A DNA stretch of 62,902 nucleotides, the filler included, from Platydemus manokwari (taxonomy: Eukaryota): assembly GCA_037951405.1 (NCBI GenBank). It is 5 parts of 5 records of this genome, joined end to end, with 100 filler letters (N's around TTAATTAATTAA, not from the genome) between each part and the next. Parts side by side here need not be neighbours in the genome. Positions count along the whole stretch, not along the records: positions 35,151 to 52,777 come from JBBMOY010944417.1; 4 more parts are not named here. The stretch is one strand, 5' to 3'. A program made the position numbers and the translations under genes. This document shows positions 1 to 62,902 of the stretch, one piece after another. Position 1 is the stretch's first letter. Every line of letters starts with the position of its first letter. The notes below the pieces were generated by a model. The model had not been told where the DNA came from. It worked only from the letters and a program-made list of their open reading frames with translations, and did no database searches.

Positions 1-77
1 AATGATTAAATTGCTAAAACAAGGGTTTCAAGGTACGAAATCGTTTTTCTTTTTCAGGATTTGGTCTTCACTCAACA
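1..77 (+). mobile_element. 3' end of an LTR, same family as 8578-8852
   Basis: Aligns with ~8785-8852 (aaaacaagggtt...tcgtttt...cag..ttt..tc.cactcaaca) and ends in CAACA. Confidence 0.5.
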
Positions 78-3000
78 ATATTGAGATAGAACAAAGAATA
101 TATCAATTTTATTTTCCTAGTCGAGTTAAAATAATAATTGAAATAGGAATATAAGTTAGAAATACTGGTATAGAACTAATTCTACCTGTTCAACTCCACC
201 ATTATTTTAATCTATATACTACAGTATTTATTGATACCATGGCTGTTAGAGGAAAACAGTTAACTTCTACTGTACAATTAGATGACAATAATTATCACAT
301 TTTATTTCGGTGTCTATTGAAACAGTGGCTCTTGACAGATCTTCTTAGTATTTGTGGGCTTCTGTATTCTGGACATTGTTCCCAATTAACTGAACAGGTG
401 AGTTCGATCTATTTACTTATAAACAAAGTTTGAACTTGTAGAAATTATATATATGAAATCAGCTGCTCCAGTCTCATTCATTTTAATTGTTTCGATCATA
501 ATTTGGTTTATCCTGGGACTTTTTTCATTGTCGGATTGAATTGGCAGTTTGGGGAAAAGAATTGTGTCTGATATTATCTTGTTGATATCATTTCAAAGCT
601 GAGCTAAGACTGGAGTGTGGAATACAGAACGTTTGTTTACATAGCCTAGTATGTGTTGTATCACGAAGAGGCCACAACCCGGTGAGTTTAGATGAAGTGA
701 AATTGTACGCTATGAAACCCAGAAATATAGACTATATACGGAAAAAAGCAGTAATTGTGAACACCACCGAATCTAGCTTATTCAGATCCTCACAAAGAGA
801 TGGTATTAAATACCGTCACAAGATTTGGATCTATTAGGAGAAAGCTTGATCAAATGAATAGTAAATGAAGAGAAAGTAGCTGTATGTGCTTCCAGGATTT
901 TCAAAAATCACGAAAAAGGCTATTGTGTAGATAGAAAGGAACTTTTGGTAGTCCAAGAATTAATTAAGCATTAATTATTTGGTAAATAGTTTGTAACTGG
1001 CACAGACCACAGAGCATTGACATGCATGAGAAGAACAATCAAACTGATTAGTCCTCATTTTCAAACATAGTTAAGAAACTTGTCAGGATTTAATTTTTAA
1101 CTGATAATGAAAATGAAGTTGAATCCTCAGGATTAAGTGAGACTCAATGTTTCTTATGTTTAATAACAGACCAGAAAGATAGATAAGGCAAATAAAAAAC
1201 TCGCTGAATCCACTCAGTTATTAGCAACAATAAATTAAGAAAGATCTATGAATCTGACACCTTAGTCTGTTCTATTTAGAAATGACTACGAACAGTGAAA
1301 ACTTGAGTTAGCTCTGCGCCACGAAAGGTAAATACTGCTAGGTATTACCTAACATAAAGATCTGGAAATTATAATTTAAACTTCAAAGAATCACATAAAT
1401 TCAACTCATCAGCAGTCACAATTACAAATCATACTAAAACACAACATTCAATTATCACTTAAAACGGAATCGGGCTCCAAAAGTTGAATATAAGATAACC
1501 AAGAAGACTATCTGTCAGAAAAATCGCACACGAGTTAAAGAACAGAACGAAGGTGACTGATCAAAAAATACCGGAAATTGCTCGTGAAATCCAACTTTTC
1601 TTATAGGATTAATGTGTGTGTACACTTGATGTCCCAGGTCTTCGTTTGTCATTTGATAAATTCGTTCATACATCGATATGTTAGAAATTTTTCTAAATCT
1701 CTCATGTCATTGACGAATATCGGTGTTTGTTGTCATTAATTAGTATGTGCCAATCGATTATTTACTTCTCAATACGGATTGATACATAGAGAGAATCTGA
1801 TTGGCTATTGGCACGTACGCTTATTGAGTATGTATGTATCAACCTTTTGAGGGTTATTTCAATGGTTCCCTGAACATTTTGGTCGTTTTTATAACATCTT
1901 AACAATTTTTTCTCAATTTATACAAGCGCCTTTGAAAAAAGTGATAAAATGATAATAAAAGAAAAGGATTTTTCGTCAGAATCACATTCGCTAAAATTAA
2001 TTAGATATCTCCATGAAGAATCATGACATATTGGCAGAGAAAAATTAATATCAACACTATTTACTGCTGTTCAAATGTGTATCGAAACATTGATCATTAA
2101 TTTCAGAAACTTAATATTTATAAAAACGGAAAGTTTATATTACTCGAAATAAAGATTTCGTGAGAAGTATTAGGCCATTTCGGATAAATATTTGATGACG
2201 TTGCTCATTTTGGAGTATAAAAGCAGAGCCAAGTAGCTATTAATTATTGTTGATAGATTCAGCATTATGAGTACAATATCACTTATCAGACAACATAAGA
2301 CCAGCATATCAAACTCAATTATACATGATTGGATTTATAGTTATGGTGCTATACTTACCTGTAGTGACAAAATGTTGAAGATAAAAAGTGAGAGAATATT
2401 CTGTCAAGTCAGCAAGTTTGGAGTTTCTATTAAATTAATTCCGTTGACCTATCAAATTACTCGAATTATTTATTTATCTATGTTCTGCATTATAATTTTA
2501 TTATTTTTATCGATTATTTTAAATTAGTTTCCATCGTTGGTGAGTTTAAATTGCGTTTCATTTATCTATTTTGCAATTTAGATTGTCTCATACTTTGAGT
2601 TTTGATAAATCGATTTACAGTCACATTGTTGATTTGATCATTTTTATTTCAGATTTTTCACTCCAAACCAGATCCGAATTTTTAATTAAGGTAATCCAGT
2701 TAAATATAAATATTTATAAATATCATCTTATTGGTCAATATCGACTTGTCAACACAAACAATTAGAAATTACACCACAGAGTGTGAATTTCTAGAAATAA
2801 ATGCTATTCTGCTATTTAATTAATAAAAAAATACTTCGGTGAGCCCTACGTGTTTCGTTTTAAAGCTATTGAAGGACTTGATCAAGTCTCAGAAATCTTG
2901 AAGAAGAATAAAAGTATTTTTACACTAAACAATTCAATGAAAAAAAAAATAAAAAGTTCGTTTGATTGTTCTTCTTTATTATTTTTTCCTTTAAATAACT

Positions 3001-3690
3001 CTTCTTAAAAGCCAATTCCTCAAATGTGGCGGTTAGGAGGAGGAATGCTGAACAAATATATTGCATTATGTCAGCAATTTTAATACACAATAAATAATTC
3101 CCTTTTTATTTCTTATCTCATTAAAAATCATTCATACTGCTGAATCCGTGATTGAATCTAAAAGAACAGCTTGGAATAATTTTTAAAGAGATCGATGAAT
3201 TCTAGAAAAATCTCCAGGCACTTTTAGTCTGAGATAAAATAACTACTCTTATAGTACATTTGTAAATTTAAAATGAATCGATAATAAATGAATGTTTTGT
3301 TTGTTCGATGGCTAATTTATTTTCAAATATTCCATTTTTGTGAAGAAATCAATAACATATCCATTTTCGGAAATTTTCATATTTTTTTAACGATTTATTA
3401 TTTTATTCATTGTGTTGACTAAAAATTCCTAAATGACATTTCGTAAAATTAACTTTTTAATATTGATAAGACAAAATATTTCTTATTAATAGCTAAAAAT
3501 CTTGAAATAATAAAACAATATTATTATACGATTTGTTTCGTTTTCTTCAATTTGAAAATGTTACAGGAATTTACAGTGGAAAATAAATTGTCTCATGGGG
3601 TTTCTACGGATAAATAAATGGAAAATTAACAACAATAACTCTATGAGAACCCTTTACGAATCTCGATACACAACACCCAACTTAGCTTAA

Positions 3691-4290
3691 TGTTAAGTGG
3701 TCAAATAAAAAAATAAATATATACAAAAAAATCAGTTCTTTTTGAGCCCTCTGTAGCCTTCATCAGTAAATCGGTTCAGAGATATATAACATGATCTCTA
3801 GGAGCTTTCAAAAACGACAGCTGCAATGATGATGAGTTTAATGATACCGATTTGGGCCTCATTAGTGCCTCGGACCAGAAACAGATAGGACTAAAATAAA
3901 TCTAGGAAATAGCTATCCGTTTATAAACTAATTTAGAGACTAATTCATGAAATAATCCAAAACCCAGAATTACTATATTGTGATTAAAAATCCACGAAAA
4001 ATTCGACAGAATTTTAAAGTGATTACAGGCAGTAAATGTTGACGCATTATTGCCGTCAGGACAAATCCCATTGAAGTACGAAAACTCGAAGAAATCAAAT
4101 TCATAATGGGTTATTAATTGAACTACTAGTATGATGGATGATCTTGGCTCAATCAGATAATTAATTAAAAATAATAATTATATTATAATTAATTATAATT
4201 ATCATATAAAGTACACATTATCAACTAGTATAAATAGTTGAAAAATAATATATAAAATTCTACAAAAATTATTAATAATAATACAAACAA
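3691..4290 (+). mobile_element. Solo LTR of the Gypsy family whose 3' LTR is at 35151-35706
   Basis: Starts TGTTAAGTG. Colinear with the reverse complement of 35200-35706 (shared blocks acagataggactaaa, ttgacgcattattgccgt.aggacaaatccc, tggctcaatc.gataattaattaaaaataataatta). Right end approximate; no clear TSD. Confidence 0.75.
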
Positions 4291-4917
4291 ACTAGATTGA
4301 TATATCAGACACATGGTTAGTTGGCTGATGATCTCTTACTTAACTTCTCGAACTCGTTTCATTCAGTTTAACATTTCGGTTTTATATCATCTGATTGTCT
4401 CTTCCATCTACATGCTAGTGTTGTGTCAAACGTCTTGTATGAATATTTTCTTATATGATAATATTTTGTCTTCTTTCTAGCTTATCCTATAACTGTGACT
4501 TTGGACGACTTCTTTCTCTTGTCCAATTAATATTTCACCAATTAATATAAAATCCAAACATTCACATCTAGTTTGATGAAGTCACGATTTCTCTCAGTGA
4601 ATTATTTTCATTTTAAGAAACACTTAAAATAACAAAAAATGAAGTCATTAAAATAATTTCTTGTTTCATCTTGTGAATCACGTTAAGCTTAAATGCTCTC
4701 AACACTTGAGAATCGAATAACGGATTAAAATCCATGATCTCTCAAGTCTAATCATTACAAACGATACTTATCCTTTAAAAAGCTTTATATTTTTAAAATT
4801 TTTTCACAAAACTTGACTGTATTATTGCTTGTGGTTATCAATGGGTGCATTCAGTCCATTCATAGCAAAATAATTCTGATTAATGATAATTTAATTAATA
4901 AATCAATAAATTTATCA

Positions 4918-5874
4918 ATGAACTACAACGAATTGATTGATAAATTTTTTGTGATATTTATTTCTCTACTAAAAACCACTGAACAATTTCAAAAGGTTAA
5001 CGTAACAAATTGTCCGAGTAGAAATTCATCAACATCAACTCGAGTCACAACAACAATCTATCTCAATTCCATGTTAAAGGAATGGCCAAGGTTATTGCAA
5101 ATAATAATAAGGAGAAAAAGAGAAATCAATTATATTTACATTCCGTATACATCGGTTGTAGCTCAAGATGATGTGCGATTTCATACAATGAAAAGTGGAA
5201 GTCGTGTGAATATTTTGACCACCTTTCGTTATGATGATAGTGGAGTTGATTTTCAATATGGTTGGAGAGAAAATGCTTTGGAACAATTCAGTTCACTATG
5301 CAGTGTTTTGATCAATGAGGACTTAACGCCGATAGCTATTTTGCAAAGACGAGCACCTCCAGAATTAGGTTTCAAAGACAAGAAAGTTTATATGGAAGGA
5401 GAGAAAATTGTCGTTATATGCACGGTTCAAAAATTACTCAATGGTAGTTTCTATATCAACTTTCCTCCAAACACCAAGTATTTATTGGTAGAAAAATTAA
5501 GAAATAGTCTTGAATATACCGTGTTTTTAACAAGAAACATCAAAGGAGGTAATATTTCGTGTATTGTTAGTAAAGGTATCTCTGCTTGGTCAACTCAATT
5601 TTTGAAGTTTCTCGACAAACCATCAGACTTACCGGAACCAAATCGAGCTCCTATTGCCATTACAATCTCCATTTTCTGCGGTTTGGTATTGTTTATTATG
5701 TTAATTGTGGGTACTTACACACTCATCATCAAACAACGTAAAGACAATACAAAGATCATGATTGAACATCACACTAGAAGTGCTAGTATTCGAAGGCAAT
5801 CTGTGAAATCACAAATCCAAAGAGCAAGCATGATGTCAAAATATGTTCCAGGAGATTCAGCGGAGGATCATTAA
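4918..5874 (+). CDS. Intronless single-pass type I membrane protein with two Ig-like domains (paralogue A)
   Basis: ORF track starts at TTG 4813, but the first ATG is 4918. Hydrophobic N-terminus (KFFVIFISLL), F-strand-like YDDSGVDFQY, second Ig-like domain (EGEKIVVICTV...GNISCIV), TM segment IAITISIFCGLVLFIMLIVG, short basic tail. Colinear with 10348-11295. Confidence 0.8.
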   Translation: MNYNELIDKFFVIFISLLKTTEQFQKVNVTNCPSRNSSTSTRVTTTIYLNSMLKEWPRLLQIIIRRKREINYIYIPYTSVVAQDDVRFHTMKSGSRVNILTTFRYDDSGVDFQYGWRENALEQFSSLCSVLINEDLTPIAILQRRAPPELGFKDKKVYMEGEKIVVICTVQKLLNGSFYINFPPNTKYLLVEKLRNSLEYTVFLTRNIKGGNISCIVSKGISAWSTQFLKFLDKPSDLPEPNRAPIAITISIFCGLVLFIMLIVGTYTLIIKQRKDNTKIMIEHHTRSASIRRQSVKSQIQRASMMSKYVPGDSAEDH

Positions 5875-8577
5875 TTTTGACAAGTTATAAGTGTATGTAG
5901 AGTAAAAGATTACTTTCAAAATAAATTATCTAGACATCTTAATAATTTATTAAATTTTTATTTATTTTATGTTTTCATTTATTTATGTACTTATTTTCAT
6001 CTAATATTCATAATCGGAAAATCCGAAAAATAATGCCTGAATTGATTTCGAATTGTCTTGGAATGAAAACTCATGGTGCTTTAATGTCCTTAGGATCCCT
6101 TCGGTTATTTTAAAAATATTTTAGATATATTTCCAAAGTTTCCGCTGTTGATCGTTAAAGCTTTTGTGATATCTGAAAAGAATCATTTATTAACGTGATT
6201 ACTCGAGATAAGAAAATAAATTAAAGTGTGTCATTAGTAATTGCTACTGTGAAAGAAATAATCTAAAAAGACTCGCGAAATGGGGGAGATTTTGATAAAC
6301 AAAATCGGATAAAATCGATTAATATATTTATTCACATCATGTCTGATTATACCTCTTCTTTTATATAACCTATAAAAACAAAATATTCACTAATAAATTA
6401 AACTATCTAAAATCTGGTATTATTTCATTATGATTGAGTTTTCTAAAAGCTCCGCATTCATTGACCAAACATTGAATTATTTATTGAGAAACTGGAATTC
6501 ACTATTCAAATAGAGCTGCTAAGAAAATAGCCCATTTATGATGAAAATTTGAACTGCGATATTTATTAAAGAATTTCATTAATAATTATTATTATCGTTA
6601 AAATATTAATTATAAATAAAGTCAAAGCGTTAAAATATTATATTGATTTTCGCAAGTTAGATATTGTATATCGGAAATACGGTTTCCCGACTTTGGCATC
6701 ATCAGTAACAAAGGATGAAAACTCTGAATCAGTCATAATTAATTATAATTATCTATAGCCCTATACTGTAATTTTTGGTAAAGATAATTTTGCTGTATAA
6801 TTTTAATCTCATTTCTATTTTATCAAAAACTTTTTGGACTCAAGCAGTTGAAATTAAAAATTATTTTATTTATTTATTGTTTTATTTATCTAATAAGGAA
6901 ATTTATTCATCTATTACTATTAAAATGAACTGTAAAATTTCCCTTCACTAGAAAATGTTCCACAATATTAAAAAACATTGAGAAACATCTTTTAAAATTC
7001 ATTCTTAAAAATTAACCTCGAATTCATTACATTTAAAGTACAAACTCTAAAATCATTGTTTAAGTTATAAAAAATTATATCTAAAAATCTTAGTATTTAC
7101 ATCTTTTGTTTTATCAATATCGTTAATTTCAACATTTGAATTTTCCATTGTGTTAACGATGAAAAGTTATTTAAAGCTCGATAATATATTTTTCATCAAG
7201 ATGATAAACAAATGATAAACATCAATTAAAAACGAAATCTTTTATATTATAAGTTGGTTTAATTTGAAAAAATTTGAATGGAGTTAAAAACAAAAATAAA
7301 ATAATAAATTGTGTTTATTTCCAAAATATTTATGCGTGTAGTTATTTTTAATATTTAATATCACAAAGCACTAATCTATTAATTTTAACGAGTATCTTCG
7401 AGTTCACTGTAACATGTTAAGTTCATGTCTGCGGTGATACAAAAAATGAAAACAAATGTTGTAAATGAGCCAGTCAAGCAAAGAATTTTCCATATACAGA
7501 CAAGGATTTAAATTATTATTTACTTGTATTAGGTCCATGATAATTGAAGATCGAAATTTTGTACACGTCAGAACATACATGAAAAACTTCAAAATTTATC
7601 AGAAATACTCCCAAAATCAAATACAAAACACGTCATACTACTCGGGTTCCAACTGGTAGTTATTGCCAAAAATGGACTCTTACGTTACTGCACACATTAG
7701 TAAATTAATTTACAGAAAATTTTCTAGAATATTCTCTTAATTTTATTTTATTGTTTCAAGCAAATTTGGGTGAAACTCGAAAATTGTTCATGCCAAAGCG
7801 AAAAGAATCAGGTAAACAAATATATAATTATGATTTTTTGAATATATTTCGCACATTTTTAAAATTTGAGTAATGTTTTACCTCAATTGTCCCGAATGAT
7901 ATCAATGTCTCTTGTTAAGCATCTCGTACATGTTTCACTTTAAAATTGAAAGACTGTAATCTAAACTTGAGCATTATCAACTCTAAATTGTTGAAAATTC
8001 GATGAATTAATGTATGTTCCAAGCATTTAAACTTGTTCGCAAGAGTCTTTTCTGTAGTGTCATGTTAGGTAACTTCTAATTGGATTTTCATAATCCCAGA
8101 TATTTTATAAAATTTAACTCCCTCTATTTTTATGAAATTATTTACAATCTATTTGGATGCCTTCTTATTTATCTATCTGTAATTAACTTGTGATTTATTA
8201 TATTTGTAAATTGTTGGAGTTCCATATTACAAATGAAAAAGGTTTGTTTATATTTTTCACAACAAACCTGAGTCCAACATTTTTGAATTTTGTCGTCGTT
8301 TAATAATACGATAGTTGGATTTAATAGAATCTCACATTAAATAACGTCCTTCTATCACCTTGGAATCCTTGTTTCGATATTTTACATATATGCATACCTA
8401 TGCTGAGTAATTATAAACCATTAATAAGACTTAACTCCAATTTAAAGGTAAATATATTTCTCGGTGTATTAATCAATACATGAATTACAAAATTTCAACC
8501 CAAATTTGGCTTTCAACTGGCAGCCGCCCATCTTGATATCGATTTTTATATTGGCGATCTGTGTATTTTTTGTGTTA

Positions 8578-8852
8578 TGTTGCATCACATTTTGATTTGA
8601 TATTTGCTTTTCTATGTTCTTATTGCGTTTTTAAATTTTTACATGAGTGGAATTGGTCAACCCCCATGTGTGTGTGTTGTTTATGTAGATATGCTCCATT
8701 TTTCAATCGTATTTCATCGTCTAACTACATTATGATTGGCTGATTGCTATTCTTGTATAGCTGTGTAGGCATGCAAATGTTTAAAGTACCAAAACAAGGG
8801 TTCTAATGTGCAATTTCGTTTTTATTTTTGCAGAATTTCATCTCACTCAACA
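8578..8852 (+). mobile_element. Probable solo LTR (TGTTG...CAACA)
   Basis: 5-bp inverted termini; 3' end matches 1-77; a divergent inverted partial copy follows at ~8900-9025. Confidence 0.5.
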
Positions 8853-10347
8853 CTTATTTAGTCACACATACATGATCAATTAGAAAAAGTATATAAAATT
8901 CAAATTTGATATATTACATACCTACACAATGACACATACAGTGAGATTGACCAATCCCAACTAACATAAATTAAGAATTCCAAATTAAAATATCAAAAAC
9001 AAATTCGGCAAACGCAAATATAACTCACTGTTGGCAGAATCCGTAATAAAAGTTTTAATTGTTGGTATTTGTATTAATACCGAATAGCACAAGTGATAAA
9101 TCAATAAATATAATGTTAACTGCTCTTTGCTCAATATTCAACACAATTTATATATGTGAAGTATAAATATTGATAAACAACGAGATTTTAAAAATATTCA
9201 AAGATAAAAATTAGAAATATCAGTGTTAGTTGCCAACACTTCTTCATTTTTCATGTTGGATTCAAAAGTCATAATTTTTAACGCGCAAATAATGCATTTT
9301 CATATTACATCTTTTCCAAACAAATATTCTTATATTTTCAACATTCTTTAAAAATTAAAATTACAATTAAAATTCAAATTATTTTTAATTTTAAATTTTG
9401 AAAATTATTATTTTTTTAATACATTTTGAGCAAGATAAATACAAATATTGAATATTTTCAATATAATCAATTAAAAATATATCTTTTAATTATTAATCGT
9501 AATCTTATTTAATTTATAAACCTCACAATCAGTATTGAGCGTTTGAAATTCTTTTCAATAAAGAAAATGAAGAGATTGAAAAAGAATTAATACAAATATC
9601 TGGTTATGGAAATTCATAAATGTGTGTAATGATAATTCTTCATTAATAATTATAGACAGTTCGGTGGTTTCAGATATAAGTGAGATAATAAAGAAATTTT
9701 GTTATAAATACTTACTGAAATGAAAAAATAAACTCGAAGATGCATATTTTGTAAGTCTTCTCGGAATAATTTTTGAGCCATATTAATATGCGAACTAATA
9801 AATATTGAAGCATATTTTCTTTTTCTGTAATCACGATTTGTTTAATTTTATGCCAATTCTTTCTTATCATATGCTTGTTTTCAGCACACTTTGTTTTAAA
9901 GAAAAAAATAGTTATGTGGTTTGATCTTCGTTACCCCTCAACGTCTATCAGGAAAGCGTTTCTCCAGAAGTACATTATAACTTTTCAAAAATCAATTATA
10001 TTAGAAAACCCTTAAAAAGTAAATCAACATTCAAATCACATTCGGAAATGTTGCCATGGCTTTTCAAAAATACTATTGGTTAAAACGGATATGGTATATT
10101 GTTAAAAAGTACACACATTCAGATTGTTTATATTTCATATAGAGCCTTGAAATATGCTCTTAGAAAAGCCATTTGCTGAACTCCTAATAAAAAGCTTGAA
10201 AATGTTTTGTTCGAATTATATTCCTTTATACCGACATATTATAATTTGACTAATTGATATCAAAATTAAAATTTTAATTTATTCGATATAATTAGATCGA
10301 TAGACCAAATTTTGTCTTTGTCTGTGGTGGAATATGTTAATGAAATT

Positions 10348-11295
10348 ATGATATTAAAAGATATTTTATTTCTGAGCTTGATATTCAATACAATTCATAT
10401 AGAATGTCAAGAAGTTCCTGATTTTGTGTTCATCAATTGTCCTCCCAGAAATACTACAACAGCATCAAAAATTGTGACAAGTTTCTTTCTTAACAAAACA
10501 GTTACTGTGTGGCCCAGATTATTTAGATTTATAATCAAACGAAAAGAAATTATATCATTTATCTATGTTCCAGACAGTAATACAATTGAAAATGATGATA
10601 TTCGGTTTTCAATAAAAAGAAATTTGAAATCACCCAATTTCGATTTGATATCTACATTTCAGTACGATGATAGCGGTGCTGATTTTCAATATGGATATCA
10701 GGAAAATAAACTGAAGGAGTTCGAAGAATTCTGTAGTATACTCGTCAATGAAGACATGACGCCGATTGCAATTTTACAACGACAAGCCCCACCAGAAACT
10801 GGATTTCGAGATAAAACAGTGTACGTAGAAGGAGAAAAAATTATGGTTTCATGTTCTGTACCAAGATTATTAACGGGAAATTTTACAATGCATTTTCCTA
10901 AAGATTCTATGCCGACTTTGATAGAAGAACGTCAAAAATATCAAAAGTATTCTCTAGTTTTGATCCAAAAAATTAAAAATGGAAACATTTCATGCATTGT
11001 TCCCAATGGAACATCGACTTGGACCACAGATTTCTTGAAGTTCATTGATAGACCTGTTATCCCTAAAGAGCCTGATAGAACTAATATAGCCATCGTTTTT
11101 TCGGTTTTTTGTTGCCTGTTTTTGGTAATCATTCTTATTTTTGGTAGTTACACTCTTATTATCAAACAACGTAGTGATCGTACTAAAGTCATTATTAAAC
11201 ATCATACTCAAGTTGCAGCAACACGGATGCAGACTCAAATAACCCATCTCCAAAGAATGACAATGATGGATAATAAGTCACATCTGAATCAATAG
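10348..11295 (+). CDS. Intronless single-pass type I membrane protein with two Ig-like domains (paralogue B)
   Basis: ATG 10348 gives signal peptide MILKDILFLSLIFNTIHIEC. Shares blocks with paralogue A: NCPxRN, WPRL, YDDSGxDFQYG, NEDxTPIAILQR, EGEKIxVxCxV, GNISCIV, FLKF, YTLIIKQR. TM IAIVFSVFCCLFLVIILIFG. Confidence 0.85.
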   Translation: MILKDILFLSLIFNTIHIECQEVPDFVFINCPPRNTTTASKIVTSFFLNKTVTVWPRLFRFIIKRKEIISFIYVPDSNTIENDDIRFSIKRNLKSPNFDLISTFQYDDSGADFQYGYQENKLKEFEEFCSILVNEDMTPIAILQRQAPPETGFRDKTVYVEGEKIMVSCSVPRLLTGNFTMHFPKDSMPTLIEERQKYQKYSLVLIQKIKNGNISCIVPNGTSTWTTDFLKFIDRPVIPKEPDRTNIAIVFSVFCCLFLVIILIFGSYTLIIKQRSDRTKVIIKHHTQVAATRMQTQITHLQRMTMMDNKSHLNQ

Positions 11296-12420
11296 CTTAT
11301 TTATGTCGATATACTGAATTTGTAATATAATTGGGATAAGATCAATTTATTTGTAGATTGTTGATTTAATTTCATGGAATATCTACGAGAGTGATCTTTA
11401 GATCTTAAATTCAGATTTACGTTTTATGTAGAGCGATTTAAATATAAGTACTTAGCGATTTCTTCAATTCTCAACGTATTTATTTTCAGTGCTGCGAGCA
11501 TAGTATCATATCATTTAATTATCTATTAAATCTCAAAATAAATGAATACGAACCAAAAAACTTAATCAAGATAACGTAGCTGATTAAATTTGGCGTTATC
11601 AGAATATTAGATTCTCTAAAATACATTTATTTACCGGAAATCCAAACAATAAACATGGAATGTAAGAACGTAACATAATCTCATGTAGTATTCTTTTTTT
11701 ATGAATTATTTGTTAATAATTACTAAACTCTTCAATACCATAAAAATAAATAACTGTCGTACGTCAGCTTACTTTCTCTTACGGCAATTTTCTGAGAAGT
11801 CTTCCGCAGCCATACAATTCTTCTCGATTACGATGTCTTTAAAATTCAAGTAAAACTCGATGCAGGCTCAAATATTTTAGTATTTTGACATGTTCTTTTG
11901 AATTGTGAATTAATTTATTTTATTATCCGCCCAAATTATCTTTAGATTTTAATGTTGTAATCTCGATGTCTCAAACGATCCTAATTATTGTTTCCGCATA
12001 AACTCTTATCTAATCCATAATTAGTGGTCATAGTTCTCACCAGCTTACTTCAACACAATTATTACTATCTGATAAAATTGATTTGAGGCACTAAATCGAT
12101 TGAAACGATCAATAATTATCTTTAAATAGTTAGATTTGGATTTATCTACCACAATCTGGTCAAAAGACCTGAAAGACAATGACAAAACATAAATTTATCA
12201 AACGGACTTATGGACATAATCCTGCTGAATCATCCATTGGTTTATTCTCAATATGAAAAAAATTCAATAAAAAGAACATTAAAAATCAAGGAAAATTTCA
12301 TCGAAATTGCCAATATTATGAAAGTCAAATTTTTAAATCAACTATAATTTCAAACCTTCCTTAAATGTATAAATATTGATTTTTGAAGGGTTCTGATTTC
12401 AAACTTCTGAGTATCTTAAA

Positions 12421-12900
12421 TGGATTTGAATTTTTAAAGATTTAATTCATATTTTTTATAAAATGATTTTTATTTGTTTACATTATTGTGATGAAAAATA
12501 TAATTTGGAGTCCTGACTTTTCAGTTCGTTTTCAATGCGTGTTTTATAATATAGTAACGGCTTACATGGTAACCACGCATCTGGATTCGATTATGAGACG
12601 ATAAATTATTAAATATTATGGGAGAGAATAAGAAAGATATTGAGAATATATAAAGAGGATATAAAGAAGACATAAGGGAGATGTAGAGAATATATATAAA
12701 GGAAGTATAAAGAAGATAGAAGAATTAGAAATTATTATATAGATGAATATGTAGAATATTCGATGTAATATCAATTAAGAAGACAAAGAAATTCAAAGAT
12801 TTTAAAGAATGGAGATTTTTAAAGATTTAAATCAAATTTAATATCAAATTATATTAATTTTTTATATAATTATATATAAATATATAATTTGGTGTCCTGA
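12421..12900 (+). mobile_element. TRIM-like element, copy 1 (degenerate)
   Basis: 5' LTR ends ggcttaCA (12566), PBS-like tggtaaccacgcatctggattcga (12567-12590), purine-rich core, then a truncated second LTR (ataatttggtgtcctga occurs twice). Confidence 0.7.
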
Positions 12901-13324
12901 TTGATTTGTGATGTGCCCAACATAAGTAAGAATATGATCATGAGCGCTATTAATAAATAATTGTGAAGAGGAAATAAACTTTTGTTTTAATGGAAATAAT
13001 TTTTTTCAAATCAAACGTTGTTTTTATAATAACCTCAATTGCGTCACATCAATGCAATACCTCGATAATATTGTTACTAAATCGTCGATAACACTTAGCC
13101 GTCAGTTTGGAATTGATTGAAAATGTTCAGAACTGTAAAAATGTGGTGGAGACAATTATCACATTTACTGCCAGGATCAATTGAAACAAGGCATTTACTA
13201 CAAGAAATTTTCTTTGAAAAGCTGATTCTTTTATAGAGTATGAATAATTAAAGACAGAGAAATTCAAATCAGAACACTAAATCAAATTTGTTTTGTTCCA
13301 AATTTATTTGTTGATTAAAAAATA

Positions 13325-13335
13325 TAATAATAATA

Positions 13336-13372
<37 letters not shown>

Positions 13373-13755
13373 TATTATTATTGTTATTATTATTATTATT
13401 AAAATAATTATTATTGTCATCATCAATATTATTATCGATTAATAACTGATATCGGTTTCATAACATAAAGTAAAGACACATCAAAATATTATCGATTATA
13501 TTAGATTATAGTTCAACTTAGAATGTCAAGCGTTAGTGGTAAAGTTCATAATATTTATTAATTAGACTTCATTAAAACAACACTTGTCCATGTAATAGAC
13601 GACTCGAATTATGGATAAATAATTATTAAACAAACATATATGATAATTATCAGTTTATTATTATTATTATTATTACTATTAAATGCCAATATTATTATTA
13701 TTACTATTAAATGCCAATATTATTATTATTACTATTAAATGCCAATATTATTATG
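13325..13755. repeat. (ATT)n microsatellite plus a ~28-bp tandem repeat (x3)
   Basis: ATT runs at 13325-13420; unit ttattattattactattaaatgccaata three times at ~13665-13750. Confidence 0.85.
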
Positions 13756-15037
13756 TCACTTACTAATTTGTAGGTAGCATGCAAAATGTATAAAAAATAT
13801 CATCATTTGAAATCATGAACGTAAATATCATGCACTAAGACAAACAAACTACAAAACAATACAAATCGAACAACGTCAATATCAAGATTGAGTTGTCATC
13901 AATGTATTGTGCAACATGATTGAAGTTATCCACTAATTTACAACATGCACATTTGAACCCACGTGCGACGTAAGGAACCTATAACCAGATGTCCAGTTGG
14001 AATCAAATTATCGTCAGGACTAGAAGACCTAATCAGTTGGATTGAATATCGATCATCAAATTATCAAAAAAAAAACATGAAACTTGAATTAATTATTGAC
14101 AATCATGATTATAATGATGATAATTATAACTGTATCAATATTGTTCTGACAATGTCTATCGAAACCATTCATCACCAATCCGATAGTGCATGTCCAGTTC
14201 TTTACCAAAGCTCCAAACCGGCAAAAAAATCTAATGATTCAAAAAACATTCGAACTGAACTCCATGGAAATTGGAATGGGAAAAATAATTGAAGTGATAC
14301 AAATTAAAAATCTCCAATAATCGATCAACGAATAGAAATAATAAAACCACTAAAAAAATTTAAAAAAAAACAACGAAATGAGAAAAATTCTGACAATTCC
14401 ACAATATAGTTTGTTATCGAACCAAATTAATCGTTAAACCGATTGGAATCTATCATAAAGCGGTCAATTAGAACGATGTAATACAATAGAATCTGTGAGA
14501 TTGAAACTGATTAGAATATTGATGGAGTTATTTGATTTCTAATAAGCTTGTTTTAATAATCGATTTCATATGGCCGTATGTACGAAGACAATATATTTTC
14601 TCGATGAAACTTCTTTGTGATTTCCGGTGAATTTTATTGTCAATTAAACAAAGATCCACTAAAAAAATGATTAAAAGAAAATCAAGTGCCGATTGGTAGG
14701 AGAAAAAAAATCAATAAATTTTAATATATATGTGTGTTTTAAAGGAATTGAATTTCGCCATTCCGGTTGTGTGAATGTATTATAAACATAATTTTGAGCT
14801 TAAATAAACAAATATCACTGGAAATCAGATGTTCGGATAAAAATCGAAATGAAATAATCGATAAAATTTATAAATCATGATCAGATATCATGGTAATTGA
14901 TAGAATCGAAAATGCTATTAGAACCTCTGTGAATGTTTATAATAAAATGATATTGCCATGGAAATCAACATCAATACCATTTAATTGCATTTTGTTAATA
15001 GATACAATTTTAATATGCTGATCACTTTGAACTAATT

Positions 15038-15137
15038 NNNNNNNNNNNNNNNNNNNNNNNNNNNNNNNNNNNNNNNNNNNNTTAATTAATTAANNNNNNN
15101 NNNNNNNNNNNNNNNNNNNNNNNNNNNNNNNNNNNNN
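15038..15137. other. Assembly gap linker N44-TTAATTAATTAA-N44
   Basis: Identical 100-nt construct occurs four times; TTAATTAATTAA gives stops in all six frames. Confidence 0.97.
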
Positions 15138-15336
15138 AAATTTAGTAAGTAGTGATGAAGTGAAAAATAAATTAATAATTATATCGAGAATATTTTTTAA
15201 ATATTTTGTTTATATATATAATGCTAACAAATAGAGGTTATATGTTAAATACCATAATTATATTAACAAAATACTTAAAAAATATTCTCGATATAATTAT
15301 TAATTTTTTTTTCACTTCATCACTACCTACTGAATT
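15138..15336. repeat. Long inverted repeat (foldback or MITE-like hairpin)
   Basis: 15138-15210 is the near-exact reverse complement of 15265-15336 (about 3 mismatches and 1 indel), with a ~54-bp spacer. The left arm abuts the gap. Confidence 0.85.
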
Positions 15337-17187
15337 TTTTTTATCCACCTGAAAACAATTTATGCTACTAAAGAACAGTGAGTTAAATTATTTATTGATC
15401 AATAAACTTTAAGTAGAGCTAATTTTATGTATTGAACTAATTCAATATTTGTAATAAGATTCGGAAGACATGTTTATAGAGACTCTACCCTTGTTTCATT
15501 TTTTCGACTAATCAACAGACGACCATTATGTTGAGGTTTTTAAAAAAAGTAACTGCGAGTATTTTTAATTGAATTAAGTTTTTAAATATGTAATTTAATA
15601 TAAAATTATATTAATTTGTTTATATCATTGTATGTTGGAATTCCGGGAAAATAACATTAAACATTTTGCATGAAAATTGATTTGATGTATAAAAGAAGCA
15701 TTTTTTATCGTTTTATTGTAAAAAATATTAACCCTGATGTGCAATTCTTATATTTTTGTTTCTATATTTAATCGAAGCAGAATGTTAAATGAATTCCAAT
15801 CTATTAAAAATAGTTTGATATTTTTAGTCATTAATAATAATGTTAATAATAACAACGATTTGATCGAAATTGTAAATAGTTAAAAATCGGATAAAATATT
15901 TTATCATAATTAACATAATAAAAGTTTTAATTTATGATAAGTTTTTAGTTAAATCTTTTTATCATATTTAAATACAATAATAATTTAGGACTTATTAATT
16001 TGGAATAATTTAGGATGAAATTCGTAGTAATATTGGTAAAAAAGAATTAACTAAAATGAAAAAAGGTTAATAATTTTCATTTTCCACTTAGCGACTAAAA
16101 ATTATCAATTTTTAAATCCCTGTTTTTCTCGAAATTACCCTTATATAAATATAATCGTTAACAATAAAACCCGCATGGCAACCAAGTCAGAAAATTAATT
16201 CCATTGAATTGTGAAAACTTGTCACAATTAATTTGAAAAGGAGACCCGCATATTTTATTCAACACGAATAAATCCCCATTGTTCGTGAAACATATATATG
16301 GCAGTAGAACATCATACGCCTTGCCCGTTTTGAAGAAACCACTAGGATTGTGTGTAGTATGAACCGATAATTGAAAAGGACAATTTTGCCACCGAAGCCA
16401 GCCAATTTCTCTGAAGCCGTGCGATCGAGTTTATGCCTTATAGTAATATAGGAAGAGTATTTAATTATACTATCCATCCGAAGTTAAGATCACCTAAGAA
16501 TAATTCCTATAAAATACGTATTGCCCTATGGTATATTTCGTATATTCTTCCTATTTATCAAGCCGAGCTCGAAAAACACTCTGAAGAAAGGACACTGACC
16601 TAATAGCACGAAGGGTAACTGTTGGTCCAACATCTGCTTCCATTGAAATGCACATCAAGCTTATTTTCCAACGTTTCAGTTTATAAAAGTAGTTGTATAA
16701 AATCACTGTATATTTTAGTTAATAATTGCATATAAGTCGTAATTCATAGCCCCATAATCGTAAAAAAGTAGTAATTCATAATTTGATGTATAACTGTAAT
16801 AACAATAAACTATTGTAAACTATATATTGAGTTGATTTTTGAATTGCCAGTTGGTCTAAGGCATCACAAATCCATAATATATATAAATCATTGTCATTCA
16901 TCAGCGATTTTTGGAATGGTTTTGTTAATTAGAGAGACTGATAATAATAGTGAGGAGAGAACAATAAAGGCAAGAGACTGTGAAATTATAATAATATCGA
17001 TATCTACGTCGATCCACTTATCGTCACATAAGTTGCGATCATCGAGGGGAAAGAATGTCAATGCATATAAGTTCAGAATACTACCTGAGGGTCAGAACGG
17101 ACTCAGACGTAGTTATCGATCAATCAAAAAGAATAATAATAAAGAATAAAAGAGAATGACCCCAAAGCGTATCATGTATTTAAATGT

Positions 17188-17609
17188 ATAATTTTCTGTC
17201 ATGGCTGTTTAGTTCGTTTGCAATTGGTGCTTTATAAAATCGGGATTCGATTCTGAGAAGATCAATGACTGAAAATTATAGAAGAGAGGGAGGATGTTGG
17301 GAAGATATAAACATGCAGAGAAGATATAAATGCAATATATAAAAGATATAAAGATATATATAATTAGAGATTTTTAGGTAGATAAATATGTAGAGTATTC
17401 GATATAATGTCATTTAAGGATTCAAAGAAAATCAAAAAATTAATGAAAGAGAGATGTGAGAATTTCGAATTTAATTAAATTATTTCATATTTGATTTTAT
17501 ATAAAATTGTACTAATTTGTTTATATAATGGTATTTAAATACATTATTTGGTGTTGTGACTTTTTAGCTCGTTTTCAGTGCGTGTTATATAAAATAGTAG
17601 CGGCTAACA
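17188..17609 (+). mobile_element. TRIM-like element, copy 2 (PBS deleted, intact 3' LTR 17455-17609)
   Basis: PPT gaaagagaga followed by TGTGAG...gcggctaaCA; partial 5' LTR and ggattcgattctgagaagatcaa internal start. Confidence 0.75.
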
Positions 17610-20557
17610 TTAACTAAAATAAAACAATGTTTCCATGACATTATATATTAAATTTTCTTGTATTCCTTTTATCTTGAATTTGATCAATATTTGTTTTAAA
17701 ATTGACGATTCCTGGAAAGCATTCTAAAATCAGTTTATCAAAATAATATTTATAAAATAATATATTGGATATTTACAAAAATTACTTTCCATAAATACTT
17801 AATGATCAAAACCCATGAAAATAAATTTATCTATGAAATAATAACCCGTACTAATCAAAATCATACATCAGCTATCTCCTATTATCGAGTTTATCTCAAA
17901 CATCTTGAAAGGTAACTGGTTTTGCAACAAGAGACTGAAGCTTATCCACCGCCTTTCGTAATCTGGGAATTGTTAGGGTCTGTTAAAATCTCTGATGTAT
18001 AGTAAGGCATTAAAATCAACTGGTAATTTATGTTTTATTATTTTATTTAGTCGTCAATTTGTATCTTTGTTGTTTAATAATAAATATTTGTAGTAAGAAT
18101 TCTTAGTTATTGGTTTAATAGAAATAGATCATCTGTCTTTATCAGCCGTGTGAGCATAATTAGGAATTAAAATATTGTGCATAAACTCAGACTGATAGTA
18201 AAGATATGTCGCTATTGCCACACTTATTGTCTTCATACAATAAAGTTGTGTGGGATGAAGATATTAATAATTATAAGGTTCTGTTCATAAAAAACCAAAA
18301 TATTCATGGATATGATGGAAATAACCCTGAAAGTGTTGATAAGCACTAAATGAATAAGTGCATGTGCCACTAGTCAATCGGATTCCTTCTATATATCAAA
18401 ATGTATTTAGAAGTCAATTATCAACTGGCGTATACCAAAAAGAGGCAACAAAGACCAATGGTAAGAGAGACGTAAGAGAAATTGCTGATTAATGAAACAA
18501 AAAAATCAATAAGACCCAAGCATAACAATTATATCCTGCATGGGCTTTAATAAATGATTTTTTAAAATGGCCTTTGTGATTGGGGCTCTTTTAGATTTCT
18601 TGTTACAGTTTAACTCAATACTAGCAAGTTCGTGCCATTCATTCTAAAAACTTAAATATGTTAAATAATTAGCATGAATATACTCGAACTTATATTATTT
18701 TAAGTTATTAGTTTGATTCCTTGAAAATTGACGAAAATTATGATTTTTAATATTCGACTTAAAGTTTTTGGCTTTTTTTCGAAAGTAAAATTTTTATTTT
18801 TTTATTATTTATCGCAAAAAAACTATTCAATTCCATAAAAATTTATTTAGAAAAATACACATTGTTCCAAATATATAAACAAATCCAATGTCTTAAATTT
18901 TGTTTTTGGGATGTTTTTCAACCACTCAATTCTTTGAGATATTATCTGGCACTGGAAATTTAAAAGGACATGACGTGAGGTTAAAAATTTCAAAATTGTG
19001 TAAGGACCTTCATAACGATCTCCGTTCTTCTTTATCTTGTGTGGTTCTTTATTAAAACTTCATTTATGATCACGAGAAATCGACAACTTCTTTTTTCAGC
19101 ATCAAATTTTCTTAAGTTTATGGTCACTATTTTCAACTGGTTTTTCGTTTCTTTTCTTATCTGGTCATGTTGACTTGGTTCATTTAAACTTAATACATGC
19201 ATGTTAATTTATTACAAGCCTGTTTCTCTGATGCCAGCGATGTTACCACCATGTGTCGGACTGTCCTTATCTTAATTCCATTTGCAAAAATTCTATTTCA
19301 AAGTTACCTTTAACATAAAAATTTCCTCTCTTTATGGTATTTTAATTTGATTTGTTGATTATTAAATTATCATTCATTTCTATTGTTCTGATTTGTTTGA
19401 TTGATTTGAAAAACTATCACTGTTTATTTGTTGTGGATATGCCCTTAATTATTATAACTATTGTGAGTGCCAATCTTTTGGGTGAATCAATCAATCCATC
19501 ATGCTATGAATGAATTGACCTTCAATTATTTATTATATTGAATTCAATAAAACAAGAATATTCACCAAAAATTTCTCAATTGATAATTGAAACAAATACC
19601 AAATTTAATACATTCATATAACGGTATTGCCTTTTGTTTAAAAAATTATCAATCGATTACTTTGCTACAGTCACAATAAAATCAATGTTTAATAAATCGG
19701 ACACCTTAGAAAGATTATTCAACTTATTAAGGTTCAGATATTATAAGGTTTTATTTGGTTGACTTAAACAATAGGATTGATTCAGAGTTGAAATTCGAAT
19801 TATGGAGGATTTATTTGGATTTTGAGTTATAGTACTATCGTAAAACGTTGCAGAACTCAAAACTCAAAAATTACAAAAAGCTCGTTTTTCGATTGGTCTA
19901 TATTGCTAATTTCACTATAATACCGATAATTGTGTTTTTCATAATAAAGTCTCAATAAGTCATATTATTTCCAGCCGGCCTTTTGTTTTGATATTCTTCT
20001 AAAGAATTCCTTATGTCGAACAAAAACAGACCGAAATCACTCACTAAATCAGTATCTTTGTTCCTAACTTCTATCTGTTCAGTTGCGAACACTATTTTTA
20101 ATTTGGATTATCAGCTCCTATTATTTCATAAATACACATGAACGAACTGAAAAGCCACAAAACATGCAAGCATATTTTATTAATTTATTTAAACAAATAA
20201 AATTAAAAATTTATATCTAAGTACACATTATAATTTTTTTTTAATTTGTATTCACTGTAAAATCTTTACACTTATAATAATCTTTTATTTAAGAATATCC
20301 ACAATCTCATAGTTACATAGAAAAATACAAAATAGCATTAAAATAATAGTTGCAAATAGTGGATATTTTAAACAAAACAAAAAATATTTTTCTGTAGAAA
20401 ATAAAAATAAAATTGATAATGTAAAAACATAGTTCAACTTATAAGAATAATGAAAATTATTTCGACTCATGTAAAGGTAAATGGAAAATGAATTCATTAA
20501 ATAACACGAGTTGACTACAATCAATATATTTAAATTTATTTCTTTTATCCTCCATAT

Positions 20558-22259
20558 CAGTGGTTTTCAACCTTTTTGCTGGAGAGGAACCCCACGGAAA
20601 CATTTCTCTGCCTCGAGGAACCACTGTGTAATAATTTAATTATTTTATGCAGAAAACAGTATTTATTTTTTAAAATGAAATAAAAGTATTTATGTTCAGT
20701 GTATTGTACATGTTTGTTGATGAAATGAAAACAAATTTGTATATGTTTGAATAGACTAAATTTATTCTTATCAAAAACTCAGTGCGAAATTTATGCCTAG
20801 TGTTTCTTGCACAACTTTTCAAGATTCGGTCGTGTTTTTGACAGATACTCATGATGTTCATCTTTCACAAACAGCAATTGTGCTCGATTCTTGTGTTTGG
20901 TGGTTGTCAGAGCTGAAAATCGAAATTCACACAAATATGAGATCGAAAAATGCACAAGAAGTCGTAGCGCTTTCTGGGCAATTGCAGGATATTCCTTTTC
21001 AACCGCCAACCAAAAAATAGAAATGCAAACCTAACAGTGGTAGAACTAAGTGATCTTTCAAGTGTAGCGAGTTTAATTATGTTAAATTTAGTATATTTAA
21101 ACAATAAATAATGTTAGGATAATATACCCATGCAGGCTGAAAGACTTATAATAGATAATAATAAATTATGATACATAATGATAAATTATAATACATAATG
21201 TTAATAATAATAAGAATTATCGAAAAATTCCAACACACGTTGATTAAATTATAGGCTTGTATATTAATAATTACTAGAAAATTTTTAAAGGAAACATGAT
21301 TACTAATTCACGTTGCCATATCAATAATAGGCGTTAGCATAGGAAATGGAAATATAAATTCAAATCGTCATAACAACGTTGAATATCACCAAGGAGACCG
21401 AAAAATAAAATAGAAATTAACCATTAGCCCACATCTCCAAATACTATAAACTAATCTCAATCGCAGCTGTTTTGAGGTGATCCATAGATCGTGATTATTG
21501 AAAAAAACTATTGACGCTCCAGTGCTATATTCGTCAAGTCATCAAGCTTCAGTACGACTCTATAAATATCATCTTCCAATTCTTTACTCAGCGAATATTA
21601 TCTTTCAATTTTATACTCGACGAAATTTAAATTGTTCGATTGTTAAACTAATATCATTCTCCGACAGGAGATTTGTTATCAGAAATTAATACATCTCCCA
21701 AAGTCGTAATTGAATTTGTGAGTATTAAACTCAAATCTTCTTTAGTTTATACATTGCAATGAGGCGCCACTTAGTTCCTTCCGGCGGTTTTTCATTACTG
21801 ATAAAACTCTTCAGGGCACGACAGCTTTATCTTTCTAAATTCAAATCACATCACATATTTGTTAATTTGTAGTATAATACAGTATTTTACTGTAATAGTC
21901 TCATTATTATTATAATCTATATCATAATACACGCAACCTAATTAATCTGTGTAGTTTCAGATATTGGTGGAAACATCAATCTCTAGCTCGCAGTCCTACA
22001 CCGAATAATATAGTAGATTATCGATTGTAAAATCTTTGATTTATTATTAATCTCTCACCAAAGAACCCGAACCAACCGGTTTTCATCAATAATAATAAAA
22101 TAATAAAAATAATAATAAAAATAAAATAGATTTTCTAAATTAAATTTAACATGTATTTTATTTGTTTGTTGTTCGAATTTAGAAATTTAGAAACTGTAGA
22201 CCCTTGGAGTGTACTGGTGGGACCCTAAAGTTTTATTGAACCCTAATTAAAAAAGACTT
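20558..22259 (-). mobile_element. Internally deleted hAT (Buster/Charlie-type) DNA transposon
   Basis: TIR CAGTGGTTTTCAACC at 20558. Minus ORF 20797-21009 (EYPAIAQKALRLLVHFSISYLCEFRFSAL...KHKNRAQL) resembles the hAT C-terminal dimerisation domain. Far end weak: degenerate TIR at ~22245-22259, flanks ctccatat/ctcaaaat match 6/8. Confidence 0.7.
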
Positions 22260-23242
22260 CTCAAAATCAATTGCAACGAAGTCTCTGACGATATTGATTC
22301 TTTCGAATCGGTGCTCATCACACTTTTTCAACCAGCTATGTAAAAAGTAGACTAATTGTTGTACGTTTTAAATATTGAATATAAATGTATTTCGAGTGTT
22401 TTTATTTGGAACAGTTTGTTTTATGAAGTCAACTTAAAGATACTCTTTATACAAAATCATCTGAGGGGTTAAAGGTACCACAAAATAAACTCTTATAGAA
22501 GAAACAAACGAAAATATAGAACATCAAAACAAACGCACAAATTTTATATCATATGAAGAACCCGCTAATTGTGAACATTCAAAATGTTCTCCATTGATAA
22601 TGTTGATCTTTTATCAATCTTACGATTAAATTTATTTTTACCTTTTTTAAAACAACAATCTTAACAACAGTAGTGCTGATCTTGTTGTGATATCATGATT
22701 CGGTTTATTCTTTCCGTGATTTCAATATCTGGAAAAACTTTTATCCCCGTAAATAGCTTATAATTATTGAATCTGGTTTGTTATCTATTTGTCATTAACT
22801 GATTTGCTAAATCCAAAAATTTATTCCTGTTCTCACAAAGATCTGGATTCCGGATTTCATTAAGCTTGCGATTATTGGAGTAAATTATCTTACAATGTTA
22901 TTAAATCGGCTTGAATCCATGTTCAGCCTGCATTACTTTACAATCAATTTCAAATTATTATTAAATTAAAGAAAAATAAAATTAAACAGAAATTAAATGA
23001 CTCTCAAATTGGTAGATGTCGATTATCGAATATAATGTTTATGAAGACCTCCATAGAAATTTATGCAAATCAATGTTTAAAAATAATCTTTTCATATATT
23101 TATATCCAAACCAAAACACATCCCACTGAGAATTTTTATTCTTACAATGTCAGGATAACCAATTAAAATGCGTTCGAATAGTGTATAAAATATTCCTTTA
23201 AAATTCTGTTTTTCATTTCAATCAAAGATTTCATCTTTTAAA

Positions 23243-24226
23243 ATGTGCGATTCCTATCACGTGGGCTTATTAATTAATTATGTGATGACGATTTATCCAC
23301 CAATATGGTTGATTATTGGATGTTTTAATAATTTTATAATATTTATTTTGATGACATCGATATTGATGAAACGAAGATCAAATCAAGATCATGTGACCAT
23401 TTATTATTTGATGTTATCGATTGGGGATTTTTTTAGTTGTATATTTAAATTGATACCAAGATGGTTGAATCAAGCATTCAAAATCGATTTGAGTTCGTAT
23501 TCGGAATTTTTGTGTCGAATACTCCCAAGAACAGTTCCATTCACAATTAGTGATTTCAGTATATGGCTTGTTGTCATATTAACAGTGGATAGATTCACGA
23601 GAATATATTTTCCCATTCAATTTAAGATTATTTTCAAATTGAAAACCATCTATATTACATTTGTTGTAATATTCATTCTTATTTTTGGCAAGAATATTAT
23701 CTTTTGTTTTGAATATACAATTAACCCCACCACATGCTCGTTCAATAACAACACAGTGTTTTCGAAATATTTATCATCTGGTATTGATAAAGTTATATCT
23801 TTAGTTACCGTTTCTTTTCTTCCTGTGACAATTGTTTTCGTGTTGAACATTTTAATACTCATTAAGTGGAAGAAACTTTTTCCAAAGGATGCAAAATCAG
23901 CATCGGATAATGTGAACAAAAACGGTACGAGAGTATTTCTAGCGGTATCTATTTCTTTTTTCATATTTCTCACCCCATTCTTTATAGTACTGTCATTTTT
24001 ACGGTTCCCATTTCCAAATAATTGCATTCGTTTACATTATATTGCCGTGCTTAATATAACGGAAAGCATTTTTTTGCTTAATCATATTACGAACTTGTAT
24101 TTTTATATTTTATATTCAAAGGCATATAGAATGGCATTGATGGATGTATTAAAGAAATTAGGTTTGATGCGATTCCGAATTCACATTTCATCTGGAGATA
24201 ATGAGATAGATGAAACCAATGTTTAA
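23243..24226 (+). CDS. Rhodopsin-class (family A) GPCR, orphan peptide-receptor-like, intronless
   Basis: Seven hydrophobic segments: IIGCFNN (TM1), LSIGD (TM2), Cys before TM3, LTVDRF (DRY variant), FLP..I..LN (TM5), FIFLTP (TM6), NHITNLYFY (NPxxY variant) and helix 8 SKAYR. Confidence 0.9.
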   Translation: MCDSYHVGLLINYVMTIYPPIWLIIGCFNNFIIFILMTSILMKRRSNQDHVTIYYLMLSIGDFFSCIFKLIPRWLNQAFKIDLSSYSEFLCRILPRTVPFTISDFSIWLVVILTVDRFTRIYFPIQFKIIFKLKTIYITFVVIFILIFGKNIIFCFEYTINPTTCSFNNNTVFSKYLSSGIDKVISLVTVSFLPVTIVFVLNILILIKWKKLFPKDAKSASDNVNKNGTRVFLAVSISFFIFLTPFFIVLSFLRFPFPNNCIRLHYIAVLNITESIFLLNHITNLYFYILYSKAYRMALMDVLKKLGLMRFRIHISSGDNEIDETNV

Positions 24227-24443
24227 GTTATGTGTTTATTTTCGATAAAAATTCGGAAAATTTAAATATTTAAAGCACTTACACAAAGACTTTGTTATGT
24301 ACACACCAATTATGAATGTTTACATTGTATTTATTTGTTTTAATTCATGTTTTTTTTATTGTTTTTGTTTATCAATATATAATCCATTTTTGACTTGAAA
24401 TGTTTTAGTAGCAATGACTTCAGATAATAATAATAATAATAAT

Positions 24444-24543
24444 NNNNNNNNNNNNNNNNNNNNNNNNNNNNNNNNNNNNNNNNNNNNTTAATTAATTAAN
24501 NNNNNNNNNNNNNNNNNNNNNNNNNNNNNNNNNNNNNNNNNNN
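24444..24543. other. Assembly gap linker
   Basis: N44-TTAATTAATTAA-N44. Confidence 0.97.
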
Positions 24544-24611
24544 AAATCTCAATCAAAATCTTTTTCAATTTTATTCTTTTAATAAAAAACGGACATTACT
24601 TTTCGGATGAC

Positions 24612-24650
<39 letters not shown>

Positions 24651-24994
24651 CTCAGTATTAGTTGACATAATGGTTATGAAACATAAAATAGATTTATCTG
24701 AGGGATGAAAAGTGGTAGATCATGAATCTCTTTGTAATATCAAATTGTCTTTAAAATCGCTTGTCTTTTGCAAATTTATCAAATCGGTTTTTTAAAACTA
24801 TTAAAAAACAAGAGTCGATTTGTATCACAATTTATCTTTGACAAAACCCATTTATTTTTAGAAAACATAGAATATTGTGACCCACCAAAAACTGTGCAAT
24901 CCAGATATTTATTGATATGTAATAATACGATTTGCATCAAAATCAACAAATTAAAAAAGTTGAAAAATAATTTGTAACAAATAAATTCAAATTT

Positions 24995-27900
24995 CTATCT
25001 TGGTCGATGAGTAGCATTAAATCGTGGTCTCGATCTCATATCAATGGTTGCAGTTGGATTTGAATAGCTACAAAATATATAACAACTACTTATCGAATAT
25101 TATTAGAAAATGTGTACTTTTTAATTTTCTCAACAATTTGATTGATATTCCGACCCAATTTGCTATTTGGACCATTCTGAAGTTCTTCAATAAGAAGTGC
25201 CTTGAAGATAAAAAATCAATCAACTAATTATAAATTTGCTTGATATTTAAGTTTTCCAATAAAATAACTGAAGCTGCCAAATTAAAACGACATCGATTTG
25301 TTATTTATTTAAAGCAATTTTCCATCGGAATATCAATTAAATAAGCATTAAAATGATTGAAGATTTTAAAATGAATTTAAATTAGAGTTTTATATTCAGA
25401 ATATATATTGAAAATATCAACTTATTTCCAATAATGTCTTTATGCCTTGTTACATGGATTTGTTTTCATGGCATGTTTTATGAAATACTTGAAGTTTTTT
25501 TCAAATCCGAAATCGTATACACACTTTAAAATTCAACTAGCCGCTGTTTCGCAATATTTTGTGTGTGAAAGGCTTTATAAACAACCAGTTCGTTGTTGAT
25601 CCTTGTGGTAAAAGTCTTATTTTTAAAATTATTTATTATTATAGCCCGCTAATATTTAATGAAGGACGTATTAACAATGAAAGTCACAGCATATTTCATA
25701 TTTATACAATTTTTTACTTTTATACTTAACCATATTAATAAATCAAATTAATATTTTTAATACAAATTCTATGTATAAATTTTTATAATTTTAGTTCATT
25801 TTAAAATCTTCACAATAATATAATAATAATAATAATTTAAATTATGAAAACCTTTGTTTTATTATAATTAACATATTTTTAACCTTTTTATAATATTTCA
25901 ACGCATTTGACATATCCTCATTCGACAGATGCAAAGAACCAATTAATTGACTCGTAGCCAATATTTGTTCGGAATATTCACCAAACACTATTTTTTCTTT
26001 TTTATAATTTGTTAACAATTTTGTCATTGCTTCCTAAGTTAAATCTGAGACTTGTATAAAGAATTCAAAACTAACAGTTTTTCGATCACATCTAATTAAA
26101 ATGCAGGCTATATCGTGTTCGATTTCACAAATCAATGGATGGTTATCACCGTGGATTAAAATCAGAGATTGAATACAATCATTTAAATAAGTTTCTGCTG
26201 TTTCTGTGGATTAAAAATATAATAATTTAATATTATTTGCATGAAAATTAGCAAAATTAACATAATAATAAATAAATAAATAAATAAATAAGGTTAATTT
26301 TAGTAATTAATTAATTGTTAAAAATTGGTTTTTTATAGATTTAATCGATGTCATAAAATCATAGAAACTTTAATAATGACGCAAGCTAATAAATCTTTTG
26401 ATTCATAAAATGGATTTTACATCATTAATAACTTTCATTATATTAAAGTTGCCCAACCAGTTAATCGTGATAATTTGCTTTAAAATCTGATATTGGAGTA
26501 ATGTTTTGTCGTGTCTAAATGAGAAATATTAAATTAACTGATTACATTTAATTGACATCTTTGATTTTTACTAAGCTATTCAAAGTTAAATAGACGCATT
26601 CAACCACAAATGTTGAGAGAAATCATATATTAACAATGCATTTTGAACAACAATTTCATGTGATATTGATATTTAATTGAGTTTAAAAGTTATTCTTTGG
26701 AATCTTCGCTAAGTAAAAGCATTTACTCAATTAAATGTGGTAATTCTGCACATTTGCGAGAAACGCAAAACTATGCTTCCACTATCATTATAACCTTCTC
26801 ATGTTCACAAGAAATATTTTATAATGTATTTCACAGTACCGAGAAAATTTAATTGAGGTTAATTCTGAAATTCAGCTTATTGAATATGCCTGAGAGTCAA
26901 TATCAGGTGGATTATATATCTTGGAATTTACAAAATGGATTCATTGCAAATATTTAGATAGCAAATCAAATGAATAATATTTTTAACCTTTTATTTAGAA
27001 AAGTTAGAAAAACAATTATAATAATTGAAATATTTATTCTTATATTCGTTTTACTTTCAAAATAAAGTAAATAAGTTTCGAAATTAAGATAAAGAAACCA
27101 AAGAATTATAAATTCGAAACATTTTAGATATTTATAATAAAGATATAGATACATTAAAGATAATTAATTAATTAATTAGGTAATTAATATAAATAACTGA
27201 AGCAATTTTTTATATTTTAATAAACAATAATTATTTTAGGCTAATCAATAAATTGGGGGAAAACATGTAATGGTATCGTGGTGTGGTCATAATTACAATA
27301 TTTCAATAAATACATATCAACTTTATTGAAGGAATAAATTGGAAGTCTTATTATATTTTCATACTCTAAAATATCTTCACGTCTCAGACATTTTCACTTT
27401 AGAAAATTTTAAATTTACCATGATACAGTATAAGATAATGATAACTGATTTGTTGAGACACAGTTGTAATTAATCAAATTTCTAATTATCAAACACATTA
27501 AAGACAAAAAAGAAAATACGATTTTCTTATAAAATTTTTATTTGTAATTAAAAGAATTGAAATAAATTTTCACTTAAAAATTTTAAATCTTTTTCAAACA
27601 TTTTAACCAATAGATGTTGAGTTAAAACAAATTTTTATTATTGCACATTTTATTTAAATTTAATTTAGATATTTAAATATCAAATGATAAATATGGAAAA
27701 CATTGATGAAAGAGAATGTATAATTTGTTATGATCAGATTAATTCACATATGATTACAATCGGTGGTTGTAATCACAGATATTGTTTGATGTGTGGACTA
27801 GAAGCATTTAGAGTTAAAATGAATTGTCCTCTTGATAAAAGTGATGTCAAACAAATCACAGTTCTCTCCAACAGTATTGATGAAGATGAAAAAGAAATTT

Positions 27901-30900
27901 TATCCATTTCATCACCAATTGCAGATCAAAATTTAACATTTCAAATAGTCATCGATCAAATTCTCACGATCGATAATCTCGACAATAGAAATCAAATCCA
28001 ATCTATGTATGTGATAGAACCATATCTATTGTGGGTTGGATCGTTTGAAAAGAACAAAGGAAAAATCACAACGGAAATGATACATAATCACTTTAATCAA
28101 TACGGAGATATTTTAAATGTCATGATATATAGTGATTGTGCTTACATATTGTATGGATGTTCGGAACATGGCATGGCTGCAGAATATGCAGTGGATAGAG
28201 AAATGTTCTATGGTGAACCATACAAAACTGGAAGTTTTGATACCGATTTTTGGGATCGTTTAGTTTCAGAAAATTAAATTGGTATTGAAAACAAATAGAT
28301 TATTAAAATAACAACATTTTTTTATGGACGAAATAAATATTTGAATACTTTAGAAATAGTTTTATGTTATAAAATTAAACATAAAAACTATATTTATATT
28401 TATTTATTTAAAAGAAAGTAATTGAGATAGAAATAATAATCATATATTACGGACATAAAAATGTAATGATTTTGATAGAATTTTCGATTTTAAAACTCTT
28501 TGAAGACTGTTTTAATATCAGGTATTTTATGATTTTATGATAAAATAATTTTTATCAGTATTTAATCTCTGGTTTTCTTAAAATAGATGATGATATCCAA
28601 TCCTTTTTTTGAAAAATATCAGGTCAGATTTGTAGAAATCTCTAACATTAAATAGAATTTACAATGCATTTTTTAATAAATATTATACATAAAATTTTGA
28701 ACTTTTTACTGATTTCATAATTCTATTAAAAAAAACTTATTTTAATTATTTAATAATTTTTAAAAATATTTTAATTAGATTCCATTTTTGTAATAAATTT
28801 TCTTTGGTAATTTTCAGTTTTAGAATGAAAGCCAATCAATTAATGTCATTAATTATCATTATTTATTTATTATTTATTTATTCATTGTGAAAGTTAAGCT
28901 ATTCAGTTAATCTCAGTTAAACAAACAGGAAAAGTGATTTAAGTATCTTGGAAATTATAATAAACATATTTCGATATATGATTTGATTAGCAATAAAATT
29001 ATCAGTTCAATATGCACATACTCTCAGACTCTATTGTTCCAATAATAGAATATGCAGATGCCAATGCTCGGGAGTTCTGAATGACTTCATTACTATGACA
29101 TTCATAGCTTAAAATATTGATTAAAATTAAATTTATTAAAAAAACAAATGATTTAAATGAAAAAGCTACTGCAATGAGATACGATAATAATCATACGATT
29201 ATAATTATTTTAATATCAATGAATTCAAATTTAATTCAAATTTTTATAAAATCAAATTTATTTGTATTTAAAAAGATTCAATTTGTTTTAAATGAAAAAT
29301 TAGCGGCTAACATGGCGACCACACCCCTGAATTCGATTCTGTAAACATTATAAAGACCACTGAAAATTATAGAAAAGAAGGAGAAAGATGAAATAATGAG
29401 ACCATATTGAGGAGATAAAAGAAAGATATAAAGAAGTTGTAGAAGGAGATAAATGATAAGGAGAAATAAAAGATATGATAAAAAATTGAAGATATGATAA
29501 AAATTTTCTCGAGATAGGAGTAATAAGACCATGCAAGAGTGCTTGTAATTCACCACCGGTCATCGTAGGAAAAAAGGACGGATCTAACGAAGACTCAATA
29601 GAGTGACAGAAAAATTGGGTTTCCCCATGCCTGGTATTCATCAACTTCTAGACTGTTTGGCGGATTCTAAATATTTCGCATCGATAAATTTGGGACAGGC
29701 TTATTACTAAGTCCAACTAAAAACAGCGTGAGGAGTTAATTCAAAATAAAATGGCTAACATGCTTCGATAAAATTGAATGGCAAAGTATATATTATTATT
29801 ATTATTATCATATTATTATATATTTCATAATATATTTGAAGTTTTGTCGTCAAATTGGATTTATTAGTATCATTATAAATAATTTTTATCAAAAGTATTT
29901 CGATAGTCCGACTTTTTTTACAGCTTTGTATACATTGTCGAAAAATATGGTGTTCTCAAGTCTGTTGTCAAAATTAAAATCAAAATCAAAATATTCAAAA
30001 AATCACACGGCTTTAAGCTAGATAAAGAACACAAAATAATCAAAACAAAATTTTCTGGGACAGTCGATCGGTTAACGAATTAACATATGTCCATCAAAAT
30101 GTGCTCAACGAAATGTGGAAAAGGCAATAAATAATAATAAATAATTCTGGTGAGATGTGGCGAGTTTGTTGATATTCTGCAGATAAGAATTTAACATTTC
30201 AAATAGTCATCGATCAAATTCTCACGATCGATAATCGCGACAATAGAAATCAAATCAAATCTATGTATGTGATAGAACCATATCTATTGTGGGTTGGATT
30301 GTTTGTAAAGAACAAAGGAAAAATCACAACGGAAATGATACATAATCACTTTAATCAATACGGAGATATTTTAAATGTCATGATATATAGTGATTGTGCT
30401 TACATATTGTATGGATGTTCGGAACATGGCATGGCTGCAGAATATGCAGTGGATAGAGAAATGTTCTATGGTGAACCATACAAAACTGGAAGTTTTGATA
30501 CCGATTTTTGGGATCGTTTAGTTTCAGAAAATTAAATTGGTATTGAAAACAAATAGATTATTAAAATAACAACATTTTTTTATGGACGAAATAAATATTT
30601 GAATACTTTAGAAATAGTTTTATGTTATAAAATTAAACATAAAAACTATATTTATATTTATTTATTTAAAAGAAAGTAATTGAGATAGAAATAATAATCA
30701 TATATTACGGACATAAAAATGTAATGATTTTGATAGAATTTTCGATTTTAAAACTCTTTGAAGACTGTTTTAATATCAGGTATTTTATGATTTTATGATA
30801 AAATAATTTTTATCAGTATTTAATCTCTGGTTTTCTTAAAATAGATGATGATATCCAATCCTTTTTTTGAAAAATATCAGGTCAGATTTGTAGAAATCTC

Positions 30901-33516
30901 TAACATTAAATAGAATTTACAATGCATTTTTTAATAAATATTATACATAAAATTTTGAACTTTTTACTGATTTCATAATTCTATTAAAAAAAACTTATTT
31001 TAATTATTTAATAATTTTTAAAAATATTTTAATTAGATTCCATTTTTGTAATAAATTTTCTTTGGTAATTTTCAGTTTTAGAATGAAAGCCAATCAATTA
31101 ATGTCATTAATTATCATTATTTATTTATTATTTATTTATTCATTGTGAAAGTTAAGCTATTCAGTTAATCTCAGTTAAACAAACAGGAAAAGTGATTTAA
31201 GTATCTTGGAAATTATAATAAACATATTTCGATATATGATTTGATTAGCAATAAAATTATCAGTTCAATATGCACATACTCTCAGACTCTATTGTTCCAA
31301 TAATAGAATATGCAGATGCCAATGCTCGGGAGTTCTGAATGACTTCATTACTATGACATTCATAGCTTAAAATATTGATTAAAATTAAATTTATTAAAAA
31401 AACAAATGATTTAAATGAAAAAGCTACTGCAATGAGATACGATAATAATCATACGATTATAATTATTTTAATATCAATGAATTCAAATTTAATTCAAATT
31501 TTTATAAAATCAAATTTATTTGTATTTAAAAAGATTCAATTTGTTTTAAATGAAAAATTAGCGGCTAACATGGCGACCACACCCCTGAATTCGATTCTGT
31601 AAACATTATAAAGACCACTGAAAATTATAGAAAAGAAGGAGAAAGATGAAATAATGAGACCATATTGAGGAGATAAAAGTTGTAGAAGGAGATAAATGAT
31701 AAGGAGAAATAAAAGAAGATAAAAATTAAAATTTTAATTTAAAAGAAGATAGTGTAACGAAAAATGCAACACAGAGACAATTAAGAAAATCAAAGAATGA
31801 AGGGATGTGAGATTTTTAAAATTTTTCTAAATTTTACTATTTTATTGATTCATCTAATTTTAATTTATTTGTTTTATTAACAAGGGATATTAATCGAGCT
31901 TATAAAAACTAAACTGACAAAAAAACTATTATAAAATATTAAAAGCCATTGATAACAGAAATTTGGTTATCGATTTAAGACGTTTTATTAAATTGTAAGC
32001 AATTTTTGGAAATAAATCCAACCACGTAGATGTTTAATTACGTAATGTTCATTTCTGAATTTACTATTTACTTCTATGATAGGTTAATAAATAAATAAAA
32101 TAATGAATAAATATAATAATAAATATTAAATAAATAAATAATAAATATTAAATAATAAATAAATAATAAATATTAAAAATATATAAAATTTGGATATTAA
32201 ACTAGTATAAATATAGAATGGATTCACAAATATGATGATAACTACAGTAAAATAGCTGAATAAGAAAGAAGTTTGATGTATCACATTATACCTAAATTTT
32301 CGAAGATAACACAAGAGTATTTACATAAATTCATATAATTATTTAAAATAATAAATAAAGGAAATTACTGTTTATTAGCAAGAGTAAGTGCCATAACATA
32401 GAATTCAATAGCCTTAGAATGATTTGATAAGGTTCCATTGCTTTGTTCAATCTAATTAATAATAATAATAATAATAACAATAATAATAATAACTATAATA
32501 ATAATAATGTTTAATAATTATTAATGTTTGAGATAAATATATAAAATTCAAAATCTCCCAATATTTGCAAATATCAAATATTCACTGATCTTATGCAATT
32601 AATTTCATGTGGATTCGAACTCACAGGCACTTTGTTTAAATTGACAAAACACTAAAAGCTATTTGGTCCAATATTTCGAAAATTTCCCAGTTGCTTATAG
32701 TGGAAAAAAATCAACATCATTAGATCTGATAGATCAACAAAAAAGAAATAAACCTTTCCTAAAAATTGATAAATTGGAATCAAATCTGTAGTTTCATCGC
32801 CTTTATTAGTCCTGATAATTTCAGCGGCAATATTCATATAGTTGGAAGCCGTTGACAATTTTTGCAAACGCCAAGCTATTCTGTATATAATGATAATGAA
32901 TTCAATGATTCAAGACTTCACAAACATACTTGCCTGCTGCAATATTCAATTTTAATTTCAACGAAAAGTTTTCATCATCAAATGTTGTGGAAACTTTCCT
33001 CAGCACATTTAAATTATACAATGCTTTGTTGATATTTTTTTCACTGTTCTCCAATCTGAAATATTATTTGTCTCATTCATAGCAACATGATATTTTTAAT
33101 TAAAACGAATATAAATAGTTTAAAAATAGCCAATGAAGTTGTTTATATACACAGCCTTTTTTAATTATATGTAAGGATTTTAATATTCAAATAAAATTAT
33201 CTTTCCCTATCAAATATTTGTTGTTTGATCCAATGTAACCTAATATAATTATAACCGAACTAACCATGTCGGAAGAAAAAGAAAAAATTAATATTTTCCA
33301 TATGAAACAAACCAATCATAAAATTTTAATTTATATGGATTTATTTTTTGTATACTTACTTTTTCAACACAAATTCAGCTCTTGCTAATGCGTAATAAGT
33401 ATAAATCAAAGCTAATAGATATTCCACACCTTCTTTTTCATTGAATATTTCAACAGCATGTTTTAATAATAATGTCAAAGCGTCATTTGCATGTTCTTCA
33501 CATTGAGCTGCATATC
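24995..33516 (-). CDS. TTC23: TTC23/TTC23L-like tetratricopeptide-repeat protein, multi-exon, 5' exons not found
   Basis: Phase-compatible GT-AG exons: 33360-33516 (GYAAQCEEHANDALTLL), 32930-33055, 32754-32880 (IRTNKGDETTDLIPIYQFLGK), 32369-32451 (IEQS...KAIEFYVMA), 31280-31365 or 29022-29107 (YECHSNEVIQNSRALASAY), 26076-26203 (TAETYLNDCIQSL), 25884-26033 (KIVFGEYSEQILATSQLIGSLHL), 25118-25200 (ALLIEELQNGPNSK), 24995-25067 (stop). Block order matches my recollection of vertebrate TTC23 (KGETSRECVPILRELAGVEQ; KVEAFGDFSPEVAETYRLLGG). Confidence 0.8.
27684..28277 (+). CDS. Intronless RING finger (C3HC3D) + RRM-like protein, nested antisense in a TTC23 intron
   Basis: C-x2-C-x13-C-x-H-x2-C-x2-C-x10-C-x2-D. 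C-terminal RRM pattern: LWVG (RNP2), ITTEMIHNHFNQYGDILNV, CAYILY (RNP1), AAEYAVD...FYGEP. Confidence 0.8.
   Translation: MINMENIDERECIICYDQINSHMITIGGCNHRYCLMCGLEAFRVKMNCPLDKSDVKQITVLSNSIDEDEKEILSISSPIADQNLTFQIVIDQILTIDNLDNRNQIQSMYVIEPYLLWVGSFEKNKGKITTEMIHNHFNQYGDILNVMIYSDCAYILYGCSEHGMAAEYAVDREMFYGEPYKTGSFDTDFWDRLVSEN
29210..29520 (+). mobile_element. TRIM-like element, copy 3 (truncated)
   Basis: gcggctaaCA (29312) followed by PBS tggcgaccacac and the purine-rich core. Confidence 0.7.
29540..29722 (+). mobile_element. Gypsy reverse-transcriptase fragment, same family as 40001-44080
   Basis: Matches the reverse complement of ~42170-42370 (SPPVIVGKKDGS...PMPGIHQLLDCLADSKYFASINLGQAYY). Confidence 0.8.
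30178..30535 (+). pseudogene. 5'-truncated duplicate of the RING-RRM gene (RRM only; ORF 30263-30535)
   Basis: Near-identical to 27920-28277; RING region absent. Confidence 0.75.
31470..31880 (+). mobile_element. TRIM-like element, copy 4
   Basis: LTR end 31570, PBS from 31571, PPT aaagaatgaaggga, then TGTGAG at 31806; 3' LTR truncated. Confidence 0.7.
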
Positions 33517-33669
33517 CTAGATTATTAGATCAAATATTTTAATATAATTGTCAAATTTTACTTTATATTTATTTAATGATTTACGTGTTTTATATCAATA
33601 AATTGTCTTTGCACAATTTCAGGGATACATAAATGAATTATGATGTATGCCAGTATTTTTATAAGAATC

Positions 33670-33718
<49 letters not shown>

Positions 33719-35050
33719 TTATTAATACTATCAATAAAATTAACATTAATCACATTAAGTGCCTACATTGAATTAATAAGTGTTGTTGGCTGAAATGGAC
33801 GATGACTCAAATTTACCAATAAGGAGATTGTTAAATATTATCTGATAGTGGTAAGAACAAATGACGAAAAAGCAGGCTCATTGTTGGAGTCTGCAATGTA
33901 TTGAAAGGACAACATAGTTAGCCTTCGAAACATTGGTAATCTAATTAAATAAAAATATTCTATCTGAAGCGTTGATATTTGACATCTTAGCATTTGTATT
34001 CAATATCTCTCTATTGGCGTACTTTATGTTTTGTGTTTTTGAATATTATGTTATGATTTCGTAAACGGAGAATTAAGTAGCATTTATATCAGCGACATCA
34101 TTATCTTAAATGTTAAAAAATTGATGTTGAAAATCAGTTGTAATAAATTGATATTTATAATTAAAATTTATCATAATTAGTGAGGAAATGATATTAATAC
34201 AATAAAAACAGAATATTAAAAATTCACTAACAAATTAGCAAATAAAATGTTACGAATCATAATAATAAAATAATTCACTTACATTAAAATTAATCATTTT
34301 ATGTAAGATATAGGAAATCAGGGAATAAAACATTTCATCAACATTTCATTCAAAAAACCGGTATAAATATTGCAGCAGAAGTAGTAAATGATACAGTAAA
34401 TGAAACTTCTGATGATTAGTACCGAGATCTAGTTAATTTAAATTGGTTCGTAGTGTAATTTTATGGAGTATTTGAAAGACAAGTTCGTAAAAATGTTATT
34501 GAGACATATACATTGTATATATGTAAATTTTCTAAAATTAATAAAGTAAATTCAGTAGTAAATCAATATTCTTTTTCTCTATGAGTCAGCTCTCCGATTT
34601 CTTCAAATATTGATTGATTTAAACCTTTGTGAATAATTTATTGGAAATGTGAGATATTTTAAATGAATTAAATTTTTTATTCAAATTTAATTATCTATTT
34701 GTTTTAATATTTGTACTTTAATATATTTGTGTTATTTTGACTTTTCAGTTACTTTTCAATGTTTGGTTTGGATTCGTTTATGAAAATATCAATGACTGAA
34801 TATTTTAGAAAAGGATGAATATTATATTGTGCATTTTCGCTAGAGTACAAAAAATAATTATACATATCGGGTTTGGATTTTGATATTTTTGTAAATAGGA
34901 TTTAAGACAATAAAATATTAGGTTGTTGGGAAAATAATGGCCGTTTGTAAACGTATACTTTAAAATACTATATCTCGCTTTAAAATGAACTTTATTAATC
35001 AAAATAAGCACCTTTGGCTTCAATACACTTTTGCCAACGTGGCACTAACA

Positions 35051-35150
35051 NNNNNNNNNNNNNNNNNNNNNNNNNNNNNNNNNNNNNNNNNNNNTTAATT
35101 AATTAANNNNNNNNNNNNNNNNNNNNNNNNNNNNNNNNNNNNNNNNNNNN
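35051..35150. other. Assembly gap linker
   Basis: N44-TTAATTAATTAA-N44. Confidence 0.97.
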
Positions 35151-38100
35151 ATTTCAAAGTATATCTTAAGAAATTTATTGTGACTTTGCATAATATTGTT
35201 CAACCATTTATATTAGTTGATAATATGTACTTTATATAATAATTATAATATAATTATTATTTTTAATTAATTATCAGATTGAGCCACTATTACTCGTAGC
35301 TCTATTTGTAATACATTTCATTCTCCAAGGGATTTGTCCTCACGGCAATAATGCGTCAAAAGTTACTACCTGTCAGCGCTTTAAAATCCCGTCGGGTTCT
35401 GCATGAATTCTTTGCACAATATAGTAATCCTAGGTTTTGAGTTTCTTAATGAAATGGTCTCAAACTAGTATACAAACAGATAGCTATTTTCTAGATTTCT
35501 TTAGTCCTATCTGTCTATGGTCTGAGACATTGATGAGGCCCATGGAAGACAGAAATAGGACCCTATCTATGTCATAAAAGTTCGATCATCATAATTGTAG
35601 ATATCGTTTCTAAAGGTTCCGAGAGATTGTCCTATATATTTCTAAAGCGGGATCATGATAAAACCTACGGTAGTCTATTTATTTATTATATCTTGATCAC
35701 TTAACATATCTCCCCCTTTTAAATGAATTGTGTCCTCAAAATTTAAGGTCAGTACTATGTAATATACTTTTTTATTTTGATTTAATTCATCAATTCGGTT
35801 AGTGAATATTTATATTTTTATGTTTTGAATTATTATTTACTTATTTGCATAATTACATAATTTTTATTAAGTTACATAATTATATATGATGATATGTAAA
35901 TTTCAAAGATTAAAAAAAATTTTAATTTATTTACTCAATTATTAAACTTTAGAGTTCCAATTTCTCCACTTGGTTTTTGGAAGGTTAGTTTGGTGACTGT
36001 CTTCAGAATTTTCCACATTTGATCTTTTATTCCAATTTCATTTTTGATATTCTTCCTTGAGGATGATTCGACAACTCTTTGTGTACTTTTCTCAGCTTTT
36101 TCTATGGATTCTGATTGTTGATTATATTTACTTTCATTTGATATTTCCGTTTTTGGATCTTCTATGGTTTCTTCAGTGTCCTCAATTGTGCACTCTTGTG
36201 ATAAATTCCAAGTTTCGGTAGGTTCCTCTTCAGAATCCTTCGTTAAAACTATTTGATCACTCGTGTTGGTTGATAGTTGTGGACGCAGATCTTTTGGTGT
36301 TTTCTCCAGTTGAATTTGAATTTTGAAATTGTCAAAAACCATTTTTATCTGCTTATTACTTGTTTGATCCTCGCTATTCTTCCTTTTTCGATTTTCTTCA
36401 ATAGGAATTTTGACTCTCTCCTGTGACTTTATTTCGTGGTGATTTCTCTAGTTTTTCTCGATATTTAAATATATTTTTCGCACCGTTTTGGAATCTCCTA
36501 ATGAATTGTGATGTCCTGGTTGTTGTATATCGATTCCGCATAATGTTTTGGCGATGATCTTCAGTGGAAAATATAATCCAGAATTCTTACGTGGTTTTCC
36601 CATATCAAATAATATTTGTGCGTTGCATAGATCACAAATGCCTAAAATTTGATTCACTTTTATTGAGAGATATAATAGTCCATATTTAGATCGTGCCTGA
36701 CCAGTATTTTTGTTTCTGATTATTTATTGGAATTTTCTAATATATTCATATTCGTTCATTTTTCTTTTGGTTTCGAATTCAGTGATTCCGTGAATATTAT
36801 TAACGAATTCGAAAATCCTACCTCATTGATTTATTTTCGTATCAAGCAGGACCTCTACTTCGTAATTGAGAATCGTAACCGATGCTGGGAATCTGTTGTT
36901 ATCTAAATTCTTTGTCGTGAATTCGTCATCAATGAAGAGGAGATTTTCTCTAATTTTCTCCAAGCTGAAATGTGTTCTGAGGAGGGAGTTTCGGTGTTTT
37001 ATATCTTCTTCCGTTCTCAGCATTTTCTAGAGCTGGATATGGATTGTATGTTTTGGGATTGTATGTTATTGATTGGATCGCTCAATATTTCAAAGCTTTT
37101 AGAGCGGCTTGATATTTGGATTTTCTTGGATTTTCTTGGTCCAATCTTTTTCGTTTGACATTATGAATAATTTTCTCCAGCCAGATTTTTGACTTGGAGT
37201 TCTCCAACTGAAACATGTAGCTCCCAAATTCCGATGGCTTTCACTTCTCTTAATTCGTTTAGCTACATTTTCTTTTCTTTAGGAACCTCTGTTATCCAAA
37301 TTCAATTTTCCAGTCTGTTGACCGAAGATAATTTGGCATTTCGGAGTTGGAACCAAAGCTTGTCATTGGAAATAGATTTGTTTTTTTTTAGATTTTCTTA
37401 ATATCACGATACAATTGTTTTGTTCTGTTGATTTGTTCCATGGCTTTGATTGAATTGATTGAATTGGATCGAATGAAATATACTTCTTTTATTGAATCCT
37501 AGCCAGTACAGACGTCGGATCAGTTTTGGCAGAATGTTTATGTTCCTTGATGACTTATTTATATCCTTAGTTTTACTGGTCGACCAATAGCCTTTGGTTT
37601 TAAATTTGTTTGATTAGTTATTATTTTGTTTAAATTAGCCTATGAAAATATAGATATAGATACAGTTATAGACATAGATATAGATACAATTATAGATAAG
37701 GATATAGATATCAAAATTTATACTTATACATGATTATAAACATATTACAGATAAAATGCATGCACAAAGTTAATCAGTGTTTGTTTAAACTAAAGTTGAC
37801 AGAATCAATTCCCTTCGAGCTTGATCAAATGATGATTTGACAGTCAAAGCAGTGATCAGTAAGAATGTAATAGATAGGGATGTAATAATTATTGTAATTC
37901 TTATCAGCTCAACGCATTCAAAATTCTGTGGAGTCGATTGGAAATTGTTCTAAGAATTAAGTTGCAATGATTGATTGAAACCAGTTACGGGTATTGTCAT
38001 TCTAGATTCTGAAATATTATTATTAAATTTATAATAATTATTATTAATGGTTAAATATTCTTCTGTATAGCTTTGATGTTTTTATCTTAATTGAAATATA

Positions 38101-40000
38101 TTCCACCAGTTTCAGTGTTCATATATCAATTTCCATATCAAGTTCATATATTAATTTCCAATATTCTACCTTTAATTGATATTGTTCATCTTGCAGTAGG
38201 TTTGTAATTAAACCTATTGATACATTTCAGTTTTTATAGACCTATACAGCTTAGAGTAATGACAGCTTTTTATTAGGTTCAGCATGTCTTCTTATTTTGA
38301 TTTCTAAACCAATTTTAGTCATTAAGTTTTTATTGTCTTCGATTTCCAGGTTTAAATATCGCTCTTCTGAGAATATTTTTACCCATTTATCTACCTCATA
38401 TTTCCAATCATCTCGTAATTTAAGTTCGTAATATGTTATCTGGACTACATATTTTCTACTTAACTTAAGGTTTTAGTACTTAAGGAACCTATTTTGATTA
38501 TTCATTTCTTCTGTATAGTTCTATTGATCTCTTTCTATCAAAATGTTGGCTTCCATTTTAGAATAACCCCTTTAAATATTGGCTCAATTTCAATTTTATT
38601 TTTAATATTTTTTGTTCATATCTATAATTTTATTCTGGCCAATTGTAGTCGTTTAATGACCTATCCCAATATGCAATTCTCCACAAATATATACTATTTG
38701 TTTTCAAATCTCTTATAATTATTTTATTATTGTTGCCGTCCTACTTAAATTTCTTTATAAGATTATTGCTTATACTCCAAATCCGTGAAGTTCTAAGATT
38801 TCGACAGTCGCAAATCCACATTATGATAGTGTAGAACGAATATATAATAACCTCTTTAACTAATTCCTCTAGCTGGATTCAGTCTCACTTCATCTTTTGA
38901 AATAACATGACAAATATAAAATACTTTCGATTTTGCTCATTCGAAATTAGATGCTCTGATTTTGAGATTGGCCATTTTAAGTCGTTTAAATACTTCTTCA
39001 ATATCTATTTAATGTTGCTCAAAAGGTTTGGACAATGTAATTACATCGTTTATATATAACATTGCATGAGCTACATCCATAATAATGAAGTCCATACCCC
39101 GTTGAAATAAACCGCTGAGTTCAAAAGGTAATACGTTGAATTCGTATGAACATTATCCATCTGTAAATGCTGTGTTACATTTATCTTACTCTTTAGTTGG
39201 GAACTACCAGTAATCTTTATTGAGATCTATTGTCGAAAATATTTCTGATTTTCCCATTTTTCCGTAAATTACATGTGTTAAAGGAATAGGGTAAGTATTT
39301 TTTCTTGTGAGAGCTTTCATTTATCTGTAGTCGACACGCCATCTCAGAGTACCGTTCTTTTTTTTTAACCACAGGAAAACCCCATGGTATAAAAGCTAGA
39401 TATTATAATTCTTTACGTTTGCTTTCATTTTGAAATGCATAGGTAATCCTTTATGGTCTTAGTTTAAAAGGACTACTAAGCCCTGATAATAGTGGTATTT
39501 TGTGTTCAACTACATGTGTGCTTCTTACATCGAATTCCTATTTGGCAACAAATCTAGAACATTTCTTAAATAAATAGATGAGTCTGCTTTCATGGAATTG
39601 TTAAAATTTCACTATTTGTTGTTATTTTACCATAATTTGTATATTGAATTTCAAGTGATTTTACGTTATCTGATTTTATGATTGGAGTTAGAATTACTAA
39701 TTTTGTATCGCGTTTTAAAGTGATTGATTTTTCATCGATGTTTACCAATCGTATTGGAACAGCATTGTTTTCAGATTGAACAACAAATTTTAGATTTGGT
39801 TCAAACAATAAATCACCATCGCATTGGTTCCAAGTGTCGGCATAATATACAATGTCAGATCTAGTTGGAATGGTAACAGTTTGCTTTATAAAAACCTCTT
39901 TGAATTTATGTTCTACCTTACCTGTTTCCATATTTAAAAGGTTACCAGTAAGCAGATCCATAACTATCCTTCCAAGTTGTTCAAGAATATCCATTCCTAA
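35151..40000 (-). mobile_element. Decayed Ty3/Gypsy element (3' part): protease end, RT fragment, extra ORF, PPT, 3' LTR
   Basis: LGMDIL protease motif at ~39985-40000. RT remnants at 38950-39470 (KKNGTLRWRVDYR, YPIP, FSTIDL, YEFNVLPF, LYINDV). PPT AAAAGGGGGAGA at 35709-35720, then LTR starting TGTTAAG at 35706, homologous to the solo LTR at 3691. Confidence 0.75.
36448..36960 (-). pseudogene. Degraded DEDDh 3'-5' exonuclease (REX4/ISG20-like) inside the LTR element
   Basis: Joined translation: LLFIDDEF (ExoI DxE), PASVTILNY...VLLDTKI, IHGIT, KILVRHDLNMD (ExoII), ICD, LKIIAKTLCGIDIQQPGHHNSLGDS (ExoIII HxxxxD). Contains stops and frameshifts. Confidence 0.8.
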
Positions 40001-43000
40001 CAGTTACGTCATTACCAATTTCAGGCATAATATTTATTTAAAAATCTACACTAATTCACCAACCAATTATTTAAACAAATACAACGTGTTACTTTATTTA
40101 ATCACGTTGTTCGCCTCCTCTTAAAGACCACTCCACCGTTTCAGCCACTCTAATCCCTTCGATTTTATCACATGAGGGAATTGAATCTTCACTTGTCTGT
40201 CTGACGTGAATCCAATAATTTGATAGGGGCCTTCGTATTGGTATCCATTCTTCTTCCTCTTATGGGGATCTAGCACCTTCTCTCACGCATGATAAGCTCG
40301 ATGTGTTCTTTTTCCCCTGTCTCTGTTAGACATTATGTCGGCTGCTACTTTAGAATTTTCTCTAGCTGCTGCTGCAATATCATCTCAAGTTTGGTCCTTG
40401 TGATTCACATCTGTATGAACATTGATCCTCCGCTCGTAGATTATCTCGAAAGGCGAGAACTTCGTGTTGATTGATGTGTTGCGTTGATGCAGAACTCTAT
40501 GCTTGGAAACAATTTAGCCCAATTTTTCTCATGGCTCCCACCCATAAAATAGTTGTTATCATATCCCGTATCGTCCTGATGACTCATTCCGCCAGCCCGT
40601 TTGATTGATGCTGGTATGGTGAGCTGAATTCTTGTTTGATACCCAACTTTAAACACGCTTCCCTCATTTTGAACAAGTCTCTTTCATAAATCTGAATCCA
40701 AATTGTTTCCTGTTATCAGATAAAATGCCCTTTGACTTCAAAATGACCTAGAAAATTGTCTTTTCGTCTTCCTTAGATGTAGCAGTGAGGCTCACCAGCT
40801 GATGAAAACTTGTCGATAATGACTACTAGATACTTCTTGTTACTATACATCGTATCCATTTTGGAAGTGCCCACCACGATTTGCTCTTGAATCTCAGAGC
40901 CTAACCGAGGGAGCAGAAACTCCTTAGTTCTGGATTGATCAATATTTCTCTTTGCACATATAATACATTCTCTCAGTATCTCTTCGATGGTGTTAAACAT
41001 GTTGGGCCAATAAAAACTCTCGTCCAAACATGCGAAGGTTTTCTTTGAGCCTACATAGCAGAGTTCCTCGTGAATTGTCTTGACAAATTGAGCGGCAAAA
41101 TCTTTATGTATTATAGCAGCTAAACCTTTCTCTTTCTCCAGCATCAGCGTATTATCGACAACCTTCAGTTTATCTTTAATTCTCGAAAGTGAATGTTAAT
41201 TCCAGAATTCCGGGATAGTTAGAGTTATTTCACCATTTAGAAACCTGAATGTCTCCACTATTTCTGTATCGTTGTGCTGTGATTCCTGTATTTTTCTACA
41301 TTAAGTCTGAATTTATTTGTATTTGGGCTAAATATTTAGTTTTCTGTTTCGGTGTTTGCTCCATCGTGTCTCGTCTTGCACTGGGAACATAGTGTCTCGT
41401 AGATCCTAGACAATCCATCTGCGTTGTTATGATTCCCTCTTTTTCTGTATCTTAAATCGTAATCGTGTTCTGACAGAGCTGCCAGCCATCTTTGAAATTA
41501 AAGGCTGATCGGTTTTCGTATCGAGTTCAAGCATACCAGGGATTTCTGATTCGTCCTCGTGATGAATTTCTTCTCGTACAAGTATTGTCTAAAGTAAATA
41601 ACATACTCAATAATAGTTTCTTTCTGATAACACAGTACCTTTTCTCGTGACTAGTCAGCAATCGATACCCATAAGCTATAACTACTTCTGCTCCTTCTTC
41701 AGTAACTTTGCTTAGAACAGCCCCGATTGCATCGAAATTTGCGTCCGTATCGAGTACAAATATCCTGTTTTCTTTTGGGTCATCTAAAATTGGTGCTTCA
41801 CATAGTGCCGACTTTATCTTCTGGGTATTGGGGCATCTTGTATCTGTTCGATTTTGTTGTAATTAGTCTATATGCACTTGGCACTGAGCATGCGGCCTAA
41901 AAACCTTACATCATCTCTGATAAGTGTACATTTCCTCAAATTCACTTTCATACTCAACTCTTGAATTCGTCGAAAAACATGGCTTCCAGTAGATTGCATG
42001 CTCTAACTGAGTTTTTCCGTATATTAACACATCATCAAAATATACCCCAAGGCCACTCAACAACTTGTGCATTAGTTTTTAAAAGGTTGCTGGTGCCGTA
42101 GATAGTCCAAACGGGAGTCTGTTGAGATAAAAGCCGTCTTGTGATAAAAGCCGTGCAATCTTGGGATATCGGACTTAGTTCTACTTGGTAATAAGCCTGT
42201 CCCAAATCTATCGAGGAGAAATATTTAGTATCTGCCATACAGTCTAGAAGTTGGTGGATAACCGACATGGGAGAACTAAATTTTTATGTCACTTCATTGA
42301 CTCTTCGATAATCTACACACATCCGGATCGATACGTCTTTTTTTCCTACGATGACCAGTGGTGAATCTTGAGCAAGTTTTTTATCACATCTTCGATTTTT
42401 GCTTCTAAGTCCATTAGCTGTCTTTTGGGATTCTGTGAAATAGGATTTCCTATAATCATAATATCGTGAATAACTAGGTTGTTTCTGTCTAGATCCAATT
42501 TTGAAACCATAAATATTTTTCCATATTCCTTGACGAGTCTTCCAATTCTTCAGTGTTCCCAGTCTTGATCGGTTCCTTTGCGTGTCTCGATTTTTTCTCA
42601 TCTGTATATTTGTTGTTAAATTGTGATGAATCGATTGTGGCCACATCTTTCAGCTGAATCAATACCCCCAATGAAATAGGGACAAATTCTTTTTGTTATC
42701 ACAACCCTACTTTTTCTTTTCTTTCCTTTCCACTCAGCAATCACATCTGAATAGTCCAGAGAGCTTTCGGCACCCGTTTAAAACGCTTCTCTAGGCGTAA
42801 TCAAACAATCTTGCAATTTTAGGCTTTCCATTTTCTTCCAATAGTTCTCGCTCATCAATGTGATAGACTCTCCCGTATCCCACAACCACTCTACTTCACC
42901 TCCGTTGATCAACACTTTATTTCACACTCTAGTGTCGTCCTTCTTAAACATCTCTTCACGTGTGTTTCCATTTTGAATTTTCTTGTGATCTATTGATTCA

Positions 43001-44080
43001 ACTCCATCGACGAAATGTATACGACAGGATTGTTGTGGTTTTTTGATCTTCTATCTCGTGCATTACTGGGTCTTCAATTGGATCAAATTGCTCCTTGATC
43101 TCGTCCTGAATACATAAAATTCTACCTTCTACGCTGTGTCTTGTACTTCGTATTAAATGGCATGAACTTCTTGTCCGCATATTTAACATTTGTGCCTAAT
43201 GGGACACAGGCTTCCGTAGTGTCCGCTTTCTCGACAGCAGAAGCGATTTTCTACGCACAATCGTTCTTCTTTTGGATCTGGCATGCCTCGACACTTATTT
43301 TAAAGTTTCTTGGCCATGTATTTCATCGAATACATTGTTTTTCATCTCTTTCTACCTGAAGCGAACATCTATTCTGAAGCTATTGGCTCGGGGTTCCGTG
43401 TTCTGATAGAATGGGGCAGATTATAATTACAGGACTCGTTGCTTTCTTTTTGTACTGGTTATTCCACCGGTTGTTTCTTCCAGTTTCTTGCGATTGGGCA
43501 TAGCTGTCTCTACGAATTGTAGAGAATCTCGTTGTGAACTTTGTTTTCGATTCTCGAACATTTTTGCAGCACTTCTATGATAACCGTGTCTGGTTTTAGG
43601 GCAAGAGTGTCTTTTAACCTATTCGATCTTGTTTTCTTGCTGATGATATCGTTCACTATGAGATCTTGTTTCAATCGGGAATTCATCACTGCCTCAACCA
43701 ATCTGTGAACTTTTATCTCGAAAGTGACAAACCGTTCGCTCTCCGATTGTTGAACATTTGCCAGTTTGACAATCATATCCATTATAGATTTTTTTTATTG
43801 TAAATGTATCTTCATACCACGATTTAGATGACTCTTCTGTGGTATCTTTCGATTTGAAGTATTTCCACAAGATACCTTCCTCTTCTGAAAGCAGTAAATT
43901 AAATGCGCTGATCAGGCTGAGATTATTAACTAATATCTACTCCTCTGTATCTTGCATCCACTTTGCCGCTTCATTGGAATTTCTTCCCTCGAATTTTTGA
44001 ATATTGAAATTGAGTGATATCGATTTTAGTAGTAAATAGAACTAGATTTTGGAGGCTTAACCCTGACCCCCAACTATCGA
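40001..44080 (-). mobile_element. Decayed near full-length Ty3/Gypsy retrotransposon (gag-PR-RT-RNase H-IN)
   Basis: gag ~43150-44020; protease WDTGES ~42880; RT RMCVDYR and KYFSSIDLGQAYYQV; RNase H VLDTDA..AIGAVLS ~41710-41760; integrase HEELC...FYWP...CIIC and KYLVVIIDKFS; short LTR-like end ~40001-40104. 5' LTR not found. Confidence 0.9.
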
Positions 44081-44197
44081 TGTATTTTCTTTCTTTTTTA
44101 TTCCCATGCATTCGTTCTCTTTTACTCACTCGCTTTTGTTATGAAATTATATTGAATAAAAGTCATTTTTTTAACAACTCTTTTTTTTAAAAACTAG

Positions 44198-44260
44198 AAA
44201 ATTACAAAAATTACAAAAATTACAAAAATTAAAAAACTTGAAAATTACAAAAATTACAAA
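44198..44260. repeat. 9-bp tandem repeat (aaaattaca)n
   Basis: About seven imperfect units. Confidence 0.8.
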
Positions 44261-44979
44261 CACTCAGAAACTATAAAATGAAAATCTATTGAAAAAAATC
44301 TAAAAATTGAGTGTGCATAAATACCAAATTTGTAACTCAACGTTTAAAACTATTCAAGATTTAAAAGCTCACGAAATATCTAAAAAGCATATAATGAAAT
44401 TTAATTATCACAGTTGACGTAAAGTGATAGACCTAATTGGAACTATGGAAATCAAAACATTCTTATTGAACTACTCCATTGAAAATACCGATTGAGAACT
44501 TTGAGAACTGATAATACCACCTTAATGTAAGACCGTTTTATGTAAATGTTATAAAATCTGTGAACTGTAAGGATGGTTATTGTAAAAAGGCCCCAAGAAT
44601 ATGGCGATCAATTGATAACAGTTACAAAATGAATTCAAACAAGGAAACAAATCCAATTACACTAGATAATGAAGGTTTCACAATGATAAGGAGGAAAACA
44701 CAAAGAAACTCTAGAAGGGGATCTCAGCCGCGAGGTTATACCCCAAAGTTTAAATCAGAAAATCCAAAAAACTAATATAAACTTGAATATAAATGTTTAT
44801 GAATAAATATTAGTAGTACTAATTTTATTATTGACATAAATAATATAAACAAACATAAATCATAATAACTATCAATTTATTTAAACAAACTATTACAATT
44901 TGATAGATTTCAAGTAAAATCCTTAATCATCTAATTTATAGTTTTTCTTGAATATGTATGTTTCAAATTTTAATATATT

Positions 44980-47900
44980 TCAATTATTTCCATCACAAAA
45001 CATATTGCCGAGAACTCCAAAATATCCGAAATTAAGGAAAGCAATTGATTCTTGCATAAACGGATACAAACTAAAAAGTCTAGTTATTTCTATTTGAAAA
45101 ATGTCAGAGTTAAACAAATTTCCGTTAAGATACACCTAAAATACAAATTTCAATTGAATATAATTTCGTTTTAAACTTTTATTTACAAAAAAAATAAAAT
45201 ATAATAATTGTATAAATATAAGAATTAACAAATTTTTATATTCAATTTAAAAATATTGTGAGTGATAATTTCAAAAATATTTTTAATAATAATCTTGAAT
45301 TATTTTAACTGCAAAATAACAAGCTCGGATTTTTGAAATCTTGTACTTTCAATAATATTGTTAATTGACTTTGCTTGTAATATCAAAATGAGCTCAACAA
45401 AGTGCATCTTATCAAGTAAATTTAATACAATTTGATGTAATTTTAAGATTATTTATTATTCAGAATAGGCTAATTTTATTAAGAAATGTATTATAAAATA
45501 CAGAAATTTGAATAATTTGACTTTATAATATTCTCGTTTTTGCTTGACCTCGGAGTCGGAGTACAAACAACGTTTGCGACATTAATTGAAATCAAAACAT
45601 TTTATTACCTAACGTATCATTATGACAATTTTGTATAATCGTTGATGTAATAAGAATAGTAGAATATTAATTCAAAGGTTTTACAAATATTATAGTATTT
45701 AAACAAATACACATATATACATATATTACATCCGTCCGTCTTCCGAAAAAGCCTGCGTCTTGGTAATTCAGGTATCTTGCTGGCATTTTATTTCCGGTAG
45801 ACCTCTTCATTTTCCCGCTCACCTTTGGTAATATCTCCTTTTTTGAGTCATCATTTCAGTTGATGCTTTGTCGCTTGCTTATACTTTCGATACTAGTATC
45901 ATTATCCCATCCTCCATCATCATTTGCGATATTATCTGTATTTCAGATTTTTTTACTTGATTATAGTTTCGTTTAATATTTTTATTCAAATTCTGACTAT
46001 GGAGCTTATAAGTCGATGCATTTATTTTCTCTAAAATCTTGAATGAATCTACAAATCTTTTACCAAAAGATTTGTAAAGAGGATTTTCAATCATTACCGT
46101 ATCACCAACTGATAATTCATGGGAATATTTCCCTCGGTTATAGTATTCTGCTTGCTTCACAATCTGATTCTTATTATAATTCTGTACTTCTTCCAAAATT
46201 TTCCTATGATGATTCATAAACTCTTCCATAATTTTCTTTTTATATATGGCCTTGACCCATTAATAAATAGCCGTGGTTTTTTACCTAAAAGAACTTAGAA
46301 TGGCGAATACTTCATTGATTTGTGCGGTGACATCCGCCATCCCAGCATGAGTGATTCTTCAATGATGCTGTAATTATGCTTTGCATTATCCTAAAAGTTT
46401 TCTTAATTAGTCAATTTGACAGTGGATAATATGGGGAAGAAAATGTTCTCTTTATTTCCATACTGACGCATAATTCTGATATTAATGTCGATTGAAAATT
46501 CGTTCAGTTGTCTGAGTGTATGCGTTCTGGAGATCCAAATTTGCTTATCCCCTCTTTCTATAATGCCTTGGGTAAATTTTCTGTGGTGATATGCTTTAAT
46601 TGGATAAGCGATACATATTTGGAAAAATAATCTATTATTATAATATTATACCTAGTATAAACCGGTTTTCTTGATTTGTTTCAGGTTATGATTAGGCAAT
46701 ATCGATACCAACAATTTTGAACGGCTTTATTTGTGATTATTATTAGCAATTTGGCTCTATTTCTTCCATCAATTTTAAAATTTGAATCCAAATTTTAATA
46801 TCACAATAAATTCTATTTTTCTTATAGTACAATGCATCACTTCTAATTCACAATTATTCATTCTTTTTCCACATATTTTTGTAACGATAAATTTTTTATA
46901 AATCTATGACAATCCCGCTGAGAATGACATTTATCATCATTTTCAATTCTTCATCTTTATTCTGATCTAACAACTGTCTTGTTCCATTCGACACAAAACT
47001 TTCTCATTTTCCTTACATGATACTTTGGATTTTTCAAAGTTCACCTTTATATTAACTCTTTTTGTGGATTTTGATGCTTGATAGAGCGTTATTCACATTG
47101 TGGAAATCGTGATATCGCATCTACATCGATGTGTTCTTTGCCTTTTCTATATTATATTTCCATTTCAAATATTTCAAACTATGCTTTCCATATACAATAT
47201 TGGTATATACAGAAATTGGTATAGCGGTTGGGTAATATCAGCAAAATCCTTTATAAACCGCCTATAATAATTACATAATCTCAGAAATTCCCGTAGGTCC
47301 TTGACACTGAGGATTTAACTAATTTTTATTATCGCAAGTTTGTCTTCATCTGTTCTTATGTCGTTACCGTCAATCACAGGTGCTAAATATTTAATTTCTT
47401 TTTTTAATAGAAAACATTTCCTTGAAGGCATTTTCAATCCAGCTTCATCCAATTGACTCAAAACTCTTTCCAACCTTTCATTGTATTCATTGACTGTTCT
47501 TCCAAATATCAGAATATTATCTAGATGGATTACACAGTTTGTCTAATTTTCGGTCTTCAATACCATATTCATAAGTTTCTAAAAAGTCGCAGGCGCTGAA
47601 TATACTCCAAAGAGCATTTGATTAAACTAAAGATGTCTGTATCTAGTACTGAATGATGTTTTTTGTTTACTTCTTTCTCCAATTTAACTTGATGGTATTA
47701 GTGTCCAAATCCATTGTTGAAAAATATCTGGCTCCTTGTCTTCTGAATCTGTAGTAAAACTATCTATGTATTTCGATAGAATCCTCTTAAGATTATTCTT
47801 ATCCTCAGAATTCAGTTTATCATCTAAGTTCTGCACAATGTTTTTTTTTTAATATTTTATCTAATCTACTTTCTCTCTTTTTGGAATATAAATTATATAA

Positions 47901-50234
47901 CCCAAGTGAATTCACAATGCCGTATTCACATATTAGGAGATCTCCTCATTTTGTTTGAATCATCCTTTTTCATTAGTCTATTGACTAAATCTTAGCTTAT
48001 TACATTAAGCTCAGCTCCCTTATCAAAGACTATCTTCAATTTCTCATTTTCAATACTTCAATCGACTATTGATTTATTTATGCCTTTTCTGGTCTTCGGT
48101 TCGTTATAAGCATATCTGCTTTTGTCAATAATCTATTTGGTTTAGCCCCTTGCCCATTGACTAGTTCTGCATAATTGTCCTTGATCGAAATGAATCGATT
48201 GTGTCTAGACTTTCTTGATTTAACTTGTTTCCAGAAAGTGTATCTATGCTCAAGACATTTTCCTCGTCTGATGTGATGCTTCTTTCTTAGGCATTTAAAT
48301 ATTTGACATCCTTGACATCTGTACGACAGAATCTTTACAGATGGGAGTCACCACTTCGAAAACATTCAACTGTTTTCCAAAAACAAGAATATTATCCTTT
48401 TTTAAAAAACAAACTTGAAACAAACTACATCCTTCGTTGGTTTTCGGCTCTCTTTTAATTACGAAATGTATTTCTTGAGCCTTAAATTCTCAGCCTTTAA
48501 TCTTTGATGTCCTTTTTGTCTGATTTTATGTGTTTCACATCCATAGGTTATACAAATCTTTGGATTCTGGCTATGATACATCAGTTTCTTCAATGATAAG
48601 TCTGACGGCTTCATCTATATTTTTGGGGTTGTATTGCTTCAGTCCAAATTTGTAGCTCTTATTAAAAAACCTCTTCCTTATTTTCAATATTTATTCCAAC
48701 CAAGGAAATTTTAAATATTTTTGAAAAGTCCTTGATGGACCCCGACGGCTGTTGATAAAGTGTCTCGACAATCGAATATGGTGTCATTGCTGACTTCTTC
48801 GTGTATATATCAACAAGAAATTTTAAACTATATTAAACGGAGTTTTTAGTTCTGAGATTTCCACCGAAACGGTTAAGGTTAGAGAAAAATTTGGAAAATA
48901 AATTCTAATTAAAAAGTACTTGTGCAAGTTATTGATAAAACCCTTCCTGGAGACGTTAATTGTATTACTAAGTCAGTTTTGGTTATATTTTTCATGAATA
49001 TTTGTTATGTTTTGCAAAATTATAAATTGTTTTATAACATTATATTCAAGTTTAAAAACATCATCGGTGATAATAACCTTTACAATTATTATTCATTTCT
49101 TTGTTAATATTATAGATGTAATTAATTAATTTAAAAATTATTATTAGAAATATTTTTCTTAAATCGGTTTAATTTATCACCTATGATACAACCAGCTATG
49201 ACGCAAGTAAAATAATCTAAAGATCAATGCAACAAGTTGATAAAAACAATAATTCATTGAAATAATTTATAGAAAATTCTTACTTTTTTCACCTTTTTAA
49301 GTAAACACATTGTAATACACGTAATTACAATATTAAATGCATAAAATCCTATCAAGGAAAGTGCTAGGTCTTTTTTGGGAAGATCCGATAAGCCTTTATC
49401 ATAATCGGCACATTTTCCGAAACTAAATATTGGTAAATATTGAGGAAATTTTCCATAAGGTGAATCAATATTTCCATCCAGTATCTCCTTTACTACTGTA
49501 TCAACTGTCGTTCGATTTCCATGACGAGCAAGATCAACTAGTTCACAGTAATTCTTAAACTGTGTAAAAATTCAAGAAATCAGAACAAATTGTACATTTG
49601 TATCCAACAGACATTTTGCTAAACCTAAAAGAGATTTTCCACCAAAGAAATTTATCCCGAAAGACTGAGGATTGTGGTCGTCATCAAAATGCAGAAATGC
49701 CGAACATGAACCATGCACATAAAACATACAAGGATAATGTGAGGATATATCTTTTAAATCATTTTTTTCAATCTTCAATTTCTTTTTCATGCTTTCCAAA
49801 AACTGAAGCAATAACAGCAAACATATTATTGATATCAATAATTATGCTCATGAACATTCACCTTATTTATTATTTCACCGTCAAAGTCTCCATAGCCTTC
49901 GACTTGAATATCTTGAACAACCATGTTTTCAATACCTATTTGTTCTAAAGCTATTTGATATCCAATAATTAACGAATTCAGTTCATCTATGAATTTAACA
50001 TCTTTGTTCAGAATCGATTTTATTTTATCTCTAAATATCATTTCATTATTTTATTATAAATATAAAATCCATCAAACTTGTTTCTCATTGCGAATACACC
50101 TGTTATGCGAATCTTGTAATCATTATCATCCAGTTGTAATGCATTCATTTGTAGAAATTTCAATGCATCTTCAAAATCATTGATCAAAATTTAGTAATTG
50201 TTCAAATCAGATTCGAAACCCTTTCAATATCTTT
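44980..50234 (-). pseudogene. Divergent type II pantothenate kinase (fumble)-like gene, intron-containing, disrupted
   Basis: Exons 50078-50234 (IRITGVFAMRN; contains stop and frameshift), 49862-50030 (FIDELNSLIIG), 49596-49802 (YPCMFYVHGSC...FGGKSLLGLAKCLL), 49284-49559 (LARHGNRTTVDTVVKEI...FSFGK...KKDLALSL), 44980-45135 (VYLNGNLF...AFLNFGYFGVLG). Order matches the PanK motifs ATGGG, LDELDCL, YP.LLVNIGSG, GGGTFLGL, GD...VDKLV.DI, SSFG, EDLA, VVFVGNF, GYFGAVG. Splice phases are compatible. Confidence 0.8.
45646..48800 (-). mobile_element. Heavily decayed Ty3/Gypsy element inside the last PanK-like intron
   Basis: 85-bp 3' LTR 45646-45730 with TGTAATA...TATTACA termini, preceded by a purine-rich tract. 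Integrase remnants 45880-46730, RT remnants 47250-47750 (YFSTMDL, FGVYSAPATF, IHLDNILIFG), CCHC-like gag ~48290-48370. Confidence 0.8.
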
Positions 50235-50289
50235 CTAAATATGTGCTATATTCAAATAGACCTAAACAATACCATAACACATACCAATT

Positions 50290-52471
50290 ACAAAGAATAA
50301 CCAGAAGAAACACCGATTAGAGAGTTTACCGAAACAAGCACCAGAAGTGCTCAACTTCAATATTCGAAAATTTGATGGAAGAAATTCAAATGAGGCCGCA
50401 AAATGGATGCAAAATACAGAGGAATGCCTATTAATTAATAATTTCAACCTGATTAGTGCATTCGATTTACTGCTTTCAGATGAAGAAGGCATTTTGTGGA
50501 AAAACTTTAAATCGGAGGATACCACAGAAAATTCAGCTAAATCGTTGTTTGAAGATACATTGACAATCGAAAATCCACATTCAAGATAAAATTTCACTGA
50601 TTGGTCAAGACGGTGATTGATTCCGGATTGAAACAATATTCTGTAGTGAAAGATATCATCATCAAAAGAACACAATCGAATGGATTAAAAGACGCTCTTG
50701 CTCCAAAATCAGACATGGATATCATAGAAGTTAGGAGTGCTGCAAAGATGTTCGAGAATTGAGAAAAAAGTTTAAAACAAGATTTCCAAAAGTTCGCTTC
50801 AGGTAGAGAAAGTAGAAAAATTTTACAATAAGTGTCGAGGCATGCAGTATCCAAAAGAAGAACAATTGCGCGGAGATAATTGCTTCTGCTGTGGAGAAAG
50901 CGGACACTACAGAAGTCAGTTTTCACTAAGGGACAAATATTTATTATTCCGACAAAAATGCCATCATTTCAGATCATTCCATTTAATATGAGGTATCAGA
51001 CACAGAGTACATGGTAAAATTTTATGTATTCAGGATGAGATCGTAGAGCAATTTGATCCAATTGAAGACCCAGTAATTTACGAGGTCAAAGATAATAAAA
51101 ACCACAACAACTCCGTCGCATACATTTCGTCGGTGGGGTTGAATCAGTAGATAACAAGAAAATTCGAAATGGAACCAGACGTGAAGAGATGTTTAAGAAG
51201 GACGACACTAGAGTGTGGAATAAAGTGTTGATCAACGGCACTGAAGTGAAGATGTTGTTGAATTCTTGAGAGTCAATCATAGTGATGAGCGAGAACTATT
51301 GGAGGAAAGTGGGAGGCCCAAAATTGCACGATAGTTTGATTACGCTTAGTGATGTGTTTTCAACGGGTGCGAACACCCTCTGGGTTATTCAGATGCATTT
51401 CCTATTGGAAAAGAAAGAAAAGAAAAATTAGTGTTGTAATAGCAAAAAGAATATGTCCCGATTTTATTGGAGATGTTGACACGCTGAATAAACCCAGCCC
51501 ATGTACTTTGAAGTAAAAATTGAAGATGTGATTAAAAACTTGCTCAATTTGTTAGGACAATTAACAAGGGGCTCTGCCACTTAGGCGCAAAGAAAACTTT
51601 TGCATTTTGAACGACAGTTTTTATTGGCCAGATGTGCTCAACACCATCAAAGAGATACTGAAGGAATGCATTATATGTGCAAAGAGAAAGATTGATCAAT
51701 CCAGAACTAAGAAATTTTTGCTCCCTCGGTTAGGCTTTGAGTTTCAAGAGAAAATCGTTATGGACATCGCTCAAATGAACACGATGTATAGTAATACGAA
51801 GTATCTAGTAGTCATTATGGGCAGATTCCGCAAGCTAGTGAACCTCACTGCTACATCTAACCAAGACGAAAAGACCATTTTCCAGGTCATTTTGAAATCG
51901 TGGATTTATCGTTTTGGAAAGCCAAAGAGCATTCGATCTGATAATGGGAAAGGCAAATTTTTGAAGGAGACTTGTTCAAAATTGGGAATCAAACAAGGAT
52001 TCATCTTACCCAAACCAGCATCAATCGAACAGGCTAGCGGAAAGAGTCATCAGGACCGTACGAGATATGATAACAGCTACTTTAAAGCGTAAGAGCCCTG
52101 AAAAAAATTGGGCTGAATTTCTGCTAAGGATTGAGTTTTGCATAAACGCAACACATCAGTAAACAACAAAATTTTCGCCTTTACAGATAATCTATGGGCG
52201 GAAGATCAATGTCCAAACAGATGTGAGTTACAAGAATCAAAGTTGAGATAATATTTCAGCAAGTCTGACAGACAAGTGAAGATTCAATTCCCTCATGCGA
52301 TAAAATCCAGACAATTAGAGTGGCTGAAGTGGTAGAACGGGTCCTAAGAAGACGTGAGAAACGTGATTAAATAAAGAAACACATTGTATTTGTTTTAAAT
52401 AATTGATTGACAAATTAGTGTAGATTTTTAAATAAATACTATCCCTGAAAGTGTTAATGACGTAACTATCA
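50290..52471 (+). mobile_element. Internally deleted copy of the Gypsy family at 40001-44080 (gag, PR, IN; RT/RNase H lost)
   Basis: gag LNFNIRKFDGRNSNEAAKWMQNTEE matches ~43850-44010; integrase ORF 51607-52092 (FYWP, CIIC, IRSDNG); ~108-bp LTR 52364-52471 (TGAT...ATCA). Confidence 0.9.
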
Positions 52472-52777
52472 TCAATATTATTATTATCGTTATATTTTTA
52501 AAAATTCTTGGAGAAATTTTTGGAAATCAAAATTCCTGGAAAATGTATAATTGGATTTTCAAAATATAGTTTTTTTATCCACAAATTTAGGTATAAGCAC
52601 CACCATTAATTTATAAATTTATTTTATATGCTTATAAGGATTCTAGTAAAGTTTTAATATTTTTTGATTTTTCATAATTTTAAACTGCTCGTTTCATGGT
52701 TTAAACAAAGATCGACAATAAATAAAATGAATTTCTAAGAGTAAATTTATTTAGACAATTACTTAGTTAATTATTAT

Positions 52778-52877
52778 NNNNNNNNNNNNNNNNNNNNNNN
52801 NNNNNNNNNNNNNNNNNNNNNTTAATTAATTAANNNNNNNNNNNNNNNNNNNNNNNNNNNNNNNNNNNNNNNNNNNN
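52778..52877. other. Assembly gap linker
   Basis: N44-TTAATTAATTAA-N44. Confidence 0.97.
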
Positions 52878-53545
52878 GGTCAGGCAACCCACATTCTCAT
52901 GACTGGTCGAACCTCCAATGCAATGAAAACTTTTATGTATTATAATAAATTTTACATTGATGACCTTGATGACGTAATAGTAAATGACTTTGAGTATTGG
53001 AATATGTTTATGAGTAGTAATCTAATTGAGGACTCTTATACGAAAACAATGCTCATTGACATTAATAAAATTAAAATGTTCCGAAACCTCCAAGAGACTA
53101 GACTTCATTAGTGAAATCATCTCACCTGATATGATTTATAAAATCAACTCCCTTATTATCAACATACAAGGTAACTCTGATGACATCGGGTGGCAACTTG
53201 AAAATGTCAACCAATTAGGCATTAAAATCAATACCATTCAATCCAATTTGACCTTGTCAATATTGTAACTGAAAATGATGCGATAAGTACTTGTAACTCG
53301 TGTAACAATGAAAAATCAGTAGAGTGTAAGCCATAATCAAAACACTATAAGCTTCTGTGATGATTGCCTTGACTGATTTCCCACAATTAATAGTACAGTT
53401 AAAAAAAATGAGAGAAAATTAATTGTTCGAATGCCAATATCCTATAGTACTCGATGAGTTATGGAAAGGACATTGACAAAATGTGCCTACACCAGTCTAT
53501 ACCATTTATGATCAACGAGATCATACTGGTGTAGATAAAGTAAAG

Positions 53546-53957
53546 CATGGTTTACTGATGTCGACAAGGCATTGTATCTTGATAGAAACATTATGAATGA
53601 ACATCATTTTGGTGTCAACCCTGTCAACGTCAGTGCATCAGCTGAAGGTAATCTTGAAATTACTCTAGTTCTTCTTAACCGGTTTATCAAATCAATTATT
53701 CTAATTTGCTCTCTGAAAATTTTAAATAGACATGAGTTCTTTTTGTGCATAATAGAGAATCTTTGGAGTCTGTTATAAAAACGCTTTATAAACCGGAAAT
53801 ATCTGTAAAACCGGCAGAAAATTTGAATAGAAATTTTAACGATATCTTTCTGGCGAAATTTAGTGTTTTTGACAATTCATATACCAATATTTTCAGAGAG
53901 AAAAATGGTTATGACTCTGGTTCATTTGTATGCGCATATAGATTATTTGTTATATAA
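53546..53957 (+). pseudogene. Degraded Ulp1/C48 SUMO-protease-like domain, probably transposon-borne
   Basis: AWFTDVDKALYL (~WLND..I..Y), ENLWSLL (~HWSL) and KNGYDSGSFVCAY (~Q.NGYDCGVFVC) appear in the correct order across frameshifts. Confidence 0.5.
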
Positions 53958-54029
53958 GCAAACAAGTCATCACAATTAACCCAAAATTTATTGCCCGCGT
54001 CCAATACGAAGTCTACCAGTTTATAGTGT

Positions 54030-54672
54030 GGAAAAATGAAACACATATCAATAGAATTTTTAATTTCAAATTAAAATTTAATTAAAATTTAATTAAAATT
54101 TGATTTTTATTTTATATATTTAAACATATTTTTGGTATGTTGACTATTCAGTTCGTTTTCAAAGTGTACTTTTTAAACTGGGAGCGGATAACATGGCGAC
54201 CACGCATCTGGATTCGATTCCGAAAAGATAAAAAACTGAAAATTAAAGAAAAGAAGGAAAAAGATACTAAGACTATATTGAACAAATATAAGGAAGTTAT
54301 AAGGAAGATATAAAGATGTTGTAGAAGATATTAAAAAAGGGATATAAAAGAAGATATGAAGTGTAAATAAATTAAATATCATGGGGATGAAAAAGAAGAT
54401 ATTAAAAGATAGAAGAGTTAGCGTGTTCTTGTAATGAAATATTTATAGTATTGGATACAGAGACAATTAACCAAATCAAAGATTTTAAAGAAAAGCATAT
54501 GTGAGGTATTTTAAATGAATTGAATTTTTGATTCAAATTTTATATGAAATCATATTTATATAAAATTAAATTTATTGGTTTAAATATTTGTATTTAAATA
54601 TATTTTTGATGTCTGGTTTTTTCGGTTTGTTTTTAATGTGTGTTTTACAAAAACAGAATAGTATTAACTACA
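54030..54672 (+). mobile_element. TRIM-like element, copy 5 (two LTRs)
   Basis: 5' LTR ends CA at 54193; PBS tggcgaccacgcatctggattcga at 54194-54217; 3' LTR TGTGAG 54500 to CA 54672. Left boundary approximate. Confidence 0.8.
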
Positions 54673-54769
54673 TGATTGTTAAAACATTTCACAGTATCTG
54701 TATTTGTGTATTAGGTTTTAAAACATTTTCCCCCTTTTAATTTATTAAACTTTAATATATTACGGATAT

Positions 54770-55335
54770 AACTTGCTATTTGTTTTAATTTTGTTATTAT
54801 TAAATGATATTTCAATTATATTTTAAATACAATTATTAAATTAAATTAACTTTTTATAAAAAAAGAATTTAAAATATTTTCAAATTTTAATTTATTATAA
54901 ATTTTTATCTCTCCTTTCTTTAAAATTTTTAATTTTCAGAATTTTGAAATATCTGTGAATCAAATTCTCTTGTTAAAATTCTTTGTATTAAAATTTCAAT
55001 TTCTTCTCTACTTTAAAAAATCTCTACATATTTTTCATATCTTTTTCATAATTTCCCAATATCTTCTCTACGTCTTCTTTTTATATATTTACTTTTTCTT
55101 CTTGAAACATATCTTTCTCTTCGTCTTATATATTTTGCTTCCAGCAGACATTATCAAAATGGAATCCAATGCTTGGTCACCATTTAAGTAGATACTGTTT
55201 TATAAAGAACGCATTTAAAACGAACTGAAAATTAAGACACCAAATTATATTTTAATTAAAATCAATAAATAAATTATTTATTTAAAAAAATAGAATTTTA
55301 AAATTTTTTAAATTTTGATTGATTATAAATCTTTG
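54770..55335 (-). mobile_element. TRIM-like element, copy 6 (degenerate)
   Basis: Reverse-strand PBS-like tggtgaccaagcattggattcca ending at 55182; LTR motif ggtgtcttaattttcagttcgtttt; PPT aaagaaaggagaga at ~54908-54921. Confidence 0.65.
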
Positions 55336-56159
55336 CTCGACTAAACTTATGAACATGATCAATTAAAAGTAAATATCAACCGGCATGTAATTACGAATTT
55401 TGTGATTAATAAAAATGTTTTGGAAGAATTATTAAGTTATTATTATAAATAAAAAATTAAATGCACCAAAATTGATAATGTATTATACAGAAATTATTTT
55501 AGAGATAATTTTTATATTACAAAGTTTATATTACAAATACTATCATTATTTATAATTAAAATATTATAATAAACTATTTTGAAAATTATTTGTTACTGAT
55601 AACAATGAGTATTATATATATAATGTAAATATTATTTAGAATTTTGAAAACATTGCGTAATTATAATAATTTAATTGGTACATTAATGAGAAACTATTAT
55701 AAATCTAATATAAAGTGATATAAATAATTATTTTTATTTAATAAATAATCAGGTTAAGAAACATTGATAATATCATTTATAAATGATAATAAGCAATTAA
55801 AAATATAACAGTGGAAATATTAAAACTAAAATAATTTTTATCACATTAACATCTTGTCTCATCAAGTTAAATTTAGAATAATCTATTTGTTGTCAGAGTA
55901 ACCATTTGCTGCACACAATTTCAAACAAATAAAACACATCGTCGACATCAATTGATTGTGTCACAGGACTATCTATTTGCGCCTGTGTGAAAACCTATTG
56001 AATTGTACACGGTACACAGATTTCGGCATTTAACACCGTACTGAGATAGAAAAATATATTTAATATATAAAGAACAATAGAGAATATATTTCTCATTTAT
56101 TATCATCTCTATGTATATCATTGTCTTGATTTTTAATCAGTTTTTATATTCTATCATCT

Positions 56160-56750
56160 CGCAATGTCCGTTATATTTCAAATAAGCAATTGTTCATTAA
56201 TATATCTGAACGAAACGATTAAAGATCATTTGTTATGCATCAGAATCTTGTCACAAAATTGGTGGAAGATTATCATTCTACACTGAATTGCAACAATTAG
56301 GATCTTGCTTAGATGATGAACAATATTTTACAGATGTTACAGATTTACTGAAAGACAGTAAAAGTAAAAGGACAAGATAGTTGAATACGAATGGAGCAGG
56401 AACGACAAATACAACTCCATGATTCGATAATCAACTAAGCAACTCAAACAAATGGTGAGGATTGTAAATAAATAAATAAATAAAGCGATATGCATGTGTG
56501 AACAGTAAAATAGCCGAAATTAATTTTTAAATATATTTTGACAAATGAAATCATTTACAATGATGTGATAAGGAAGAGGACTGCTATCAAAATTTTATTG
56601 TTAAATATAAAATTAAAATCAATATATTAATAATATATTTGTTGAGGTGTCTGATTGATGGTGTATACAAACCATTTTATTATGAAGATGAAGAATACAA
56701 ATGTGTTGTGATAAAATATGCTATCAGCGCGTTACCACAAAAGTTGAAGA
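56160..56750 (+). pseudogene. Probable C-type lectin domain pseudogene
   Basis: QCPLYF...ASESCHKIGGRL...YFTDVTDL...R*LNTNG...TP*FDNQLSN, with stops at the positions expected for the conserved Trp residues, followed by a GT donor. Confidence 0.45.
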
Positions 56751-58306
56751 AAAATAACTTGAAATGGCAAGAATTTCACATTTATTGAGCTGTGAAAATG
56801 TAATCGATTTATGTTTAATTTTATTTCACGATTTTCACTTAAATTTGGATATATGCTCATCACTTGGGATTCAAATGATTGTTACCATATAACCGTTGAT
56901 TGGATTCATGCTTCTGACGATATTCGTTTATTCAGGTTTATGTGTTTCAGTAAATATAATGATAATTTAATTATGATAACACAACTACATTAAAATTAAA
57001 TGATAACTCCAGTTTAACTAAATACTTTTGAAATCTATTCATCTGAATCATATTCTTTTATTTTTATTGTCAGTTAATATTTCATAATTTATTAACAAAT
57101 TTTAATTCTTATTTTTTTAATTCTAATATGTAAATCTCTGCAATCAATTTCATTCATTAAGTCGGTTTGAATGTCCTATTTATAAGATTTCTTGAGACAA
57201 TATGTAGACAATAACTTGATTTCCTACTTCTAAAATATTCAAAGTAATTTTGCCGACAATCTTTAATACACAAATAAATGTAAAATTTAAAAGACATTGA
57301 AAGGCATAAACAGTTACAAATCTGAAATATACCAGGTGTTCTCAATTGCAACTACAAGCTTATAAAGTGTCAAAAATTGAAAATTCTGAGAATTAAACAT
57401 CATTCTTTTTATATTTCCAATAGTTTTTTAATTAAATTTATTATTTTATAATCACTTATATCATTATTATTATGTTATTTAACTTTATTCCGATTATTAT
57501 TATCGGTAATATATTTAAAAATATAGTACTAATATAAAGTTGTTTTCATAACAAAACAAGATAAATATTAAAAAAAATGTAATTTGTAATATCTGTTATA
57601 AAATAATTAGTTATCATTCCAAATTATCATTCCAAAATGTATGTTTTCTCTTTTCTAATTTATCAGATTTTATGTCTAACAATTATTTATTTCATATGAA
57701 TTGAGATAATTATTGAAAACGTCTTTAAACTTATAACAAATATGAAATATTATTCAAATTAGATATTCAAGGAAAATTCTTTTTTTAAATATCAAAGCGC
57801 AATAATAAAAAATTATCAATGTAAAAGAGGTTCAAGATTTCTTTAATATGGTAAACCAGAACTTCATAAACACCAGATTAGGTTTGCATTTTATTTTAAA
57901 GAAATTATCTCAATAATCTTTATATATGACAATTATCTTCAGAGCATAATTGGTTAACAATCCTTCAACAATTTGTAATTAGATCAGTTAGAGATTAATC
58001 CCACTTTCATAAACGTTTAAACTTTCTGATTTCAGACTCTGAAACCATAATCTGCTCGACTGGCAGAACATTTAATTATCGACTGATCGATATTTCACAA
58101 CCACCAAAAATATTAACATTTTCTCAGTTTATATTTCATGAGTTTGTTCAGATTTACATAGCTGATGCCAAAAATTAAATGTATCGATTAAGCTCTCTGT
58201 TCTAACAAGAACTTTATAATAATAGTTTTCTTATACATGTTAAGTGGGAATTTCAGTTTAAAGAAAGCATCCAGTAACAAGTAATTAAAGAAAAAACAAT
58301 GTTGAT

Positions 58307-58868
58307 TTTTAAGCCCTAGTGTATTTAAGTTTTATATTTAACATGTATTTTAATTACAATTAATTAAAATTCCTTTTCAAGCATAAATATATTTAAAATA
58401 AACTTCGCAACATAATTTATATAATTACGTAATTATGTTTTAAAATTATCAATATTCAGTTAATGTCTCAGATTTTAAGATGTCAAATAATGACAAAACA
58501 TAGTTTTAAAACCAACTCCTATTCTAATCACAACACTTAAGTTTACTATTTGAGTTTTAATTGAAATTTTTATAATTATAAATGGAGTTAGTTAACTAGA
58601 CATGTTTAATAATAACAGTGCTTATTTTTATAAAATAATTGTAAACATTTACAGTATCTCTCAATTTACTTCTAATAGTAAAAACGACAACCTTGCTAGT
58701 TTTCAATTAATTTCTATTCGTCCGGCCTTTTTCATTAATTTCAAATCATCAAATTTAAGGATATTTTTAAGCTCTAGTGTATTTAATATTTGATTACAAT
58801 CAATCAAAATTCCTTTCAAGCATAAATATATTTAAAATTAACTTTGCAACATAATTTATATAATTACG
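58307..58868 (+). repeat. ~100-120 bp imperfect direct repeat (58307-58429 and 58765-58868)
   Basis: Shared ttttaagc.ctagtgtatttaa and caagcataaatatatttaaaat.aactt.gcaacataatttatataattacg. Confidence 0.8.
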
Positions 58869-60134
58869 CAATACTAATATTAATTATGCTTTATAAACCA
58901 TGTAAATACATGCATATTTTTAAATAAATATAGTTGATAATATTCATATTTTAATGCGTTTAAATAATTCATTCATTGGGTATATAAATACGAATTATAC
59001 TTTTCATTGGTAGCATTGATTAATACCAAGTTTACTGTTTCAAAGTAAGTTTTTTAATTTGTAAAAATGCTATATAATTTAAAATTTATTATCACCATAT
59101 TATCATGTTTATTTTAATCATAAGATTAATCAAATTTATTATTACTTCAAACTTGATAATTTTTAAAATTCAATAAAAAACGGATGTACAGATTTTTTTT
59201 ACAAAGATTGAAATGTCTAGAAAACATTGATATTGTGAATATCGGTTTATGAACAGATGAAATTAACCAACATTGATTTTTTTTATCTTACGGTCTTCTG
59301 TTTAAAACGTGTAATATGAGTGTTCTATTTGTAAAGCTCAGTTTCATTTACCTAGTCATTCCTTGAGCTCTTCATATGTATAACAAGTTTTCTTAATATA
59401 TTATCGAATTTTTATAAAAATGATTAAACTCAGCTAGATATACATTTATTTTGAAATATGTGCAATGATTTTCTCATATTATTATATTAATGTATTAGCA
59501 AAAGTAAATTAGAGAAATTATAAATGCCTTCAAATTTTAAGACTGGATTGTGTTAGCAGATGAAATAAATTATTCAAACACATAGATGGAGAGAGTGAAT
59601 TTTGTTGATATGTTGAAGAGATCTGGAGTGTAGAGATTCAAAATAAATCGACATGAATGAAAACATTGTCCAGCTAAAATACATTTCAATTATAATTTTA
59701 TTAATGTTTTATTTATCAAATATTATTACAAAAATTAAAAGCTTGAAATTCTTTATTATGTAGTAAGCACGAAGCTTTTCGTATTTACCATATATCGTCT
59801 TTCATTTGATTTACTTTGATGACATTAAAACTATATTACTATATTCTTATAACTTTGAGATTTTGAATTGAACTGGAATTATTGTGTTATAATATACTGC
59901 AAAACTTACAGTTATAAATCGGAATCAAACAGTATCGAGACAGTTATCAGGTATTTGAATCCAGTGAATTCGATTTCATTAAATGTCTTATAATTAATTT
60001 TAATAACAAGACGACAAGTGGCCTCTCATTGTCCTTACAGATGAAAGACCACATTGATCAGGCGGCATTGGATAAACATTATGAATGATATGTGCATGAA
60101 ATCGTAATTTTAAAATATCCTTTTCCATTAACAT

Positions 60135-60719
60135 TGTTAGCCGGTACTATTTTAATACTGTTTCACACATTAAAAACGAGCTGAAAAGTCAAGACACCGC
60201 GAATTTATATAAATACAAATATTAAAACAAATAAATCTAATTTTATATAAATATTATTCTATATTGAATCATAATTAGATTAGAATTAAATTTTTAATTC
60301 ATATAAAATCCAATTCATATGAAATTTCTCACATTCCCCTTTCTTTAAAATTTTTGATTTGGCTAATTGACTTTGTATCGACAACTCATCATATTTCATT
60401 ACCCGAACATTCTAATTCTTCTATTTTTTTAAGATTTATTTTTGCATCTCCATTTTATTTACTTTTTTGTACCTCCATTATATCCCCTTTTATATCTTCT
60501 TTTGTATCCCCTTTCTATATCTTCTACAACTTCTTTATATCTTCCTTATATGTTCTCAATATAGTCTAGCATCTTCCTTCTTCTTTTCTATAATTTTCTG
60601 TCGTTGATCTATTCAGAATTGAATTCAGATGCGTGATCGCCATGTTAGCCACTACTACTAATTTTAATTGATATAAAATTTAATTCATACAAAATCCAAT
60701 TCATTTGAAATATCTCACA
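60135..60719 (-). mobile_element. Complete TRIM-like LTR retroelement, copy 7 (585 bp, 5-bp TSD)
   Basis: 5' LTR 60643-60719 (internally deleted) and 3' LTR 60135-60333, both TGTGAG...GCTAACA; PBS 60619-60642; PPT AAAGAAAGGGGAA 60334-60346; TSD AACAT at 60130-60134 and 60720-60724. Confidence 0.9.
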
Positions 60720-60875
60720 AACATCATTCTTTATTTTATTATTGAGATGATTTGAAATTTATCAATAAATGTTACGACATCTCTATCAAAATAAATGCAA
60801 AGAAATTACTTGCAAATAAGAGTGTCGTTTATTTGTCTTTTATAAACTGTGAATGATAATGGTTTGTAGTAAAAA

Positions 60876-61951
60876 ATGCTTCGATTGACGATCGTATTAC
60901 CACTTGTGATTTGGAAAATACTTATGACTGAAGCTTTAACGGTTTCATTTATAACGTGGAATGTTCATGATAATAAGGAAGTCTCAAAATTTGATAGTTA
61001 TATTGTTTCAAAGCTTCTGGATTTGGAATCTAGCAAGTATAATTAGTGATTGAAATATCTTTTGATATTTTTGCCAGGGAACTTCCTGATTTGTATGCAA
61101 TTACGTTACAGGAAAACTGTCTGGATTGTAATTCCTTCAGTCTTAAAAAAATTGCAGAGCCATTTATTGATAGGCTACAAAATTCTAAATCTATTCTGTA
61201 TAAATTGATATCAATTCATGACACAAGAAAATCGTCATTGTGTCGTCCATTTTCTTGTTTGCCACTTATTAGTCTGCACGGTACGTCATTAATCATGATT
61301 CTAGCTAAAGATGATTTGCCTATTACTGACATCTTCCAAGAGAAAAACAATGACTGTTCGTCAGGATTGATTAAAAATAATGAAAAAGGAATTGCAATGA
61401 TAGGATTTACCTTTTCTAATAAAAGGTTTTGTTTTGGTGGATTGCATCTAGATGCTAAAAGTGATGATTCCCGTAAGAAATGCTTTATTGATACGTTGGA
61501 GAAGGTGAGCAATAAATGCGACGTAATGTTTTTCGGCGGCGATTTCAATGTTAGGCCAAACCGAAAGAATGATCCGATTCCAGATAATTTTGATAATGGT
61601 CGAAATGAATTACTTCTTGAAGAGATGAGAAAAGGAGATGAATTGTCGGGTTCGAAACCGCATCATGGCGGGATTAATTTTCTCAATTATGTAAAACAAC
61701 AAAAGAAGAAAGTATTTATCGAGCCTTTTAACCAAGTCCCCAAATTTAAACCAACGTATTCTATAAAGTCATCACAGAAATGTGAAGATTTTCCGGTTTG
61801 TTATAGACCGGACCGGTTTCCAGCATGGACAGACCGAATTATTTATTTTCCTGATTCATCGGTCAGATGTACGGAGTATTCGACAATTCCAACACTTGGA
61901 GCTTTAAGTGATCACGTTCCAGTTTATGCGAATTGTGAGATTTCAACATAG
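60876..61951 (+). CDS. Inositol polyphosphate 5-phosphatase (IPPc), two exons, predicted signal peptide, 344 aa
   Basis: Exon 60876-61036 plus exon 61078-61951 (41-bp GT-AG intron, phase 2). Motifs ITWNV, PDLYAITLQE, KGIAMIGF, HL, GGDFNVR, FKPTYS, PAWTDRI, SDHVPV. Confidence 0.9.
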
Positions 61952-62189
61952 TTATCCATGATATTTATTGATTTTAAAGACTTTTGATGTTTTGGTTGTG
62001 ATAGAATGTGTGTCGGTTAAATTTACATAAAATATATCGATGATTTAAATTATTCAAAGTTAATTAAAATTGGCTTGATTCTTCTTTCTTCTTTTTATTA
62101 TTAATTTAAAGAGTGATTTCAAGCCATAATGTAATCATCATTATCAGTTCCACTAATTTTGTGAGGTGTAACACTTTTTGAATTTCTTA

Positions 62190-62830
62190 ATTGTTTTCTA
62201 ATGCTTTATTAATATTCTCAATATCTTTTAGTTTTAATCTGCCTTTAACTTTATATCCACTAGATTCACGGCTTTTGGCTATCTCTAATATATGATTAAC
62301 AGATCGTCATTGTTCATTAACATAACATATCGTTGAATCACTTCCTTAAAATCATCCTGACAAATGCCATCATTTCTATCAATTTCTTAAATCCCATTAA
62401 AATCATGTAGTTAAATGATATTGTTTTACTTTTATATAATGTGAGCTCTTTCATATTTTATTCGAATATTTTATTTTCAAATTTTGAAATAGTTTCCTAC
62501 ATCAATTGTCCTCAATCGATTCATATATTTATTCACATTAATTATTTGAACACAATAATCAATATTTATGGAATTTACATTCCACTCTGTAACGTCAATT
62601 AATTGGTTTTTAATGAATGAAAATAAATAATTGATGTCGTTAAATTTAATCTATTACAATCAATGCTTGAAGGTCTATTGATAAATAAGAGAATTTTATT
62701 TTTCTCAATCCACATACATTTGTATTGTATCGATATGAGAAGTATCAGGTGTACCGGTATGAAATAAGCGTTAAGATACAAATATGTTGGTAGGGAAGAT
62801 TTGTTGGGAACAAGCCTTAATTTTGATTCT
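62190..62830 (-). mobile_element. Possible highly decayed pogo/Tigger-like transposase remnant
   Basis: Fragments YFIP...KILLFIN.PS and HDFNG...QDDFKEVIQ loosely resemble the DDE_1 and Tigger C-terminal regions; many stops. Confidence 0.25.
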
Positions 62831-62902
62831 GTTTGGTTGGAATGACATAATCAATAACCTTATCAATAACCTTACATTATATAATAACCACATCATATTT
62901 TT

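Follow-up and report, generated by a model that had tools for sequence, protein, structure and literature searches.

A likely REX-group DEDDh exonuclease in an accessory ORF of a dead LTR retrotransposon from Platydemus manokwari

We analyzed a stretch of 62,902 nucleotides from Platydemus manokwari (GCA_037951405.1; hereafter the window), comprising five contigs joined by N spacers, and found on the contig at 35152-52777 a broken exonuclease ORF upstream of a polypurine tract (PPT) and an LTR. On balance, we favor the view that this locus holds the 3' part of a dead animal LTR retrotransposon (element B), with a REX-group DEDDh exonuclease in an accessory ORF (likely 500 or more codons) upstream of the PPT and LTR, that the exonuclease was copied together with the element, and that it likely served in trimming or destroying host RNAs, e.g. 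the small RNAs of silencing. The features are collected in Table 1.

Table 1. Features of element B and of the related solo LTR, by position in the window.
Feature	Position	Strand	Remarks
Solo LTR, same family, other contig of the window	3691..4345	+	~655 bp; TGTTAAG...CTTAAC ends
3' LTR	35152..35706	-	TGTTAAG start at 35706 behind the PPT; cut by contig end
Polypurine tract	35709..35720	-	sequence AAAAGGGGGAGA
Acidic low-complexity tail	35938..36447	-	exonuclease frame, one stop between; 0 stops in 170 codons
DEDDh 3'-5' exonuclease domain, likely REX group	36451..36945	-	broken: 2 stops and a short frame slip; 5/5 catalytic residues kept
Decayed N-terminal extension of exonuclease ORF	36946..37639	-	spread over three frames; covered by diverged contigs
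T-richer spacer	37640..37950	-	ends in acceptor-like TTTTCATAG, then G (AG at 37641-37640), a candidate acceptor for splicing to the exonuclease ORF
ORF X (decayed; second accessory ORF)	38044..38881	-	two frames totalling ~280 codons; truncated 5' at the junction
Reverse transcriptase (RT), broken	38862..39368	-	6 stops; Pfam RVT_1, E 2e-9
Protease tail (LLGMDIL) and protease-RT spacer	39593..40003	-	open over 137 codons

The domain can safely be assigned to the DEDDh exonucleases from its predicted catalytic residues. All three Exo motifs are present, as a preliminary description of this DNA had reported. We find 5 of 5 DEDDh residues, with a spacing like that of ISG20 and SDN1; a loose three-motif pattern, with motifs picked when the locus was already in view, found one site in the window and none in any of 120 local shuffles. 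On the minus strand, the catalytic codons are D (36930-36928) and E (36924-36922) in Exo I, D (36680-36678) in Exo II, and H (36510-36508) and D (36495-36493) in Exo III; counted from the first Asp, the later four follow after 2, 83.3, 140 and 145 codons. For comparison, residue numbers in the accessible portion of PMC10899777 give 2/83/138/143 for ISG20, 2/84/139/144 for ISG20L2, 2/84/134/139 for SDN1 and 2/110/156/161 for Pan2. IDDEF of Exo I and the C-terminal LKIIAKTLCGIDIQQPGHHNSLGD share the same frame of the exonuclease ORF, while the Exo II motif ILVRHDLNMD is read in another frame over ~30 nt, the site of the frame slip. Stops in the exonuclease frame lie at 36825-36823, 36726-36724 and 36450-36448; the domain itself contains 2 stops in 165 codons vs. 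13.0 expected (P 0.001).

We think it likely, judging from signature residues, that this domain belongs to the eukaryotic REX group (Rex1/Rex3/Rex4/ISG20/SDN), with DL in Exo II (HDLNMD) and IQ upstream of Exo III (GIDIQ). The earlier label of REX4/ISG20 holds as far as a REX-group DEDDh enzyme is concerned, but is narrower than these residues can support, since in the accessible text of PMC12129344 DL and IQ are also given for Rex1/Rex3-related enzymes; the same text describes DCEM in Exo I as typical of Rex1/Rex3. The window copy has DDEF in Exo I, not DCEM, other contigs vary at the middle residue, and Phe corresponds to the ribose contact Met14 of ISG20. Pointers to the subfamily are split: the Exo II-to-His spacing of 57 is nearer to ISG20 (55) than to SDN1 (50), and the mixed profile described below leans to SDN1 and ISG20L2. 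Overall, the domain resembles ISG20, ISG20L2, REXO4, Rex1/Rex3/REXO1 and SDN1 in D-x-E, H-D-L-x-x-D, IQ and H-x4-D and in the near-identical spacing, but unlike these REX-group host enzymes it has DDEF in Exo I, displays no recognizable RRM, AlkP, KIX or CHORD domain, resides in a retroelement and is too diverged for direct PDB matches. Very probably, the exonuclease domain was derived from a host REX-type gene.

Library searches, performed with the broken copy as query, yielded weak matches. The Pfam check proposed in the preliminary description did return RNase_T as the family (E 0.014), but at 16.4 bits it remained under the curated cut-off of 24; beside it, a match to Gemini_V2 (E 0.053) was at chance level. 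A PHROG exonuclease family was matched at E 0.12, and the sole phage match among 50,697 records, at E 0.3, was an annotated DEDDh exonuclease. Since the three weak searches (Pfam, PHROG and phage) all name DEDD exonucleases, they point the same way, with none of the matches of the exonuclease passing a curated library cut-off. Relative to the phage enzyme by itself, a profile in which the window protein was added as a second row gave lower scores for all 8 bacterial DEDDh rows, took ISG20 from 20.6 to 17.9 bits, raised SDN1 from 17.2 to 18.4 bits and newly brought in ISG20L2, a shift that may reflect a weak pull of the window protein towards the REX group. Phmmer with the whole domain or its halves returned no DEDD protein from the PDB; a word-based search of a collection of 5.8 billion proteins yielded 243 longer candidates and 9 of near length, none of them a relative; and viral contigs, prokaryote genomes, plasmids and NCBIfam gave nothing. 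One metagenome candidate (L001), the only one of 139 stretches to pass, was rejected as an antisense frame of a metabolic gene. An AlphaFold model of the exonuclease, built from the single sequence without alignment, had a pLDDT of 35.8 and was set aside as a guide to a DnaQ-like fold.

The 3' end of element B is of the Ty3/Gypsy type, with the PPT directly followed by an LTR that has a TG start and inverted ends. The inverted end CTTAAC was read from the solo LTR, and its last base departs from CA. The solo LTR is 74% alike to the 3' LTR over 399 columns, with no PPT before it and no clear target-site duplication. Some 1.3 kb before this solo LTR, at 586-2400 on the plus strand, another LTR element has left faint traces of RNase H and integrase; being just 32% alike to the relatives of element B, they do not belong to the same family. 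The placement previously given for the exonuclease, in sense with the RT and upstream of the PPT and LTR, is borne out, all of these lying on the minus strand.

The pol region of element B retains a protease tail and the RT only. We take LLGMDIL to be a protease motif and presume that the protease-RT spacer resembles dUTPase; neither the tail nor the spacer had a Pfam match at E 0.1. The element lacks its 5' half, namely the 5' LTR, gag and most of the protease, with a different Gypsy element, A, abutting at 40002. The broken RT is 65% identical to two intact proteins, P0007 and P0008 (6 matches among 124 candidates), from short contigs of 2.1 and 3.7 kb. These nearest relatives have the order RT-RNase H, in part followed by integrase [RT-RH(-INT)], and in tblastn they match as far as 38862-38868, so that element B lacks RNase H and integrase. 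With these losses, the stops and the frame slip, the earlier view that this copy is dead stands.

Between RT and exonuclease, we identified a second decayed accessory ORF. The ~1.3 kb upstream of the exonuclease, called unassignable in the preliminary description, includes this ORF X (38881-38044), which is depleted of stops (4 in 125 codons, P 0.006; 6 in 159 codons, P 0.002) and rich in Trp, Tyr and Lys, and which matches no family, Pfam included. It is not a remnant of this family's RNase H or integrase, as its best match to pol proteins was at E 0.09 where 65% identity would be expected. A second LTR within this stretch was also considered and rejected; the depth peak there is a 37-nt AT-rich patch (38012-38048). 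The order on the minus strand is therefore RT, ORF X, exonuclease ORF, PPT and LTR, and ORF X keeps the exonuclease ORF from following pol directly.

This arrangement raises the question of whether the block of ORF X, exonuclease, PPT and LTR is the 3' half of another LTR element or of a non-autonomous derivative, joined to the RT at 38862 by nesting and deletion; the exonuclease would even then be cargo of an LTR element. The contig is indeed a nest of elements, with A abutting B, and with C and an inverted copy of A further upstream; in addition, a deletion at 38862 is required in any case, and none of the contigs listed crosses this position. Against this, the two sides are on the same strand and in the expected order with no LTR at the junction, RT, ORF X and the exonuclease, and hence both sides of 38862, share one order of summed sequencing depth, and a single internal deletion is the simpler event. 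We consider such a joining of two elements unlikely, and surmise that RT and exonuclease quite probably belong to one Gypsy family.

As for the other elements of this nest, Gypsy family A is represented by two decayed copies, 80-84% alike, at 40002-44070 (minus strand) and 50350-52467 (plus strand). Its terminal repeat is very short (~107 bp, 40002-40108), ends in TAACT and is by far the deepest-covered stretch in the sequencing run. The third decayed Gypsy element (C), at 45750-48900 on the minus strand, contains RT, RNase H and integrase remnants ~30% alike to the relatives of element B. Between two retroelements, at 49257-50050 on the minus strand, are fragments of pantothenate kinase (Fumble) in several frames, either a pseudogene or exons.

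The exonuclease domain is probably flanked on both sides within its own ORF. The acidic stretch, earlier described as an ORF at 35935-36342, does exist, but probably not as a separate ORF, since it continues the exonuclease frame behind one stop; taken as one frame, exonuclease and tail comprise 336 codons with 3 stops, and a diverged contig covers 36080-36653, i.e. the end of the nuclease and the tail. We conclude that the acidic stretch is probably the C-terminus of the exonuclease ORF, and that, for this reason, a single ORF of at least 500 codons probably made up the gene. On the other side, the N-terminal extension was thought to run in one frame to ~37400-37560; instead, each of its three frames has 5-6 stops per 141-142 codons, which is few, but significant for none of the frames (P 0.07-0.13). 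Pfam, PHROG and the PDB offered no match for this extension, and a dsRNA-binding domain, suggested by a resemblance, was dropped for want of Pfam or PDB support. Sense-strand A richness falls in the spacer ahead of the extension, and the acceptor-like site at 37640 shares first place with 3 other sites by a crude pyrimidine score. Whether the ORF encoded one protein, comprising a basic N-terminal part, the nuclease and the acidic tail, from a spliced subgenomic RNA like that of env-type ORFs is in our estimation about an even chance.

Base composition, as a possible sign of long residence in the element, was also compared with that of the AT-rich animal host. At all third positions, A exceeded T in 6 of 6 stretches of element B and T exceeded A in 5 of 5 host ORFs; at four-fold sites, values were 0.73 for the exonuclease, 0.57 for the host and 0.54 for pol of element B (p 0.15), with the A/T difference gone, and composition was set aside as an argument. 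Host-type genes in the window include a single-exon rhodopsin/Srw-type receptor at 23189-24223. On the plus strand, a tandem duplication at 27669-31725 (2258 bp spacing, 98.5% alike) carries a small gene with a RING finger and an RRM-like C-terminal part, of which the second copy is devoid of the RING part; and two intronless paralogous ORFs (4738-5871 and 10270-11292), 47.5% identical over 303 residues, have a signal-like start, one C-terminal hydrophobic segment and no Pfam family. A further intronless ORF on this strand, at 61043-61948, falls into the endonuclease/exonuclease/phosphatase family (Pfam PF22669, E 9e-19) and presumably resembles inositol 5-phosphatase. Dispersed repeats of one family occupy 12430-12720, 17240-17610, 29300-29480, 31560-31725, 54070-54640 and 60135-60730; they share a conserved AACATGGCGACCAC core, have AT-rich arms and are in some cases inverted.

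Other copies of the element were seen as contigs of one public sequencing run, probably of the source sample, and are therefore paralogues and not independent support; contigs were placed at 80% likeness, and the best 8 of 2487 and best 8 of 327 pieces were considered. No RNA data sets were among the matches listed for this stretch. Among the pieces listed, diverged contigs ~85% alike to the window copy have 44 other letters over 36363-36653, 63 over 36368-36823, 86 over 36080-36653, 38 over 37375-37637 and 45 over 35692-35996, the last spanning the tail end, the PPT and just 15 nt of the LTR. Near Exo I, up to 5 contigs are unlike the window copy at one place. One contig each joins 36823-37058, 36960-37244, 37015-37823 and 38226-38372 at 80% likeness, with a weaker joint at 38048-38593 (21 letters on the short side). 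These single-contig joints chain the nuclease stepwise to ORF X in other copies, from the PPT to ~38600; among the pieces listed, none runs across the RT junction. Hence, the co-occurrence of the exonuclease with LTR and pol proposed in the preliminary description holds from exonuclease to PPT, but is not extended by any listed contig across 38862 to the RT.

Since diverged copies hold the exonuclease with its flanks up to the PPT, we conclude that it was copied with the element rather than inserted once. An unrelated processed pseudogene that landed in a dead element, which the preliminary description had named in advance as the finding that would speak against it, is compatible with the absence of introns; nevertheless, the exonuclease recurs with its flanks in several contigs ~85% alike, and no poly(A) remnant is found behind the ORF, the only A run of at least 7 in 35700-38000 being at 37389. 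This explanation is largely refuted and we regard it as highly improbable.

The long diverged pieces hold indels of their own and every long copy listed is broken; the element family looks dead, and it also looks old. In the slipped stretch, small indels set other contigs apart from the window copy, in keeping with private damage. Of 356 difference rows, 40 were considered, with 23 falling in the nuclease; 3 at breaks were left out and 20 kept. These 20 in-frame differences number 9, 6 and 5 at the first, second and third codon position; third positions are not in excess and no catalytic codon is hit, a spread that reflects decay in the window copy and is no evidence of selection. Summed depth was 26-118 over most internal bins vs. 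1255-4602 over the LTR, figures that do not give a copy number; bins of low cover (37650-37737 and 38266-38353) were not taken as absence. An exonuclease-less derivative of the element may exist; the joint at 35933-38027 that skips the exonuclease ORF (one contig, depth 6.6) is likely false, as it ends in the AT-rich patch at 38012-38048.

The lack of a third-position excess, together with the low internal copy cover and the broken state of all long copies listed, would also fit a single capture of a host REX-type mRNA, which then travelled as a passenger for a few rounds of copying and brought the element no benefit. On the other hand, close protein relatives would be expected had a conserved host gene been copied recently, and none emerged from the 5.8-billion collection; moreover, 5 of 5 catalytic residues are kept despite a divergent Exo I, and the flanking domains fit no host REX architecture by Pfam. 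Accordingly, we view a mere passenger as quite improbable, and prefer an exonuclease that the element likely used.

The preliminary description spoke of an undescribed system. This is too strong, as exonuclease ORF3s have been published for LTR elements of bdelloid rotifers: in the accessible text of Rodriguez, Kenefick and Arkhipova (2017, PMC5408684), Juno and Vesta have a DEDDy, RNase D-like ORF3 with a DEED pattern, its function untested, as restated in available portions of PMC6431247, PMC5718144 and PMC6338049. Like Juno and Vesta as described there, element B comes from an animal, is of the Gypsy type, has a protease-RT spacer and places a DEDD exonuclease ORF behind pol, where env would be. 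Unlike them, as far as the accessible descriptions go, it has: 1) His in Exo III and Asp in Exo II, in place of the Tyr and the DEED change of the bdelloid ORF3s, along with REX signatures; 2) a long acidic tail; and 3) a second accessory ORF before the exonuclease. The giant planarian Gypsy elements Burro and GYPSM1 are similar in AT-rich invertebrate host type, position of a dUTPase-like spacer and accessory ORFs, but are much larger, with larger LTRs, and no exonuclease is listed among their accessory domains in the accessible text of PMC6431247. Arenavirus NP and nidovirus nsp14 ExoN are likewise cases of an RNA-replicating agent that acquired a DEDDh nuclease, with arenavirus immune evasion as a functional model (PMC7968707, accessible part); in contrast, these are not retroelements, are other DEDDh branches and have zinc fingers, whereas no finger is evident in element B. 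None of the open full-text matches listed describes a REX-group DEDDh ORF in an LTR element; one may exist in Repbase, subscription papers or supplements. While exonuclease capture by LTR elements is thus already known from the bdelloid DEDDy ORF3s, element B would be a separate, independent capture from another DEDD subfamily.

If our preferred reading is correct, one Gypsy family would carry at least two accessory ORFs behind pol, with the last one expressed from a spliced RNA like env-type ORFs. Its two-metal DEDDh 3'-5' nuclease would remove nucleotides from the 3' ends of single-stranded RNA, as do ISG20, ISG20L2 and SDN1, for which this mechanism is established, and silencing small RNAs of the host may be trimmed or destroyed, thereby blunting host RNA silencing. 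Host silencing RNA is, by analogy with SDN1 and arenavirus ExoN, the target to which we assign the largest single share, though one short of an even chance. Animal piRNAs are 2'-O-methylated at the 3' end. Internal 2'-O-methylation hinders ISG20 (PMC10085690, accessible part), so an attack on piRNAs would be hindered, which counts against this target. SDN1, with the same fold and a near spacing, trims Argonaute-bound microRNAs (PMC6123492), and arenavirus ExoN suppresses innate signalling (PMC7968707), both as given in the accessible portions of these sources.

Alternatively, the nuclease may have served the element's own cycle, by trimming the 3' end of the element RNA or of the tRNA primer, or by clearing single-stranded by-products of reverse transcription. 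A role of this kind was proposed for the bdelloid DEDDy ORF3s (accessible text of PMC5408684), REX-group enzymes mature stable RNAs (PMC10899777 and PMC12129344, in the portions available) and ISG20 acts on both ssRNA and ssDNA; yet most Gypsy elements complete their cycle without such an enzyme, and for a separate downstream ORF outside pol, packaging into particles is not a given. We hold this to be fairly unlikely, and continue to prefer host RNA as the substrate. In its most extended form, our preferred reading would have a Gypsy lineage independently capturing a REX/SDN-type DEDDh RNase and keeping it in a spliced, multi-ORF accessory region as a suppressor that strips Argonaute- or PIWI-bound small RNAs, convergent with bdelloid DEDDy ORF3s and arenavirus ExoN; this we put forward as speculation with perhaps a modest chance of being right in full.

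If the link to pol holds, LTR retrotransposons would have taken up 3'-5' exonucleases at least twice and from different halves of the DEDD group, DEDDy in rotifers and DEDDh here. Such repeated capture would argue for a real benefit and sharpen the question of what ORF3s other than env do. As REX/SDN-type enzymes have well-studied host models in ISG20 and SDN1, counter-silencing would become testable with a naturally intact relative of this element.
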